Source: an uncultured candidate division Zixibacteria bacterium
Lineage (GTDB): Bacteria > Zixibacteria > MSB-5A5 > GN15 > FEB-12
Direction of reading: 5' to 3'
DNA length: 64,000 bases
NCBI GenBank assembly: GCA_963806185.1
Contig: CAWDXE010000004.1
Span: forward strand, 160,001-224,000
The notes beneath the pieces were generated by a model. The model was given only the letters and a program-made list of their open reading frames with translations, was not told where the DNA came from and searched no databases. Position 1 is the first letter of the stretch; each line of letters starts with the position of its first letter. A program made the translations under genes and the position numbers. Of this stretch, positions 1-64,000 are shown one piece after another.

Positions 1-536
1 TTCAGCGCTCTCTGCCTGGCATCAAGCCGGTCGCCGAATCGAAGTCGGCCGTCGACATCCTGACCGCCATCGCCGACGAAATGGGTCAGCGCCTCTTCGC
101 GACCGATCGCGACTGCGCCGCCGAAACCGCCCGTTTGCTCGAGGTCGGCCCTTATCTGCCGCTCCCGAAAGAGTATCTCGCGATCACCCCGGCCACCGAA
201 CCTGCCGATGCCGACCACCCGTTTGTGCTGGTCGTGGGCGATGACCCGCATCACGCAGGCTACTTGACCGAGAAAGCTACCTCGCTTTCGAATTTCGTCA
301 GCGAAGCGTATGTTGAAATCGCTCCCGCCACCGCCGCCAAACTCGGCGTGAGGGAGAAGGGGATGGTGCGCCTCGAAACCAAAACGGCCAAAATAATCCT
401 TCCGGTGCGCCTATCCGACTACCTTGATAATGACGTTGTCCTCGTGCCGCGCAACTTCGCGGCCGCCCGGGTCAACAGTTTATTGAGTCGCACCAAACGT
501 GTGGATCGGGTCAAAGTTACCCGCATGGACGCCTGA
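1..536 (+). CDS. nuoG: NADH-quinone oxidoreductase subunit G, C-terminal part (5'-truncated by window edge)
   Basis: Frame open from window start; molybdopterin-dinucleotide-binding-type C-terminus (YVEIAPATAAKLGV...VRLET...VVLVP); directly upstream of nuoH. Confidence 0.8.
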   Translation, partial: QRSLPGIKPVAESKSAVDILTAIADEMGQRLFATDRDCAAETARLLEVGPYLPLPKEYLAITPATEPADADHPFVLVVGDDPHHAGYLTEKATSLSNFVSEAYVEIAPATAAKLGVREKGMVRLETKTAKIILPVRLSDYLDNDVVLVPRNFAAARVNSLLSRTKRVDRVKVTRMDA

Positions 537-538
537 GC

Positions 539-1566
539 ATGCTTGAGACAATCATCATATCCTCCATTCAGGTCATATTCGTTATGGTGTGCGTCCTGAC
601 CGGGTGTGCCTGGTCCACCTGGCTCGAACGCAAGGTGGTGGGTCATATGCAGCATCGCTTCGGCCCCACCTATGCCGGCCCTTATGGATTACTGCAGCCC
701 ATTGCCGATGCCGTCAAACTGATTTTTAAAGAAGACATCATTCCCAGCAACGTCGAGCGTATCACCTACGCCCTCGCGCCGATTCTCGCCTTCATCCCGT
801 CGATGCTCTCGTTTGCCGTGATTCCGTTCTCACCGGACTTCACCGTCTTTGGCTACCACTTCAACGGCATGCTCTCCGATCTGAACATCGGCATCCTGTT
901 TGTCTTCGCCGTCACTTCGCTCGGCGTCTACGGCATTATTCTCGCCGGTTGGTCATCGGGATCGAAATACTCTCTGCTCGGCGGCATCCGATCGTCGGCG
1001 CAAATGATTTCCTACGAGATCAGCTACGGCCTCTCGATCATCGGCGTGATCCTGGTGGCCGGCACGCTTTCGATGCGCGAACTGGTGGACATGCAGGACG
1101 GGCACTTCCTCTATGTCATCCCGACTGGTTTCGTCTTCAAGGCAGCCGTTCGGCTTCATCCTCTATTGATCTGTGCGCTATCGCCGAAACCAATCGCGCC
1201 CCCTTCGACCTCCCCGAAGCCGAATCCGAACTCGTCGGTGGTTATCATACCGAGTATTCGTCCATGCGATTCTCGATGTTCTTCATCAGCGAATACGCCA
1301 ACATGCTGGCCGTCGCTTGCGTCGGCACTACCCTGTTTCTCGGCGGATGGCAATCCCCCTTGCCCTGGAACTTGCCGTGGTATTTTTTCGGCGACGGTGT
1401 CCTCTGCTTTCTCGCCAAAGTAGTGCTCTTTATGTTCTGTTATGTCTGGTTGCGCGCCACCTTCCCTCGGTTGCGCTACGACCAGTTGATGAATTTCGGA
1501 TGGAAAGTGCTGTTCCCGTTAGCTATTGCCAACACGCTCATCACCGGTTACTTCGTGTTGCGCTGA
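539..1566 (+). CDS. nuoH: NADH-quinone oxidoreductase subunit H (frameshifted near 1120-1170)
   Basis: [43 protein letters not shown] in ORF 539; [26 protein letters not shown] and PRLRYDQLM in ORF 949-1566. Confidence 0.93.
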
Positions 1567-1593
1567 TCGGATAGGCTGAAGGATAGATGTGTT

Positions 1594-2100
1594 ATGAAAG
1601 AGATTCTTAGAGCGTTCGGCCATGTGATCTGGAAGATGCCGCAAGGCTTCCTGGTGACGCTGAAGTACTTCTTTAAGAAGCCGGTTACGCTGGACTATCC
1701 GAAGAAGAAGAAGCCGATGGCCCCGCGCTATCGCGGCAAACACTACCTCGAACGTTACGACGACGGCACCGAACGCTGCGTTTGCTGCGGTCTGTGTGCC
1801 GCGGCCTGTCCTGCCGACGCCATCTACATGGAACCGTCGGAAAACGAAAAGGGCGAACGCTTCGCCAAAGTGTACGAAATAAATCTCCTGCGGTGCATCT
1901 TCTGCGGCTTCTGCGAGGAAGCCTGCCCCGAGGAAGCGATCTTCCTCGGTCGCGAATACGAATTCTCCGATGACAACCGCAACTCGTTCATTTATACCAA
2001 GGAGCAGATGCTGGTCCCGTACCCGCGCAAGGACAATCCGTTCAAACGGATCTACCGCCGCGTGCGCAAAGTCTACGGTGTGCCGGACGCGACACGATGA
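1594..2100 (+). CDS. nuoI: NADH-quinone oxidoreductase subunit I
   Basis: Two CxxCxxCxxxCP ferredoxin motifs, RYRGKH, operon position. Confidence 0.95.
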   Translation: MKEILRAFGHVIWKMPQGFLVTLKYFFKKPVTLDYPKKKKPMAPRYRGKHYLERYDDGTERCVCCGLCAAACPADAIYMEPSENEKGERFAKVYEINLLRCIFCGFCEEACPEEAIFLGREYEFSDDNRNSFIYTKEQMLVPYPRKDNPFKRIYRRVRKVYGVPDATR

Positions 2101-2684
2101 CACTCGACGTTGTCATATTCTTCATCTCGGCTGTGGTGGCCGTTTTCGGCGCGACTATGATGATCGCCCAGCGCAATCCGGTCGCCTCCGTGCTCTACCT
2201 GATCCTCTCCCTGGTGGCTCAGGCCGTCTGTTACGTTCAGCTTGGCGCCCTCTTTCTCGGCTCCCTGCTCGTTATCGTCTACGCCGGCGCCATCATGGTG
2301 TTGTTCTTGTTTGTCATCATGCTGCTCAACCTGCGCGGCTCGGAGGATTTGGGCAAGCCCTCTTCGCGGCTCGGCCGTTTCACCAAGGTGATCGTCGCGA
2401 TTCTCCTTGTCGTCGAACTGCTCTTCGTCGTGAAGAGCGTGGTGCTACCGGTGGTCCCCACCGGCATCATGGTCGCTCCCTCCGAGTTCGGCTCCGTCCC
2501 GTCAGTATCGAGACTGCTCTTTACGAAATATTTGTATCCGTTCCAGCTGACCGGCATCTTGCTCTTGATCGCCGTCGTCGGCGCCGTGGTGATCGCCCGC
2601 AAGGATCGCGATGATGACCACCTGGACGAGGAACACAAGCCGGAAGCGGTCGACGTTGACACCCCCACGAAGGCGGTGAGGTAG
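2097..2684 (+). CDS. nuoJ: NADH-quinone oxidoreductase subunit J
   Basis: VYAGAIMVLFLFVIMLL motif; ATGA overlap with nuoI. Confidence 0.95.
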   Translation: MTLDVVIFFISAVVAVFGATMMIAQRNPVASVLYLILSLVAQAVCYVQLGALFLGSLLVIVYAGAIMVLFLFVIMLLNLRGSEDLGKPSSRLGRFTKVIVAILLVVELLFVVKSVVLPVVPTGIMVAPSEFGSVPSVSRLLFTKYLYPFQLTGILLLIAVVGAVVIARKDRDDDHLDEEHKPEAVDVDTPTKAVR

Positions 2685-2687
2685 GCT

Positions 2688-2990
2688 ATGGTACCTGTCT
2701 CGGCATACTTGATTCTCGCCATCGTCCTCTTCGGCATCGGCACCATCGGTGTCATGATCTCGCGAAACATGATCGTCCTGTTCATGGCGATTGAACTGAT
2801 GCTCAACGCCGCCAATCTGGCCCTGATCGCTTTCTCGCGCGCGATTGGCAACATGGATGGCCAGGTGTTTGTCTTTCTGGTCCTGACGGTCGCCGCCGCC
2901 GAGGCCGCCGTCGGTCTGGCGATGATTATTACGATTTATCGCAACCGGGACTCGATCAATATCGACCGGTTCAGCATGATGAAATGGTAG
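2688..2990 (+). CDS. nuoK: NADH-quinone oxidoreductase subunit K
   Basis: [10 protein letters not shown] and [11 protein letters not shown] motifs, 100 aa. Confidence 0.96.
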
Positions 2991-3000
2991 GAAAGGTCTG

Positions 3001-4948
3001 ATGTCCGAGTATCTGTTTCTCATCCCGCTGCTGCCGCTGATCGGCTTCGTGATCAACGGCCTTCTGCTTGGGACGTCTCCCCAAAACGCTGGTCTCGCTG
3101 ATCGCCTGCGGTACGGTTGGCCTGTCCTTCGTACTCTCAGTCATGCTCTTCTTCCAGCTTAAGGCGATGCCGGTCACCGAGCGCGTCATCACTCAGATCC
3201 TCTGTACCTGGATTCCCTCCGGCTCGTTTAACGTCAACATCGGCTTCATGCTCGACCCGCTCTCGGCGGTCATGATCCTGGTCGTCACCGGTGTCGGCTT
3301 CCTGATTCACGTCTATTCCGTCGGCTACATGGCGCACGATCACGGCTACGGCCGCTACTTCGCGTATCTGAATTTGTTCACCTTCTCCATGCTCACGCTC
3401 GTGCTCGCCGACAACTATCTTCTCATGTTTGTCGGCTGGGAAGGAGTGGGACTCTGCTCGTATCTTCTGATCGGCTTCTGGTTCGAAAAGAAGTCAGCCT
3501 CCGACGCCGGGAAGAAGGCGTTCATCGTCAACCGGATCGGCGACTTCGGCTTCCTGCATCGGCCTTGTTCATCATCTTCTGGCAAGTCGGCTCGCTCGAT
3601 TTCCGCACCGTCATGGACCACGCCCCCACCGCCTTTGCCGCCGGTGGCGGCCTCATCACCGCCGCCTGCTTGCTCCTCTTCCTCGGCGCGACCGGCAAGT
3701 CGGCCCAGATTCCGCTGTATGTCTGGCTGCCCGATGCCATGGAAGGCCCCACGCCGGTCTCCGCACTCATCCATGCCGCCACCATGGTCACCGCCGGCGT
3801 TTACATGATCGCTCGTTCCAGTGTGCTGTACATGATGGCCCCCGACGCCCTTCTGGTTGTCGCCGGTCATCGGCGCCGCCACCGCCCTGTTTGCCGCCAC
3901 TATCGGCCTGGCCCAAAATGATATCAAGCGCGTGCTGGCCTATTCAACCATCAGCCAGCTCGGCTATATGTTTCTCGCCTGCGGTGTGGCGTCCTTCACG
4001 GCCGGCATTTTCCATCTGATGACCCACGCCTTCTTCAAGGCGCTTCTCTTCCTCGGCGCCGGGTCGGTCATCCATGCCATGTCCAGCGAACAGGATATGC
4101 GCAAGATGGGCGGCCTGAAAAAACATCTCCCGATCACCTATACGACCATGCTGGTTGCCACGCTGGCGATCGCCGGTATCCCCGGCTTCTCCGGCTTCTT
4201 CTCCAAGGATGAAATCCTCTGGAAAGCCTTCTCGTCGGCTCACGGCTCGGTCCTCCTCTGGCTCGTCGGGGCCGTTACCGCCGGTCTCACTGCCTTCTAT
4301 ATGTTCCGCCTGATCTACATGACTTTCCACGGCACCGAGCGGATGGACAAACACACCAAAGAGCATATCCACGAATCACCCCGGTCCATGACCGTACCGC
4401 TCATGGTCCTTGCCGTCCTCTCGGTCATTGGCGGCTGGATCGGCATCCCTCACGTGCTGGGTTTCCCCAACCTCTTCGAGGAATGGCTCGCGCCCGCCAT
4501 TGCCGGTGGTTCCGCTTTGCACGGTACCGAGGAAGCCCGTGCCGCTATGAGCGGGGGAGAGGCCGGACTCGAACTTTCGCTCATGCTGATTTCGATCATC
4601 ATCGCCGTCGTCGGCTGGCTCGGCGCCCGCTACTATTATTCGAAACATCCCGAGGCCGCCACCAAACTGGCCGAGCGCTTCTCCGGCTTCCGCAATCTGC
4701 TGGTTCATAAATATTACGTCGATGAAATCTACGGCGCCGTCATTGTGCGCCCGCTCGTCTACTTCTCGGTCTTTCTCTGGAAGATATTCGACGTGCTCAT
4801 CATCGACGGTCTCATTAACGGCGTCGCCGTCCTGTGGCGCGAAATTTCGGACACACTACGTTACGTCCAGTCCGGCCGGGTGCGCGGGTACGCCACCGTC
4901 TTCGTGCTGGGTGTCGTTGTTCTCGTGGCCTATATGGTCACCAGGTAA
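3001..4948 (+). CDS. nuoL: NADH-quinone oxidoreductase subunit L (frameshifts near 3070, 3560, 3865)
   Basis: ATG at 3001 ([16 protein letters not shown]); [65 protein letters not shown] spread across successive frames. Confidence 0.93.
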
Positions 4949-4951
4949 GGT

Positions 4952-6537
4952 ATGGGCATTGATATTCTGACATTAGTGACGTTTTTCCCGCTGGTCGGCG
5001 TGGTCCTTCTCCTCTTCGTCCCCAGCCGCCAGACCGACACGATCAAGGGCGTGGCACTGATCATCTCCTTCATCACCATGCTCGTCTCGTTTGCCCTGTA
5101 CTATCTGTTTGATCCTCTTGCCAGTGGCATGCAGTTCGAGCGCGTGATCCCCTGGGTCAGCTCGTTCGGCATCAACTACCATATGGGCATCGACGGCATC
5201 TCACTGCTGCTGATCGTCCTGACCACCGTCCTTTCCGTTCTGTGCGTGATCGCCTCCTGGAACAGCATCACCGTCAACGTGAAGGGGTATTTCATTTCGA
5301 TGCTCCTCCTCACGACCGGCATGATCGGCGTCTTCTGCGCCCTCGACTTGTTCCTCTTCTACGTCTTCTGGGAAGTGATGCTGGTCCCGATGTATTTCCT
5401 CATCGGGATCTGGGGCGGCCCGCGTCGCGTCTATGCCGCCATCAAGTTTGTGCTCTTTACGATGTTCGGCTCGCTGCTGATGCTGGTCGCCATCCTCTGG
5501 CTCTACTTCAACAATCAGGCCGCCTCGGGCGAATACACCTTTGACCTTCTGCAGCATCATGCAAACGCCCATTCCGCCCGGCGCCCAGCTCTGGCTGTTC
5601 GGCGCCTTTGGCCTGGCCTTTGCCATCAAGGTGCCGCTCTGGCCGTTCCATACCTGGCTGCCCGATGCCCACGTTCAGGCACCGACGGCCGGCTCCGTCA
5701 TTCTGGCCGGCGTCCTGCTGAAGATGGGCACGTACGGTTTCCTCCGCATCTGCCTGCCGCTGTTCCCGGATGCCACCATCACCTTCATGCCGTACATCTC
5801 GGTTCTGGCTGTGATCGCGATCATCTATGGCGCGCTGGTCGCGATGGTCCAGAAGGACATCAAGTCGCTGGTCGCCTTTTCGTCGGTCTCGCATATGGGC
5901 TTTGTCATGCTCGGTATGTTCGCCCTCAACCTTCAGGGCCTGCAGGGCTCGGTTCTTCAGATGATTAACCACGGCGTCTCGACCGGTGCGCTCTTCTTTA
6001 TGGTGGGCATGATCTACGACCGCCGGCACACGCGCATGATCGAGGACTTCGGCGGCATCGCCAAAGTGATGCCGATCTATTCCGCCTTCTTCATGATCGT
6101 CACCCTGTCGTCGATCGGCCTGCCGTTTACCAACGGTTTCGTCGGTGAATTCCTGATCCTGCTCGGAACCTTCAAGGCCAACACCTGGTACGCCGTCTTC
6201 GCGGCCACCGGCGTCATTCTGGCCGCCGGCTATATGCTCTGGATGTACCAGCGGGTGATCTTCGGCAAGGTCACCAAACCGGAAAACGAAAAACTCGATG
6301 ATATCGGCTGGCGCGAACGCGGCATCCTGGTCCCGCTCGTCATTCTCATTTTCTGGATCGGTATTTATCCGAAGCCGCTGCTGACTCGGATCGAACCGGC
6401 CGTGAAGCAGGTTCTGACTCAGGTAGCACAGGCCAAAAACGCCCATCTCGACAGCCAGTTCCAGATCAGAATGGCCAATGAAATTCCGGTCGCACGACTC
6501 CCTGCAGTTGCGGGTGGAGAAGGAGGCCGGCAAATGA
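4952..6537 (+). CDS. nuoM: NADH-quinone oxidoreductase subunit M (frameshift near 5555; true stop probably TGA 6535-6537)
   Basis: [41 protein letters not shown]; 3' end inferred from the ATGA overlap with the next gene and is uncertain. Confidence 0.9.
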
Positions 6538-6755
6538 GCAATGTTACCATCTACACCAAGGACGGCTGCCCCTATTGCGCGGCGGCTAAGAAGCACTATA
6601 CGGATTTGGGCAAGCCCTTCACGGAAATTAACGTGCACCGCACGGCCGGCGCCAAAGAGAAGCTGCTCGCTCTGTCGGGCGGCCAGAGCATTGTGCCGGT
6701 GATTGTTGAGGACGGCCGCGTTCTGGTCGGCTTCGGCGGCGGTTGAGGAATTTAG
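6534..6755 (+). CDS. Glutaredoxin-like selenoprotein candidate (Uxx-star type; CPYC ... GFGGG-U-G-I-stop)
   Basis: AGGAGG RBS before ATG 6534; thioredoxin-fold [15 protein letters not shown]...[12 protein letters not shown] 6744-6746 followed by GGA ATT TAG and a SECIS-like hairpin. Confidence 0.82.
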
Positions 6756-6760
6756 TATGA

Positions 6761-6778
6761 CGGCGACGGTCGTCGCCG
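6761..6778 (+). promoter_or_regulatory. Putative bacterial SECIS element
   Basis: Perfect 7-bp stem CGGCGAC/GTCGCCG with a GGTC loop starting 21 nt after the in-frame TGA; no U-tract, so not a terminator. Confidence 0.7.
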
Positions 6779-6788
6779 AACCAAAATT

Positions 6789-8240
6789 ATGACTGACTAC
6801 ACTACTGCTCTCTCAGTTGACATCGGCCTGGTGCTGCCCCAGGTGGTTCTCCTTGTCGCCGCCTCGCTCATCATGATCTTCATTGCCTCCGTCCGGTTCC
6901 AGCGCCTCGCCCCGTATATCGCCATCGCCGCCTTCGGTGTCGCCTTTGGCCTGTCCGTCGCCGAGTGGAACTACCCCAGCGCCGGTTTCGCCGGCATGGT
7001 CACTGTCGACAACTTCGGCGTCATGTTCAACCTGATCTTTATCGCCGGTTCGCTCCTCTCACTCCTGCTCGCCTTCCGCTTCCTCCATGTGAAAGGTCTC
7101 GAGAAACCGGAATTCTACGTTCTCTTGCTCGTCTCTACGCTCGGCATGACGGTCATGGCCAATACCTGCGATCTGGTGGTCATGTTTCTCGGCCTCGAAA
7201 TCATGTCCGTGCCTTTGTACGTCATGGCCGGCCTGAATCGACGTTCGCTCGAATCTAATGAGGCCGGCATCAAGTATTTCATCATGGGTGCTTTTGCGAC
7301 CGCTTTCCTTCTTATGGGTATTGCCTTCATCTATGGCGCCGCACAGACGACTGATCTTCGCCGCCTGGTCGCCGACTTCAATTACATTCAGGACACCTAC
7401 AAGATCTATCTCTATGCCGGTGTCGCCTTCATCCTGGTTGGTTTCGGCTTCAAGATCGCCGCCGTGCCCTTTCATACCTGGGTTCCCGACGTCTACACCG
7501 GCGCTCCGACGCCTGTCACCGCCTTCTTCTCGGTCGGCCCCAAGGCGGCCGGTTTCGCGGTCATGCTGCGGATCTTTACGTTCGGCTTCGGTCAGCTTGA
7601 AATCGTCTCACAGGTGCTCTGGGTCATCGCCGTGCTCACCATGACCGTCGGCAATATCCTCGCCCTCCGCCAGGACAACGTGAAACGGATGCTCGCCTAT
7701 TCCTCGATCGCCCACGCCGGTTATATCCTGGTCGCGCTCACCGTGCGCAGCAGCGACGCTGTCTCGGCCGCTATCTTTTACCTGATTGCCTACACGCTCT
7801 TCAACCTCGGTGCCTTCGCCGTTCTCGTCGCTCTCGAGACCCGCTCCGGCATGAAATCGGAATTCTCTGAACTGAGCGGCATGGCCAAGGCCAGTCCCTA
7901 CCTTACGGCCGTCCTCGCCCTGTTCATGTTCGCCCTGGCCGGCTTCCCGCCGACCATCGGCTTCGTCGGGAAATTCTATGTCTTCTCCGCTGCCGTCAAA
8001 TCCGGGTTTTTATGGTTGACTGTCATCGGCGTTCTCAATTCATTCGTGTCGGTTTACTATTATCTGCGGGTCATCAAGACCACGTACTTTGACCAGTACG
8101 ATGGCCAGGCTGTCCCAGCGACCGTTTCGCCGGCCCTCTTTGTAGTCCTCGTCGTGACTGTCGCCGGCACACTCGGCCTCGGCTTGTTCCCGCAGCAATT
8201 GTTGGATCTGTCGCGCGCCGCTATCTTCGCCTTCCTGTAA
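6789..8240 (+). CDS. nuoN: NADH-quinone oxidoreductase subunit N
   Basis: EAGIKYFIMGA, FKIAAVPFHTWVPDVYTGAP, KRMLAYSSIAHAGY. Confidence 0.95.
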   Translation: MTDYTTALSVDIGLVLPQVVLLVAASLIMIFIASVRFQRLAPYIAIAAFGVAFGLSVAEWNYPSAGFAGMVTVDNFGVMFNLIFIAGSLLSLLLAFRFLHVKGLEKPEFYVLLLVSTLGMTVMANTCDLVVMFLGLEIMSVPLYVMAGLNRRSLESNEAGIKYFIMGAFATAFLLMGIAFIYGAAQTTDLRRLVADFNYIQDTYKIYLYAGVAFILVGFGFKIAAVPFHTWVPDVYTGAPTPVTAFFSVGPKAAGFAVMLRIFTFGFGQLEIVSQVLWVIAVLTMTVGNILALRQDNVKRMLAYSSIAHAGYILVALTVRSSDAVSAAIFYLIAYTLFNLGAFAVLVALETRSGMKSEFSELSGMAKASPYLTAVLALFMFALAGFPPTIGFVGKFYVFSAAVKSGFLWLTVIGVLNSFVSVYYYLRVIKTTYFDQYDGQAVPATVSPALFVVLVVTVAGTLGLGLFPQQLLDLSRAAIFAFL

Positions 8241-8306
8241 GCCGCTGATCGGCCCGCGACCATCGCGCTGGCCGAACCTCTGCCCGCGCCAAAGGAGTGC
8301 TGTTTC

Positions 8307-8837
8307 ATGATCACCAAGGGATCGATGCGCGTTCTCATTTTCTTCCTCATCACCGGTATTCTGCTCAGTGTCGCGCTCATGGTCCAGTCTGAAACACCCA
8401 AGAAACCGGCCATTGAGAAAATCAAACTCTCTCAATTCGGCTGGCTCTCCGGCTCCTGGCGCATGGACTCCGGCTCTGAAATTCTCTATGAAATCTGGGA
8501 CTGCACCGACACCGCCGTCTATCGCGGAACCGGTCTCTCCGTAAAAATAGATCGTGCCACGCTGGCGCGCGACTCATCGCTCGGCGAACTCATGCGTCTG
8601 GAACCGACTGACTCCGGATTGTTCTTCGTCGCCATGGTTCAGCACAACGCTTCAGAAGTAGGCTTCAAGCTGGTCCGCATGGACAGCACCGGCGCCGTCT
8701 TTGAGAACCCCTCGCACGATTTCCCAACCCGCGTGATCTACAAACCGCTGGGCAACGACTCTCTATACGCCCGAGTCGAGGGCCGCCGTGGCGACAAAGA
8801 GGTCGGCCTCGATTTCCGCTACGCCCGCATGAACTGA
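8307..8837 (+). CDS. Exported protein, DUF6265-like
   Basis: N-terminal signal/TM segment; WLSGSW, FENPSHDFPTRVIY motifs; AAGGAG RBS. Confidence 0.65.
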   Translation: MITKGSMRVLIFFLITGILLSVALMVQSETPKKPAIEKIKLSQFGWLSGSWRMDSGSEILYEIWDCTDTAVYRGTGLSVKIDRATLARDSSLGELMRLEPTDSGLFFVAMVQHNASEVGFKLVRMDSTGAVFENPSHDFPTRVIYKPLGNDSLYARVEGRRGDKEVGLDFRYARMN

Positions 8838-8873
8838 CTCGGCAGTTCTGCCGCATTGTCGGGACGTTCTGTT

Positions 8874-9193
8874 GGTCGGGTTCCGTAGCGAGCCTCAGCT
8901 TGCCCAGAAACCAGACACCTCTTCTGTTCCACTCATTGCGAGGAGCGCAGCGACGAAGCGACCTCAAAACTCTCTTGATCCACGACGCAGCCGTCATCGA
9001 ATTTCTTCTACAATGACACGGCCGTCGCACTGAGCGAAGTCGAAGTGTGACGTTCTCCAAACCCCGCCGCCTCGAGCGTAGACGAGAGGCGCTATACATC
9101 CGTCGCGTCAGATCCTGCGCCGAGTCCTCGAGGCGTGTGACCTGACGCTTTTTTCTCATCCCCTCACCCTTCGGAAGGGAGCCAGGGTGAGGG
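8874..9193. repeat. Cluster of REP-like palindromic elements
   Basis: Intergenic hairpins (CCCTCACCCT...AGGGTGAGGG 9161-9193; CATTGCGAGGAGCGCAGCGACGAAGC; CACTGAGCGAAGTCGAAGTG) and segments homologous to 24669-24995. Confidence 0.7.
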
Positions 9194-9226
9194 CGAATAA
9201 GGAAGAAGGACAGGCCTTGTGCTTGC

Positions 9227-10153
9227 CTACGGCGTTACCGGCACCCGAAACGCAAACACATGACTTCCCGTGTAGAAAAACTCCGTGTCATGAAACGTAT
9301 CCAGCAGCACAATATTCCAGATCCGCGGATTCACCGTCGGTGTCCTGATCGTGTCAACTGAGTTGTTCCGGTCAATCCGAATCATATTCCGCGAAAAATT
9401 GCCGTTCTCATCTGCGGCCGAAATACGCACCAGCGGCCGCTTCACCGTGCCGGAGAATTTTGACTTCGCCGCGATCGCCAGATCCTCACCATCAGTTATC
9501 ACGGGAATCTCATCGTACTGAAGATAAGTAGCGCCACCGAACGTATACGACGAATCGGCCGTGAAATCTGCGTTTGCAGAGCGGATCTGATGATAAATAT
9601 CCCCATCCCCCGGAAAACTCGTCCCCCCGGCCGGATCGACCGTTACAAATATAGATGTGGATCCTCCGCCGTTGTACCCCCACAGATACCACCCCTTATA
9701 GAGGTCACCGGATCCACCCAGGCGCAGCAGGAATGCATATCGCGTAATATCGCGATCCGTCGTATCCACAATCGTCGTGTCAGAGTATACCCTTCGCGTC
9801 TGGATGGTGAATTCATCGGTCACCGTCGCCGTTGCTTCCGTCTGCGATCCGCGCGGGTACCAGTAGTACACCCGCTTTGAGTTGATCGCCACGTCGATTG
9901 TCCGCCGATGGCTGAGCATCGAATCGCGGCACGTCCCGTCGTCATACGGCACCGTGTAATCCGTCGGAATCACCAGGCTGTCCCAACGGAACAGATCACG
10001 CCCCATTTCCGACTTCGTCAAGAGCGACTTGATTTCGTCGACGTCGGTGGTGAACGGCGTGTCCTTCTCCTTGCATCCGCCATAGACCAGCGCCAAAACG
10101 ACCAACAGCCATAGTGCCCGGTGTCTCTTTGCCATTTGCATCACCCTCTTCAT
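9227..10153 (-). CDS. Hypothetical lipoprotein
   Basis: Basic N-terminus, hydrophobic stretch, lipobox-like VYGGC; directly downstream of uvrB. Confidence 0.7.
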   Translation of the reverse strand: MKRVMQMAKRHRALWLLVVLALVYGGCKEKDTPFTTDVDEIKSLLTKSEMGRDLFRWDSLVIPTDYTVPYDDGTCRDSMLSHRRTIDVAINSKRVYYWYPRGSQTEATATVTDEFTIQTRRVYSDTTIVDTTDRDITRYAFLLRLGGSGDLYKGWYLWGYNGGGSTSIFVTVDPAGGTSFPGDGDIYHQIRSANADFTADSSYTFGGATYLQYDEIPVITDGEDLAIAAKSKFSGTVKRPLVRISAADENGNFSRNMIRIDRNNSVDTIRTPTVNPRIWNIVLLDTFHDTEFFYTGSHVFAFRVPVTP

Positions 10154-10158
10154 CTGTC

Positions 10159-12183
10159 CTACCGTCGGGCGCGCAATTTCGCCCGCTTCTGCTGCTCTTT
10201 CAGCTTTTTGACTTCGTCGCGAAGCATGATCGCCGCCTCGAAATCAAGATTCTCCGCCGCCTTCTTCATCGCCGTCATCATGAACGAAAGCTGGTCCTCC
10301 AGCGACATCAAGTGGAAATGCTCCGGCTTGTCAACCTTCGTTTCTTCAACTGTCCGGCTGTCCGCAAACCTGGTCGACCGGAGAATCTCGTCCCTTGTCT
10401 TAAAGACGGTTTCCGGGGTAATTCCGTTCGCTTCATTATACGCTATCTGCTTGATTCGGCGGCGATTCGTTTCGTCGATCGCCTTACGCATCGAATCGGT
10501 AATCCTGTCGGCGTAGAAGATTACTTCGCCGTTCTTGTTGCGCGCCGCCCGCCCCGCCGTCTGGATCAACGATCGCTCCGACCGCAAGAAACCCTCTTTG
10601 TCGGCGTCCAGCACCGCCACCAGCGACACCTCCGGCAGATCCAGCCCTTCGCGGAGTAGGTTAATTCCCACCAGCACGTCAAACTGGTGCAGCCGCAAAT
10701 CGCGAATAATCTCCGTCCGCTCTATCGAATCAATCTCGCTGTGCAGATACCGTACGCTGATCCCCATCCGGGTCATATAGTCGGTCAAGTCCTCCGACAT
10801 CCGCTTGGTCAACGTGGTCACCAGAATCCGCTCACTCTTGGCCGCTCGAATCCGTACCTGCTCCAGCAAATCGTCAACCTGGTTCTTCAGCGGCTTGACC
10901 GTGATCTTGGGATCCAAAAGTCCGGTCGGCCGTATGACCTGCTCTACCACCACCCCCTCGGCCCTCTCCAATTCAAAATCAGCCGGCGTCGCGGAGACAT
11001 ATATCACCTTGTCGATGAGACTCTCAAACTCATCAAAATAGAGCGGTCGATTGTCCAGAGCGGACGGGAGACGGAACCCGTGCTCCACCAAAACGTCCTT
11101 GCGGCTGCGATCTCCCGCAAACATCCCGCGAATCTGCGGAATCGACTGGTGCGATTCATCGATGACCAACAGAAAATCCTTGGGAAAGAAATCGATCAGA
11201 CACTGCGGCCGTTCGCCTGCCTCACGGTTGGTCAAATACCGCGAATAATTCTCCACCCCGCTGCAATAACCGACCTCTTTCAGCATCTCGATATCGTACT
11301 TCGTCCGCATTTCCAGCCGCTGTGCCTCCAGCAGCTTATCGAGTTGACGGTACACCTCCAGCCGATCTTTCAATTCCCGCTGAATTCCCTCAATCGCTTT
11401 CTCCAGTGTCGGCTTGCTGGTCACGAAGTGTTTGGCCGGGTAGATCGCCACTCTCTGTCGTTCACTGATGATCTCGCCCGTCAGCGGGTCAATCTCCGTT
11501 ATCCGCTCAATCGTGTCCCCGAAAAACTCAAACCGCAGCGCCGTTTCATGGTAGGCCGGAATCAGTTCAATCGTATCGCCGCGCACCCGGAAATTGCCTC
11601 TGGAAAAATCAATTTCATTCCGGTTGTAGTGTATCCCGATCAGATTCCGGATCACCTCGTCCCGGTCCATCTCCGCACCCAGTTCGAAAAACATCATCTG
11701 CTTCTTGTATTCCACCGGCGAACCGATACCGTAGATGCACGACACGGAGGCCACAATTATGACATCCTTCCGTTCCAGCAGCGACGCCGTCGCCCGCAGC
11801 CGCAGACGGTCAATATCCTCGTTCATCGCCGTATCCTTCTCGATGAACGTGTCGGTAGTGGGGAGGTACGCTTCCGGCTGGTAGTAATCGTAGTAACTGA
11901 TGAAGAACTCAACTGCGTTTTTCGGGAAAAACGCCTTCAGCTCTCCGTACAACTGGGCCGCCAGCGTCTTATTGTGCGACATGACCAGCGTGGGCCGTCC
12001 GTATTGAGCGATCACGTTGGCAATCGTAAACGTCTTGCCCGACCCCGTCACTCCGAGCAATACCTGGTGCTTACGATCGGCCTCCAGCCCTTCCCGAAGC
12101 TCCTTAATCGCCGTCGGCTGGTCGCCGCTGGGGGAGAAGGTAGCCGCCAGTTCGAATTGCGCTTTTTCCTCAATTTCCGCCAA
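10159..12183 (-). CDS. uvrB: Excinuclease ABC subunit B
   Basis: [34 protein letters not shown]-terminal UVR domain; TTG start with GGAGG RBS. Confidence 0.97.
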
Positions 12184-12369
12184 ATCGCCTCCAACACCCG
12201 GTATTTTCAAAAATTCCCCCAACAAAACAATATACCGAATCCGCCCCGGACCCGTATCATATTTGGAAAAGAATTCCTCTAAGCTCCTCTGCCACAATTG
12301 GAACGAAGTCGCCGTCCAAGTAGTGTAAGGCCTGAAACAGCATGCGCGACACCAGATACCAAAAACCCC

Positions 12370-12397
12370 TTGACTTGTTTGGTAATTGCATTACCTT
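12370..12397 (+). promoter_or_regulatory. Putative sigma70 promoter for rplU-bamA
   Basis: TTGACT-N16-TACCTT. Confidence 0.5.
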
Positions 12398-12453
12398 CTT
12401 GGGCTTAACTTTAACCCTGAGAATAAGTTCACGGTTATGTGGAGGTCTTGCTG

Positions 12454-12771
12454 ATGTACGCCATCTTTCAATTTGCCGGCATGCAGTTTCGAGCCGAGGA
12501 GGGCGAGGTTGTTCGCGTCCCTCGTCAAAAGGCCGACCAGGGCGGCAAACTAAATATCACCGATGTCCTGATGGTCAAGGACGACGCCAAAGCTCGCTTC
12601 GGTACGCCAACGGTCCCGGGAGCCACGATTGAAGCCGAGGTCATTACCCATGGTAAGGGCGAAAAAATCCTTATGTTCAAGTACAAACGGCGCACCAAGA
12701 GTCGCAGAACTCGCGGACATCGCCAGGATTTCACCGACATCAAGATCAATAAAATTCACGCCCCCGCCTGA
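12454..12771 (+). CDS. rplU: 50S ribosomal protein L21
   Basis: MYAIFQFAGMQF..., FKYKRRTK, GHRQDFT; GGAGG RBS. Confidence 0.96.
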   Translation: MYAIFQFAGMQFRAEEGEVVRVPRQKADQGGKLNITDVLMVKDDAKARFGTPTVPGATIEAEVITHGKGEKILMFKYKRRTKSRRTRGHRQDFTDIKINKIHAPA

Positions 12772-12787
12772 TCGCTTGATCGCGCCA

Positions 12788-15292
12788 ATGCTGAATCGAG
12801 CATGGACTGCTTGTCTCGCGCTCTGTCTGTTTCTCGGCCTGGCCTCCACCGCCGCGGCTCAGAGCAATTATCGCATCGTCGACGTTGAAGTGGTCGGCAA
12901 CCGCGTTGCCACCACCTCGCTCGTTCTCGGCGTCTCTGCCCTCGACAAAGGTTCGCCCCTCTCGCCTCAGGCCATTCAACAGACCCTGACTCGCCTCTAT
13001 GGCCTGGGCATTTTCTCCGATGTCCGGCTGGAGGCCGAAGAGGTCTCCGGCGGCCTGAAGGTCTATATCGTAGTCAAGGAACTTCCCAAGCTCGCCGCCC
13101 TCGAATTCTCCGGCAACAATGAGATCAACGCCAAAGACCTCAAAGAAAAACTCGCTCTGGGCGTCGGCGGTTACATTTCGCCCTTTCTGATTCACGACAA
13201 AGCCGAGACCATCCGCAAGCTCTATCAGGACAAAGGCTTCTTCCGCGCCTCGGCCAAACCGACCCTCACCTACAACGCCGATTCCACCGAGGCCTCTCTG
13301 GCCTACGCGATCGACGAAAAATCCAAAGTGAAGGTCGAAAACGTCGTCATGACCGGCAACGTGCGCGTGCCGTCCGAAAAACTGATCGGCAAAATGCGCA
13401 ATCGCAAACGCGGCTTCCTCAAAAGCTCCAATTTTGCCGAGGAAAAATACGACGAGGACCTGCAGAAAGTCATCGACGAATACCACAAGAAAGGGTACGT
13501 CGACGCCTACATGATCTCCGACTCCACCTCGATCGACTCCGTCACCAACCAAATGACCGTCTATCTCAACGTCTACGAGGGTCCGCTCTACTACTTCGGC
13601 AAACCCACCTTTGAAGGGACCGACGTGCTCAAGCCGGAACTCCTCACTCGTACCCTGAAATTCACTGGCGGTGAAGTATTTAATATCGAGACCTACGACA
13701 AATCCATTTCCGAGCTGTACGCCGCCTATTCCGAAATCGGCCACCTGCACGTTCGCATCGACGACGAACGCACCACCCGCGCCGATTCCATTCTCGACAT
13801 CAAGTACGTCGTCACCGAGGGCCTACCGTCGCACATCAACCTCGTCCACATCGTCGGCAATACCAAGACCAAGGACAAAGTCATCCGCCGCGAACTCACC
13901 ACCTATCCGGGCCAGGTCTTCAACCGCTCGCTCCTGATTCGCTCGGTGCGCGACGTCATGGCCCTCAATTACTTTGAGAATGTCGAACCGTCCCCGCTCG
14001 ATCTTCCCAACGGTGACATCGATCTCGAATATCGCATTAAGGAAAAGCAGACCGGTCAGATCTCCGCCGGCGCCGGTTACAATAGCCAGGACAAGCTCGT
14101 CGGCTCGCTCGGCCTCGGCCTCCCCAATTTCCGAGGCAATGGTCAGGATGTTTCCTTCAACATCGACTTCGGCTCCAAGCGCAACTCGTTCCAGCTTTCC
14201 TTCACCGAGCCTTGGTTCATGAACCGCCCGACTTTGCTTGGTCTCGACGCCTTCCTGCTTAACCGCCGCTGGTATGACGAATACACTGAAGGTCGCGAGG
14301 GCGGCTCGGTCCGACTCGGTCGCCGCCTCCGCTGGCCCGACAACTACTTCCGCATCTCCGGTGTCTACCGTCTCGAACGAAACAAATACTACGATTTCAG
14401 CGACAATTTTAAGGTCAACAACAGCTACGTCGAAAATTACTACTACGGCTCGACGATGACCGTGATTGATGGCGATACCACCTACACCGCCGGCCCGACC
14501 AGTTCGTTGGTCGTTGTGACCAAGGGTGACCTTCCCGGATCGGTCGTCTCCTACAAAGAGAAATGGAACACGGCCTCGCAGGTCGGCTTCACCATCAGCC
14601 GTGACTCCCGAAATCTGCCCGAATTTGCCACCAAAGGTTCGCAGGTCATTTATTCCGCCGAATTCACCGGCGGTCCGTTAGGCGGCTTCTGGAAATACAG
14701 TAAACACACCTTGAGTGTCGCCAAATTTATTCCGTTGGTCTGGAAGTTTGCCCTGGCCGCGAAGGTACAGTATGGTATGGTTACCTCCGGCTCAGGTGAT
14801 GACCGCATTCTGGTGTCCGACCGCTTCACCCCGGGCGGTACCGGTTATGACGGCGTCATTCGCGGATATGACGATGGCGCGATCACCCCTGACACGATTG
14901 TTCCCCCGACTTCCATTACCTACTATATTGCCGATACCACCGGGAATCCCGCCTACCTGCATCCGGACTCGGCATTCCATTCAACCAATACTGGTGAGTT
15001 CTACACCCGCGTCCGCGGCAAATACATGCTGGTGGGGAATTTCGAACTGCAATTCCCCATCGTCGAACGCACGATTTACGGTCTGATGTTCTACGACGCC
15101 GGCGGCTCCTGGCTCCACGCCCGTGATATCAAACCCTTCAGCAATCTCTACCGGGGCGTCGGCTTCGGCTTCCGCATCGCCGTGCCCGGCATCGGCACAC
15201 TCGGCTTCGACTTTGGCCACCCTCTGGATTCCTTCCGGGGATCGGATCGGAAATGGAAACCCCACTTCCAGATTGGCACCACCTTCAGATAA
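12788..15292 (+). CDS. bamA: Outer membrane protein assembly factor BamA
   Basis: Signal peptide, POTRA repeats (GNTKTKDKVIRRE), IRGY loop motif, terminal FQIGTTFR; followed by skp-lpxD. Confidence 0.95.
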   Translation: MLNRAWTACLALCLFLGLASTAAAQSNYRIVDVEVVGNRVATTSLVLGVSALDKGSPLSPQAIQQTLTRLYGLGIFSDVRLEAEEVSGGLKVYIVVKELPKLAALEFSGNNEINAKDLKEKLALGVGGYISPFLIHDKAETIRKLYQDKGFFRASAKPTLTYNADSTEASLAYAIDEKSKVKVENVVMTGNVRVPSEKLIGKMRNRKRGFLKSSNFAEEKYDEDLQKVIDEYHKKGYVDAYMISDSTSIDSVTNQMTVYLNVYEGPLYYFGKPTFEGTDVLKPELLTRTLKFTGGEVFNIETYDKSISELYAAYSEIGHLHVRIDDERTTRADSILDIKYVVTEGLPSHINLVHIVGNTKTKDKVIRRELTTYPGQVFNRSLLIRSVRDVMALNYFENVEPSPLDLPNGDIDLEYRIKEKQTGQISAGAGYNSQDKLVGSLGLGLPNFRGNGQDVSFNIDFGSKRNSFQLSFTEPWFMNRPTLLGLDAFLLNRRWYDEYTEGREGGSVRLGRRLRWPDNYFRISGVYRLERNKYYDFSDNFKVNNSYVENYYYGSTMTVIDGDTTYTAGPTSSLVVVTKGDLPGSVVSYKEKWNTASQVGFTISRDSRNLPEFATKGSQVIYSAEFTGGPLGGFWKYSKHTLSVAKFIPLVWKFALAAKVQYGMVTSGSGDDRILVSDRFTPGGTGYDGVIRGYDDGAITPDTIVPPTSITYYIADTTGNPAYLHPDSAFHSTNTGEFYTRVRGKYMLVGNFELQFPIVERTIYGLMFYDAGGSWLHARDIKPFSNLYRGVGFGFRIAVPGIGTLGFDFGHPLDSFRGSDRKWKPHFQIGTTFR

Positions 15293-15326
15293 TGATTATG
15301 TTATTCAGCAAGAGGAGATGATAAAG

Positions 15327-15866
15327 ATGTCCACTGCAAAACTTTTCGTTCGCGCCGGCTTGCTGGCGCTGGTTCTGGGACTGGTCTTTTCCTTTACGGC
15401 CACTGCCCAGACGATGAAGATTGGGTTCGTCAACGACGAACTCATCAAGCAGAAATACCCGGCCTGGCAGCGTGCCCAGGAACAGTGGGAAACCGAACGT
15501 AAGGCTTGGGATGCCGAAGCCCAGACTCAGCAGACCGCGCTGCAGGAGATGATGGCCGACTACGACAAGCAGCGCCTGATCCTCTCCGACGATAAGCGCA
15601 AAGAGCGTGAGGCTGCCATTCGCGCCAAGCAGGAATCCCTCGATAACTACACCAAGGGTATCTACGGACCCGATGGCACTGCCGAGAAGAAACAGCAGGA
15701 ACTCGTCGGCCCCCTGCTCGAAAATGTCAACAAGGCCATCGAGGCGGTTGCCATCGAGGAGAACTTCGACGTGATCTTTACTTTGCAGAGCGGGTTGGGG
15801 TATATTAAGGAAACGTACGACGTAACCCAGAAGGTTATCGACGCCCTTGAGAAGCTCGACAAATAG
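15327..15866 (+). CDS. skp: OmpH/Skp periplasmic chaperone
   Basis: Signal peptide, KIGFVN, coiled coil, YDVTQKVI; bamA-skp-lpxD order. Confidence 0.9.
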
Positions 15867-16894
15867 CCGCTCACTCACTCTGGCCCAGCTTGCGGCCACG
15901 GTCGGCGCCGATCTGCACGGCGATGGCAACATCGTCGTCAACGGCGTGGCGCCGATCGAGGCCGCCCGGCCCGGGCAGATCAGTTTCGTCGCCAATCAGA
16001 AATACACCAGGTACATCCTCACCACGCAGGCGTCGGCTCTGGTCCTTGCCCCCGAGACCCCCTGCGGGCATATGCCCGTGCTCCGGCACAAGAATCCCTA
16101 CGCCATCTTCGCCCGCGTCCTCTCCTTGCTCTATCCGGAGAGCCCCAATGTTCGCGATTGGCATTCACCCGTCGGCCGTCATTGAACCCGGCGCTCGGAT
16201 CGACCCCACCGCCGCTATCGGACCGTTCTGTCACATTCGGACCAACGCCGTTATCGGTGCCAACGTCCAGCTCGTCTCCGGCAACTACATCGGCCCGAAT
16301 GTCACCGTCGGCGACGACACGATCATCTATCCCGGCGTGCGCATTCAGGACGACTGTCGCGTCGGTGAGCGCTGCATCCTTCATCCGGGGGTGGTCATCG
16401 GGTCTGATGGTTTTGGCTTTGCCCCGTCTGAGCGAGGGATAGAAAAGATCCCGCAGGTCGGCTGGGTTGAACTCGGCGACGAGGTGGAAATCGGCTCGAA
16501 CACCACCGTCGATCGCGGTGCCATCGGCCCTACGAAGGTGGGGAAGGGGACGAAGATCGACAACCTCGTGATGATCGCTCACAACGTCGAAATCGGCGAT
16601 TACTGCTTCATCGTCGCTCAGGTCGGCATCGCCGGCTCCACCAAAATCGGCAATAACACGATCCTGGCCGGCCAGGTCGGCATCATCGGCCATCTCGAGA
16701 TCGGCAACAATGTCAAGATTGGGGCGCAAGCGGGCGTCGCCAACAATGTCCCGGACAACACCACTTTGCTGGGATCGCCCGCCCGCGAGATTCATGAAAT
16801 GGAGCGCATCTTTGCCGCCATGAGCCGCCTCCCCGACCTGCTCAAACGGGTGCGCCGCCTCGAAAACGATCGCTCAAAATCAGACGCGGAATGA
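15847..16894 (+). CDS. lpxD: UDP-3-O-(3-hydroxyacyl)glucosamine N-acyltransferase (frameshift near 16155)
   Basis: [10 protein letters not shown]...ISFVANQKY...NPY in one frame; hexapeptide repeats, [20 protein letters not shown] in the next. Confidence 0.92.
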
Positions 16895-17447
16895 ATCTTC
16901 CAGCTCCGCCGTCTTCGACCAGTCACTCTTCCATCATCGTGATGTATTTCAGCGCTTCGTCCCGGTTGCCTGCTTCAATCGCCATTCGAACATGGCACAA
17001 CGTCAGCCACTGCTGACGGTCAATCAACTTCCATTCCGTGATCCTGTTGGACAGATTCGACGACGCCGCGTTCATCTCGAACGCGATATCGCGCAGCCGG
17101 CCGTGGCCGATGATCTTTGCACGACCATTCAGATCCCCTTCGCTCATCTCCTGAAGCCGATGGACGATCGCCTCGATCGTCTCCGCATCACGACTCGCCG
17201 GTACCATTTGCATGACGGCCAGTGCCGTAATCGCCGCGATAATCGCCGAGACCATGTAGGGGAGAAGCATCGTCGCCAGCACCTGCGCCCGGCCGTACGT
17301 GTCATTCACCAGCGCCTTGTCGCTATACGAAATCAACGCGGCCGAGGCCAACACCGCCGACAACAGTATCAAGCTTATCTGCCCGTACAATCTCATGCGG
17401 TACTGCCCCGCGCTTGGAATCTGCAGAGTTGCATCATGACTTGACAT
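16880..17447 (-). CDS. Two-TM HAMP-domain membrane protein (probable 1-nt insertion near 16925)
   Basis: Two TM segments then HAMP-like LQEMSEGDL...LRDIAFEMN; as written it stops at 16923, removing one base gives ...[16 protein letters not shown] ending at 16880. Confidence 0.65.
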
Positions 17448-17569
17448 GGAATGTATGCCTCCTATAATCGCGACCCGGTTCACTCCCGGTGTCATCCCTC
17501 ACTTCGGCCCCGTCTACTACGATTATTAGCAGCATTATTGCACTTCGCTGTGCACTCCCCATACAACAG

Positions 17570-17593
17570 AAACGCCCTCTGGCGAGGGCGTTT
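17570..17593 (-). terminator. Intrinsic terminator after ssb
   Basis: AAACGCCCTC-TGGC-GAGGGCGTTT perfect hairpin. Confidence 0.75.
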
Positions 17594-17617
17594 ACAGGTC
17601 ATCTGTGCGGTTGCTGA

Positions 17618-18037
17618 TCAGAACGGAAGATCGTCGTCACCGCTGCTTGGCGCCGCTTCTGAGGTTCCGCCCCCACTGGCCGGAGCCCGCTCTTCACCGC
17701 GATTGCCGCCCCCGCCGCCGATGAAGCTGAAGCTTTCGACGACGACCTCGGAGATATACCGCTTGTTTCCCTCTTTGTCGTCGTACGACCGGTTGTCGAT
17801 CCGACCTTCGATATAAACCTCCCGCCCCTTGGCCAAATACTCTTTCATCACTTCGGCCTGCTTGCCCCACGCCACGATATTGTGCCACGTGGTCGCTTCC
17901 TGGCTCTGGCCATCCTGGCTCTTCCAGCGACGGGTCGTCGCCAGAGAGAAATTCGCCACCGCCTGCCCGCTCGGAGTGTACCGCAGATCCGGGTCTTTGC
18001 CCAAACGGCCAACAAGGATTACTTTGTTAACGCTCAT
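17618..18037 (-). CDS. ssb: Single-stranded DNA-binding protein
   Basis: VNKVILVGRLGKDP, terminal DDDLPF. Confidence 0.97.
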   Translation of the reverse strand: MSVNKVILVGRLGKDPDLRYTPSGQAVANFSLATTRRWKSQDGQSQEATTWHNIVAWGKQAEVMKEYLAKGREVYIEGRIDNRSYDDKEGNKRYISEVVVESFSFIGGGGGNRGEERAPASGGGTSEAAPSSGDDDLPF

Positions 18038-18067
18038 TTTTCCTTCCTCATCTGAATGAATGAGCCC

Positions 18068-18095
18068 AATATACGCCCAAGCCGACCGATGTCAA
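18068..18095 (-). promoter_or_regulatory. Putative sigma70 promoter for ssb
   Basis: Minus strand TTGACA-N16-TATATT. Confidence 0.6.
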
Positions 18096-18150
18096 GCCGC
18101 ACAGTTTTCACTTGTTGGTCACAATCTGATGTAGTATAGTGGCTCGCGCT

Positions 18151-18975
18151 ATGGACACTAAATCCAATCAACCCTTTGAACCACAGCAAGCTATCACGAC
18201 CATGCAGCGGTTCATTACGGGCAAACTGCTCCAGTCCGGACTCAGCGGCTACGTCATCGGCCTATCCGGCGGCATCGACTCTGCCGTCGCCGCTGCCCTG
18301 GCCGTGAGAGCCGTCGGTCCCGACAAACTGTTTGGCGTGCTCTTGCCCTACAAGTCCTCCGCCGCCCACTCCGAATCCGACGCTCGGCTCCTCGCCAATC
18401 AACTCGGCCTCCAGTCTAAGATGGTCGATATTTCTCCTATGATCGATGCTTATTTCGGCGGCGACATCACACCCGACCTGCGCACTCGTGCCGGCAACAA
18501 AATGGCCCGCGAACGCATGGCCATCCTCTTCGACGTCGCCCACCAGATGAACCGCCTCGTGCTCGGCACCGGCAACCGTACCGAAATCTGCCTTGGCTAC
18601 ACCACCTGGTATGGCGACTCCGCCTGTTCGGTCAATCCCGTGGGTGAACTTTACAAGTCGGAACTGCGCACCATCGCCGAAATGCTGCAGGTGCCGGAAT
18701 CAATCCGCAAAAAACACCCGACCGCTGATCTGTGGGAGGGGCAAACCGACGAAGGTGAAATCGGTGTGGCCTATGATCGCATTGACGACATTCTCCGCCG
18801 TATCGTCGACCGGGGCGAAACCTCCATGGCCGCCCTTGAAGCCGACGGCTTCACCACCACGGAGATCAGCCGCATCGTCTCCATGCTGACGCGCAACGCC
18901 TTCAAGCGCCATTTGCCCGATATCGCTCCTTTGGGGAAGAAACCTATTCCCGACATCATTCAACTTCAGCCCTGA
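18151..18975 (+). CDS. nadE: NH3-dependent NAD+ synthetase
   Basis: GLSGGIDSA, GNKMARERM, GTGNRTE, PTADLWEGQTDE. Confidence 0.95.
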   Translation: MDTKSNQPFEPQQAITTMQRFITGKLLQSGLSGYVIGLSGGIDSAVAAALAVRAVGPDKLFGVLLPYKSSAAHSESDARLLANQLGLQSKMVDISPMIDAYFGGDITPDLRTRAGNKMARERMAILFDVAHQMNRLVLGTGNRTEICLGYTTWYGDSACSVNPVGELYKSELRTIAEMLQVPESIRKKHPTADLWEGQTDEGEIGVAYDRIDDILRRIVDRGETSMAALEADGFTTTEISRIVSMLTRNAFKRHLPDIAPLGKKPIPDIIQLQP

Positions 18976-18981
18976 GTCGTC

Positions 18982-19719
18982 ATGTCGGAAACTACCGGAA
19001 AAGTCTACCTCGTTCCGACGCCCATTGGCAATCTCGGCGATATGACTCCACGCGCGCTCGAAACTCTCCGTCAGGTCGATTTAGTCGCCTGCGAGGACAC
19101 CCGTACCAGCGGCGGTTTGCTGGCAAAATTCGACATCAAGAAACGGCTGGTCTCCTACCACGAGTTCAACGAACGCTCCCGCGCCGAACAACTGCTCGCC
19201 GTCCTGCAAGAAGGGAAGGACATCGCTGTCGTCACCGACGCCGGCTCGCCCGGCATCTCCGACCCGGCCTATCGCATTGTCCGAATCGCATTGGACAACA
19301 ATATCGAAGTCATGGCGCTTCCCGGTCCCAACGCCGTCATCCCGGCCCTGACCGCCTCCGGACTCCCCACCGATCGGTTCTTCTTCGAGGGCTTTTTGCC
19401 CCACAAATCCGGTGCCCGCACCCGACGGCTGGAGCGACTGCATGATTTCGAACACACGATCATCTTCTACGAATCCCCCTACCGCGTCCACAAGTCGCTT
19501 AAAGCCATTCTGGAAGTCATGGGCGATCGTCCCGCCTGCCTCGCCCGCGAAATCAGCAAGAAATTCGAGCAGTACTATCGCGGCACTGTCAGTCAAATCC
19601 TGAAACAGATCGAGGGCCGCACGATCAAGGGCGAGGTCGTCCTGGTGATCGCCGGCAGCAAATTGGCCGCAGCCGCTGAGTCGGAAGAAGTCGACAGCGA
19701 GGAAGAGGACGACGAATGA
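18982..19719 (+). CDS. rsmI: 16S rRNA (cytidine1402-2'-O)-methyltransferase
   Basis: VPTPIGNLGD, CEDTR, DAGSPGISDP, YESPYR, REISKKFE. Confidence 0.95.
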   Translation: MSETTGKVYLVPTPIGNLGDMTPRALETLRQVDLVACEDTRTSGGLLAKFDIKKRLVSYHEFNERSRAEQLLAVLQEGKDIAVVTDAGSPGISDPAYRIVRIALDNNIEVMALPGPNAVIPALTASGLPTDRFFFEGFLPHKSGARTRRLERLHDFEHTIIFYESPYRVHKSLKAILEVMGDRPACLAREISKKFEQYYRGTVSQILKQIEGRTIKGEVVLVIAGSKLAAAAESEEVDSEEEDDE

Positions 19720-20633
19720 TCGCCTCCGACTCGCGCCCCATTTACCCCTTCGACTGGCTCCTCATCGGCTACTGCCTGATCATGATTGCCTTCATCCTGG
19801 CCTTTGGTCGGCCGCTCACCCCATATGGCAACGAACTCGCCGCCTATGCCTCTATTGCCGGCATTGCCGCCCTGATCGTGAAGTATGTCGATCAGGAGCG
19901 GGGGAGAGGCTGGAAGATCCTCCGCTTCCTGTACCCAATGCTCTTTTTCGCCCCGCTCTACAGCCTGACCGGTGGCACCATCTTTCTCATCTTTGACCGC
20001 TTTTTCGATCCACAGCTGATCGCCTTCGAACAGGCCATCTTTGGCACCGAGCCGACCCTCTTTATCGACCGTCACCTGCTGCAGCCGATGCTTAACGAAT
20101 TGTTCTCTTTCTGTTATTTCGCCTACTATTTCATGCTGCCGGCGATCGCCCTTCCCATGTTGTTCGCCGAGGAATACGACCTGTTCGGCCGTGCGGTATC
20201 CACCATGACCCTCACCTTTGCACTGTCGTTCCTGCTGTTTTTCCTCTATCCCATAGAGGGCCCCCGCTGGGTCTTCGCCGACCAATATCTGCATCCCGTG
20301 GTTGGCTACATCTTTCGTCCCGCCGTTGAGTGGGTGATTCGCGCCGGTGCCGTCCACGGCGGCGCTATGCCGTCGTCACATACCGCTATCTCGCTGATCG
20401 TTTCGCTCTATCTCCTGAAACGCTTCCGCTGGCTTGGTCGCGCCGCAGCGACCATTACCGCCGGCCTCGCTATCGGTACCTTCTGGGGACGGTTCCATTA
20501 TGTCTCCGACGTTATCGTCGGCGTCGCTATCGCCTTGTTTTCGTACTGGCTGATCGAGAAATATTACCATCTCTGGACCCATAATCCGCGAACGGTGGTT
20601 ACACAAACGCGTATACTAAAACATGTGTCCTGA
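19716..20633 (+). CDS. PAP2-superfamily membrane phosphatase/phosphotransferase
   Basis: Multiple TM segments; AMPSSH and RFHYVSD catalytic motifs. Confidence 0.85.
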   Translation: MIASDSRPIYPFDWLLIGYCLIMIAFILAFGRPLTPYGNELAAYASIAGIAALIVKYVDQERGRGWKILRFLYPMLFFAPLYSLTGGTIFLIFDRFFDPQLIAFEQAIFGTEPTLFIDRHLLQPMLNELFSFCYFAYYFMLPAIALPMLFAEEYDLFGRAVSTMTLTFALSFLLFFLYPIEGPRWVFADQYLHPVVGYIFRPAVEWVIRAGAVHGGAMPSSHTAISLIVSLYLLKRFRWLGRAAATITAGLAIGTFWGRFHYVSDVIVGVAIALFSYWLIEKYYHLWTHNPRTVVTQTRILKHVS

Positions 20634-21441
20634 ACTATTCCACATCGGCCCAATTCCCGTCCGCAGCTTCGGCGTGCTGATGGCTTTATCGTTCCTGTTG
20701 GGCGTACTCTACGTCCAGCGCATCACCAAGCGGGACAAGAAGCCGTTCGAACCCTTCTTCATGATCGCCTACATCATGATCATCGGCGGCGTCGTCGGGG
20801 CCCGGCTCGCTTACGTGCTGCTCCATCTTGATGAATTCTCCGGCCACTGGACCCGCACCTTCAATCCGTTCGGCGAGGGTCAGTTTGGCATCGCCGGCCT
20901 GAATCTGTACGGGGGAGTTGTCCTCGCGTTGATCGGCACCTACATATACTGCCGGTGGAAAAAAATGCCGGTCCTGGAAGCCTTTGATTATTTTGCCCCG
21001 ACGCTGGCGCTTGGCATCGGCATCACCCGCATCGGCTGTTTTCTCAATGGCTGCTGCTTCGGCACACCGACCGATCTCCCCTGGGGTATTCAATTTCCTC
21101 CCGGCTCCATACCGACTTTTGTCTTTGGCGACGCCCATCTCCACCCGGCGCAAATCTACAGCTCGATGTACGGCTTTGGGCTGTTCCTCTTTCTCCATTG
21201 GCTGATGAAACGCCGCGCCTTTCTCGGCCAGCTGGCCGCGGTCACGATGATGGCCGAAGCGGTCTTCCGCTTTGCCATTGAGTACGTCCGCTACTACGAG
21301 GACGCCATGTACTTCGATTTCATGGGCTATCGACCCACCTTCAACCAATTCGTCTCCGTCGCGCTGCTTTTGCTCGGCCTGGGCATCTATCTTGTCCAGC
21401 GTCGCCGCGGACAACTCCCCTTGGTCTCTCACAAAAAGTGA
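20623..21441 (+). CDS. lgt: Prolipoprotein diacylglyceryl transferase
   Basis: GARLAYV, RIGCFLNGCCFG, HPAQIY, RFAIEYVR. Confidence 0.93.
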   Translation: MCPELFHIGPIPVRSFGVLMALSFLLGVLYVQRITKRDKKPFEPFFMIAYIMIIGGVVGARLAYVLLHLDEFSGHWTRTFNPFGEGQFGIAGLNLYGGVVLALIGTYIYCRWKKMPVLEAFDYFAPTLALGIGITRIGCFLNGCCFGTPTDLPWGIQFPPGSIPTFVFGDAHLHPAQIYSSMYGFGLFLFLHWLMKRRAFLGQLAAVTMMAEAVFRFAIEYVRYYEDAMYFDFMGYRPTFNQFVSVALLLLGLGIYLVQRRRGQLPLVSHKK

Positions 21442-21517
21442 CTGGGCTCAGTTCAAACTTCCGATTGTACCCCACTTTGACGTAGATTCATCCAACGAAA
21501 CTGCTATCAAGGAGGTT

Positions 21518-22336
21518 ATGATGATTCCCAAGTCAGCACAAAAACTACTGCTCGTCCTGCTATTGATTGTCACAGTGATCTTCACCGTCGGTTGCGGCAC
21601 CAATATCCCGTCGGGCCACCGAGCCGTTTTCTATTCCCGCTTCGGCGGCGGCACGGAGTACGGCAAAGTGTACAGCGAGGGTTTTCAATGGCACATGCCC
21701 TGGAACAATTTCATGGTCTATCAAATCCAGTTGCAGGAGCGTAAAGAGTCGCTGACCATGCTCGCCTCCGATGGCGCCACGATTCAGATGGACGTTTCCG
21801 TGCTGTTCCATCCCGATCCCACCAAGCTCGATTCCCTGCAGGGGATGATCGGCCCCAACTACTACGACGTCAAAGTGGCTCCCACCATTCGCGGCGTCGG
21901 CAGGGCTATCGCCGGACGGTTTAAACCCGAAGAGATCTACTCTACCCGCCGCGACGAACTCAACAAGGTCATTTTTGACGAGTGCGTGACGGCGCTCGAG
22001 GGTTCGCACGTCACCATGGAGAACCTGTTCATTCGCGACGTTAAACTTCCGGAAAAAATCTCCGAAGCGATCAACTTCAAGCTGGCCGCCCAGCAAGAGG
22101 CCCAACGGATGGAGTTTACGATTCAAAAGGAAAAGCTTGAGGCCGATCGCAAACGGATCGAAGCGCAGGGCATTTCCGATTTCCAGAAGATCGTCGCTTC
22201 CGGCGTCACCCCTTCACTCTTGAAATGGAAAGGAATCGAAGCGACTGAAAAGCTGGCGGCCTCGCCGAACTCGAAAATAATCGTCATCGGCAACGGTGAC
22301 AGCCAATTGCCGATCATCCTGGGCGGAGATAAGTAG
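21518..22336 (+). CDS. SPFH/prohibitin family lipoprotein
   Basis: Lipobox TVGC; band-7 domain; EADRKRIEAQG...WKGIEAT tail; AAGGAGG RBS. Confidence 0.88.
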   Translation: MMIPKSAQKLLLVLLLIVTVIFTVGCGTNIPSGHRAVFYSRFGGGTEYGKVYSEGFQWHMPWNNFMVYQIQLQERKESLTMLASDGATIQMDVSVLFHPDPTKLDSLQGMIGPNYYDVKVAPTIRGVGRAIAGRFKPEEIYSTRRDELNKVIFDECVTALEGSHVTMENLFIRDVKLPEKISEAINFKLAAQQEAQRMEFTIQKEKLEADRKRIEAQGISDFQKIVASGVTPSLLKWKGIEATEKLAASPNSKIIVIGNGDSQLPIILGGDK

Positions 22337-22365
22337 CCCCTCGCACCGGTATTTGCGAAGATGAA

Positions 22366-22399
22366 AACGGAGCCGCCTCGCGATCTAAGCGACTCCGTT
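22366..22399. terminator. Possible bidirectional terminator
   Basis: AACGGAG...CTCCGTT imperfect hairpin between convergent genes. Confidence 0.5.
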
Positions 22400-22417
22400 C
22401 TTATTTTCATGAACACG

Positions 22418-23740
22418 CTATTGACAATTGGGTAGCGGGGTGAACGAAATGAAAAGATTGTAAATCAGCTCCGTCAAATCGCCAATATCGATGCCCCCTG
22501 TTACATCGCAATTCGCTTCCTGTTCGCAGCAGAGGGGAGAGAAGGAACCAAACAGGTTGTCGATCAACCTCGTGAGATCGCCGATATCGACGCTAGTATC
22601 GCAATTGACATCTCCGACCTCACCCACACAGCAGGTATCACACTGATCGGCGATTGGCGAACTCGGCCATTCAATTGTCGTCCCACTCGGCGGATTTACC
22701 GGCGGGCCGTCCCAAACACCCGTGCCCCCCATCCAATGTGAACCAGGTTGGCGGATGAAATAACCGCCCAGAAAGAGCCGATTATCAAAGACCTTCACGG
22801 CTTCAATATAGTCGTACGCGAACGCTTCGCTCGCTGGTACATCACGCCAGTTCATGCCGTCCCAGTGGACAACCTGTGTCAGGGTCGGATCTGATGGTGA
22901 CGAAATGTACCCCGCCACCACAAGTCCGCCGGCAAATGCCTCCATGGTGAATATCGGCCCGATGAGAGGAGAGCCTAGCCCCGACCAGCTCAGGCCGTCC
23001 CATGCCGCCACTCGGCCCACACACTGATCTGCAAAAGTTATCCGCCCTCCGGCGATCAACCTGCCGGCGATTTCTGCGAAACAAGCAACCGAACCCCGAA
23101 ATTCCGTGCCTACCATCTGCCACTGGGAACCGTCCCAGCGGCGCACGCCGAAGTCGCCACCGACAAACAGTTCGTCCCCGTACACCGTCAGCGCACTTAC
23201 CATTCCTGAAAATGTGCCGCCAAGCGTCGTCCAGGAGACGCCATCCCACTTCACTACGTAATTCTCCCAAGTTGAGCCGATCTTGAAGTATCCCCCGGCA
23301 ATGAGGTCACCGTGGAAATCTGCAAGCGCGTCCACGGACCCGTCCATATCGGCGGGAAATGGAACAAATCCCGCTCCGTCGAAAGTCACTATGTACCGGT
23401 AGCCCGTTTGCCCTGGGAAATTAAAATACCCCCCCACCGTTAACACCCCGTTATAGCTGGTAATCGATTTGACGCTCACTGCCTCCGGGCCGCCCAGCGG
23501 TTGCCACCCGGATCCCGTCCATTTGGCAAGAGGATTAGGCTGATGTCCAGTGTAGGCTGCCCCGGCGTACAACTCGCCGTTGTGAACGTAATAACAGACC
23601 GTCGTACGCGTCGAATCAAACTGAAGCGCCGACGGCTGAACCAGGGTCGGCTGCGTCCGGCCAGTAACACCAGCCAGGAGCATACAAAGTATGATCACTC
23701 CCCACCAGCCGCTCCGCCATCGTCCCTGCGTTGTTGCCAT
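22418..23740 (-). CDS. Secreted beta-propeller-repeat protein with C-terminal Cys-rich dockerin-like domain
   Basis: Signal peptide; repeated L(I/F)(A/V)GG.F...WDG..W..LG units; duplicated D.N(C)D...DIGDLT.LI.NLF. Confidence 0.8.
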   Translation of the reverse strand: MATTQGRWRSGWWGVIILCMLLAGVTGRTQPTLVQPSALQFDSTRTTVCYYVHNGELYAGAAYTGHQPNPLAKWTGSGWQPLGGPEAVSVKSITSYNGVLTVGGYFNFPGQTGYRYIVTFDGAGFVPFPADMDGSVDALADFHGDLIAGGYFKIGSTWENYVVKWDGVSWTTLGGTFSGMVSALTVYGDELFVGGDFGVRRWDGSQWQMVGTEFRGSVACFAEIAGRLIAGGRITFADQCVGRVAAWDGLSWSGLGSPLIGPIFTMEAFAGGLVVAGYISSPSDPTLTQVVHWDGMNWRDVPASEAFAYDYIEAVKVFDNRLFLGGYFIRQPGSHWMGGTGVWDGPPVNPPSGTTIEWPSSPIADQCDTCCVGEVGDVNCDTSVDIGDLTRLIDNLFGSFSPLCCEQEANCDVTGGIDIGDLTELIYNLFISFTPLPNCQ

Positions 23741-23898
23741 GTTGACTCCTTATCCTTTCGGATTGACCGCCCTGGGTGAGGGGCCGCTCGCCAGTCGACG
23801 GCCAGGTGGTTCCGTGATCTTCGTATACTAAATGTACCACCATCGCAAAATCATGCAAATCATTTGTTGCCGATGGGGTATAGAAGGAATGAAGGCGC

Positions 23899-24609
23899 TC
23901 AAAATGCAATGGTGTTACCGAAGGTAAGATACCGCCCTATCTGCCTCGTGTGTACTTGCTCGTGCCAGAGCGCCCGCCGCACCACTTTGCGTGCCGTCCA
24001 GCGCTCCCCACGTTTCTCCGCTACCATCGTGCTGCCCGCAAGTGTCGACAGAACTGCTGCCGTATGTTCGCGCACCTGCGAAAGCAGCGCAAAGATGTCC
24101 GTTGCCAGTAGTGACCGATCAAACGCCCTGTCCAACCGATCCAGGTACCACCACTCTGCTGTTGCCACGTGTTGCAAAATCCCCCGTATGGTCCCGAATC
24201 TGTCGCCGGGAATCGGTTGATCCAGCCTCTCAGTCATCAGCGGCCTGACCAGCCCGAGCAACTCCGCCCGATACAGGCGCATTAACAGCAGTCCATCGGC
24301 TATCTCGACTTCGGTGAGCGGGCGACGGTCATCTCTGAAGCAAGCGTTGACATAATAGTCATCCCCTGCTATCGAGAATGATTGATGGCGCTCGGCAATT
24401 TCATATTCGACAGGCACATCTTCGGTGATCTCCGTCTCCGTATTTGCTTGAAACGACTGCAACCGCCGGACATGTCGATTCACGCACTCCTCAACCCCAT
24501 CCAACGTTTCCTGCACTGTCGTCCCGCGCGAGTAACAACCGGGATATTCAAAGACCCAGGCCACCCAGTTATTCGGTTCGATATCCTCTATGCCGAGATG
24601 AACGCGCAT
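23899..24609 (-). CDS. HicB-like N-terminal domain fused to DinB-family domain
   Basis: WVAWVFEYPGCYSRGTTVQE (HicB-type); ILQHVATAEWWY and RRALWHEQVH (DinB His ligands). Confidence 0.75.
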   Translation of the reverse strand: MRVHLGIEDIEPNNWVAWVFEYPGCYSRGTTVQETLDGVEECVNRHVRRLQSFQANTETEITEDVPVEYEIAERHQSFSIAGDDYYVNACFRDDRRPLTEVEIADGLLLMRLYRAELLGLVRPLMTERLDQPIPGDRFGTIRGILQHVATAEWWYLDRLDRAFDRSLLATDIFALLSQVREHTAAVLSTLAGSTMVAEKRGERWTARKVVRRALWHEQVHTRQIGRYLTFGNTIAF

Positions 24610-24665
24610 GACAGACTTCCTCGCTGCTTTCAGCATAACCAAGGAAATCCGCCGCCGCAAGCAGG

Positions 24666-25152
24666 GTAGGTCGGGTTCCGGAGCGAGACACGCTCGAGGA
24701 GAAACCCGACAGCGAGACTGCCTTTGTCGGGTGGTCATTGAGATCCTGAATCATGAGAATGATTCAGGATGACGAGGTGGGGAGTTGCAGGTCGGATTCG
24801 GGAGTCTGTCGCAGACAAATGTTGAAGCTCGACACGACGAGCTGCCCCTTTTGCTCCCTCTCCCTTTGGTAGAGGGTCGGGGTGAGGGCCGGGGGGGCTC
24901 AATGAAGAAAGATGGCAAAACGCTTGTCGAATCAAGAGACGTAGGTCGGGAGCTGTAGCTCTCGACGTCAGAAGAAAAAGCGTCAGGTCACACGCTGCAG
25001 GGAGGCGTCGCAGGACCTTGTGGAGTGGGGAGTGCGGTGACGGTCAGGCACGGGGCCTGACCGCACATTTGCATACGCCGGGCTTCGACGAAGTTCACCC
25101 TGAGCCCTTCGACTTACGCTCAGGATAAACTACGCCGAAGGGCTCAGCCCGA
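24666..25152. repeat. Cluster of REP-like palindromic elements
   Basis: GTAGGTCGGG at 24666 and 24941; ATCCTGAATCAT...ATGATTCAGGAT; CCCTCTCCC...GAGGG/GGGGTGAGGG; nested CTGAGCCCTTCG...CGAAGGGCTCAG. Confidence 0.72.
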
Positions 25153-25229
25153 CGATAGAAATCTTAGATTGAGTTTTGCGACACTGTCGCGGGGGGTAAA
25201 GAAGGCACGCCCCGGGACAAGTGCCCCTC

Positions 25230-25598
25230 CTACATGCCTGAGCCGGGGAGCGGCTTGAACAGGCCGACAATTAACCCATCCGGATCCTTGAAGAAGGCCG
25301 ACTGGCCGACGCCGGGAATATCCATTGGCGGCACGACCGTCTGCCCACCGTGCTTCTCAATCTTTGACAGATATGCCGGGATATCATCGACCGCGATGTA
25401 GAACGTCAGGTACGGCGATCCCTTGGGCGCTTTGAAAATGCCGCCATTGATCCCTTGACCGCCGGTGTCAACCACGCCGTAATTCATCGGATTGCCGGCG
25501 TCGATCTTCCAATCAAACACACCCTGATAAAACTTGTGAGCCTTAGCATCGTCGGTTGCGGCGATCTCCCAATGCACAATTGGATTTGCCATTCTCAT
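25230..25598 (-). CDS. VOC/glyoxalase family protein
   Basis: NPIVHWEI...FYQGVFDW, FKDPDG. Confidence 0.88.
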   Translation of the reverse strand: MRMANPIVHWEIAATDDAKAHKFYQGVFDWKIDAGNPMNYGVVDTGGQGINGGIFKAPKGSPYLTFYIAVDDIPAYLSKIEKHGGQTVVPPMDIPGVGQSAFFKDPDGLIVGLFKPLPGSGM

Positions 25599-25769
25599 TT
25601 CCTTTCAGACGCTTGATGGGCACTTGGGCGGACAGGCGGCTATCCGCGTTGTTGAGAGGAAATATATAGTGGATTGTCTGAGTGCACAATCACATTAGTA
25701 TGAATGGGCGGCCCTCGGCCGGTTTGAGCCGACCTTGCCTATCGCATTGTGGCCGCATACATTACAGGC

Positions 25770-28079
25770 ATGGCTGCGCCTCCAAAACTGCGTTCGGATT
25801 TGATTACCGTACCGTCCACAGTCGACCAAGCGACTGTCTATACGATTAAGGATCCGATCACCGGCAAGTACTTTCGTCTGCGCGAACCGGAATTCTGGCT
25901 CATTTCGCAATTCGACGGACAATCTGAGGCGGACGAATTGGCGAAACGATTTCGCGAGCAGTTCGACGCCAACATCGCCGCCGATCAGGTCAATCAGTTT
26001 GTCACGATCCTGGAAGATCTCCTATTCCTGGAGAACACGCACAGCGAGCAGGGAATTTCCCGCCAAGCTTACCGGAACCAGATGGCGCGGTCGCGGCTGT
26101 CCCAGTTGCTCTACATGCCGCTGACCTCATTCGCTCCGGGGCGGATCCTTGATGTGGCAGTGCGGCTGTATCGCCCGCTTCACTCTCGACTCTGGTTTGC
26201 GGTGTCGCTGCTTGGGCTCATCCTCGCGGCATGGGTGCTGGGTGAGAACCGGAGTTCGTTTGCCATCGATCCCCGAACGCTGATTTCATGGAACACTCTC
26301 ATCACCCTGGTGGCGGCAATTTTCATCATGGGAGTGTTTCACGAAATGGCGCACGCCGTGGTTTGTCGTTATTACGGGGGTGACGTGCGACGCATGGGTT
26401 TCTTCCTGCTGTATTTTCAACCCTGCTTCTACTGCGACATTTCCGACGCCTGGCTCTTCCCCAAGCGGAGTCAGCGTCTCCTGGTGACACTCGCCGGACC
26501 GTATTGCCAGGCGTTGTTGACCGGCGCCGCGATCCTGCTGTGGCGAATCACCCAACCGGAGACCTGGATCAATTCGCTGGTCTGGATGACGGCGTTGATC
26601 TCGCTCGTTACGTTGCTATTCAACCTCAATCCTTTGATAAAGCTCGATGGCTATTACCTGTTGTCGGATTGGATGGAGGTCCCCAATCTGCGGCAAAAGG
26701 CATTCCGGTACCTGGGCAATGTCTTTAAACGCTGGGCGCTCGGCTGGCCAATTGAGCGGATTGACGTGACCGCGCGCGAGCGAAGGATATTTCTGATTTA
26801 TGCGGTTCTGGCGCTGATTTATTCGGCATTTCTGATCGGTTACTCGGCAATGTTTCTGGGTAGACTGGTTTTCCTGTACCTCGGCGGAGCGGGATTGCTG
26901 TTGTTGATTGGTGTCGTTCTGTTTATGTTACGACGGGAACTGGGACGCCTGGCCAAAGGGATTTTGCGGCACCTGGGGTATATGAAGACTTTGCTCGCGC
27001 ATCCAATACGTCTGACAGTCTATATCATTCTGACGATTGCGTTGATCGTCGTCTGCTTCATTGTCAAGTTCCCGCATCGAGTCGCCGGTGAGGTGACAGT
27101 CGCTCCGCTGCGCGAGTTCAGTGTAGGCATCAATCAACTTGGCTATCTGGAGAGCACGTACCGGCAGGGGGGAGAACATCCGGAAAACAAATCGTGGCTG
27201 ACAAAGATGGAATCGTCCGATGTCTTGGCGATTGAACTGAAGCCCATGGTCAATGACGGTCAGCACGTTAAGGCGGGAGACACGATTGCGATCGCCGTAT
27301 CCAACCTGATGGCGAAGGACCTCGAGTCTTCAGAGGCCGAATTACAGCGTCTTGAGGGAGAACTCGCGCTTCTGAAGGCGCCACCCAAGCGGGAACGGGT
27401 GGAGGAAGCACGCGCTCTCGTCAACAGTGCCCGCACCGCGCTCGATCAGCGTCAACGCGAATACAAACGCGTACAGCAATTGGTGGACCGTAAGCTGGGT
27501 ACACAGGAACAACTCGAGGGGGCTAAGTCGGCGGTCGACATCGCCGAAGCCGAAATGGCTAATCGAAAGTCGACTCTGGCACTCGTGGAGTCACCGCCCC
27601 GTCCGGAAGAAGAGGCCGTGCTTCAACACGCCATCGCCAAACAACAATCTCAAATCCAATATCTTCGCAGTCAGGCGGCAGCGCAGATTATTGCGGCGCC
27701 GATCGACGGAACGGTGCGTTCCCGATTGATTGACACCAAACTGCTGGTGATCGCGGACGGCGCGACCATTGAAGCGCAGGTACCTGTGACAGATATTGAC
27801 ATCCCACTCGTCTCATTGCGGCAGAAAGTGTCACTCAAGGTGCGCGCGTATCCGTCGATGGTTTTTGAGGGGGAAGTTGCCGCGTTGCCGGAAGTAGGCG
27901 TTGAAAAAGATAAGCAGATGATCTTTCCGGTGACGGCCACGTTCAAAAATGGCAGTGCACTGCTCCAACAGGGGATGAGTGGTTATGCCAAGATCGAAGT
28001 TGGCACGGCGACGCTGGCCGCGCGGTTGTGGCGTAAGTTACGATCCCTCATACGAGTAGAGTTCTGGTCCTGGTGGTAG
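25770..28079 (+). CDS. PqqD/RRE-like-M50 intramembrane metalloprotease-HlyD membrane-fusion protein
   Basis: N-terminal IKDPITGKYFRL...FDG...FVTILED (RRE-like, inferred); HEMAH at 26340-26354 and NLNPLIKLDG; coiled coil, IAAPIDG lipoyl half-motif and GMSGYAKI C-terminus. Confidence 0.88.
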   Translation: MAAPPKLRSDLITVPSTVDQATVYTIKDPITGKYFRLREPEFWLISQFDGQSEADELAKRFREQFDANIAADQVNQFVTILEDLLFLENTHSEQGISRQAYRNQMARSRLSQLLYMPLTSFAPGRILDVAVRLYRPLHSRLWFAVSLLGLILAAWVLGENRSSFAIDPRTLISWNTLITLVAAIFIMGVFHEMAHAVVCRYYGGDVRRMGFFLLYFQPCFYCDISDAWLFPKRSQRLLVTLAGPYCQALLTGAAILLWRITQPETWINSLVWMTALISLVTLLFNLNPLIKLDGYYLLSDWMEVPNLRQKAFRYLGNVFKRWALGWPIERIDVTARERRIFLIYAVLALIYSAFLIGYSAMFLGRLVFLYLGGAGLLLLIGVVLFMLRRELGRLAKGILRHLGYMKTLLAHPIRLTVYIILTIALIVVCFIVKFPHRVAGEVTVAPLREFSVGINQLGYLESTYRQGGEHPENKSWLTKMESSDVLAIELKPMVNDGQHVKAGDTIAIAVSNLMAKDLESSEAELQRLEGELALLKAPPKRERVEEARALVNSARTALDQRQREYKRVQQLVDRKLGTQEQLEGAKSAVDIAEAEMANRKSTLALVESPPRPEEEAVLQHAIAKQQSQIQYLRSQAAAQIIAAPIDGTVRSRLIDTKLLVIADGATIEAQVPVTDIDIPLVSLRQKVSLKVRAYPSMVFEGEVAALPEVGVEKDKQMIFPVTATFKNGSALLQQGMSGYAKIEVGTATLAARLWRKLRSLIRVEFWSWW

Positions 28080-28248
28080 GCCGGATGTAATAGTCGGCAG
28101 CAGTCGCGCACAGCACCGGCAAGTTTTGCATACCACTTTCACATAATCTCACCACATTTTCGATCAATCGCACTCGAATTTTTTTCCTGTGCGGCAAAGT
28201 TTTCCGATAATACTACCCCTAGATAAACATGGACAATGCTCATTTCTC

Positions 28249-28276
28249 TTGACGTGTGGCGGGCCGCTCGTATTTT
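28249..28276 (+). promoter_or_regulatory. Putative sigma70 promoter of the small peptide gene
   Basis: TTGACG-N16-TATTTT about 100 nt upstream of ATG 28380. Confidence 0.55.
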
Positions 28277-28379
28277 ATGAGTACATGCCTCCGCAGAGGC
28301 AGCACACACATCTGTAAATTACACACACACTCCTCCCGATGGGCGGGAGGGAGAGTACGTACATGAAGGAGGTGAATGA

Positions 28380-28457
28380 ATGAAAGACTACAAACTAACC
28401 GTAGAAGTCCTGGAGGAGCGCATCGCTCCGGGTATGAGCCTGGGCGGCCAGGGTTGA
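28380..28457 (+). CDS. Unannotated 25-aa peptide MKDYKLTVEVLEERIAPGMSLGGQG, putative precursor
   Basis: AAGGAGGTGA Shine-Dalgarno, ATG...TGA, own promoter and terminator; LEERIAP leader-like motif; immediately downstream of the RRE-M50-HlyD gene. Confidence 0.78.
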   Translation: MKDYKLTVEVLEERIAPGMSLGGQG

Positions 28458-28481
28458 TCTGACGGTTTCGTCTGATGAATC

Positions 28482-28505
28482 AAAGGGCAGGTTATCCTGC
28501 CCTTT
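28482..28505. terminator. Intrinsic terminator after the peptide gene, overlapping the stop codon of the convergent kinase-TPR gene
   Basis: AAAGGGCAGG-TTAT-CCTGCCCTTT perfect 10-bp stem followed by CCTTTTT. Confidence 0.8.
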
Positions 28506-31476
28506 CCTTTTTCGCCAAGATCGTTCCCAGCCGCCCAATCATCGCCGCCAATCGTTGTATGTGTCGCGTCTTTTGAAAACTGATCTGCGTCGCCTGATCA
28601 GTACCAGTCAACATCTGCTTGCTCAATTCGAGCGCCTTTCGGCAAAGCTGATAGCACGTTTCGTAGTCACTCTGACCAAAGAGAATCTCCGCACGCAGGA
28701 TCGACGACGATATCATTTCCGGCAGCAAGCCAGTATCGCGGGCCTCGCCGGACGCCCGGATCAGATACTCCGACGCCGGTTCGAGTTCACCAAGCCGTAA
28801 TTTCAATTCGCCCAACGAAAGCAGCGAGCGCGTAGAATCAATATGGCGCGGTGCGTTTTTCTCAGCGTTGATGAAAGAAGTCAGTCGGGGCGCAAGCGCT
28901 GTTGCCTCCGACAGGTCGTGTCGAGCGAGCGCCGATTCCATCTTTTCTATCGCAAGCGTCGAGCCAAAGTCCTTTACCTGGAGTTGTTCCGCGAGGGAGT
29001 ACGCTTCGGATTCTTCTGCCGGGGTGAAGTCGATCCTGGCTAGCGTGGTAAGGAGCGCCAATCGAGCGGGCGCCAGGCCAACGATTTCCTTTTCTTCCAT
29101 GGCGGCGCGGAGCAAGGCGGCGGCTTCAGCCGGCCGACCGAGCAGATACTGCAGTTCAGCTCGCAGTCTATAGAGGTATGCACGGATCTCTCCGTCGGAA
29201 ATCCCATTCAAGTGTCCTAGTGCGTCGTCGGCGGCTTGCAGCGCCTCGCGAATCTGACCCATGCGCACTAGAACCTGTCCCGTTTGCGTCGTAAAGGCTG
29301 CGAGGTGTGAGAGGTCACTCAAATCGAGCGCGAGACGGACGCCTTCCTTAAGATAGGCGAGGCAATCGGACAACCTGGCTGACCGGAGCATGACCAGTCC
29401 GAGGTTGTCGAGATTGAAGAGAATTTCCTTCTGATTGCCGATTTCGCGATTGAGCGCCAGCGATTCGGTGAGGTATTCGAGTGCTTCCCGGTGATATCCC
29501 TGATTATGAGCGAGGTAGCCCAGATTATTCAGCGTGCGGGCGATTTCACCTCTATCCCCGAGTTCACGTTTCAGTTTTAACGAGAGAACCATGACGGCCA
29601 GGGCGCGATCGGCGTTCCCGAGGAAGTAATATACGACGCCGAGATTCGTTACGGTAGAGGCGACATCGCGCTTGAGAGCGAGGCGGCGCTGAACGTGCAA
29701 GGCTCGACGGTAGTAACTGAGCGCCTTGCGGAAGTCGCCGGTCATCGAATGGACATTACCGAGATTGTTCGTTACATGCGATATCTCAAGACTGTTGCCC
29801 AGTCGTGTGAATATTTCCAGAGCCTTTTCGAGCGCGGTCACACCCGGCTGAAAGAGCCGTTTTGCCTTGTAGATATCGCCGAGCAGGTTGTAGGCGCGCG
29901 CGATCAGATAGTCGGGTCCGGAGTTGTTTCCGGTGATTTCCAAAAAAGCATGTTCGGCAAGCTCCGATTCGCCGGCGTCTTTGTGGATTTCGCCATGCTC
30001 GAGGAAAAGCCGGCAGACGGCCTCTGGTGATCGAGTCATGCGGCCATAGTCGATGCAGAAGTGGAGCAGCGCCTGCGCCTCGGCAAATTGATGCTTCTCT
30101 CGATACTGTTTAACCGCAGCCAGGGCACAACGTTCAGCGGATGCAAAATCACCGGTCTGGATATAGAGGCGCGCGGCATCATCGAAGGTTGATTGGCTCT
30201 CGCGATCGGCGGCCAGCTTACGTGATAGGCGCTTTATCGTTGTAACCGTCAACATGCCGCTGAACAAGTAGGAGGACAGCATGTCGGCATGGTCCGTGAG
30301 TTCATCGGGTGTCAACTGGGCACCGGCCGCGAGGATGACGGCGTTTCGTACGTCCGACTTGCGCCTTGCGAGAACTTGTCCGCGCCAGGCCTGGCTGACC
30401 TGCCGGCGAATGATTGACGGCCAGTACACGCCATTCGGAAAACGGAAGGAGGCGTTGTCGTAGGTGAGCATTCCGCGGCGCCAGTTGGCGGTGAGAATCA
30501 GTCTGGCGCTGGCAAGGCTTTCACCGGAGAGCATGAGGAAGCGTTTCATATCCCGGGCCGAGCTTGAGATGGGGCGTTCGCTGAGAGCCGCGACTGTCGA
30601 TTGTGCGGGGATCATGTGCTTTGGCTGCAGAGCCCGTTCGTAGGGATAGGACACACCGAGCTGACGCAGGCGGCTGCAAATCTCCCACCCGGATTGCGGT
30701 CGGTGGGCGGGGTCTTTGGCCATCAGTCTGCGCTACCAGATCGGACAGTTCTTCGCTCACGTCGGCTCGCAATGACGACAGCGGCGACGGATTGTCGAGA
30801 CGCACGCGGCTGGAGACCTCGACAGGGTCGGCGCCGTCCTTAAGAAATGGATGCGAACCGGATAGCATCATGTAGGCAGTGACACCCAGAGCAAAGAGAT
30901 CGGACTGATAGGAAGTATGGTTTCGGCCAGTGTTTCCGGCGCTATGTAGCCGATGGTGCCGAGACCGGCGCGAGTATCGTCTTCACTCGGTTTGCGGCCG
31001 AGGGAGAAGTCGGAGAATTTGACCCAGTGCAGATGACCGTCGTTGAGGTGTCGCCAGTCGACAGGCAGGAAGACGTTTTGCGGTTTGAAGTCGCCGTGAA
31101 TGATTCCTGCAGCGCGCAGGAACTCAAGGTCGAGTGCGATGGCCGAAATGATCGAACAGGCGACGTCTACGTCATCGAACGGCCGATCGAGTCCAGCGTC
31201 GGACCGGGGCAGAGTTCGAGTAACAGATAGTTGCCGGCAGTTCTCATGTTCCAGGATTCGTACCAGGCCGGGAAAGGCGTAAGACCGCCGATGAGCGTTT
31301 GTTCGCGGAGAGCGAGATGGTGAATTTCGGGCGGGAGAGTGTCGGAAATCGAGCGGATACTTAAGCGCCGCGTCACGATTCAGGTGAGGCGCGAAGACCC
31401 GCACAACTTCTGCCGTCCCCCCGCGACCGAGCCGGTCCTTGATTTGAAACCGGGACTGATCGAACGTCCTGTTCAT
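28492..31476 (-). CDS. Hanks-type Ser/Thr protein kinase with long C-terminal TPR array (several frameshifts in 30720-31350)
   Basis: LGRGGTAEV, AALK, IHGDFKPQN, DFSLG, GTIGYIAPE, HPF, AKDPAHRP across frames; TPR repeats (NNLGNVHSMTGDFRKALSYY) in ORF 28492-30723. Confidence 0.85.
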
Positions 31477-31484
31477 AATTCCTA

Positions 31485-33304
31485 TTACGCCTGACGTAGT
31501 CTGGTGAACCCGCGGCAGAATCAGGCGGAAGGTCGTGCCTTCGACCGGCGATCGACGAAACTTCCAGCTTTGCCGCCGTGCTGTTCGACAATCTTCCGGC
31601 AGTTGTACAAGCCGAGCCCGTGACCACCCTTCTTGGTGGTGAAGTGCAGGGTGAAGATCCGATCGAGTACTTCCTTGGGCATGCCGCAACCGTTGTCGGA
31701 ATCTCGACGAGATTTGATCGGCGTGCTGGTCATGGCGCCGGCGTTGATCGAAATCTGCCGGTGGAACTTCCTGATTCGGGTCGGGCAACTGCGCTGACCC
31801 GGTCGCCGATGGCGTCGGCGGCGTTATTGAGCAGGTTGATCATGCACCTGCTGTATCTGGCCGACGTCGATTTCGGCGGTTGGCAATTCGGGCGGCAGAT
31901 TGATGTTGAAATTGCACCAGCTTGAAACTCGGCTGGATGCGCAGCGAGAAACAGCAGGTCATCGATGAGGTGCTTGAGTCGTAGCTGACGAATTCCGACT
32001 CTTGGCGCGAGAAGTCCATCAGGCTGTCGACGAACCGTTTGATCTTGAAGATATTCTCGACGATCGACTTGCTGTTGAACTTGACCTTCTCGGGTTGCCG
32101 CGATCGAGATTGATCGACAGCAGCTCAGCGTTGTTGGATATGATCGACAGGAAGTTATTCAGCTCGTGGGCGACCGACGCTGCCATTTCGCCTCGCGCGA
32201 CCAGTTTCTCGGACAGTATGACGTACTGCTCCATGGTGACTTCTTCGGTGATGTCCTGGACCGTCATGACGAGGCCGTCGTGTCCGTTGGGCAGCGCCTG
32301 CAGCGGCGAAATTTTGAGCGACAGGACCTTCTCGAGATAGCCGGTGTTGTGGAAGTACCGGCGGTCGGCAAATTCCTGATTGGTGTGAGAACGGTGTTTA
32401 GCATTCGCTGCCACCGCGGGCGTTGCTGTTCGGGGAGCAGATCGACAAAGACGGTCGGTTTCGGTTGTCGCCGATCAGGGTTATTTTGTCGCGATTGAGA
32501 TCGAAGATTTCAAGGGCAATCGGATTAATGGTGGCAATCCGTCCGTGGATATCAATAACGACGATGCCGACCGGTGACTTGACCACGACCGATTCGTTGT
32601 ACTTCTCCATGCGCAGCAGTGATTCATATATGTGGGCGTTGTGCAGGGCGTTGGAAACCAACTGGGCATACAGTTCGAACAGATACAAGATCGGACTTCA
32701 GAAACATCTTCGCCTGGTTGGAGTTGTCCAGATAGATGACGCCGATGACTTGTTCCCTGGACGTGCAGCGGGACGCACATGATCGAGCGCAAGATGCAGT
32801 TCGACGACGGATTTCTGATGGGCGTACCGATCGTCCGCCATGGCGTCGGACGTGTACACCGGCTTACCGGTCCGGGCGACCTGGCTGGTAATCGACGACG
32901 AGATGCGGAAGTCCTCTTCCATCATCTGTTCTTTGCAGAGATTGTACGCCGACTTCATCTGCAATTCGCCGTCGGCGTCCAGCAGCATGATGAGGCCGCG
33001 CTCGGCCTGCATCAGTTCGAATGGCCTTCTCCATCACCAGGCGAAGAACATCGTCGAGCACGAGCGACGAGTTGATCGCAATCGAGATCTCAAGTAGGGC
33101 TTTGAGATCGGCTGAACGCCGCGTTGCCCCGTCGCCGTCTTCTTCCACGCGCGGGTTGGTCTGAGCGACCTTGCTGAGCGTAGCTTCCAGGTCGGCAAAC
33201 ATCTCCATAGCCAACTTGCCGGTATCTTCGACATCCATCGGTGACGGCCGATTGGTCGGAAGGGCCAGAGGATCGAGTGTAGAGCGGCTCTGCTGTATAG
33301 ACAT
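31485..33304 (-). CDS. GAF-PAS sensor histidine kinase (multiple frameshifts)
   Basis: ALLEISIAINSSLVLDDVL, GAF (RSIMCVPL), PAS (PVGIVVID), H-box GEMAASVAHELNN, DNGCGM, GHGLGL in successive frames; 3' end approximate. Confidence 0.82.
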
Positions 33305-33338
33305 ACGCTTTTCCCGTTACATATGTGCCTGTCAGTCT

Positions 33339-33365
33339 TTATCGGAACAAGTGCCAAAAGCCTGA
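33339..33365 (-). promoter_or_regulatory. Putative sigma28-type promoter for the HK-kinase pair
   Basis: Minus strand TCAG-N15-TCCGATAA, 35 nt upstream of the ATG. Confidence 0.5.
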
Positions 33366-33527
33366 ATGGGACAGACCCATATTGTTGGTGCGAAAGCATA
33401 TCCGCGTGCAGACAGCCGACCACCGACAGATTCTGTCCGTGGTCGGGCAAAAACCGATATAAGTTATTGGCGGATAAATTCTTAACGATAACTCGTGCGG
33501 TCGGTCGTTTCGTCGTTCGCAAATGCC

Positions 33528-35279
33528 TCAGAATTCATGCTGAAAGCGAACGTAAATCTTAGGATCGGCATTGTCCGACCGATCCAACCGACGGGCCAGA
33601 CTGATTCTAAACGAGTCTTCGATGTAGGCCGCGACGCCTATGGAATGCTTCACCTCGGCATCGTGGAATTTGGTGTCATTGGCAATCTGGCCGACGTCCC
33701 AGAGCAGCGAAAGGGCCAGGCCGGCATGTCGGAATCGAACCCGGTACTCCGCCGAAGTCATCCAGAAGCGCGTACCCATGTATTCTTTGTGGTCATACCC
33801 GTGAAGGGTGCCGAGCCCGCCAAGGAAGAATCGCTTGAACATCGGCAGGTAGCCGTCGCTATTGCCATACCGTCCGGCCATCAGTAACGTGGTATACCGC
33901 GACACTACTTGGTATCTGCGGGCTGAAAGCGTATACCGGCTGTAGTCCCAATTGGAGTCGAAATCCTTGACCGACCATTCGGCCTGAGCCTCGACAGCCC
34001 ATGCCGAGGAATCGAATGGCGCTTTGGCATACCGTGAATCATATATTGCCGTGAGTCGAATCACCGCATTGGTGCCGGTATCGATCTCTGGAATGCTCGA
34101 CCGGCGGAACGAGGAGTCCACCGTGGACCAGTTTTCGCGGAATACCTTGCCGCCTCCGAACAATGACCAGAGGTTTCGGTGAGCGTCGAGCCAGTTGGCG
34201 GCATCGTAACGAAACGCCAATTCGCCGCTTAACCTGGGTATTGGTCGGCTGCGGAAAAAGATCTCCCCAGACGTCGTTTCGTAGTAATCACGAAAATCCT
34301 CTGTCACCAGGAGGGCGAACGCGGAATTCTCCGCGTCATCGATCATCCAGTCATCTTCCGAAGCCAACCAGTGGCCGTAGGTTCCTCCGACCGTCACAGC
34401 CGGATGCCGCAAAAGCGTCTGTTCTGCGAGAGCTTTCCATCGCAGCCGTTCGGAGGCAAAGGCGTAACCGATTTCGAGGTGTAATCTGGGCAGGGTTGAA
34501 TCGGTATCATTGAAGCCGGCCGCAATCAGCGGTGTGGCACCGTCGACGCGATTGTAAATGAACCGGGGGTAGATCTCGAATTCCTTCTGTCGAATGACCA
34601 AACTGTGGCGCCGGGACTTTCGGTCCTGAGAAGAGACGACCTCGCCGTATACGGAGGCCTCCGGCTTGATGTCTACGCGTCCGAACAGAGAGACAGCGTC
34701 TCCGCGCACCTTGGCTCCCTCGCCGATATGAATGTCGCCGAGTATCGAAATGACATCCTTGCCGACTTCACCCAGCACGTCGATTCGTCCGGTGGTGGTA
34801 AAGATCATCCCGCGCACGAAATCATTCTCAGGTACGACCATGGCCCGGCTGTTCCCGATGCGATTGCCGCGGCGAATACGGGTGATATCCGGAACCGTGT
34901 CGGTACGAGTGGAAAAATCGACACAGATTGAGTCGCGCGCCGTGGTGACTCGGGCCGCGGATATGCGGTCAAGAGCATAAACGGAATCACCGAAGTGAAG
35001 GCCGGCCGAGTCGAACAGGAGTTTCTCGCCGGCGTAAATGGCGCCATTTCGTTCTCGCACAGTTTCACGAGGATACGTCTGGTTTTGTGGTCCGGAAGGA
35101 GTATGCACGACAATTCCAAATGCCGTCGCCGTTCGACAGAGGCTGATATAGTCACGAGTCAGCGTCGGGCGGGTATATTCTTGATATACCGGCTGGGTGG
35201 AGTCGGTCTGGGCGATCGAAATCGCGGCGCCACTCAGAGTCAGAAGCGATGTTAGCAGCAAGCTGGACAGGCGAATCAT
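33528..35279 (-). CDS. Omp85/BamA-TamA-like outer membrane protein with non-POTRA N-terminus
   Basis: Signal peptide from MIRLSSLLL; YNRVDG; FFLGGLGTLHGY loop; terminal Phe. Confidence 0.75.
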   Translation of the reverse strand: MIRLSSLLLTSLLTLSGAAISIAQTDSTQPVYQEYTRPTLTRDYISLCRTATAFGIVVHTPSGPQNQTYPRETVRERNGAIYAGEKLLFDSAGLHFGDSVYALDRISAARVTTARDSICVDFSTRTDTVPDITRIRRGNRIGNSRAMVVPENDFVRGMIFTTTGRIDVLGEVGKDVISILGDIHIGEGAKVRGDAVSLFGRVDIKPEASVYGEVVSSQDRKSRRHSLVIRQKEFEIYPRFIYNRVDGATPLIAAGFNDTDSTLPRLHLEIGYAFASERLRWKALAEQTLLRHPAVTVGGTYGHWLASEDDWMIDDAENSAFALLVTEDFRDYYETTSGEIFFRSRPIPRLSGELAFRYDAANWLDAHRNLWSLFGGGKVFRENWSTVDSSFRRSSIPEIDTGTNAVIRLTAIYDSRYAKAPFDSSAWAVEAQAEWSVKDFDSNWDYSRYTLSARRYQVVSRYTTLLMAGRYGNSDGYLPMFKRFFLGGLGTLHGYDHKEYMGTRFWMTSAEYRVRFRHAGLALSLLWDVGQIANDTKFHDAEVKHSIGVAAYIEDSFRISLARRLDRSDNADPKIYVRFQHEF

Positions 35280-35325
35280 TCGTGCCACTCCTTGTCGGAT
35301 AGTCAAGCGCTTCCCCCGCCTTCTG

Positions 35326-35919
35326 TCAAGTTTGTTGGCGGCCGTCGCCGGATCTGCCAAGAATCCGATCCTGGTAGTCTTTAAAAGCCTGGCGGTGGGA
35401 GGCGAAGGCAATGTCGGTCGGAAGTTCATCAAAACCGAAAAAACGGACTTCCATGGCGTCGTCGCCCGCCCGCAATTCGCCGCCGGCGATATCACCCAGA
35501 TAGAGCATGAGCACGGCATTGGTACGCGGGTCATCCTGACCGACATACACCTCAAAAAAGGCCTTCAGGGTCACCTGCAATCCCGTTTCTTCTTTCAGTT
35601 CACGCACGGCCGTTTGGGACGGATGTTCGCGCCATTCCATGAAACCCGCGGGGATACACCACCAGCCAATACGCGGCGGGTGGGCTCGTTTCACGAGCAG
35701 GATACGGTTGTCCTGAACAATAATCACGCCGGCGGCCGGGACCGGATTCTGATAGTAGATGTACCCGCACCCCGGCTGTTCACAGATCAGGCGTGAATGG
35801 CCGTCGAGCTGTTGTTCTACGAGCGGCTCGGCGCAAAAAGGGCAGAAGCGATAGCCGCAATGGTGCTCCTTTCGGGCGAACAGCTTTTCGGCGTCGAAAT
35901 CGGCGTGAGGATCATTCAT
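35326..35919 (-). CDS. NUDIX hydrolase with N-terminal zinc ribbon
   Basis: FCPFC...C...C, YQNP, GFMEWRE...AVRELKEETGL. Confidence 0.9.
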   Translation of the reverse strand: MNDPHADFDAEKLFARKEHHCGYRFCPFCAEPLVEQQLDGHSRLICEQPGCGYIYYQNPVPAAGVIIVQDNRILLVKRAHPPRIGWWCIPAGFMEWREHPSQTAVRELKEETGLQVTLKAFFEVYVGQDDPRTNAVLMLYLGDIAGGELRAGDDAMEVRFFGFDELPTDIAFASHRQAFKDYQDRILGRSGDGRQQT

Positions 35920-38173
35920 GCGAAGTGTTTCCGTTTCTCATTTTCAGCACGATAGTCGTGGTGTCGTCCTGCGGAGGGACGCTCGGGTCAAATTTGCGCA
36001 CCGTATCGAGCAGGTTCTGCGTGATCACGCGGGGGTCATGGTGTCGAGTGTCGACTACCATTTGACGCACGCGATCCTCACCGAATTCCTTACCTTCACC
36101 GTCCATGGCCTCGGAAAGTCCGTCGGTATAAAACAGGATGACGTCTTCGGGACATAGATCCACGAAGGCGGACGTGTACTCCATAAAGGGGAAGGCCCCG
36201 ATTATCGGGCCGCCGATTTCGAGCAATTCGACGCGGCCGTCGGCCCGCACGAGCACAGGATAATTGTGCCCGGCATTCGAGAAATGGAAGCGCCCGGTGG
36301 CCGGCTCCAACTCCCCGTAAAAGAGAGTGACGTATTTCTCGGCGGTTGTGCTCTGGCAGATCAGCTTGTTCATATTGCGCATGATGGTCGCAATGGCATT
36401 ACCGTTATACACTTCACTCCGAATAATGGCCTGAATTTGCGCGATCAACAGAGCGGCAGGCATTCCCTTGCCGGAGGCGTCCGCAATAACAATCCCGATG
36501 CGCTGACCTTCGTTGATGGAAATGAAATCGTAAAAATCTCCGCCTACGGTGCGCGACGGCGTGGACTGGGCCATAATGGCCATGCTCGGAAAGTCGGGCG
36601 GTTTCGACGGCAGCAGATTCAACTGAATCTGTCGGGCCATCGTCATTTCTTCCTGCAGACGAAGACGTTCCATCGAATCCGCGTAGAGCCGGGCGTTGGT
36701 GAGGGCGGTCACCATCTGGTTGGAAAGCACCTTGAGAAGATTGAGATCCTCGGACGTGTAGCGATATCCCGCGACTTTCGACGAGAGGGCAATAAAACCC
36801 AGAAGGTGTTGAGCATCCTTCATCGGCAGAATCAGGCGGGCGCGAACCTCTTTGAGCAGGTCAGCCAACGGCGAATTCTGTTCGTAATCGGACAGGGCAT
36901 CGAGAAACGTGGGTGAATCCAGCAGGTTGATGCCGCGAAGCATCAGGTCGTTGCGATCAATGATCGTCCGCCTGGCGTAGTCCTCGCTCGGCAATACCGC
37001 GTATTCGCCGACGCTGTCGTCAAAGAGCACGAAATACACGTGCTCGACCAGCAACGAAACTTTGAGCGTTTCCTCAATCTCCTGGCGCAGCTGCTTCGGA
37101 TCGAACAAAGAGATCACCTGGCGGGAAAACCGCTCCAGTATATTGCGGTAGTCGGTGCGGGTCCGGATGAACATGGAGCGGATCACGTTGTCAACCCACG
37201 TGGCGATCGGCTGGAAGAGCAGCAGAATAAAGACGATGAAGATATATGAGACCAGTCCCGCCTGTTCACCGAAGAGGGGAGTCAGGACGTCCTTGGCGCG
37301 CATGGCAAGAACGATGTACAAACCGACGAGGAGGCCGAGCGCCACCGTATAGATGATCGACTGGCGGAAAATAGCCCGAATATCAAGGAACTGGTGCCGG
37401 ATTACTGCCGTGGCGAAGAGAGTTGTCCCGGCGAGCATGGCGGCGATCAGCACAAAGGCACATAGCGGATCAGTCATCTTCACGTGAGCCACCGTGCAGA
37501 CGCCCAGTCCGAGCAGGTAGAGCCCCAGGCAGACGCGAAGTGACCAGGCGACCATGCGGGTCTGCGTCAATAGGCGCGGATTGGTGACCAGTCGCCGACC
37601 GGATTCGACGAAATACATCGCCGCCGCGGCATAAATCGTGTTCACGACGACGATCATGATTTCGTGATTGTTGCGCACATAGGCGAGGAAGAGCTGAATC
37701 TGCGTGACCAACCAGGAAAACGGCCGCAACAGAATGCTCATAAAGCCTTCGGTTGTGGTCGCAATAACGAGCGCTTCGAGCAGTCGGCTGATCTGCGGAT
37801 AGAAAATGACGACGATCAGATGCACGACATAGGGCAGGAAGATGGCGAAACGCAGTCTGGGGTGCCGCAATTCTCGCATCCGGTCAATCGGATACGACCA
37901 GGCGAAGAGCAGCAGGACCGGAAAGAACAGCTCCCAGAGGAAATAGAGATTGTAGAGAGTGCTTTGGGAGAAATTGGGGTCGGCGGCGACGGTATTGGAA
38001 ACGATCATTCCCAGGGCGAGGGCGAGCGGGCCGAGTCCGGCAAAAAAGCATAACAGTCCGGCCAGCCGATTCAGCCGGTTGGCAAAATTATCCCGCGTGA
38101 TGGTGATCGCCAGAAAGATGAGGAAACCACCCGTCAGGAAATAAATGAATGTCTTAATAATCTCGACCGTCAT
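35912..38173 (-). CDS. Membrane-bound GAF-PP2C (SpoIIE/RsbU-family) phosphatase
   Basis: Multi-TM N-terminus, GAF, VGGDFYD, IADASGKG, NAGH, YTDGLSE, DDTT. Confidence 0.9.
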   Translation of the reverse strand: MTVEIIKTFIYFLTGGFLIFLAITITRDNFANRLNRLAGLLCFFAGLGPLALALGMIVSNTVAADPNFSQSTLYNLYFLWELFFPVLLLFAWSYPIDRMRELRHPRLRFAIFLPYVVHLIVVIFYPQISRLLEALVIATTTEGFMSILLRPFSWLVTQIQLFLAYVRNNHEIMIVVVNTIYAAAAMYFVESGRRLVTNPRLLTQTRMVAWSLRVCLGLYLLGLGVCTVAHVKMTDPLCAFVLIAAMLAGTTLFATAVIRHQFLDIRAIFRQSIIYTVALGLLVGLYIVLAMRAKDVLTPLFGEQAGLVSYIFIVFILLLFQPIATWVDNVIRSMFIRTRTDYRNILERFSRQVISLFDPKQLRQEIEETLKVSLLVEHVYFVLFDDSVGEYAVLPSEDYARRTIIDRNDLMLRGINLLDSPTFLDALSDYEQNSPLADLLKEVRARLILPMKDAQHLLGFIALSSKVAGYRYTSEDLNLLKVLSNQMVTALTNARLYADSMERLRLQEEMTMARQIQLNLLPSKPPDFPSMAIMAQSTPSRTVGGDFYDFISINEGQRIGIVIADASGKGMPAALLIAQIQAIIRSEVYNGNAIATIMRNMNKLICQSTTAEKYVTLFYGELEPATGRFHFSNAGHNYPVLVRADGRVELLEIGGPIIGAFPFMEYTSAFVDLCPEDVILFYTDGLSEAMDGEGKEFGEDRVRQMVVDTRHHDPRVITQNLLDTVRKFDPSVPPQDDTTTIVLKMRNGNTSHE

Positions 38174-38205
38174 AGCGGCCCGATCCGGCTTTTGTTACCG
38201 ATCCC

Positions 38206-38625
38206 TTATATGGATTTGGTGATGATAATGGTTGTGCCGTCGGCACCCGGTTCAATATCGACACTGTCCATCAGGGCCCGAACGATAAAAATGCCGCGCC
38301 CGACCTCGCGCAGAAGGTTTTCGTCAGCGACCGGATTGGCGATGTGGGTCGGGTCGAATCCCCCACCCTGGTCGGTGACGGCAATTGACACCCGGCCGTC
38401 GACATTGCGAATCCTCACCGTCACCGATCTCTCACCATCGGCTCGATTGCCGTGCACAATGGCATTGTTGACCAGTTCCGAGGCGGAGATGGCGATGTCG
38501 GCGATGGTCGATTCCGTGGCCCCGTAACCACGAAGAACTCCCTCGAGAAAGGAATCGACATCCTGCAGGTACTCCGTGCTTGACGGGATGACGATCGTGT
38601 CGCCGGTGATGAATGGTTTTTTCAT
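38206..38625 (-). CDS. rsbW: RsbW/SpoIIAB-like anti-sigma factor kinase
   Basis: SELVNNAIVHGN, DQGGGFD, GRGIFIVRALMD. Confidence 0.87.
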   Translation of the reverse strand: MKKPFITGDTIVIPSSTEYLQDVDSFLEGVLRGYGATESTIADIAISASELVNNAIVHGNRADGERSVTVRIRNVDGRVSIAVTDQGGGFDPTHIANPVADENLLREVGRGIFIVRALMDSVDIEPGADGTTIIITKSI

Positions 38626-38640
38626 CGGTGATACACTCCA

Positions 38641-38672
38641 AAAAAACAGGCAGGCGTGGCCGCGCCTACCTG
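38641..38672 (-). terminator. Terminator-like hairpin between rsbV and rsbW
   Basis: Minus strand CAGGTAGGCG...CGCCTGCCTG followed by a T-run. Confidence 0.55.
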
Positions 38673-38706
38673 CGTATATAGGGTGAAACGCTCATTAGCA
38701 CATGAA

Positions 38707-39045
38707 TCACTTGAAACTGCGAATCGCCTCCTCGACAGAGTCATACGACTCAAACACCGTCACCAGTTTGGTGATGGTGAGAAGCGATTGAATCTTTTCG
38801 GTGACATTGGCAAGTTTCAATTGACCGTCGTGGTTACGCAAGGTGGTGTAACCGGAGATCAGAATGCCCAGGCCGGTCGAGTTCATCCAGTCCACCTGGG
38901 CCAAATTGATAACCACGCTCTTTCGATTCTGCTCGATATACTCATGCAGCTTGTCATGCAATAGACTGGCGTCGGGCCCCCCCATGATTTTCCCCTTCGG
39001 CTCCAGGATTACGATGTCACCCTGGACGCGATCAGTCAGCTTCAT
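38707..39045 (-). CDS. rsbV: STAS anti-anti-sigma factor
   Basis: NLAQVDWMNSTGLGIL phosphoacceptor motif, 112 aa. Confidence 0.88.
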   Translation of the reverse strand: MKLTDRVQGDIVILEPKGKIMGGPDASLLHDKLHEYIEQNRKSVVINLAQVDWMNSTGLGILISGYTTLRNHDGQLKLANVTEKIQSLLTITKLVTVFESYDSVEEAIRSFK

Positions 39046-39224
39046 ACTGCACAGCCTCCGTTTGAGAAGATAACTTCCATACGATAATCATTGCGTCAGG
39101 TTTCGGGTAAACGCGCCCGGACCTCCGCTAAGTGCTTAATTAGTCGGGTGTTGGAGACAGAGTCAAGGAGAAAGTAGGCGGCCGGGACAAACCGGCCACC
39201 GCGACGCGATTACCTGCCCTTTTG

Positions 39225-40862
39225 CTACTGGCCGCAACAGCCAGGCAAAGGGGTGAAAGTGATGAAGAGGTTGTTAATCAATCCGGTCAGATCGCCTATG
39301 TCGATATTACCAGTCGGGTCACCATCGCAATTGGCCTCCGCATCGCAACAATTGGGGACGAAGGTGATGAACAGGTTGTTGACCAGGGCGGTCAGATCCC
39401 CAATGTCAACTCCGTCCATCGGATCGCAATCGACATTTCCGACATCGGCGACACAGCAGGCCGGGCAAGGCGTGCAGAATTCGGTCTGCAGGTGTGCGAC
39501 ATACCAGTCATACAGTTCTGCCGCATTGGCTTGCAGGTCGGTCAGGTGCCCGTTTTCGACGGTCGTCAAGGCGGTGAAGAAGACCAGTGTATCAGTCGCC
39601 GACAAGCCGAAATCGTGCATATAAGTCAGGACGCTGAACAAATCGGACTGAGTCGGACCCGTTGCATGAAGGCCGGCGGCGGCGGTGGCGTTCCAGTGGT
39701 ACTGCCCTTCGATCGCCTCTTCAGCCGTGTCGTACTTGATAATGGAGTCTGTCAGCTCGACATATGATCCAAAAAACGTCCGGCTGTTGACACAGGGCGT
39801 CGCGCTTGAGTGCCAGGCCAAAAACACCTGTGAAGCTAGTCGGTTGGAGTCGGGTTGGCACCCCAGACCGTCCATCTCGACACCCCGCTGATAAGTGGCG
39901 GGTATCGTGGCGTCGATTGATCCCGTGTTGATCAGGTTGACGTCCGACGGAATATCCCAATCAGTCATTTCCGCCAACGTTAGATGCGCCTGCGGCGAGC
40001 CGCTCATCGAGAAGACCTCGGTTTTGACGATCATGCCGTCGCACGGTCCGGTATTGGAGGCCGCGACTTTCGGCGCGTAGATCGTCCGGCGAAGCCCCAC
40101 GCTTAAATCATGGGTACAAAGGACGCCGGTGGTGAAAGCAGTGTAATCAGCGGTTGAGAGAGTATCGGCGGCGCCAGGGTTCGGCACGGTGAAAGCTTGC
40201 GTGGTTGCAAACCCCTCCGTTTGATAGAGAGCCGAGTGAAAGGTGTAATCGGTCGGGCCATTCTTGCGAATCAACATCGGCCCGCCGCTGTAAAGATATA
40301 CCTTGGCCGTAGGGCTGCAATCGATCGACTGCCCAAGGTAGTCCAGGTTGACGGTGCCGGAGCCGAGATCTCCCATCTCGCCCGATTCCGATACGCACAG
40401 GCGTACGCACGGCGTCGCCAGTGTGTCAACTTTGAGTGAGCCGGACGCACCACCACCGATGTCATATTCCACAATTGGCAGTAGGAGAGAATCCTCGGGA
40501 TCGGCCAGATTGGTTTTGGCAAAGATGTACCCTTCGAGGCGGTAGCTGACGCCTGGTCCGCCGAAAATGCCGTTCTTATTCAGGATCACCATGAACGTCT
40601 GGTCGCTGCTGTTGGCCGGTAGGACCAATGAGGTTGGCTCCACACCCAGCCAATCGGTGCCGGGGAAGGTCGTTTCGACGCCCCCGATTTGCGAGAGGGT
40701 GACCGACGAGCCACTGGTGTTTTCCACCACGACAATGACGGTTTCGGCAACGTTGGCCGGTGTCCCTCCCGTGATGAGGTCGGGATTGAAAATAATGGTC
40801 TGGCCGAGGGCCTGGCTGCAGGCGATCAGCAATAGTCCGAAGAGTATACGTCCGTGTTTCAT
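39225..40862 (-). CDS. Secreted protein with C-terminal Cys-rich dockerin-like domain
   Basis: Signal peptide; CCVADVGNVDCD...DIGDLTALVNNLF...EANCDG...DIGDLTGLINNLF. Confidence 0.8.
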   Translation of the reverse strand: MKHGRILFGLLLIACSQALGQTIIFNPDLITGGTPANVAETVIVVVENTSGSSVTLSQIGGVETTFPGTDWLGVEPTSLVLPANSSDQTFMVILNKNGIFGGPGVSYRLEGYIFAKTNLADPEDSLLLPIVEYDIGGGASGSLKVDTLATPCVRLCVSESGEMGDLGSGTVNLDYLGQSIDCSPTAKVYLYSGGPMLIRKNGPTDYTFHSALYQTEGFATTQAFTVPNPGAADTLSTADYTAFTTGVLCTHDLSVGLRRTIYAPKVAASNTGPCDGMIVKTEVFSMSGSPQAHLTLAEMTDWDIPSDVNLINTGSIDATIPATYQRGVEMDGLGCQPDSNRLASQVFLAWHSSATPCVNSRTFFGSYVELTDSIIKYDTAEEAIEGQYHWNATAAAGLHATGPTQSDLFSVLTYMHDFGLSATDTLVFFTALTTVENGHLTDLQANAAELYDWYVAHLQTEFCTPCPACCVADVGNVDCDPMDGVDIGDLTALVNNLFITFVPNCCDAEANCDGDPTGNIDIGDLTGLINNLFITFTPLPGCCGQ

Positions 40863-40980
40863 AGTACTTCCAGTTATCGGTTGCCAGAGGTAATGAGATT
40901 AGTTCTGTCGAGCCGATCGGCCGTCGGATCGGATTCCGGACCCATTATAGCGAGAACGAGGGAGAGACGCCACAAAAGAA

Positions 40981-41000
40981 AGGGCGCCCGAAGGCGCCCT
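40981..41000 (-). terminator. Intrinsic terminator ending the OFOR-Bfu operon
   Basis: AGGGCGCC-CGAA-GGCGCCCT with a T-rich tail on the minus strand. Confidence 0.75.
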
Positions 41001-41029
41001 GAAATGATTGGCTCGTTCCGTTTTCGGTT

Positions 41030-41464
41030 CTACGCCGACTTTGTTTTCGTCGTCACGGCCGGCTCATATACCAGCGCTTTCGTGGGGCAGAAGTGGGCGC
41101 ACACCGGATCTCCGCCGCAGAGGTCACACTTGACGACCATATGGTGTTGTTTGTCAAGCAATGAACATCCAAACGGGCAGGAGGCGACACACGCGAGACA
41201 ACGAATGCACTTGGCCTGATCGATTTCCATCGCGCCCGTTGTTTCATTGCGCGTAATGGCATTCACCAGGCAGGACTTGGCGCAGGCAGGATCCTCGCAC
41301 TGCAGACAAACGACCGGCACCCACAGCTCCTTGAACGTCGTCGTCAACGGATAGATGCGACTCCGGCTCGGCTTACCCTCGACCGGATGAGAGAAGGAAC
41401 AGGCGAGTTCGCAGGTCCGGCAGCCGATGCAGAGATTCGGCTTAACGTAAAAACGGTTTTCCAT
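41030..41464 (-). CDS. 4x[4Fe-4S] electron-transfer subunit (CooF/DmsB-like)
   Basis: CIGCRTCELAC, CLQCEDPACAKSC, CIRCLACVASCP, KCDLC...CAHFCP. Confidence 0.88.
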   Translation of the reverse strand: MENRFYVKPNLCIGCRTCELACSFSHPVEGKPSRSRIYPLTTTFKELWVPVVCLQCEDPACAKSCLVNAITRNETTGAMEIDQAKCIRCLACVASCPFGCSLLDKQHHMVVKCDLCGGDPVCAHFCPTKALVYEPAVTTKTKSA

Positions 41465-42243
41465 TACTTTTCCTCCCGATCCCACGCGGACAGCTTGCCC
41501 ATCGTGACCGCCAATTCGTCGCGGTGCGTGTCATCACCCAATTCGTAATATTCAGCCGGAATCTGGCGATTCTTGGTGAGGTACTCGGCGAAATCTCTGG
41601 TAATTGTCGGGCGACCGGTTTTCTTGCAGCCCAAGAGCTCAAATTCTTTGCCCCAGATTTTCCGTTTCTTCCCCTTATCCTCGTACTTGATGTAGTTGGT
41701 AGGGCAGATTTCCGCACACGCAATACAACCCACACACGAGGGGGGCGGCTCGAATAGGGGAGGAGCGACTTCCCGGCCATGCCCACGGCCGACCATAGAA
41801 ATGGCATGAAAGCCCATTTGGTCGCAGATGCGTGTACACAGGCCGCACAGGATACAGTCATTGCCGTCCGGCACGGTTTCGAAACTCGTCTGGTCAATGC
41901 CGTGGTCGGCCGCCATCTTGCGAATCAGTTCGGCGTTGGGGCAACGGGCGAGAAAGAGATCAAGGATGGTCCGGCGAAGTTCAATCACTTCGGGCGAGTG
42001 GGTCGAAACGATGAGACCCTCTTCGGCCGGGTAGAGACAGGACGTTACATGGTTCTTCCAGCCGTTCCAGTCTTTCCGGGTGATCTCAACCGTGCACAAC
42101 CGACACCCGCCGTACGGCTCAACCGCGTCGTGGTGGCAGGTGGAAGGGATGTCGATGCCCATTCGCTTGATGACAGCCAGAAGCATCTCGCCATCTTTGG
42201 CCTGGACCATCTTACCATTTATTGTCAGTGTCACCATACGCAC
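41464..42243 (-). CDS. HydA/NuoG N-terminal-like Fe-S subunit (BfuA-like, no H-cluster domain)
   Basis: IPSTCH...GGCRLC...TSC [2Fe-2S]; CILCGLCTRIC; CVGCIACAEICP; only 259 aa. Confidence 0.85.
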   Translation of the reverse strand: MRMVTLTINGKMVQAKDGEMLLAVIKRMGIDIPSTCHHDAVEPYGGCRLCTVEITRKDWNGWKNHVTSCLYPAEEGLIVSTHSPEVIELRRTILDLFLARCPNAELIRKMAADHGIDQTSFETVPDGNDCILCGLCTRICDQMGFHAISMVGRGHGREVAPPLFEPPPSCVGCIACAEICPTNYIKYEDKGKKRKIWGKEFELLGCKKTGRPTITRDFAEYLTKNRQIPAEYYELGDDTHRDELAVTMGKLSAWDREEK

Positions 42244-42245
42244 TC

Positions 42246-44099
42246 CTACCGCACGTCAATCGCTTCGTGTTTGCAGACGGTCACGCAGGCGCCACACTGA
42301 GTGCACTTGTCCTGGTGAATGACATGCATCGCTTTCTTCTCGCCGGTGATGGCGTGATAGGCGCAGGCCGATATGCAAGCCATGCACCCATTACATTTCT
42401 CATTGATCGTATACGTAATCAGCTCGCGGCAGACGCCGGCCGGGCATCGCTTCTCGCGGATGTGAGCCAGGTATTCATCCCGGAAATACTTGATCGTGCT
42501 CAGGAAGGGATTCGGACCCGATTTGCCGAGTCCGCAAAGCGAGCCGATGACGATGCTCTGCGAGAGCTTCTCCATCTTGTCCAGATCGGCTTCTTCGCCG
42601 CGCCCTTCGCTGATCTTAACCGCCAGGGCGTGGAGCTGGTACAGACCTTCGCGGCACGGCACACACTTCCCGCAGGATTCGGTGACGAGGAAGTGGAGGA
42701 AGTACTTCGCGACGTCGACCATGCAGGTGCGGTCGTCCATCACAATCATCCCGCCCGAGCCCATCATCGAGCCGTTCTCGGTCAGCGAGTCGAAATCGAC
42801 CGGCAGATCGAGCTTTTCGGTCGGCAGACAGCCGCCCGACGGGCCGCCGGTCTGGACCGCCTTGAAGGGACGATCCTCGAGTATCCCGCCACCAACATCG
42901 TAGATGATCTGGCGAAGCGTGGTCCCCATAGCCACCTCAATCAGGCCGGTGTTTTTCACCTTACCGACGAGCGAGAAGGCTTTCGTGCCGGTGCTCCGTT
43001 TTGTGCCGATCGACTTGTACCAGCTTGCACCTTTGGATATAATGAGCGGCACGTTGACGTAGGTCTCGACGTTGTTGAGGACGGTCGGCTGGTCCCAGAG
43101 ACCCTTGACGACCGAGCGGATATATTTTGCGCGCGGTTCGCCGACTTCGCCGGCGACCGAGCGCATCAGAGCCGACGATTCGCCGCACACGAATGCCCCA
43201 GCCCCGCGGGCAATCCTGATGTCAAACGAAAAGCCGGTTCCCAGAATATTCTCGCCCAGCAGTCCCGCCTCGCGGCACTGCTCAATAGCTTTTTGCAGAT
43301 TGACCACCGCGAGCGGGTATTCCTCGCGGACGTATATGTATCCTTCCTTGCCGCCCACGGCGAAGGCACAGATCATCATCCCTTCGAGTACCGCGTGCGG
43401 ATCACCCTCCATAATGCTTCGATCCATAAACGCACCCGGGTCGCCTTCGTCGCCGTTGCAGACAACGTAATGGGTCTCGGAAGGCACGTCGCGACACGTC
43501 TTCCACTTCTTACCTGCGGGGAAGCCGCCGCCGCCGCGTCCGCGCAAGCCCGATTCGGTGATCTCGTCGATGATCTGTTTCGGGCTCATCGTCGTGATCG
43601 CTTTGGCCAAACCCTGGTAGCCGCCCGTACCGATATACTCACGTATATCCGCCGGTCGAATCTGACCTACATTGCGCAGGGCGATGCGGTGCTGGTGGCG
43701 GAAGAAGCCGATTTCCTGATACTTCTCGATCTTTTCGCCGTTAGTCGGATTCTTATAGAGCAATTTCTCGACAGGCTTGTTCTTTTCGATCGTTTCTTCG
43801 ATGATCGTCTCGACGTCTTTCGGTTTGACGTGCGTGTAGAACGTCCCTTCCGGGTCGATGATGACCAACGGTCCCTGTTCGCAGAAGCCGTGACAACCGG
43901 TCTCTTTGATATCTTCAACGGTGTAGCCATGGACGCCGCGATCGCGGATGATCTGCTTCAGGGCATCGCTCACCTGCTGGGCGCCGTTGGCCAGACAACC
44001 GGTGCCGCAGCAAACGCGAATAGTCTTGGGGCGCGCCGCCTGTTGGGCGAGCACTTCCTTCTGAATTTTTATCAGTTGCGAAGGTTCGGTAATGCGCAT
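42246..44099 (-). CDS. HydB/BfuB (long NuoF-like) FMN/NADH subunit
   Basis: N-terminal [2Fe-2S] (CCGTGC...GCHGFC), GLRGRGGGGFP, NGDEGDPGAFMD, GGPSGG, ESCGKCVPCREG, C-terminal 2x[4Fe-4S]. Confidence 0.92.
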   Translation of the reverse strand: MRITEPSQLIKIQKEVLAQQAARPKTIRVCCGTGCLANGAQQVSDALKQIIRDRGVHGYTVEDIKETGCHGFCEQGPLVIIDPEGTFYTHVKPKDVETIIEETIEKNKPVEKLLYKNPTNGEKIEKYQEIGFFRHQHRIALRNVGQIRPADIREYIGTGGYQGLAKAITTMSPKQIIDEITESGLRGRGGGGFPAGKKWKTCRDVPSETHYVVCNGDEGDPGAFMDRSIMEGDPHAVLEGMMICAFAVGGKEGYIYVREEYPLAVVNLQKAIEQCREAGLLGENILGTGFSFDIRIARGAGAFVCGESSALMRSVAGEVGEPRAKYIRSVVKGLWDQPTVLNNVETYVNVPLIISKGASWYKSIGTKRSTGTKAFSLVGKVKNTGLIEVAMGTTLRQIIYDVGGGILEDRPFKAVQTGGPSGGCLPTEKLDLPVDFDSLTENGSMMGSGGMIVMDDRTCMVDVAKYFLHFLVTESCGKCVPCREGLYQLHALAVKISEGRGEEADLDKMEKLSQSIVIGSLCGLGKSGPNPFLSTIKYFRDEYLAHIREKRCPAGVCRELITYTINEKCNGCMACISACAYHAITGEKKAMHVIHQDKCTQCGACVTVCKHEAIDVR

Positions 44100-44554
44100 C
44101 AGGTCACCTTCAACAGCTTCTTAAGGGCGCTGACCTTAAACGAGCCGTGATACTTATCGTTAAGAATGACTACCGGTGCCATAGCGCAGGCACCGACGCA
44201 CCCGACCACTTCGAGCGTGAATTTCATGTCGGGCGTGGTTTGCCCCGCCTTGATGCTGAGCAGGACTTCGGCCTGATCTTCGAGGAGTTTCGCGCCGCGA
44301 ATGTGGCAGGCCGTGCCGACGCAGATGCGAACTACGTTTTCACCCTTTGGATTCAAGCTGAAGGCGTTGTAGAAGGTGGAAACCGAAAACACTTTCGAGA
44401 GCGGAACGTTTAACGTTTCGGCCACCTGGAACAGCGCTTCGCACGGCAGAAAACGGTAGGTCTTCTGAATATCCTGCAGAATCATGATGAGCGACTCCGG
44501 TTTGGCCGGATGCCGGGCGATGATTCCAGGGATGAGGGAGAGGTCGTGGCTCAT
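44099..44554 (-). CDS. HydC/BfuC (NuoE-like) [2Fe-2S] subunit
   Basis: CVGTACH and CVGACAMAP motifs. Confidence 0.92.
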   Translation of the reverse strand: MSHDLSLIPGIIARHPAKPESLIMILQDIQKTYRFLPCEALFQVAETLNVPLSKVFSVSTFYNAFSLNPKGENVVRICVGTACHIRGAKLLEDQAEVLLSIKAGQTTPDMKFTLEVVGCVGACAMAPVVILNDKYHGSFKVSALKKLLKVT

Positions 44555-45111
44555 GCCGGGCTCCCGGGCACAGGCGTCGTCACCAGTTGGTACCCCTTTT
44601 CGAGGACGGCCAGGTTGACGTCGAGAACAGTCTTCTTGTACCCCAGTTTATCGATCAGGGTTTTGCGTACGCTATCATACGAAACGACACCGGAGGCGGC
44701 GACAAATGCGCCGAGCATGGCGACGTTGGCCGCTTTCACGTTGCCGGCCTCAAGGGCCATCTGGTTGCAGGGAACGAGCAATTGCGTGATGTCGGTGCGA
44801 TCCGATTTGGTATTGATGAGTGAAGAATTCACCAGCAACAATCCGCCCGTCTTGACTTTGGGACCAAACTTATCCAGCGAAGGCCGGTTGAACACACAGG
44901 CGGATTGGGGATTGTTGATGATCGGTGAGCCAATGCGACTGTCGGAGATCACGACCGTGCAGTAGGCAGTTCCGCCCCTCATCTCCGGACCGTAAGATGG
45001 AATCCAAACCACGTTCTTGCCCTCTTTGATACCCGAGTAGGCGAGAAGCTGGCCGACCATCATTATTCCCTGCCCGCCGAAGCCCGCGAGGGTGACTTCA
45101 AACTGAGCCAT
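44551..45111 (-). CDS. 2-oxoacid:ferredoxin oxidoreductase gamma subunit
   Basis: AGFGGQG, SYGPEMRGGT. Confidence 0.92.
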   Translation of the reverse strand: MAQFEVTLAGFGGQGIMMVGQLLAYSGIKEGKNVVWIPSYGPEMRGGTAYCTVVISDSRIGSPIINNPQSACVFNRPSLDKFGPKVKTGGLLLVNSSLINTKSDRTDITQLLVPCNQMALEAGNVKAANVAMLGAFVAASGVVSYDSVRKTLIDKLGYKKTVLDVNLAVLEKGYQLVTTPVPGSPA

Positions 45112-45881
45112 CAGTGTCCTCCTGACTGCTCGGGTGACTTGACGCAACCCAGCGGATAATAGGGAATCATATTGTCACCGAGCCACTGGGTAGCTTCACC
45201 GGGAGACTTTCCCCAGTTGGTCGGACAGGTCGAAAGGACCTCAACCATCGAATAACAGGTATTGTCGATCTGGTACTGAAACGCGCGGCGAATCGCTTTC
45301 TTAGCCTTCAGGATGTGCATAGGCGAGTGAACGGATACCCGCTCAAGATAGGCAGGGGTAACCAGTCCGGACAGCAGTTCCACTACACGAATGGGGTACC
45401 CGGCCTTGCCGACATCACGGCCCGCGGGGCACGTCGTCGCCATCTGGCCTGGTAAGGTCGTCGGAGCCATTTGACCGCCGGTCATTCCGTAGATGGCGTT
45501 GTTCACGAAGATGGTCGTGAACTTCTCGCCACGGTTGACGGCGTGGACGATTTCTCCCATACCGATCGAGGCCAGGTCGCCGTCGCCTTGATAGGTGAAG
45601 ACGATCATGTCGGGGCGGATGCGTTTGAAGCCGGTCGCCAAGGCGGGAGCGCGGCCATGCGGCGCCTCCAGAAAATCAGTGTTGAAATAATTGTACGCGA
45701 GCACGGAACAGCCCACCGGCGCAACGCCAACAGTTCGCTCGCGCACCCCCAGTTCGTCGAGCACCTCGGCCACGAGACGGTGAATAATACCGTGCGTGCA
45801 GCCGGGGCAATAGTGCGTGACAACGTCGGTCAACGAATCGGGGCGTGCGAAAATAGTCCTGGTATCGTTCATATCGCTCAC
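45111..45881 (-). CDS. 2-oxoacid:ferredoxin oxidoreductase beta (TPP-binding) subunit
   Basis: YCPGCTHG, GDGD...NNAIYGMTGGQ, CPTNW. Confidence 0.93.
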   Translation of the reverse strand: MSDMNDTRTIFARPDSLTDVVTHYCPGCTHGIIHRLVAEVLDELGVRERTVGVAPVGCSVLAYNYFNTDFLEAPHGRAPALATGFKRIRPDMIVFTYQGDGDLASIGMGEIVHAVNRGEKFTTIFVNNAIYGMTGGQMAPTTLPGQMATTCPAGRDVGKAGYPIRVVELLSGLVTPAYLERVSVHSPMHILKAKKAIRRAFQYQIDNTCYSMVEVLSTCPTNWGKSPGEATQWLGDNMIPYYPLGCVKSPEQSGGH

Positions 45882-46972
45882 CCTTTCGTCGCGGCCGTCT
45901 TCTTCGCGGACGGGCCGAGCAGTTTCTTGACCTGTTCTTTGACTTCGTCGGGTGACGGCACAATGCCGCCGGTGCGACCGAAGAAATCGATCGGCTTCTT
46001 ACCCTGGATGATCCGCTCGACATCCTCCACCATCTGTCCCATGCTCATTTCAATCGTGAGCACACGTTCGATATTCTTGCGGTAGGCCTCTTCGCGAAGT
46101 TGCGCTTCGCCAAAGGGAAAGAGGGTGATCGGACGGAACAGGCCGACCGAGATGCCCTCGCCTTCCAGCTCGTCGATAGCGGTCTGACAGATGCGAGCCA
46201 TCGTACCGTAGGCCACCAGCAGGATGCGATTTTTCGGATTGACCTTGTACAGCTCGTAGCGAACCTCATCCCGTTTGATGAGGTCGTATTTGGCGAAGAG
46301 TTCGATGTTGTTCTTTTCGAGCAGGATTGGGTCGAGAAAGAGCGATTTGACAATGAGCGGCGGTCGACCCTTCGCGCCCGTGGCTGCCCAGTCCTTGGGC
46401 GGCAGGGGCGGTTCTTCGATTTTGTCAGGGAACTCAACCGGTTCCATCATCTGGCCGATCATACCGTCGCCAATAATCATGACCGGATTGCGGTACTTGT
46501 CGGCGAGATGGAAAGCGAGAATCGTGAGATCGACGGCTTCCTGAATGGTTGACGGCGCCAGCACGAGCAGGCGGTAATCACCGTGCCCGCCACCCTTGAC
46601 AGCCTGGAAGTAATCCGACTGCGCCGGCAGAATGCCGCCGAGGCCGGGACCGCCACGCATGATATTCAAAATCACCGCCGGCACCTGAGCGCCTGCCATG
46701 TACGAGATCGATTCCTGCATGAGACTAATGCCCGGGCTGGAGGATGTCGTAAACACTCGTCGGCCGGTGGAGGCTGCGCCAAACAACATATTTCCGACTG
46801 CCACTTCGCTTTCGGCCTGCAGGAACACACCGCCCACTTCCGGCATCCGGCGGGAAAGATATTCGCCAACTTCGTTCTGCGGCGTGATCGGATAGCAGAA
46901 GTAGTTGGTGGCGCCGGCGCGAATCGCCGCCTCGGCGATCGCTTCATTTCCTTTCATGAGAACTTTTGCCAT
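45878..46972 (-). CDS. vorB: 2-oxoacid:ferredoxin oxidoreductase alpha subunit (VorB-type)
   Basis: MKGNEAIAE, YPITPQ, QAESE, SSSPGISL, QSDYFQAVKGGGHGDY. Confidence 0.9.
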   Translation of the reverse strand: MAKVLMKGNEAIAEAAIRAGATNYFCYPITPQNEVGEYLSRRMPEVGGVFLQAESEVAVGNMLFGAASTGRRVFTTSSSPGISLMQESISYMAGAQVPAVILNIMRGGPGLGGILPAQSDYFQAVKGGGHGDYRLLVLAPSTIQEAVDLTILAFHLADKYRNPVMIIGDGMIGQMMEPVEFPDKIEEPPLPPKDWAATGAKGRPPLIVKSLFLDPILLEKNNIELFAKYDLIKRDEVRYELYKVNPKNRILLVAYGTMARICQTAIDELEGEGISVGLFRPITLFPFGEAQLREEAYRKNIERVLTIEMSMGQMVEDVERIIQGKKPIDFFGRTGGIVPSPDEVKEQVKKLLGPSAKKTAATKG

Positions 46973-46990
46973 AACTCCTCACCGTCGCCG

Positions 46991-47224
46991 CTAATACTCA
47001 AACAGCACGTATTGCATGCCGTTGGTGTGAACCTCGATCGCCGCATCGGGGCAGGTAATGGCACAGATTCGGCAGCCGATACACCGCGACGGATCGTGCA
47101 CCTTGGCGTAGAAATAGCCGCGCAGTGTGATGTCCTTGGACATCGACAATATTTTCTGCGGGCAGGCGCGGACGCACAGTTCACACCCTTTGCAGTGGTT
47201 TTTGTCTATCGTGACACCGGGCAT
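46991..47224 (-). CDS. 2x[4Fe-4S] ferredoxin (OFOR delta subunit)
   Basis: CKGCELCVRACP and CIGCRICAITCPD. Confidence 0.92.
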   Translation of the reverse strand: MPGVTIDKNHCKGCELCVRACPQKILSMSKDITLRGYFYAKVHDPSRCIGCRICAITCPDAAIEVHTNGMQYVLFEY

Positions 47225-47228
47225 CGGG

Positions 47229-47990
47229 TCATCTCCTTCGTAATCGTTCCATCCGGCTTTCGGTCATCCGCTCCCACGGTTTGAGCAGCGATCGTTCCAA
47301 TCGAAGCACCGGCACGCCCACCTCCTCGACCGTCAACTGATCAAGCATCTCGCCGACCGCGCTGAGAAAGAGGATGGGCAGGTGGGTACTCTCACTGACC
47401 TGGCGCGTCACCTCAAGACCCTCGCGCACAATGTCAGCCGTGGTATCAGCCATCAGATGGGTATTGGCAATCAGCCCCGTCATCGACATGCGCGAGGCCT
47501 CTTCAATTTCACGGATAATTCGTATCGATCCCGCCCGATCGGCGGTAAACGGACGACGGGCGTTGAGCACCATCGCCAACTCATACGTGTTCGGCGCAAA
47601 GGCGTCCCGCAGCGACGAAAGGACACGCGCGCCCATGTCGTCACCGCCGACGTCGAGTATCAGCCAGCCGCTGTTGCGCTCGATCGCCGTTCGGATCTCA
47701 GGCAGGATAATGGGCAGGTCCGCGTAGGCTTGAGCCCCCGGTGGGACCAGCGATTTTACGCCGAAGGTTTCCAACTCAGCGGCAGCCTCGCGGGACCGGA
47801 AGTAGGGGTTGATAATGTCGAGATCGGCGATCGCTACCGGGTCAGTCTCGACCGAGGAAAGTCGCCGGGCGAGATTAACCGCCACCTCCGACTTCCCTGA
47901 GCCGAAGCCCCCTACAATAGTAATGATACGTTTTGTGAATACGGGGGTGGGAAAGACCGGAGCGATCACTGTCGTACCTATGGCGTACAT
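47229..47990 (-). CDS. P-loop NTPase of the type found upstream of vor-like operons
   Basis: GGFGSGKSE Walker A, DLDIINPYFRSRE, LDVGGD. Confidence 0.8.
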   Translation of the reverse strand: MYAIGTTVIAPVFPTPVFTKRIITIVGGFGSGKSEVAVNLARRLSSVETDPVAIADLDIINPYFRSREAAAELETFGVKSLVPPGAQAYADLPIILPEIRTAIERNSGWLILDVGGDDMGARVLSSLRDAFAPNTYELAMVLNARRPFTADRAGSIRIIREIEEASRMSMTGLIANTHLMADTTADIVREGLEVTRQVSESTHLPILFLSAVGEMLDQLTVEEVGVPVLRLERSLLKPWERMTESRMERLRRR

Positions 47991-48116
47991 GCTAACCGTT
48001 TTGCTTTCGGCGACTTACTCGCGGATAATGACAACTGGCGAAAAAGCGGCCTAAAAGCGGTTTCTTTTCGTCCTTATTAATAATGTCGCCAAGTTTGTCG
48101 GCCAAGTCAAGGGCAA

Positions 48117-48134
48117 TTGTGAAAAAAATAACGA
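48117..48134. promoter_or_regulatory. Putative Rex operator
   Basis: TTGTGAA-AAAA-ATAACGA versus consensus TTGTGAA-N4-TTCACAA, upstream of an NADH/ferredoxin operon. Confidence 0.5.
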
Positions 48135-48145
48135 TGATAAAGGCG

Positions 48146-48175
48146 TTGACAAGTCTCCGATTGGACAAGTATACT
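48146..48175 (+). promoter_or_regulatory. Putative sigma70 promoter
   Basis: TTGACA-N18-TATACT. Confidence 0.6.
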
Positions 48176-48225
48176 CTTACGAGGTAATTACTTAGACGAA
48201 TCACTCGGAAAAGACAAAATATGGT

Positions 48226-49152
48226 TTGCGTATGATGACACTGGCTAAATCGCATGCTCGAGGGGGATTACTGTCTCCGACCCTTTTGAAACTGGCACTC
48301 GTTTCGACAGTCGTAGCGCTGACTGTCGTTCTCGCCGGTTGCGGCAAAAAAGAGACAACTCAGACCCAAGCTCCGGGGACGGATTCCACAGTCATCGGCA
48401 CGAGCGACGGAGCCGGATCGACCGGCCCCGGCTCTGCTGGCACGTCGGAGCGATCCGGTTACCAGGATTGGGAATCGTATACGTTTGAAACCGTGAAGAT
48501 GATTTATCCACCCTACCATCCGCTCAAGCCTCAGATTCCGAGTAATGTCGAGGCATTCGCGAGAGCGCTCAAATCGGCAACTCAGAAATTGGGCATGGCA
48601 CCGGTTACAGACTCACTGGTCATCATCTACTATACCGGCTTCGGACAGGGGCGGGAGCTGACCGGACACGAGTATCCGTACGCCGAATCCGACACCGTTC
48701 ACCTTTGGCTACCCAGCTTCCCGGGTCCGCCGCTTATGCAGTGGCTACTGCCGAAGTGGTCGCCGGTGGTACCGAGGTATCCGTTCCTTCGGCACGGCCT
48801 GATCGCCATGTTCGATCTGTCCGGTCAGAACTATCATCAGGCAACCCATCTATTGCTCGATTCCAACCAGTTCATTTCGCTTCGCCGACTCGTTGTTGAT
48901 ACAGCCGTCAACAGCAATACGGAACGGCTCCAATCGGCCGAAGCAGCCTCCTTCGTGGCGTTTCTTTTGGCGTACAAGGGCCCCAACGAACTCAAACAGA
49001 TGTACGAATCCGATCTCCCGTTTGACAGTCTGATGCGTGTCGAATTTGGCACCGCTGTGGATACGGTGCAGGCGATCTGGCTGACCTTCGCAAAGAAGAA
49101 TGTCCCCGCCGAGCTTACGGCGAAGGGGGGGACGAAGAAGAGCACTCCTTAA
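48226..49152 (+). CDS. Hypothetical lipoprotein
   Basis: Lipobox LAGC followed by a Gly/Ser/Thr linker; start codon uncertain. Confidence 0.72.
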   Translation: MRMMTLAKSHARGGLLSPTLLKLALVSTVVALTVVLAGCGKKETTQTQAPGTDSTVIGTSDGAGSTGPGSAGTSERSGYQDWESYTFETVKMIYPPYHPLKPQIPSNVEAFARALKSATQKLGMAPVTDSLVIIYYTGFGQGRELTGHEYPYAESDTVHLWLPSFPGPPLMQWLLPKWSPVVPRYPFLRHGLIAMFDLSGQNYHQATHLLLDSNQFISLRRLVVDTAVNSNTERLQSAEAASFVAFLLAYKGPNELKQMYESDLPFDSLMRVEFGTAVDTVQAIWLTFAKKNVPAELTAKGGTKKSTP

Positions 49153-49172
49153 TCTACTCATAGAGGTTTAGT

Positions 49173-49937
49173 ATGGCAGACCAACCGTGGAAAACCGCGA
49201 TCACCGATATCGGCCCCGGTAAGATTCGGGTGCGCGGATACGCCATTGGCGATATCATGGAGAATCTCTCGTACGCCGAGGCGGTGTACCTGATCCTGAA
49301 AGGTCAACTCCCGACCAAAGCCGAGGCGGCGCTCATGAACGCCATCCTCGTGTCTTCAATAGATCATGGTGCGTCGCCGCCCTCGGTGCTTGGCACGCGG
49401 ACTGTGCTCTCCGGAGGCAATTCACTCAATGCGGCGATCGCCGGCGGTGTGCTGGTGATCGGTGACTCGCACGGCGGCGCCATCGAACAGGCGGCGAAGC
49501 ATTTCCAGGACTGGGCGAAGAAAGAGGGCGACGTGGCCGGGCTGGCCGATCAGATGGTCGACTGGATGAAAGAGAAGAGGATTCGTATGCCCGGGTTTGG
49601 ACACCGATTGCATAATGTCGATCCGCGCACGGGGAAGCTGTTTGAGATCGCGGCGCGCAACGGTTACAGTGGGCGGCACATTGAATTGTGCAAGGCGCTG
49701 GAGAAGGCGCTCGCGGCCAAGACGGGGAAGCCGCTCCCCATTAATGTAGACGGGGCGATTGCGGCCGTGATTAGCGATATGGGGTTTGACTGGCGGTTGG
49801 GAAAGGGGTTCTTCATTATTTCGCGGGTACCGGGACTCTTGGCGCACGCGTATGAAGAGATGACGCGCGAGAAGCCGATGCGTCCGCTCGGTCCTCCGCC
49901 GTACGAGTACGACGGTCCGGGGGAGAGGGAGATGTAG
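49173..49937 (+). CDS. Citryl-CoA lyase-like / short citrate synthase family protein
   Basis: IRVRGY, DHG, HGGA, PGFGH, INVDGA; 254 aa. Confidence 0.85.
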   Translation: MADQPWKTAITDIGPGKIRVRGYAIGDIMENLSYAEAVYLILKGQLPTKAEAALMNAILVSSIDHGASPPSVLGTRTVLSGGNSLNAAIAGGVLVIGDSHGGAIEQAAKHFQDWAKKEGDVAGLADQMVDWMKEKRIRMPGFGHRLHNVDPRTGKLFEIAARNGYSGRHIELCKALEKALAAKTGKPLPINVDGAIAAVISDMGFDWRLGKGFFIISRVPGLLAHAYEEMTREKPMRPLGPPPYEYDGPGEREM

Positions 49938-49975
49938 GAAACAGGAGTCTACGACCGGCTTTGCTGGAGGAACTG

Positions 49976-50242
49976 ATGCAAGTCTTTGACGTAGTATTCT
50001 TCATTTTTTATCCGGTGTTAGGCAATCTAGTTTGGTTTGGATACATCTACCTGAATCTTAGGCGCCGACCCCGTTCGATGATGCCGTCAACCAATTGGTT
50101 AGGACAGTCCTTGGTTTCCATTTATTTCGATGATAAGGGCTTACCAAGAGCAGACATGAAGAGGAGAGTCGTGTACACCGTCCTGATTATTACGACGATC
50201 ACTTCTCTGCAACAATTGTCACCATTCATTTTCCGAAAGTAA
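49976..50242 (+). CDS. Small hypothetical membrane protein
   Basis: GGAGGA RBS, two hydrophobic segments, fills the gap between co-oriented genes. Confidence 0.5.
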   Translation: MQVFDVVFFIFYPVLGNLVWFGYIYLNLRRRPRSMMPSTNWLGQSLVSIYFDDKGLPRADMKRRVVYTVLIITTITSLQQLSPFIFRK

Positions 50243-50250
50243 TTCGTATT

Positions 50251-51420
50251 ATGGATATCATCAAATCCAAAATCAACCAGGCCAGCGCGCTCCTCAAGGA
50301 GATGGATATCGATATGTGGCTCCTCTTCGAGCGCGAAACCATCATCCAGGCCGACCCCACCCACGCCATGGTCGTCGGGATCGACGTCACCTGGGAGTCG
50401 TTCTTCATCTATACCAAGGCTGGCGACGCGATTGCGTTGGTCGGCAATTTCGATGAAGACGAATTCAAGCGGTCCGGCCGCTTCACCGAAGTGCACTCCT
50501 ACGTGCAGGGCGTAGGGGCAGACGCCAAGAAGCTGATCTCCCGCTTTGATCCCAACAAAATCGCGCTCAACTACTCGCCCAACGACGTTGCCTCCGACGG
50601 CCTCACGCACGGCATGTATCTATTATTGTGTTCGTATCTCAAGGACACACCGTATTGCGATCGCATCATCTCAGCCGAAGATTTTGTCACCAAACTGCGG
50701 GCGCGAAAACTTCCCGACGAAGTACGTCGCCTCTCCAAGTCTGCCGTGCTCGCGAATCACGCCTGGAGTCGAGTATTGGAGCGAGTGCGGATCGGAATGA
50801 CGGAAAAGGAAGTCTCGCAGGTGGTCGAGGAGGAAATTCGCTGGGCGGGGGGAGTACCGTCGTTTGCGACCATCGTCAATGCCGGTGCAAAGACCAATCC
50901 CGGTCACGGCCACCCGACCGACGCCCGTCTGGAACCGGGCGACCTGCTGCATGTCGACTTCGGTGTTCTCCACGATGGCTACTGCTCTGACCTTCAGCGC
51001 CTGATCTACTTCAAGCGCCCCGATGAGTCGTCAGCGCCGCACGAGCTTCAAGAAGCGTTCGACACAGTGTACGATATCATCTCCCGCACCGGCGAAGCCT
51101 GTATTCCGGGCAAAGCGGGCCACGAGATCGACAGTTTAGCGCGCGAAATACTCCGCGACAACGGTTACCCCGAATATCAGCATGCCCTCGGCCACCAGTT
51201 GGGGCGTAGTGTTCATGACGGAGGCGGTATTCTAGGCCCGAAGTGGGAGCGGTATGGCAATCGACCCGATATCCCATTGGAACTGCACAATGTCTTTACC
51301 CTTGAACTGGGGATTGAACTTCCCGGAATCGGGTATGTCGGGTTGGAAGAAGACGTGGTGATCGAGTCCTCCGGTGCCCGTTTTCTGTGCGATCGCCAGA
51401 AGCAGTTGACTGTGCGTTAA
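50251..51420 (+). CDS. Xaa-Pro (M24) aminopeptidase
   Basis: VDFG, YCSD, HALGH...VHD, TLE, LEEDV. Confidence 0.9.
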   Translation: MDIIKSKINQASALLKEMDIDMWLLFERETIIQADPTHAMVVGIDVTWESFFIYTKAGDAIALVGNFDEDEFKRSGRFTEVHSYVQGVGADAKKLISRFDPNKIALNYSPNDVASDGLTHGMYLLLCSYLKDTPYCDRIISAEDFVTKLRARKLPDEVRRLSKSAVLANHAWSRVLERVRIGMTEKEVSQVVEEEIRWAGGVPSFATIVNAGAKTNPGHGHPTDARLEPGDLLHVDFGVLHDGYCSDLQRLIYFKRPDESSAPHELQEAFDTVYDIISRTGEACIPGKAGHEIDSLAREILRDNGYPEYQHALGHQLGRSVHDGGGILGPKWERYGNRPDIPLELHNVFTLELGIELPGIGYVGLEEDVVIESSGARFLCDRQKQLTVR

Positions 51421-51623
51421 CCCATATGCTGATCTGCCAACCGGCGCCGAGAAGCATAAAATTCGGTCGAATCAGCTAAAATTGCGGAAAGGTAAGCCTT
51501 TTTGCCCCAATTGTTTGAGTTGGACCCGTCAGGTCCTACTTTTTTGTTGCGGGACTAGCGGGCATTACTTAAAGTATGACCGATTACAAATCAGAACTTT
51601 GTTACAACCCAAGGAGGAACCGC

Positions 51624-52847
51624 GTGAAACTGCATCTCACCGTTGGTGCCGCCCTCATACTTGGCGGTGTCATGTTGGTCAACGCACAGGATAGGGATAA
51701 CGACGGACTGGCCGATACCTACGACCGGACGCCTACTGTCCAGCGCTATTTCCACAATCAGGCCGCCCCGCAGCAGATGTGGAAAGAAATGCCGGAATCG
51801 ATGGACTTTGACCACGACGGTCTGGCTGATCGCTTTGACAGCCGGCCCACCGTGTATGAGTATTTCCATTTCAGCGCACCCGTGCAGAAAGACTATAAGC
51901 TGCAGAGCGCCACTGAAGATACCGACGGCGACGGCTTGCCGGATCGACTTGACGAAACTCCCACTGTGTACCGCTATTATCACCTCGATGTCGCCCCGTG
52001 GGTGCCGCGCGCTGAGCGCGATCCCAATCTGGATACGGACGGCGACGGTTGGGTCGACGTGAAAGACGATCGCCCGACTGTCTATGAAGTTTACAAGGGA
52101 ATAAGCGCGCCGATGGCGCAGGCCGAAGGTGATGCTGACGGCGACGGCGTTGTCGACAGCAAGGATAAGTGCCCGGGAACACCGGCCGGCGTCAAAGTTG
52201 ATGCTGACGGCTGTCCGCTCGATTCCGACGGCGACGGCGTTACGGACGATAAGGACAAGTGTCCGGGTACGCCCAAAGGGACGGTGGTCGATGAGTTCGG
52301 CTGCCCGAAGGACACCGATGGTGACGGCGTACCGGATTACCGTGACAAGTGCCCGGGAACCCCGGCCGGCGTCAAGGTTGATGCTGACGGCTGCCCGCTG
52401 GATTCCGACGGCGACGGCGTGACGGACGATAAGGACAAGTGCCCGGGTACGCCTAAGGGTATTGAGGTCGACGAGTTCGGTTGCCCGAAGATCATGAAGC
52501 ACGGCGAGAAGATCATTCTCAACGTCCAGTTTGCGACCAATTCAGCCGATCCGGATGCGGAATCTAAGAAGATCCTGGATGGTGTGGCGAAGACCATGAC
52601 CGATTATCCCGACATCAAGTTGAGAGTATCCGGATTCACCGACAATGTCGGTCAGGAAGGGTACAACCAGAAGCTGTCCGAACGTCGCGCCAAAGCGGTG
52701 ATGGACTACCTGGTGAGCGCTGGTGTCGACAAGGGTCGGCTGACATCGAAGGGCTTTGGCGAAGATCCCAAGTACTTCATCGGTGACAACAAGACCGACG
52801 AAGGCCGCCAGAAGAACCGTCGTGTCGAGCTCGAATCAGTAGAATAG
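51624..52847 (+). CDS. OmpA-family peptidoglycan-binding protein with thrombospondin type-3-like repeats
   Basis: GTG start with AAGGAGG; DxDGDG repeats; GFTDNVG...NQKLSERRA...NRRVE. Confidence 0.9.
   Translation: MKLHLTVGAALILGGVMLVNAQDRDNDGLADTYDRTPTVQRYFHNQAAPQQMWKEMPESMDFDHDGLADRFDSRPTVYEYFHFSAPVQKDYKLQSATEDTDGDGLPDRLDETPTVYRYYHLDVAPWVPRAERDPNLDTDGDGWVDVKDDRPTVYEVYKGISAPMAQAEGDADGDGVVDSKDKCPGTPAGVKVDADGCPLDSDGDGVTDDKDKCPGTPKGTVVDEFGCPKDTDGDGVPDYRDKCPGTPAGVKVDADGCPLDSDGDGVTDDKDKCPGTPKGIEVDEFGCPKIMKHGEKIILNVQFATNSADPDAESKKILDGVAKTMTDYPDIKLRVSGFTDNVGQEGYNQKLSERRAKAVMDYLVSAGVDKGRLTSKGFGEDPKYFIGDNKTDEGRQKNRRVELESVE
52164..52490 (+). repeat. Intragenic tandem duplication with 180-bp period
   Basis: DKCPGTPAGVKVDADGCPLDSDGDGVTDDKDKCPGTPKG encoded twice with mainly synonymous differences. 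Confidence 0.85.
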
Positions 52848-52868
52848 GCTGATTACTCAGGCCATTGT

Positions 52869-52898
52869 AACGGCGCCGACAGAGGTCGGCGCCGTTTT
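52869..52898 (+). terminator. Intrinsic terminator after ompA-like gene
   Basis: AACGGCGCCGAC-AGAG-GTCGGCGCCGTT plus T-run. Confidence 0.8.
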
Positions 52899-52964
52899 CA
52901 TTTGCGGCACGGCAAAAAAAAACCGCCACCGGGGCGGAGCGTATCTATTGATTCCAGAGCCGCC

Positions 52965-54650
52965 CTAAGCCATAGCCGGTTCCTGAGCCGTGATCGGGGC
53001 GAGGGGGAAATCCACGGTAATGGTCGTGCCGCGCCCTTGTTCGGAATCGATGTGCAAGGCGCCGCCGTGGTTCTCGACAATGCGCTTGCAGACCACCAGG
53101 CCAAAACCGTGGCCTGATTTCTTGGTCGTAAACCGCTCCTGAAATGCCTTGGCCAGTACCTCCGGGGCGAACCCGCAGCCCGTATCCGAAATGGTGAACC
53201 GGAACCGCCCGGTTTCGTCGTCCCGGCGAATGGCGGCGGAAATACGCCGTTCCTGGCTGTCGAACGTCGCGTCCGCGGCATTATTGAAGAGATTGTAGAG
53301 TAACTGCTGAATCTGGGTCCCGTCGGAATCAAAAAGAATTTCCGGAAGCTCGGCCGGCACGTCGACCGTCACCCCACGGAACCGTTTCTGTGGCCGGAGG
53401 TACTCGATGACCTCCAGGAAGGTCTTGTCGAACGACATGACTTCTTTGGTTCCGGAAATGGGCGTGAGCGACATGAGGTCTGACGTAAAGCGTTCGATCT
53501 TCTTGATCGTGTCACCCATGGTTTGGACGTACTTCGGCAGACTCTGATAGTTTTCCTTTTTCAACTGCAAATCGAGCAGCGAGAGATTTCCCTGCACCAC
53601 GGCCAGGAAATTGTTCAACTCGTGGCCGATTTCTGCGGACATCACGCCGCGCGTCGCCATGGTCTCCAGTTGAATGGTCTCGTCCTGCAATTCCTTGAGC
53701 CGGGCATACGCCTCCTGTGTCTGGTGCAGGAGCGACAGGTTCTCCAGCGTGATGGCCAGCTGGGAGCCGGTAATGGACAGGAATTTCATGTCGGCGCTGC
53801 GCACTTTGACCGTATCATTGTGGAATCCGACCATGAGCATGCCGTAGAAGAAGTCCGGGCGATGCACGGGCACAACAATCATCGGTTCGTGGTCGCGTTT
53901 CCAGGCAGGGAAGAGCATCTCCTTAAGCTGGTTGTCAGGGTGCGCTTTGTACAGAGGGTGGTCACCGATCTGACTGACCAGAACCGGCTGATCGCAGGTC
54001 GCCCGAGTGCACTCATTAAGGAGTCCGGTCAGAGGCTCGCGGGGGATCTCAGTCTCTACAGTCTCTTCGCCGACGATGCTTATCATTTTAGTCTGACCGG
54101 AGTTGCGATTTCGATAAATCATGGCGCCTTGATCGGCGTGCTGGTGCATCATCGCAAACTTGAGTGATGACGTGATGACCGAATTGGCGTCGCCGGTGGA
54201 GAAAAGGACAGAGCTGAGATCGTTGAGCTTGGTCAGTTGTTCTTCGCCTCGCGCCGCCGCCGATTCCTGCTTCTTCTCGAGCGCGTTGCGGACCGCCTGG
54301 CGAATCTCGCTCAACTCGAACGGTTTCATGATATAGTCGAAAGCGCCCTGTTTGATGGCGTTTTTTGCGGAGTTGAGATTGGCGTAGCCGGTGATGAAGA
54401 TTACGGCGACTTCCGGCAGCATCTCCTTGGCCCGCCGCACGAGCTCGATTCCGTCCATGCCGGGCATACGGATGTCGGAAATAATCAGGTCAATGTTCTG
54501 TCGGGCGATAATTTCGAGTGCCTGTGTCCCCGTCTCGGCCGTGTGCACGACCATGCCCTCTTCTTCGAGCGTGTCTCGGACGAGCGAGACGACGATCGAC
54601 TCGTCGTCTACCACCAGAATCTGGCGGGTGATTTCCGACGCATCGTTCAT
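52965..54650 (-). CDS. Hybrid REC-GAF-histidine kinase
   Basis: ILVVDDE...DIRMP...KPF; AEIGHELNN; DTGCG, GHGFGL. Confidence 0.9.
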   Translation of the reverse strand: MNDASEITRQILVVDDESIVVSLVRDTLEEEGMVVHTAETGTQALEIIARQNIDLIISDIRMPGMDGIELVRRAKEMLPEVAVIFITGYANLNSAKNAIKQGAFDYIMKPFELSEIRQAVRNALEKKQESAAARGEEQLTKLNDLSSVLFSTGDANSVITSSLKFAMMHQHADQGAMIYRNRNSGQTKMISIVGEETVETEIPREPLTGLLNECTRATCDQPVLVSQIGDHPLYKAHPDNQLKEMLFPAWKRDHEPMIVVPVHRPDFFYGMLMVGFHNDTVKVRSADMKFLSITGSQLAITLENLSLLHQTQEAYARLKELQDETIQLETMATRGVMSAEIGHELNNFLAVVQGNLSLLDLQLKKENYQSLPKYVQTMGDTIKKIERFTSDLMSLTPISGTKEVMSFDKTFLEVIEYLRPQKRFRGVTVDVPAELPEILFDSDGTQIQQLLYNLFNNAADATFDSQERRISAAIRRDDETGRFRFTISDTGCGFAPEVLAKAFQERFTTKKSGHGFGLVVCKRIVENHGGALHIDSEQGRGTTITVDFPLAPITAQEPAMA

Positions 54651-55015
54651 GGCTGGTTTACAGGCGAAAGCACCGAATTTATGAGATTGCGCACCTGATT
54701 GAGATCAAAGGGCTTGCGCAAACACAGAAAATTGCTGGACGCGTGGATACGTTCCGATAGTTCGTCAGGCATGGAATCGGTGAAGATGAAACGGAGCTGC
54801 GGCTGGAGAGGATATACCTCGCAATACATCTGGTAGCCGTTCATCTTCGGCATATGCAGGTCGCAAAGGCATATGTCGAATGCCTCGGCCAGCGCAGCAT
54901 CCACACCGGCCTTGCCATTATTAGCCGTCACCACCTCATGGCCGGACTCGGTCAGGAATTCTTCCAGCAGGCCGCGCATCACCGGTGAATCGTCTACGAT
55001 TAGTATTCTTGCCAT
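54647..55015 (-). CDS. Single-domain response regulator
   Basis: ILIVDD, DLHMP, KPF. Confidence 0.9.
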   Translation of the reverse strand: MARILIVDDSPVMRGLLEEFLTESGHEVVTANNGKAGVDAALAEAFDICLCDLHMPKMNGYQMYCEVYPLQPQLRFIFTDSMPDELSERIHASSNFLCLRKPFDLNQVRNLINSVLSPVNQP

Positions 55016-55018
55016 GTG

Positions 55019-55387
55019 CTATGCCTCCAACGCCCCGCTGACAGTCTGCATCAATTCTTTGATGCTGAAAGGTTTTGACAGGAACGCACAGGCTCCGTTG
55101 CTCACGGACTGACTCACCGTATAGAGGCTCGAATATCCGGAAATAATGATGACCTTGGTCTTAGGGGAGGATTGTTTGGCGAATTTCACCACTTCCTCAC
55201 CCGGGACCCGCGGCATACGCAGGTCAGTGATGACGAGATCATACGACCGTTCCTTCATCCTCTCGATCGCTTCGTCGCCGTCGGAGGCCACCGAAAGTTC
55301 GTATTCTTCAAGAACTTCGGAAAGGAAATCGCGAATGATCTCCTCATCGTCAACAATCAAAATGGAGTACTTGCTTTGTTCATTCAT
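55019..55387 (-). CDS. Single-domain response regulator
   Basis: ILIVDDE, DLRMP, KPF. Confidence 0.9.
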   Translation of the reverse strand: MNEQSKYSILIVDDEEIIRDFLSEVLEEYELSVASDGDEAIERMKERSYDLVITDLRMPRVPGEEVVKFAKQSSPKTKVIIISGYSSLYTVSQSVSNGACAFLSKPFSIKELMQTVSGALEA

Positions 55388-55401
55388 AAGTAGACGGTTG
55401 G

Positions 55402-57078
55402 TCAGGCTGTATGCGCCGCCCCAACCCCTACTTTCTTATCGGCGTCCGTCGTATATTTCTGCACCGGCAAAACGATGGTAAACGTCGTTCCGCGGCCAAC
55501 TGTAGACTGGACAGTGATTTCGCCGCCATGTTCCTTGATGATGCCGTAGCTCACCGAGAGACCAAGTCCGGTGCCCTTACCCACCTCTTTGGTGGTGAAA
55601 AACGGTTCAAAAATCTTTTTCAGGTTCTCGGACGGAATACCACAGCCGTTGTCGACGAATTGCAGTTCAATGGCGCCGCCAAACTCACCTAGGGCCGGGC
55701 TGAACCGGGTATGAATCCGCACGACCGCTCCGCTCTCGCAGGCGTGCATGGCGTTAATGAGCAGGTTCGTAAACACCTGTTGCAGCTGTCCGGCATTGCC
55801 TGAGATTTCAGGCAGGGTGGGCTCCAGGTGAGACTGCAGCTCGATCTGCTTCATATGGAATTGGTGCTGAACGAACGTGATCGTCTCTTCTACGATTTTA
55901 TTGATGTCAATGGTCGCGAAGTCCACTGCCTTGGAGGAGCGAGAGAAGCGCAGGAGATTCTGTACAATCGTCTTGCAGCGACGGGCCTGCGTTTCAATGT
56001 CGGTGACATACCGAATGTAGCTGTCCACTTCCTTGGTCGACGTCTTTTCCGGAACGTTCTTCTGCAGCTTTTCAAGAGTGAACTGGGCGTATCCGAGAAT
56101 GCCGCCCAATGGGTTGTTGAGCTCATGGGCCACGCCGGCCGCCAGCTGGCCGATGGCGCTCATTTTCTCCGATTGGATAAGCTGGGCCTGCGCATCCTCG
56201 AGCTGCTGCGTGCGCTCTATGATCTTCTGTTCGAGATTTCGATTGTACTGCTCAATCTCGTCCCGCGATTGTTTGAGTGAATCTATCATCTTATTGAAAG
56301 TCACGGCCAGGTGGCCGATCTCATCAAACTGCTCGATTTCCACGCGTTTGCTCAGATCGCCGTGACTTATCTGGTCGGTTACAGCGACCAGGGCCGTCAC
56401 CGGCCTGATAGCCGCATTGACCACCATCATGACGACTACCATCGTAATAATGAGGATGATGACAGTCAGGAAAATTGCCGCAGCCTGAGCGCCGGCCGCC
56501 AGCCGTCGAACGTTGCTCAGTGAAAAACCCATCTCAATTGAACCGATCACCTCGGTCTCGTTGCTGAGGGCGACAGAATTGTCCAGGCCGCCTGTGATGC
56601 CGAGGTGTTCGCGGTTTATGGTTTTCTTCTGCGTTGTGATGGGCGCGGAGAGCACAATGATCTCGTTGCCGGCGCTGTCACGTACCAATTCATGCGCGTG
56701 CTCGTCCGAACCGGTTCCGGAGATATCGTGACGGACAGTCTGTCGGTCGACGATGGAAACGGACCGTCCGGTGCGCGACAGGACCGTGCCCTCGTTGTTC
56801 TTGATGACGGCGTATTCAACCGTCTCAAACTGCGACAGGATCTTGAGCATATCATCCAGCTCATACGTTGATTCGAACAACACACCGCTCTCGGCGTTGA
56901 TAGCGAGCATCTTTATGATTGTCTCGCCGCGAATCTCCACTTCACGCATGATGCTGTCCGATTGCCGCTTGATGAGATAGCTCGAGATCGTGAGCATGCT
57001 CAGGCCGAGAATGAGCGAGATCGGCAGGACGAATTTTGTGCGCAGCTTGAGATGCGCCATGAAACGACTAAGTTTCAT
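55402..57078 (-). CDS. Membrane sensor histidine kinase (periplasmic domain, HAMP)
   Basis: Two TM segments, [33 protein letters not shown]. Confidence 0.92.
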
Positions 57079-58106
57079 CGGTACACCTCTTTGGCAACGG
57101 CGCTCAGTTCGGCCGGAATGGCCACATTGATATGCTTCGCAGTCTTCTCGTTATAATGGAACCAGATGATATCCGGACTCGTCACCGGAATCTCTCCCGG
57201 CTTGGTTCCGCCCAGTATTTTTACCGCGATTTCACCGGCTTGGCGGCCGATCGCCTTGTAGTCAAAGTCGAGGGCGAAAAGCGCGCCCGATTCGACGACA
57301 TGGCGAGAAAAGCCCATGAACGGCACGCCTTTGCGCATCGTGTTCAGTAAGATGTACTTCGTGGCCTGCGGATTAAAAAGGTTGGGGTCAGCCACCGACC
57401 AGATGCCATCCACCACAGTTGTCAGCGAGTCGAGCGCCTTCGGCAACTCGCGCTCATTGTCCACTCGCACTGCCACCAGCTTGAGGCCCATCTGCTGAGC
57501 CACAACCTGTGATGGGGGGATAAGTGACGCCGTGTTGCTCGTATACAGGACGCCGAGAATCTTCAAAGTTGGAAGGATCTGCTTGAAGTACTTAAACTGA
57601 ATATCGACGGGGATGGTCAGCGACGCGCCGGTGATATTTTCGCCCGGGTGATTGAGCGACTTTACGAATCCGCTGACTACCGGGTACATTACCGACGAGA
57701 AGACAATCGGCTGGTTGTTGAGTTGTCGCGTGGCGATTTCAGTCGCGCCGCTGCCGATCGTCACGATGATATCTGGTTTGGCCTGGCGCAATTCGGCGAT
57801 CTGACGTTGTTGTACGCCAGGATCCGGGTCCAGCTTTAGGTTTAGAAAGGTGGCGTCGGCGAATTCGTTGGTGATGATGCTTTTGGCGCCGCTGAGGGTT
57901 CGCGTAGTCGAGGTCAGGGTGTCGGTGGTGAGAAATGCAATGGAGCGCGCCTGGACACCAACGGAAGCGCCGGCGAGCGCCAGCGCCGCCACAAGAAGTC
58001 CCCTGATGGCCATTCCCCTTCGCGACATTTCAGAACGGTCCCGTAACAGCAAGCATTTGTACCACAGGAGCATGGAAGTGTTACCCCGCCCGGCGGGCAT
58101 CCGCAC
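57075..58106 (-). CDS. ABC-type solute-binding protein (start uncertain, possibly 58013)
   Basis: Signal peptide; PIVFSSV..P...GENITG; GALFAL..DY..IGRQAG; ATGA overlap with the kinase. Confidence 0.85.
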   Translation of the reverse strand: MRMPAGRGNTSMLLWYKCLLLRDRSEMSRRGMAIRGLLVAALALAGASVGVQARSIAFLTTDTLTSTTRTLSGAKSIITNEFADATFLNLKLDPDPGVQQRQIAELRQAKPDIIVTIGSGATEIATRQLNNQPIVFSSVMYPVVSGFVKSLNHPGENITGASLTIPVDIQFKYFKQILPTLKILGVLYTSNTASLIPPSQVVAQQMGLKLVAVRVDNERELPKALDSLTTVVDGIWSVADPNLFNPQATKYILLNTMRKGVPFMGFSRHVVESGALFALDFDYKAIGRQAGEIAVKILGGTKPGEIPVTSPDIIWFHYNEKTAKHINVAIPAELSAVAKEVYR

Positions 58107-58120
58107 TCATACTCCCTCTG

Positions 58121-58147
58121 TTATCGGGTTATCCCGAAGAAACTTAA
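58121..58147 (-). promoter_or_regulatory. Putative sigma28-type promoter (SBP-TCS operon)
   Basis: Minus strand TTAA-N15-CCCGATAA. Confidence 0.55.
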
Positions 58148-58196
58148 GCCGATCACCGTCTGTCCGTCTCCGAAATCACCCTTCGCCGCAAACCCC

Positions 58197-58223
58197 TAAA
58201 GAAAATCCGGGGCAAGTCGATAT
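58197..58223 (+). promoter_or_regulatory. Putative sigma28-type promoter (TonB receptor operon)
   Basis: TAAA-N15-GTCGATAT. Confidence 0.55.
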
Positions 58224-58310
58224 GAAGAAGCAGATGAATCTCAGAGTGGTCGGGTTACGACCATACGTCAAATTGTAACCGATAGTATCGTACACTACGG
58301 AGTAGTCCAC

Positions 58311-60980
58311 GTGAAGACAGAGTTAAACAAACTGGCAATCATCCTGACGGCCGTTCTATTGTGCATGCTGTCCGCATCGGCATGGGCGGAGGTCGCCGGG
58401 AAGATTTCGGGTACGGTGACGGATGTGAAAGGGGGCGATCCCCTCATCGGTGCCACCGTTCAAGTTATTGGCACTGACTATCGCACCAAGACCGACGAAG
58501 ACGGGGAATACTTCATTATTAATCTGCCGGTCGGTAAGTACGATATCGCCGTGACACACGTCGGCTTCGCATCGATCACCAAAAAGGAAGTGCGGGTCCT
58601 GGTCGATTTGACAACGCCGGTCGACTTCTCGTTGGCGGAGATGGCGGTCGAATTGAAAAACCAGGTCGTCGTGTATGCCTCGGCGCCGGTGATTCAGCGT
58701 GACCTTACGAGTTCAAAGGTCATATTTACCGCTGATCGTCTGAAGAATCTACCCAACATACAATCGGTGCAGTCGGTCCTCACCAATTATCCGGGCGTGG
58801 TTGTCGACCAGAATCTCGACTTGCACGTTCGCGGCGGCCGGTCGGGTCAGATTTCCTATTTCTATGACGGTTTTTCCGTGCAGGATCCGTTTGTGGCCGA
58901 CGCCGGTATCCGTATCATGCCAACCGCCCTGGAAGAACTATCTTTAACCTCAGGCGGTTTTACGGCCGAATACGGCGAAGCGATGTCGGGTGTTGTAAAC
59001 GCGGTCAGCCGCGAAGGCAACAATGATTATCATGGCGGCTTGAAAATGTTTGACGGCGCCACCCAGTCATATGACGTCACCACGGGGGACTGGACGGGTC
59101 TGAAACGAGTCGGGAATCGGTCGGTGAGTTTCAACGTCTCCGGCCCTGTTCCCGGATTCGCCGAGAAGCGGTTTACCTTCTTCTCCGCCGGCGAGTATTA
59201 CCGCAATATCAACTACTTGCCGCATGACTGGGCAATCATCTACACTGGAACGACCAAGCTGTCCTATCATGCGACCAATCGACTGAAACTTAAAGGCAAC
59301 TTCACCTATTCTCGTTCCAACGGTGCGACGTACAATCACCGCGACGTCAATGATGTTTCCTTCGATCTCAATCTTGACGGGCTGCCTATTAATAAGAAAG
59401 AAGCCTACCTCGGCGGCCTCTCCGGCACCTATGCATTTAGTGAGAGAATGGTCTGGTCGTTGCAGTATAATCGTTTCTCGACCTACACGAAGAGCGCTCC
59501 CGAGCCGCTCTTCGACACCTATTGGCGCAATTGGCCGGGATATTCCGAGGATAGCACGGGCGAATACAACGGCACTATCCACCGCCACAATTATCGCGAT
59601 CAGATGGATAATTCCGATCCGTACGAACTGGTCGGTTTTGCCAACGGTGACCGCATCGACCCGACCTATTCATACCGCAAGAGTGTGTATAATTCAGTGA
59701 CCAGCAATCTGGTCGGTCAATTGGGCAAAGCGCACCAGCTTAAGGCCGGGTTTGAATGGCGGAAGTACGATGTCAATCGCGACTTCAAGCAGTTCTACAA
59801 CTCGCGTCCGTACAGCGAATTTTACCACATAAAACCGCTGTACGTATCGACGTTTGTGCAGGATAAGATTGAATACGCCGACTTCGTGATCAATCTCGGT
59901 CTGCGCTATGACTATCGCGATCCGGACGCGACTTACAACACCACCCCCGGATCCAGGACACCGATATACAAGAAGGCCGACGCCAAGTCACGTTTCGCGC
60001 CGAGGCTGGGCGTTTCGTTCCCGATCTCGGTCAATTCGGTGATGCATTTCAACTACGGCATTTACTATCAGATGCCCATCTACAAGTATCTCTACTTCAA
60101 CCTTGATGGTGAAGTCAATTCCGGTTTCCCGTTGCTGGGCAACCCCGATCTGTCACCCGAACGGACCGCGTCATACGAATTGGGTCTCGATCACCTGTTT
60201 GGCGAGAACCTGCGGGCCGACGTGACCGCGTATTACAAGGACATAAGCGATCTGGTGTCGACTCGACCCGTGTTCAAGGTTGCCGGCAACGAAGTGACTC
60301 GCTTCATCAACGCCGACTACGGCTCGGTGGTCGGGTTTGACGTTGCTTTGGAACGACTGCCCAAGACCGGTTACCTGAGCGGTTCGTTGTCGTATGGCTT
60401 CATGATGGCGAGCGGCATCGGCTCATCGGCCATGGAACCGTACTACACCTACATCACGTCCACGGAGGATACCCTGGCACCGGTAAAAGAATATCCGCTT
60501 GATTTCGATCAGCGCCATACCTTGACGGCTGTCCTGGATTATCGCGTTCCGGCCGACTGGAAAGGCGATCTCTTCGGCCTGTCGCTCCCGAGTAACTGGG
60601 GACTCAACATGGTCGGGTACGTCGGCTCCGGACTGCCCTACTCCAAGACCGATAGCAAGGGGAACCGGGTCGGCGATCGCAACGCGTATCGCTTGCCAAC
60701 GTACATGAGCGTTGACGCTCGCTTCAATAAAGATTTCGTACTGCGGAACAATGGTTCGCTGCTTACCTACTTCATCGAAGTAGACAACCTCTTTGACCGC
60801 CGCAATGTCCTGTCGGTGTATCAGTTCACCGGCTTGACAGATGATGACGGCGTAGTGGTTGGGACCGGCCTGCAATTAAGCGAAACCGATCTGGAACGGG
60901 CCAACCGCTTGTACGATCATGATCCTCAGAACTATTCACCCCCGCGGACAATCCGAACCGGGATTGAACTGCACTTTTAA
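58311..60980 (+). CDS. TonB-dependent receptor with N-terminal carboxypeptidase-regulatory-like domain
   Basis: GKISGTVTD...PLIGATV; HVRGGR; GGFTAEYG; NLFD; terminal Phe. Confidence 0.92.
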   Translation: MKTELNKLAIILTAVLLCMLSASAWAEVAGKISGTVTDVKGGDPLIGATVQVIGTDYRTKTDEDGEYFIINLPVGKYDIAVTHVGFASITKKEVRVLVDLTTPVDFSLAEMAVELKNQVVVYASAPVIQRDLTSSKVIFTADRLKNLPNIQSVQSVLTNYPGVVVDQNLDLHVRGGRSGQISYFYDGFSVQDPFVADAGIRIMPTALEELSLTSGGFTAEYGEAMSGVVNAVSREGNNDYHGGLKMFDGATQSYDVTTGDWTGLKRVGNRSVSFNVSGPVPGFAEKRFTFFSAGEYYRNINYLPHDWAIIYTGTTKLSYHATNRLKLKGNFTYSRSNGATYNHRDVNDVSFDLNLDGLPINKKEAYLGGLSGTYAFSERMVWSLQYNRFSTYTKSAPEPLFDTYWRNWPGYSEDSTGEYNGTIHRHNYRDQMDNSDPYELVGFANGDRIDPTYSYRKSVYNSVTSNLVGQLGKAHQLKAGFEWRKYDVNRDFKQFYNSRPYSEFYHIKPLYVSTFVQDKIEYADFVINLGLRYDYRDPDATYNTTPGSRTPIYKKADAKSRFAPRLGVSFPISVNSVMHFNYGIYYQMPIYKYLYFNLDGEVNSGFPLLGNPDLSPERTASYELGLDHLFGENLRADVTAYYKDISDLVSTRPVFKVAGNEVTRFINADYGSVVGFDVALERLPKTGYLSGSLSYGFMMASGIGSSAMEPYYTYITSTEDTLAPVKEYPLDFDQRHTLTAVLDYRVPADWKGDLFGLSLPSNWGLNMVGYVGSGLPYSKTDSKGNRVGDRNAYRLPTYMSVDARFNKDFVLRNNGSLLTYFIEVDNLFDRRNVLSVYQFTGLTDDDGVVVGTGLQLSETDLERANRLYDHDPQNYSPPRTIRTGIELHF

Positions 60981-60997
60981 GGTGGAACGGTAGCCCT

Positions 60998-63748
60998 ATG
61001 AAGCACTCGAACAAAACAGCCATTTTCATTGCCGCCCTCTCGGTGGTGGCCATACTGGCGGGCACCGTCTGGTCGCGACCTTATAACGAGCGGCCTCGCC
61101 GTGCACAGTCAATAGAAGGCGGCGGACCGCTGCCGATCCCATCGCCCATAACCGTGGATCAGGTGACGCACAACCTGGGCAATCTGGCCACGACGGTTGA
61201 TAACTGGGGGTATGTGGGCGGTTATGGCTATGCCAATCTGCCCTCCGGCGAATGGCCGCGGGGATCGGGTCACAATTACCTCGCTGAAATCAAGTATTGG
61301 ATGGGCGGCGTGACCCCGTCGGGCGACACGCTGGTGGCCAATTCCGATGACGATTTTGAAGCCCTGCCGTCGCTGATTTCCGGAGCGAGCGAAACACGAA
61401 TTCTCATGTCCAGCGATACGACTCGCTACTATGGCTATGACCCGAGCGACACCGTCGGTCTGGGGGCCGGCAGTCCGGCGCACGGCTGGCGTATCTGGAA
61501 CGGCGACTCCGCCGCGTGGGTGTACAACCGCGTCTACAGCGCCATTGATCATCAGTACTACGCCGGCGGGCCGGCCTCACTGCAGGAATCGCACTATCGC
61601 TTCGGTGACCAGGCGCTGGGGAATTCGCTGATGGGTCTCGAAATGACCCACACCGTGCTCGGCTGGAACTACTGCTACAACGACGACTTTCTTTTTGTGG
61701 TGCTTGAGATCACAAACAATTCTGCGGTCGATTATACGAACTTCGCCTTTGGCTTGTACATCGATATCGACGTTGGCGAAAACAAGGTGCCCGGCCAGAA
61801 CGGCAATCTGGGCGATATGGTGTCCTCCGATTCGTCCGAGAATCTGGCATGGATCTATGACGCCGACAATTTTGACGCCTATTGGCGGCAGACTGGTATT
61901 TTGGGGACCAAGTATCTCGAAACGCCGGACGGAATCGGTATGACAGCCTTGCGGACCGGCGACTGGGCACTTCTGCCCGACGAAGATGCCGGTCGGTTCG
62001 AGATGATCAACAGTACAGAATTCGACGGTTCGTTGCCGCCGACCGATCAGTATTACGTGCAGTGTACCCGAGGTATCAACCTCGAGGCCGGGAAGACCAT
62101 TCGCGTCGTCTATGCATTGATCGCAGGGAAGAACGAAGCCGACTTCCGGGCCAACGCCGCGCTGGCGCAGGAACTCTACAACAATCACTTCGTCGGTCCG
62201 CAGCCGCCGGTCACTCCGACCGTCCATGCCCGTGCCGGCGATCGTAAGGCATACGTCTATTGGAATGACACGGCCGAAGTGTCGATTGACCCGATGACTG
62301 GGTTGTCGGACTTCGCCGGATACAAACTATACCGCAGCGAGGACTTCGGCCTTACCTGGGGTTCGGTGGACGACAATAACGAGAATAACTGCCTGACCGT
62401 CGACTACTACCCCGTGACCGCCTATGCGGCGGCCAGCCCCGGTGACCCGATCGGTCACAGCTACATTGATACCAACCTCACCAACGGGGTGGAATACTGG
62501 TACTGTGTATCTGCTTATGATCTGGGCGTGAGCGGCGTGGTCGATCCCCTGCAGTCCGGATTTTCCGTTGCCGGCGGAGCGCCAAATGTCGTGTCGATAA
62601 CGCCGCGCACCGATCCGGCCGGCGCCTATACGGCTGCCGGAACGGTCGCCCATACCACGACGGGGAGCTCGCTGCCCTCCGATGGCAACGTGCTGCCAAT
62701 AGTATTTGATCAGTCAGCTATCACCGGCGACGAATACCAGGTCGTTTTTGATGAACAGCCGGATCAAACCTACTGGAGCCTGATCAATACGACTACCGGC
62801 GATACTGTCCTGGCCAACCAGTCGCGCTATGCCGGCGAGCCGGAATTATACAATATCGGTGAAGGCGTTCGCGTCGTGGTACGCAACGGCGACTATGCCC
62901 CGCGTGACGCCGCGCAGACCTCTTTCGCCAGCCCCGGTGACACAACCTTGAATCTGGGAGCGTTCTTCGGGCCGTCGATTGCCGCTTTATACGATAACGA
63001 CTCCTATACGTTCGGCGACGGCAAGTTCCGCGCGACGTATGAAGTACGTTATACCGGCGATACTACCTACGCTTTCTCAATCTGGGAAGCCCTTAACTGG
63101 GAAAGCGATCCGCATCCGCAGTATCGCCCGCTGGCGGCAGTTCCGTTCGAGGTGTGGAATGTAACGGAAAATCGTCGAGTCAATCTGATGGTCACGAAGA
63201 ACGAGGCGGCGATGGACGGCACCTGGGGACCCCAGAATTCGCTTATCATCGTCGATCTGCCGTACGACACAACGGCCGACGTCACCTCACTCGCCTTCCC
63301 GTACCTTTGCGGTTGGTGGTTCCGCTTTGATCTGGCGACATTCAATCCGTCGGTAGGAGACGTGTTCACGATCGACGGAGCGCCACTCAACGGCCCGACC
63401 GACGTTTTCGCTTTCCGTACTGATGGCGTCAGCGGTGCGTCGGCAACGGCTCAGCTTAGGAAGATTAAGGTCGTTCCTGACCCGTATTTTGCCCGGTATT
63501 CGTCCCGAGTGGAGACGGAAAACGGCGAAACAGTCCTGCAATTTGTGAATCTTCCCGACAAGTGCACGATTCGCATTTACACGCTGACCGGCGATCTGGT
63601 CAATACGATTGAGAAGAATGACTTTGGTGGAACGGCGGAATGGAACCTGCTTTCCAGTGATCAACGGCAGATTTCTTCCGGCATATACATTTACCACGTT
63701 GACTCACCGTACGGGGAACGCCTCGGACGGTTTGCGGTGATCAAGTAG
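60998..63748 (+). CDS. Large secreted protein with FN3-like module and C-terminal T9SS-CTD-like Ig domain
   Basis: Signal peptide; GEWPRGSG; GYKLYRS...YWYCVSAYD; KVVPDPY...IRIYTLTGDLV...W...SGIYIY...RFAVIK. Confidence 0.8.
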   Translation: MKHSNKTAIFIAALSVVAILAGTVWSRPYNERPRRAQSIEGGGPLPIPSPITVDQVTHNLGNLATTVDNWGYVGGYGYANLPSGEWPRGSGHNYLAEIKYWMGGVTPSGDTLVANSDDDFEALPSLISGASETRILMSSDTTRYYGYDPSDTVGLGAGSPAHGWRIWNGDSAAWVYNRVYSAIDHQYYAGGPASLQESHYRFGDQALGNSLMGLEMTHTVLGWNYCYNDDFLFVVLEITNNSAVDYTNFAFGLYIDIDVGENKVPGQNGNLGDMVSSDSSENLAWIYDADNFDAYWRQTGILGTKYLETPDGIGMTALRTGDWALLPDEDAGRFEMINSTEFDGSLPPTDQYYVQCTRGINLEAGKTIRVVYALIAGKNEADFRANAALAQELYNNHFVGPQPPVTPTVHARAGDRKAYVYWNDTAEVSIDPMTGLSDFAGYKLYRSEDFGLTWGSVDDNNENNCLTVDYYPVTAYAAASPGDPIGHSYIDTNLTNGVEYWYCVSAYDLGVSGVVDPLQSGFSVAGGAPNVVSITPRTDPAGAYTAAGTVAHTTTGSSLPSDGNVLPIVFDQSAITGDEYQVVFDEQPDQTYWSLINTTTGDTVLANQSRYAGEPELYNIGEGVRVVVRNGDYAPRDAAQTSFASPGDTTLNLGAFFGPSIAALYDNDSYTFGDGKFRATYEVRYTGDTTYAFSIWEALNWESDPHPQYRPLAAVPFEVWNVTENRRVNLMVTKNEAAMDGTWGPQNSLIIVDLPYDTTADVTSLAFPYLCGWWFRFDLATFNPSVGDVFTIDGAPLNGPTDVFAFRTDGVSGASATAQLRKIKVVPDPYFARYSSRVETENGETVLQFVNLPDKCTIRIYTLTGDLVNTIEKNDFGGTAEWNLLSSDQRQISSGIYIYHVDSPYGERLGRFAVIK

Positions 63749-63760
63749 AGGAGAGTGGCG

Positions 63761-64000
63761 ATGAGAACGGCTGCATTAATCATTTGTTGTCTGTTGCTGG
63801 CGACCGCCCTTTCCGCTCAGCAGAGCACCGTCGGAGCCGCCGGCGCGCAGTTCCTCAAGATCGGCGTTGGATCGAAATACCAGGCGATGGGGGAAGCCTC
63901 AGTCGCCGTGGCGGATGACATCTATTCGATGTACTGGAACCCGGCCGGTTTGGCCGCTATTGAAAACGGTCAGATCAGCTTCACCAACGTCAATTATGTA
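63761..64000 (+). CDS. PorV/PorQ-family outer membrane protein (3'-truncated by window edge)
   Basis: Own translation MRTAALII...AQFLKIGVG...AMGEA...YWNPAGLA; GAGGAG RBS. Confidence 0.85.
   Translation, partial: MRTAALIICCLLLATALSAQQSTVGAAGAQFLKIGVGSKYQAMGEASVAVADDIYSMYWNPAGLAAIENGQISFTNVNYV

Follow-up and report, generated by a model that had tools for sequence, protein, structure and literature searches.

The gene that lies between nuoM and nuoN in the respiratory complex I operon of an uncultured candidate division Zixibacteria bacterium encodes a real, unannotated selenoprotein from a catalogued family of glutaredoxin-like redoxins, and its seat in this operon is conserved but dispensable. 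On the basis of comparative sequence evidence, we estimate the probability that its in-frame TGA codon is decoded as selenocysteine (Sec) to be about 97%. Selenoproteins of this family, called Uxx-star, are without a tested function, and databases cut them off at the TGA codon. The relevant features are given below by their positions in the window, by which we mean the entire 64,000-nucleotide stretch of DNA that was analysed.

4952..6537, + strand: nuoM, which appears as two frames in the assembly, with a break near 5554
6520..6526, + strand: Shine-Dalgarno-like AAGGAGG, located 7 nt upstream of the redoxin ATG (6534)
6534..6755, + strand: Uxx-star glutaredoxin-like selenoprotein gene, 73 amino acids, C-terminus GFGGG-U-G-I-stop, match to NF041212
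6567..6578, + strand: CPYC motif (C12-P-Y-C15), with C12, P13 and C15 invariant among 76 aligned sequences
6744..6746, + strand: in-frame TGA, the predicted codon for selenocysteine 71
6761..6778, + strand: bacterial SECIS-like hairpin 3ʹ of the true stop codon, with a 7-bp stem and a GGTC loop
6789..8240, + strand: nuoN, the last gene of the nuoA-N operon (TIGR01770, 444.9 bits)

An earlier note on this DNA had described an open reading frame (ORF) with a CPYC motif between nuoM and nuoN, in which a TGA codon at position 6744 is followed by two codons and TAG, and this description is confirmed by the sequence and its translation. The two codons are GGA and ATT (Gly and Ile), and the TAG codon occupies positions 6753-6755. 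One contig from an independent run aligns without gaps to positions 6704-6854 and carries two substitutions. If the TGA were an ordinary stop codon, then the product would be a 70-amino-acid glutaredoxin as annotated by databases, in which the copies of this protein stop at GFGGG and usually bear the name glutaredoxin. We give this reading almost no credence, because these truncated database entries are opposed by an invariant arrangement of TGA, two codons and a stop codon, by a conserved Gly-(Phe/Ile) tail, by a covarying hairpin, by a homologue with Cys in place of Sec, and by a complete Sec machinery in the genome.

The arrangement of TGA, two codons and a stop codon occurs in 89 of 89 distinct loci that are linked to nuo genes. 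The two intervening codons specify Gly-Phe in 68 of these loci, Gly-Ile in 13 and other pairs in eight, and the final stop codon is TAA in 47, TAG in 22 and TGA in 20. For comparison, TGA ends just 104 of the 280 Nuo ORFs in 20 operons. Among 80 metagenome homologues, 79 carry TGA, and the remaining one (L240:1280-1501) carries Cys at the Sec position and ends with GFGGSCAI-stop. The earlier note had named Cys homologues and the Sec machinery as the evidence to seek; the former are thus represented by one metagenome locus, and selA, selB, selD and tRNA-Sec are all present in the genome. The selA and selB genes are adjacent on contig C4, tRNA-Sec(TCA) resides on C7, and selD on C1 has its own in-frame TGA followed by a similar hairpin with an AGTTC loop. 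Across the phylum, selA was detected in 234 of the 251 genomes sampled.

SelB is expected to bind the hairpin that follows the redoxin gene and thereby to insert Sec71. The stem (6761-6767 paired with 6772-6778) is formed by seven Watson-Crick pairs, six of them G-C and one A-U, and the GGTC loop (6768-6771) begins 21 nt past the TGA codon. No run of U residues lies 3ʹ of the hairpin in the window sequence, and so the loop, its spacing and the missing U-tract are all as first reported. According to a figure legend in a review of such proteins (PMC13188914, Fig. 2), bacterial SECIS elements have a loop of 3-9 nt, a stem of 4-16 bp and a distance of 16-37 nt from the UGA codon, as well as a G within the first two loop positions. 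The window hairpin, with its 4-nt GGTC loop, 7 bp and 21 nt, falls within all of these limits.

Taken alone, the hairpin is modest, with z scores of -2.1 to -2.4 and with 5-7 of 200 shuffled sequences that fold equally well. It is judged to be non-random because it is conserved across loci. Of 91 distinct loci, made up of the 89 nuo-linked ones and two from other phyla, 89 have a loosely defined SECIS-like hairpin, versus 17% of shuffled sequences. A strict version is present in 58 of the 89 nuo-linked loci, versus 11 among 1339 long ORFs of the genome under study that end in TGA. Among the 46 stems that carry a GGTC loop, six inner positions are paired in 39-46 sequences, and the pair types swap among G-C, C-G, U-A and A-U, although the 46 sequences are related and these swaps therefore do not serve as a count of events. 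Retention of the hairpin across loci and covariation in its stem bear out the SECIS assignment of the earlier note. The hairpin was also evaluated as a possible intrinsic terminator, and this was rejected: a terminator scan did not pick it up, a five-T run lies behind it in only one of the 89 loci, and nuoN starts 10 nt later. A second possible hairpin, at positions 6731-6748 of the window, encloses the redoxin TGA itself.

The 73-amino-acid product matches the NCBIfam model for Uxx-star proteins (NF041212) with 110.1 bits against a cut-off of 66, spanning positions 1-70 of 70. Together with an end composed of Sec, two residues and a stop codon, this match upholds the family identity that had been proposed from the sequence. 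Against UXX-star family 1 (NF041114, cut-off 72), the product scores 74.7 bits with its tail and 67.7 bits without it. Family 1 is tabulated with a UxxT motif and two Sec residues (PMC13188914), whereas the window protein carries CPYC and a single TGA-encoded Sec. We therefore file it under NF041212 only. The terms ‘nuo’, ‘complex I’ and ‘NADH-quinone’ do not occur in the same review, which cites Haft and Tolstoy 2025 (mSystems 10:e0141724), which may mention the gene neighbourhood, for several UXX-star families. We found no report of a Uxx-star gene seated in a nuo operon among literature titles and the openings of abstracts, and a term search of PMC13326102 on the same question gave zero hits.

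The nuoA-N operon of the window is complete with nuoE, nuoF and nuoG and begins approximately 6.5 kb upstream of the window. Its redoxin gene has counterparts that pass the NF041212 cut-off in 39 of 41 close relatives and in 173 of the 251 genomes sampled phylum-wide, with no match above the cut-off in the other 78. In the first 30 loci collected, all 30 redoxin genes adjoin nuoM, and 29 show nuoN at high identity, the other being cut by the end of its contig. The 89 distinct loci, which were inspected for part of the 173 carriers, include 86 with both nuoM and nuoN and three at contig edges with one of the two neighbours. The order nuoA-M, redoxin, nuoN is found in 20 of 20 full operons (ten families), and carriers span 11 families of the phylum, f17 being the eleventh, with NuoN proteins about 44-70% identical to that of the window. 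The synteny in relatives that the earlier note had wished to see is thus phylum-wide.

A second operon in the genome (C1:265011-274928) encodes 11 subunits, lacks nuoEFG and carries no copy of the redoxin gene. Two copies of nuoN are present in most of the relatives that were checked, and the redoxin gene is single-copy in most genomes. Among the 80 metagenome loci, 62 show nuoM or nuoN and 18 have no nuo neighbour. Two otherwise complete nuo operons from family f10 (L168 and L171) gave no match to NuoI, which may be missing, moved or divergent, and the window itself carries a NuoF-like paralogue (42444-43745, - strand) that is 42% identical to the NuoF of one relative.

In the assembly, nuoM lacks a stop codon ahead of the redoxin gene, and an ORF at 5541-6746 reads in frame through the redoxin gene to its TGA codon. 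Read in the +1 frame, nuoM would finish with EKEAGK-stop at TGA 6535-6537, in an ATGA overlap with the redoxin ATG. This ending resembles the EEAGK-stop of locus L075, and the ATGA overlap is the commonest arrangement of nuoM and the redoxin gene (22 rows of our junction listing). Judged from these homologues, the in-frame run probably reflects an extra base in the assembly. Frame breaks in nuoA, nuoD, nuoG, nuoH, nuoL (two) and nuoM (window 539-6537; C4:153521-160527) suggest that the assembly is indel-prone, and gene calls in it therefore need care. Translation of the redoxin may be coupled to that of nuoM, as the earlier note had put forward. The proposal stands on the junctions of relatives and is not read from the window sequence, because the assembled nuoM runs in frame into the redoxin gene.

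An in-frame ORF that joins nuoM and the redoxin gene occurs in two of the 89 loci, those of the window genome and of L088 (G144). The latter ORF has approximately 600 codons and carries TTA where the locus of a sister genome (L109) has TAA, and both in-frame cases keep the internal Shine-Dalgarno sequence and ATG. Fusion was rejected as a sign of function, since it occurs in two of 89 loci and each case is one change from the split form. These junctions nevertheless bear on the suggestion that the redoxin is a stoichiometric accessory subunit or an assembly factor, in the manner of NDUFA2/B8, which is a mitochondrial complex I subunit with a thioredoxin fold. Start and stop codons that overlap or abut would suit 1:1 synthesis, and the two in-frame loci could be taken as natural fusions to NuoM. 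However, a likely indel in the window and the TAA/TTA difference in G144 account for these fusions, and the C-terminus of NuoM lies on the periplasmic side, where a redoxin without a signal sequence would be badly placed. In addition, clean losses without compensating Nuo changes, and the many relatives in which nuoM abuts nuoN, argue against a structural part, and we regard this suggestion as improbable.

These losses are widespread. The nuoM gene abuts nuoN in the sampled members of eight families (f6, f7, f9, f10, f14, f15, f16 and f19), in part of f12 and in scattered genomes of f1, f3 and f4, such that the redoxin gene is absent from many otherwise intact nuoA-N operons. Decaying copies were also found, as deleted remnants in G136 and G142 and as a frameshifted copy in G132. 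In trees of Nuo proteins, carriers fall into several well-supported clades that are interleaved with non-carriers, with weak deep nodes, and the simplest reading is an old insertion followed by repeated loss. No Cys residue of NuoA-N is retained by carriers yet missing from non-carriers (20 versus 12-15 operons), and no alignment column of NuoA-N tracks the presence of the redoxin convincingly.

Homologues outside the nuo operon have other partners. Scans of 14 non-nuo metagenome loci and two named outsiders revealed neighbouring genes for P1B ATPases, for AspRS with an Fe-S aldo-keto reductase, for TrpRS, and for DUF498 with a URO-D-like gene. These neighbours are unrelated, and therefore the Uxx-star family is general, with the nuo seat as a trait of this lineage. 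The Uxx-star genes of L262 (2783-3421) and L263 (3553-3912) lie directly after genes of the DUF498 family, to which NDUFAF3, an assembly factor of mitochondrial complex I, belongs. In L113 and L114, a second, weaker glutaredoxin-like gene lies beside a fusion ORF with FTR-like and rubredoxin-like parts, which from its motifs we take to be a ferredoxin:thioredoxin reductase catalytic subunit joined to a rubredoxin-like domain.

Three homologues, namely the Cys form (L240:1280-1501), L083 and L255, are located directly downstream of heavy-metal P1B-type ATPase genes. This placement would agree with a protein that binds metals or metalloids through CxxC and its terminal Sec and thereby protects the Fe-S clusters of complex I against Cu, Zn, Hg or As, and metal ligation has been proposed for the Sec of UXX-star proteins, along with unknown substrates (PMC13188914). 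Such a shield is a long shot in our view, given an invariant cis-Pro motif, a canonical dithiol glutaredoxin fold, and nuo operons that, where examined, contain no metal-resistance gene.

We tentatively prefer the reading, held at slightly under even odds, that the redoxin is an optional thiol-redox helper for complex I. The evidence that links it to the complex is its fixed seat between nuoM and nuoN in the operon that bears NuoEFG, together with the lack of a copy in the paralogous operon without nuoEFG. The complex I role envisaged in the earlier note is therefore plausible as optional redox maintenance. As an essential role in assembly it is unlikely, because the gene is often lost while nuoA-N remain intact, because no Nuo residue co-varies with it, and because homologues elsewhere have unrelated neighbours.

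The same observations leave real, if lesser, weight on a different reading. Here the protein is again a genuine selenoprotein, but it serves the cytoplasm at large as a redoxin whose gene rides on a strong respiratory operon; antioxidant capacity would then rise and fall with respiration, and complex I would be no specific client. A single copy in most genomes, the unrelated neighbours outside the nuo operon, the absence of a co-varying Nuo residue and the frequent losses, with remnants in G136, G142 and G132, would all be expected of such a protein. It accounts less readily for a slot that is kept the same in 11 families, with NuoN identities of about 44-70% to the window protein, or for a copy that, within the genome under study, occurs only in the NuoEFG-bearing operon. 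Redoxin distances also track Nuo protein distances (Spearman 0.64), although shared ancestry alone would give the same result.

Retention of the gene was compared with two traits, which were first tested on 37 genomes, with the oxidase then tested on 251. The bacillithiol gene bshC is present in 20 of 21 carriers and in 10 of 16 non-carriers, and bacillithiol is thus a suggestive correlate of redoxin retention with many exceptions. For the oxidase, one order supplied 140 genomes (129 carriers and 11 non-carriers), from which three non-carriers (G021, G197 and G207) were dropped since an orthologous nuoN was not found; two of these three have the oxidase. The comparison covered A-type heme-copper oxidases, which were found in 91 of the 129 carriers versus one of eight verified-loss genomes. 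The Fisher p values of 0.002 for the eight losses and 0.006 for all 11 non-carriers overstate the association, because the losses represent about six independent lineages. The link fails class-wide: the oxidase occurs without the redoxin in f6 (3/3), f7 (11/14), f10 (3/3) and f14 (10/13), and three families that include carriers have no A-type oxidase (f11, 0/8; f12, 0/4; f17, 0/2). It was noticed post hoc, it fits a general redoxin equally well, and we treat it as a lead rather than as a rule.

An AlphaFold2 model of the protein (pLDDT 91.7) predicts a glutaredoxin fold in which the chain stops after strand 4. The residues that are invariant in 76 sequences are C12, P13, C15, V54, P55, G69 and U71. 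Residues 53-54 and 71-72 are both modelled as strand in the full-length protein, and the strand at 53-54 is gone when the tail is omitted; a relative that is 67% identical served as the control. Glutaredoxins bind glutathione in a groove at the residues that precede the cis-Pro. We suggest from the model that the Gly-rich tail bends back and lets U71 and G72 pair with residues 53-54 ahead of cis-Pro55, a pairing that would place Sec71 by Cys12. From this position, Sec71 could relay electrons to or from Cys12 in the manner of a tethered low-molecular-weight thiol or selenol.

Thioredoxin reductase or bacillithiol, in place of glutathione, would supply the reducing power. Both trxB and bshC were found in the genome. 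The search for glutathione synthesis covered gshB, which was not found; this is no proof of absence because the genome is 82% complete. Of the traits of a glutathione-dependent glutaredoxin, neither gshB nor, in the model, a helix past residue 65 was seen. Ferredoxin:thioredoxin reductase was considered as a reductant and rejected, as it was not found in the genome. In three families, represented by L265 (G104), L266 (G135) and L267 (G073), a bshC-bshA-bshB1 cluster lies directly upstream of selA-selB, and in L265 selD sits between the bsh genes and selA-selB. Several other genomes have bshC and selA within about 5 kb of each other, and in the genome under study these two genes are far apart.

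As a helper for complex I, the redoxin would maintain exposed cysteines of the complex in the reduced state in the presence of oxygen, a condition suggested by the oxidase comparison within one order. The parallel with Grx2 and mitochondrial complex I leads us to guess that its targets are Cys residues at the surface of the cytoplasmic arm or ligands of its Fe-S clusters. A stronger version of this idea is a dedicated complex I selenoenzyme in much of the phylum, whose Gly-Sec-Gly tail acts as a tethered glutathione and which docks on the NADH-oxidising arm to repair or switch thiols during oxygen respiration by these sediment-dwelling bacteria; we consider this version unlikely.

If it were correct, then a dedicated redoxin of this kind would be the bacterial equivalent, based on selenium, of Grx2 or NDUFA2, and would provide the first function for the Uxx-star family. 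Redox maintenance of bacterial complex I would then be carried out by a co-encoded selenoenzyme, through a tethered selenol that works without glutathione. The fixed operon seat in most of the phylum and the natural knock-outs, which are mostly oxidase-less within one order, name a candidate client and a candidate condition. If the link reflects co-expression only, then the gene would serve to correct annotations and to mark the lineage.

The operon described here has all 14 genes of the canonical nuoA-N operon in the same order, including those for NuoE, NuoF and NuoG, and differs from it by one added selenoprotein gene and its SECIS element between nuoM and nuoN. With the Uxx-star proteins of NF041212, the product shares a full-length match, a CxxC thioredoxin fold and Sec as the third residue from the end, whereas its gene is distinguished by a fixed seat inside nuoA-N. 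The modelled fold matches dithiol glutaredoxins and NrdH-like redoxins (cGrx1, cGrx2, E. coli Grx3, NrdH and BC3987) with TM-scores of 0.77-0.80, and these proteins share the CPYC and Val-Pro motifs. Compared with dithiol glutaredoxins, however, the window protein lacks the last helix, and its chain stops after strand 4 with a Gly-rich Sec tail. The closest functional analogy is to Grx2, a glutaredoxin that acts on the 75-kDa subunit of complex I in mitochondria (PMC2529008) and thus may parallel the window redoxin in removing thiol adducts from the NADH-oxidising arm. Grx2 is glutathione-dependent, contains no Sec and is not co-encoded with the complex, whereas the window redoxin is a predicted Sec protein encoded within the complex I operon itself.

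Follow-up and report, generated by a model that had tools for sequence, protein, structure and literature searches.

The closest characterised relative of the protease studied here serves a RiPP pathway, that of the daptides. In this pathway the precursors MpaA/DapA are accompanied by MpaP/DapP, an intramembrane site-2 protease fused to an RRE, and the leader carries the motif ELExMEAP with proteolysis after its proline, as the accessible part of the paper describes (Ren et al. 2023, PMC10036551); the preliminary description of our locus gave this motif correctly. EpeP, the M50 protease of the epipeptides, is thought to cleave as well as export its peptide, according to the excerpt available (PMC10885120). 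M50-HlyD fusions occur together with GAF-HlyD and OEP genes in a secondary SecA_DEAD module, and the accessible text proposes the M50 part as an inner-membrane pore (Kamneva, Poudel and Ward 2015, PMC4452313). LEPR-XLL, a further motif of interest, is an N-terminal domain of giant proteins in the available section of a preprint (bioRxiv 10.64898/2026.03.19.712371).

We analysed a 64,000-nucleotide stretch of DNA (the window) from an uncultured Zixibacteria bacterium, in which a very small gene adjoins such a fusion. To our knowledge, nearly all cases of peptide signalling via cytoplasmic receptors come from Gram-positive bacteria. If the reading preferred below is true, the locus would encode a peptide signalling circuit in two-membrane bacteria, so far undescribed. 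Our literature search turned up no publication on either the peptide or the module, and supplements of related papers could list such proteins; the main texts of PMC7470986 and PMC12710340 do not mention M50 or HlyD, and the first 300,000 characters of PMC8277102 contain nothing relevant.

Features of the locus

25770-28079, + strand: RRE-M50-HlyD fusion, 769 aa, single copy (Pfam, NCBIfam, orthologues)
25770-26018, + strand: RRE (PqqD-like) domain as modelled, aa 1-83 (AlphaFold2 model, Foldseek, orthologues)
26340-26354, + strand: HExxH zinc motif, HEMAH, aa 191-195, with H191, E192 and H195 (orthologue alignment)
26622-26651, + strand: NPxxxxDG motif, NLNPLIKLDG, aa 285-294, with the third zinc ligand D293 (orthologue alignment)
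27012-28079, + strand: last transmembrane helix (aa 415-433) and periplasmic HlyD-type adaptor (hydropathy, family matches)
28249-28276, + strand: sigma70-like promoter of the peptide gene (consensus scan, conservation of the -35 box)
28366-28375, + strand: Shine-Dalgarno sequence, 10 nt, AAGGAGGTGA, 4 nt 5' of the ATG (read from the sequence)
28380-28457, + strand: precursor peptide ORF, 25 aa including leader and core, stop codon at the end
28380-28430, + strand: precursor leader, aa 1-17, ending in LEERIAP (conservation in 41 peptides)
28431-28457, + strand: predicted mature core, aa 18-25 (8 residues), and stop codon (cut site by analogy with daptides)
28482-28513, + strand: intrinsic terminator, a 10-pair hairpin (28482-28505) followed by a T run
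28492-31476, - strand: convergent cytoplasmic Ser/Thr kinase-TPR, about 1000 aa (Pfam Pkinase and TPR on an orthologue)
31492-33247, - strand: GAF-PAS histidine kinase directly upstream of the kinase-TPR, with several frame breaks (neighbour annotation)

The small ORF, its Shine-Dalgarno sequence, the 10-bp terminator and the 769-aa gene with its motifs are all located where the preliminary description placed them. The terminator hairpin contains the stop codon of the convergent kinase-TPR gene. The sigma70-like promoter also named in that description is present and its -35 box is kept in at least 90% of 12 aligned relatives, but the scan match by itself is at chance level (2 found versus 2.0 expected in shuffles).

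The 25-codon ORF is a real, conserved gene. A chance reading frame or non-coding element might be suspected since the peptide has no match in Pfam or NCBIfam and its exact sequence is absent from the protein collection searched. What takes the ORF beyond chance is a set of 41 distinct homologous peptides, all preceded by a Shine-Dalgarno sequence (a match of 9-10 nt in most), together with variation concentrated at codon position 3, where the mean minor-allele fraction is 0.49 versus 0.18 at position 1 and 0.11 at position 2. A profile built from these 41 sequences, which were drawn from the same related genomes, matched the window ORF with E 1.3e-16 in its own genome, the next match having E 2.9. 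A profile search gave 76 matches among 1.84 billion representatives, all of them small proteins (at most 183 aa). With an RNA contig that carries an in-frame variant of the peptide, its changes mostly synonymous, the chance reading is refuted as far as sequence allows, and we give it practically no weight.

Conservation differs along the peptide. Leader residues L6, E9, L11 and E12 are invariant in the 41 peptides, and Y4, A16 and P17 are present in at least 90%. The core varies from 6 to 17 residues, with 7 or 8 in 20 of the 41, and contains a nearly invariant Ser and Gly-Gly pair across the three families represented.

In public RNA data, contigs from five studies cover the peptide ORF. Four contigs start at 28294-28300, which is only a weak hint for the promoter at 28249-28276. 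There was no long piece elsewhere within 18600-38400, in runs that had been selected for holding part of 27600-29000. Because of this selection, and because the contigs are uninformative on absence, strand, level or start, genes were not ranked by RNA.

The fusion protein and its convergent neighbour

The fusion is likely a leader peptidase and export adaptor. Pfam assigned M50 with E 6e-10, and matches to HlyD and PqqD were weak. The best NCBIfam match was NF041824 (daptide_HExxH), covering aa 24-389 with 229.6 bits, below the cut-off of 300; the epipeptide family NF058609 reached only 46 bits (cut-off 225). The zinc site is intact, with H191, E192, H195, N285, P288 and D293 invariant in 63/63 aligned orthologues. 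The adaptor part matched RND_mfp (E 6e-18) and PRK03598 (E 1e-16), and the hairpin and barrel Pfam families were found on homologues of this part.

The N-terminus, which had been claimed to be RRE-like, indeed models as an RRE. We make this assignment because the AlphaFold2 model (mean pLDDT 87.6) has the topology of three strands followed by three helices, because Foldseek retrieved TbiB1 (5v1u/5v1v), PqqD (5sxy) and lasso B1 (6jx3) at probability 0.99-1.0 and E 0.07-0.3, with nothing at E ≤0.001, and because orthologues exceed the PF05402 cut-off. A sequence search of the PDB with an RRE-M50 profile gave one weak match, AsbB (E 0.039). An RRE profile detected no second RRE in this genome, and no other PqqD-family protein was found to co-occur with the module, for which the Pfam model is insensitive. 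In agreement with the preliminary description, the peptide locus has no ABC ATPase, TolC or tailoring enzyme as a neighbour.

The earlier pairing of peptide and fusion is supported but was incomplete, as it overlooked a third gene, the convergent kinase-TPR, which is likely the receptor of the peptide. Its catalytic residues and the Asn ladder of the TPR part are conserved, and five orthologues tested have no convincing transmembrane helix. A model of the TPR part matches LGN/Pins (TM up to 0.90) and Rap proteins, with Rap ranking below LGN. The predicted fold is that of extended-peptide binders, an LGN-like match being generic for long TPR arrays.

In this assembly the kinase-TPR reading frame is shifted near 30690-30920. 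Fragments of the histidine kinase are still, for the most part, 42-80% identical to orthologues, and splits also affect 11 of 66 binned test loci of this genome (neighbouring bins not merged), so that assembly error is the more likely cause of the breaks in both genes and a pseudogene reading is disfavoured. The histidine kinase, shortened at its N-terminus in G012, G027 and G108, is a possible downstream partner of the kinase-TPR, though it is not co-lost. An Omp85-like gene and a two-component system lie in the operon neighbouring the peptide locus. Neither the histidine kinase nor the Omp85-like gene is counted as a core part of the module, because both are kept in 5/5 module-negative genomes.

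Shared presence and loss

One and the same set of 53 among 61 relatives contains the peptide (E <1e-6), the full-length fusion (E ≤2e-99) and the kinase-TPR (E <1e-40). Across the phylum (240 genomes), 194 have both peptide and protease, 36 neither, 8 the protease only and 2 the peptide only. The small ORF is conserved beside orthologous M50-HlyD genes. Both peptide-only genomes have the C-terminal part of the fusion beside the peptide. These counts are not independent events because the genomes are related. In five genomes (G012, G027, G033, G057 and G094) the flanking block is contiguous and peptide and fusion are missing; the kinase-TPR is also missing in the first four, and G094 retains a kinase domain without TPR. 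Eight genomes of family f4 have the fusion far from the peptide and retain both, with the peptide still beside the kinase-TPR.

Of the two partners, the kinase-TPR is the more constant neighbour of the peptide gene: in 52/53 genomes its end is within 400 nt of the peptide, whereas the fusion adjoins the peptide in 44/53. At the chosen threshold the TPR part of the kinase scored in 175/240 genomes, which is an undercount, since G205, G215 and G203 have a full kinase-TPR beside the peptide though below that threshold. In genus g59 (G107-G110) no kinase-TPR match was found in any of the four genomes, and the genus retains the fusion and 4-7 peptide copies, which in G107 and G108 are in tandem and have a new core. 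The kinase is therefore not required for the peptide-fusion pair. Some families have other readers beside the peptide, e.g. TPR-sigma54 activators.

We also searched for further components. Among 41 loci, no conserved DUF-RRE protein, oxidoreductase, aminotransferase or methyltransferase neighbour was found, and apart from the kinase no tailoring enzyme co-occurred with the peptide. The Opp/Dpp binding protein is the re-import component in Gram-positive systems; the corresponding PF00496 was detected in only 12/61 genomes and not in G000. An OPT-family transporter, which might substitute for it, is present in 57/61 genomes and is also kept in module-negative ones. SecA occurs once each in G000, G014 and G039, and G052 has one plus a sub-cut-off match; a second, partial SecA match in G108 lies far from the peptide locus. 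Locus neighbours included no second SecA_DEAD protein or GAF-HlyD, and no TolC was linked to the peptide locus.

A single-sequence scan of genome contigs gave no relative; an alignment-based scan did. Outside the phylum, in 22 of 27 loci with homologous proteases the same leader stands before unrelated cores, with 0 matches in five shuffles. This suggests that the core is cargo, and because the shared leader precedes unrelated cores beside homologous proteases, we infer, like the preliminary description, that the peptide is likely cut after Pro17. Some loci in other phyla carry FemX-like enzymes. The leader marks a precursor family, so far without a name, that extends over several uncultured phyla and is in part accompanied by possible tailoring enzymes, and it thereby gives a handle for RiPP mining.

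Proposed pathway and alternatives

Our preferred reading, to which we give about an even chance of being correct as a whole, is that the peptide gives rise to a signal of 7-8 residues that carries no modification, is cut and leaves the cell without help from an ATPase, and is recognised by the kinase-TPR. The RRE would bind the leader, and the precursor is very probably the substrate of the RRE-M50 part. The zinc protease domain would then cut after Pro17, which by analogy with daptides we regard with good confidence, and the core would probably stay unmodified. We lean towards ATPase-free exit of the core by way of the fused HlyD adaptor and a TolC from another locus, and to a similar degree towards its re-entry into the cell and recognition by the TPR groove of the cytoplasmic Ser/Thr kinase. 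Onward transfer of the kinase signal to the adjacent histidine kinase and sigma54 regulator would be a doubtful last step. This pathway is supported by the joint occurrence and joint loss of the three genes and the RRE fold and intact zinc site, by the daptide precedent, the leader in other phyla and the TPR Asn ladder and fold, and by the lack of a further co-occurring PqqD-family protein or second RRE, the OPT transporter in 57/61 genomes and the EpeP precedent. Several observations count against it: the peptide-fusion pair of g59, the scarcity of Opp/Dpp, the retention of the OPT transporter in module-negative genomes, the lack of a linked TolC and of an evident energy source, and a full kinase-TPR in G097 (620 contigs) without a peptide or protease match. 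In addition, cores are similar across families, a poor fit to strain-specific signalling, and many precursors have an optional variable tail C-terminal to the core Gln, for which we know of no trimming enzyme.

An export-coupled checkpoint would explain part of these difficulties. The precursor or released leader would act on the kinase-TPR inside the producer until the fusion removes the precursor once an envelope channel is assembled, so that the peptide reports envelope or secretion state and not cell density. A cytoplasmic reader needs no re-import, in line with the few Opp/Dpp proteins and an OPT importer that is not co-lost, and low core diversity, tolerated tails and a strong, constitutive-looking promoter and Shine-Dalgarno sequence would be accounted for, as would the Omp85-like gene and two-component system nearby. 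Against it, G107 and G108 keep arrays of the peptide, with a new core, in the absence of the kinase-TPR, and the unrelated cores of other phyla look like cargo; we regard this explanation as unlikely.

The nearly invariant core Ser, the intact catalytic residues of a kinase that travels with the peptide, the RiPP role of the closest characterised protease and the FemX-like enzymes elsewhere would also fit a minimal RiPP, in which the kinase phosphorylates this Ser, or enzymes encoded elsewhere modify the core, before leader removal and product export by RRE-M50. Families f15 and f16, however, do not always have Ser at this position, and one core lacks both Ser and Thr, and still a full kinase-TPR adjoins the peptide. 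Moreover, the kinase itself lacks an RRE, a second RRE protein does not co-occur as far as the insensitive Pfam model goes, and the kinase domain that G094 keeps after loss of peptide and TPR points to another substrate; we consider a minimal RiPP improbable. Finally, the product might act on an outside target or membrane receptor, the kinase-TPR then being no more than a regulator linked to the locus. The arrays in g59 that lack a kinase-TPR, the TPR-sigma54 activators and the outward traffic implied by the fused adaptor agree with this. Against it, five genomes lost the TPR part along with peptide and fusion, which holds for f4 too despite the lack of linkage there, and neutral Gly-rich 7-8-mers make poor antimicrobials or chelators, so we find an outside target distinctly improbable.

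Beyond the signalling reading, RRE-M50-HlyD might constitute a general ATPase-free route of diderms, in which the LExRIAP leader is cut off and cargo passed to TolC, and which in Zixibacteria serves phylum-wide quorum sensing via the kinase-TPR. We offer this extension tentatively, as rather more likely wrong than right. If it is true, the LExRIAP leader would be the substrate signal of M50-HlyD modules, and Zixibacteria would be the first two-membrane phylum with an RRNPP-like circuit that has kinase output.

Comparison with described systems

As in daptides, an RRE is fused N-terminally to an M50 protease, the leader ends in L-E-x-x-x-A-P and a cut is expected after Pro, so far as the accessible daptide text allows comparison. 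The inner leader residues differ despite this spacing, the peptide does not match NF041808, and the fusion stays below the NF041824 cut-off. The fusion also has a C-terminal HlyD adaptor, the host is diderm, the predicted core has 7-8 residues and a kinase-TPR is the partner, Dap tailoring enzymes and an ABC transporter are missing from the locus, and 0/41 peptides end in Thr, whereas daptides have an invariant C-terminal Thr. With EpeX/EpeP (YydF/YydH), in the part of that work available, the locus shares an M50 protease for a ribosomal peptide; it differs in its leader and in lacking a radical SAM epimerase. LEPR-XLL, as excerpted, has a similar L-E-x-R spacing, and kinship with the peptide is a lead only: neither LEPR-XLL nor another family matched the peptide, and the 76 profile matches include no giant protein.

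The RRNPP systems (Rap-Phr, Rgg-SHP, AimR-AimP) likewise pair a short gene for the precursor with a neighbouring gene for a cytoplasmic TPR protein, some of their peptides are matured by a membrane protease, and Rap structures are among the fold matches of our TPR model. Family searches gave no Rap, Rgg, NprR, PlcR, PrgX or AimR match. Here the host is diderm, the leader would be RRE-guided instead of a Sec or ABC signal, and there are a dedicated protease-adaptor, a kinase output and an Opp system mostly not found. The SecA_DEAD module, in its accessible description, shares an M50-HlyD fusion without ABC transporter or ATPase, and that description names no RRE, substrate or leader (PMC4452313); in our case there is one fusion gene, GAF-HlyD and TolC are missing from the locus, and the genome encodes a single SecA. 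Since 2015 M50-HlyD fusions have been on record with no substrate assigned, and the locus described here supplies a candidate short substrate, a candidate cut site and a candidate receptor.

Peptide gene and fusion

Both genes of the locus were present as the preliminary description had them: a gene combining an RRE-like N-terminus, an M50 protease and an HlyD adaptor, and a 25-codon ORF accompanied by an SD, a promoter-like site and a 10-pair terminator.

25770-28079, + strand: RRE-M50-HlyD fusion, 769 aa (sequence, family models, predicted structure)
28380-28457, + strand: peptide ORF, 25 codons (sequence; SD, promoter-like site and 10-pair terminator alongside)

A profile search found no second ORF of this kind in the genome. 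The proposed conservation beside orthologous M50-HlyD genes was borne out by 41 distinct peptide homologues, each next to an orthologous gene and all with an SD match, mostly of 9-10 nt. In the leader (residues 1-17, ending in LEERIAP), four residues are invariant and Tyr, Ala and Pro nearly so, although this conservation is partly built in, as the collecting pattern itself required some of these residues. The third codon position is about three to four times more variable than positions 1 and 2, and the -35 box of the peptide promoter is conserved in 12 aligned relatives. RNA contigs from 6 runs in 5 studies match 28294-28485, the matched part differing by no more than one mismatch or a gap of 2 nt. 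They attest the sequence in RNA libraries but carry no information on strand or level; a second contig within one run is an in-frame variant whose changes are mostly synonymous. Judged from its sequence, the 25-codon ORF is a real gene.

Second, unlinked precursor copies occur at L113:9754-9825, L114:9757-9825, L143:9636-9779 and L179:1435-1584 (genomes G056, G022, G086 and G187), three of the four having divergent cores.

Residues 24-389 of the fusion scored 229.6 bits against the daptide leader peptidase model, below its cut-off of 300, and the zinc ligands and catalytic Glu are invariant among 63 orthologues. The RRE fold suggested earlier for the N-terminal domain agrees with an AlphaFold2 model in which residues 12-83 form three strands and three helices; this part matches the RREs of TbiB1, PqqD and lasso B1 with probabilities near 1, though no E-value reaches 0.001. 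The remainder of the model matches SpoIVFB as well as the site-2 protease of M. jannaschii (probability near 1, again with no E-value reaching 0.001), and the part following the last transmembrane helix is an HlyD-type adaptor. TolC-family genes lie elsewhere in the genome (13 matches in six places). Close homologues of the fusion are labelled Zixibacteria by their sources, so the genome is probably a member of that phylum.

Distribution across the phylum

Of 61 genomes in the order, the same 53 contain peptide, fusion and the convergent kinase-TPR gene (28492-31476, - strand). Among the eight negatives are G012, which is a single contig, and G027, which is 100% complete. The flanking genes are contiguous in the five negatives that were opened, with peptide, fusion and TPR missing; the module-negative genome G094 retains the kinase domain only. 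The peptide lies within 400 nt of kinase-TPR in 52 of the 53 genomes and adjoins the fusion in 44, the rest being one contig break and eight genomes of family f4 with the fusion elsewhere. At the level of the phylum (240 genomes, overlapping with the 61), set differences between tables gave 194 genomes with peptide and protease, 36 with neither, 8 with the protease only and 2 with the peptide only; in both of the latter, the C-terminal part of the fusion adjoins the peptide. A contig end cuts into kinase-TPR on the peptide side in G088, G092 and G132. Because the genomes are related, fewer independent events lie behind these counts than the figures suggest.

Two cases speak against a strict trio. 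Genus g59 lacks kinase-TPR and keeps the fusion with 4-7 copies of the peptide, which stand in tandem and have a new core in both of the genomes inspected; in G097, kinase-TPR is present and no match for peptide or fusion was found. The g59 arrays comprise seven (G108, L139:11609-13348) and four (G107, L140:11542-12656) tandem precursor genes at the site of the lost kinase-TPR.

Leader and predicted cleavage site

Of the best 80 loci, the 27 with at most 40% identity and titles naming other phyla (L255-L285) were examined. In 22 of them, one to four small ORFs begin with the same leader and continue into unrelated cores; five shuffles gave no match. The peptide profile had 76 matches among 1.84 billion proteins, all of at most 183 aa. 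Some of them are precursors built of repeated leader-core cassettes, and one of the 76 scores weakly against the daptide precursor model (18.4 bits against a cut-off of 25). On this sequence evidence, the leader is a portable tag. Since conservation of the peptide stops at the leader-terminal Pro and daptides are cut at the corresponding Pro of their leader (excerpted text of PMC10036551), cleavage is predicted after Pro17.

The multi-cassette precursors P0139, P0164, P0174, P0175 and P0196 alternate the same leader with short cores that have an Asn-His-Asn-Glu motif in common; the models searched gave no family name for them, and the literature search likewise found no paper. At four loci from other phyla (L259, L271, L272 and L284), a FemX/FemAB-like aminoacyltransferase and an unnamed protein of ~335 aa adjoin the protease, and three of these also have precursors with Gly/His/Lys/Ser-rich cores. 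Such loci possibly represent new RiPP tailoring.

Kinase-TPR and possible roles of the peptide

The product of the convergent gene is a Ser/Thr kinase-TPR protein some 1000 aa long. In many relatives, genes for a GAF-PAS histidine kinase, DUF4390, an Omp85-like protein and a sigma54 regulator precede the gene. In 48 orthologues, the catalytic residues of the kinase are conserved, as is a ladder of Asn residues in the TPR part; hydropathy revealed no convincing transmembrane helix in the five orthologues tested. The TPR model (pLDDT 95.8) matches LGN/Pins, with Rap proteins ranking lower. About eight frame breaks in the kinase-TPR and histidine kinase genes, across window positions 30690-33250, are probably sequencing or assembly errors.

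The N-terminus of the histidine kinase is ~180 aa shorter in three genomes that lost kinase-TPR (L169:12163-13416, L170:6731-7957, L139:10307-11515), with no GAF match in the two shortened proteins scanned; it is about full length in G107, G033, G057 and G094. The shortening may hint at a link of the GAF domain to kinase-TPR. In families f12-f14, TPR-sigma54 activator genes (L294:3489-5822, L296:3812-6172, L153:5369-8221) are neighbours of either the fusion or the peptide gene and are possible alternative readers.

Signalling through kinase-TPR would be the most likely role of the peptide, a reading to which we give about an even chance. The idea that the kinase modifies the core is weakened, because the core Ser is not retained in every family that retains the kinase. 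Consistent with the lack of an adjacent modifying enzyme remarked on earlier, tailoring enzymes are absent from the conserved neighbours at the 41 loci. The PqqD model found no co-distributed protein besides the fusion and the RRE profile no second RRE in the genome, searches that distant RREs can escape. Of 61 genomes, 12 encode Opp/Dpp binding proteins and 57, module-negative ones included, an OPT-family transporter. Re-import of the core is possible but unsupported, and for this reason an export-coupled checkpoint is kept as an unlikely reading of the locus beside signalling through kinase-TPR.

Other features of the window

Two short intergenic stretches upstream of a VOC gene (24847-24892 and 25095-25135) attract matches from many unrelated RNA contigs whose ends are loose; a shared repeat or structured RNA element is the probable explanation. 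Secreted proteins with a Cys-rich dockerin-like C-terminal tail are encoded at 22418-23740, with a weak Dockerin_1 match, and at 39225-40862; such tails are probably typical of Zixibacteria.

Comparison with known systems

The interpretation of the locus as a candidate peptide processing and export system, put forward in the preliminary description, holds. None of the NCBIfam models covers these leaders, two homologous peptides in the protein collection are both unnamed, and no description of the peptide or the module was found in the literature searched, which included few subscription papers. M50-HlyD fusions without an ABC transporter, beside a second SecA, appear in the excerpted text of Kamneva et al. 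(2015; PMC4452313), whose M50-HlyD description there leaves the substrate unnamed; the other parts of the module that it presents are missing from the present locus. EpeP is thought both to cleave and to export its peptide (excerpted text of PMC10885120). The locus is not a daptide cluster, but resembles the leader-peptidase step of daptides coupled to an export adaptor.
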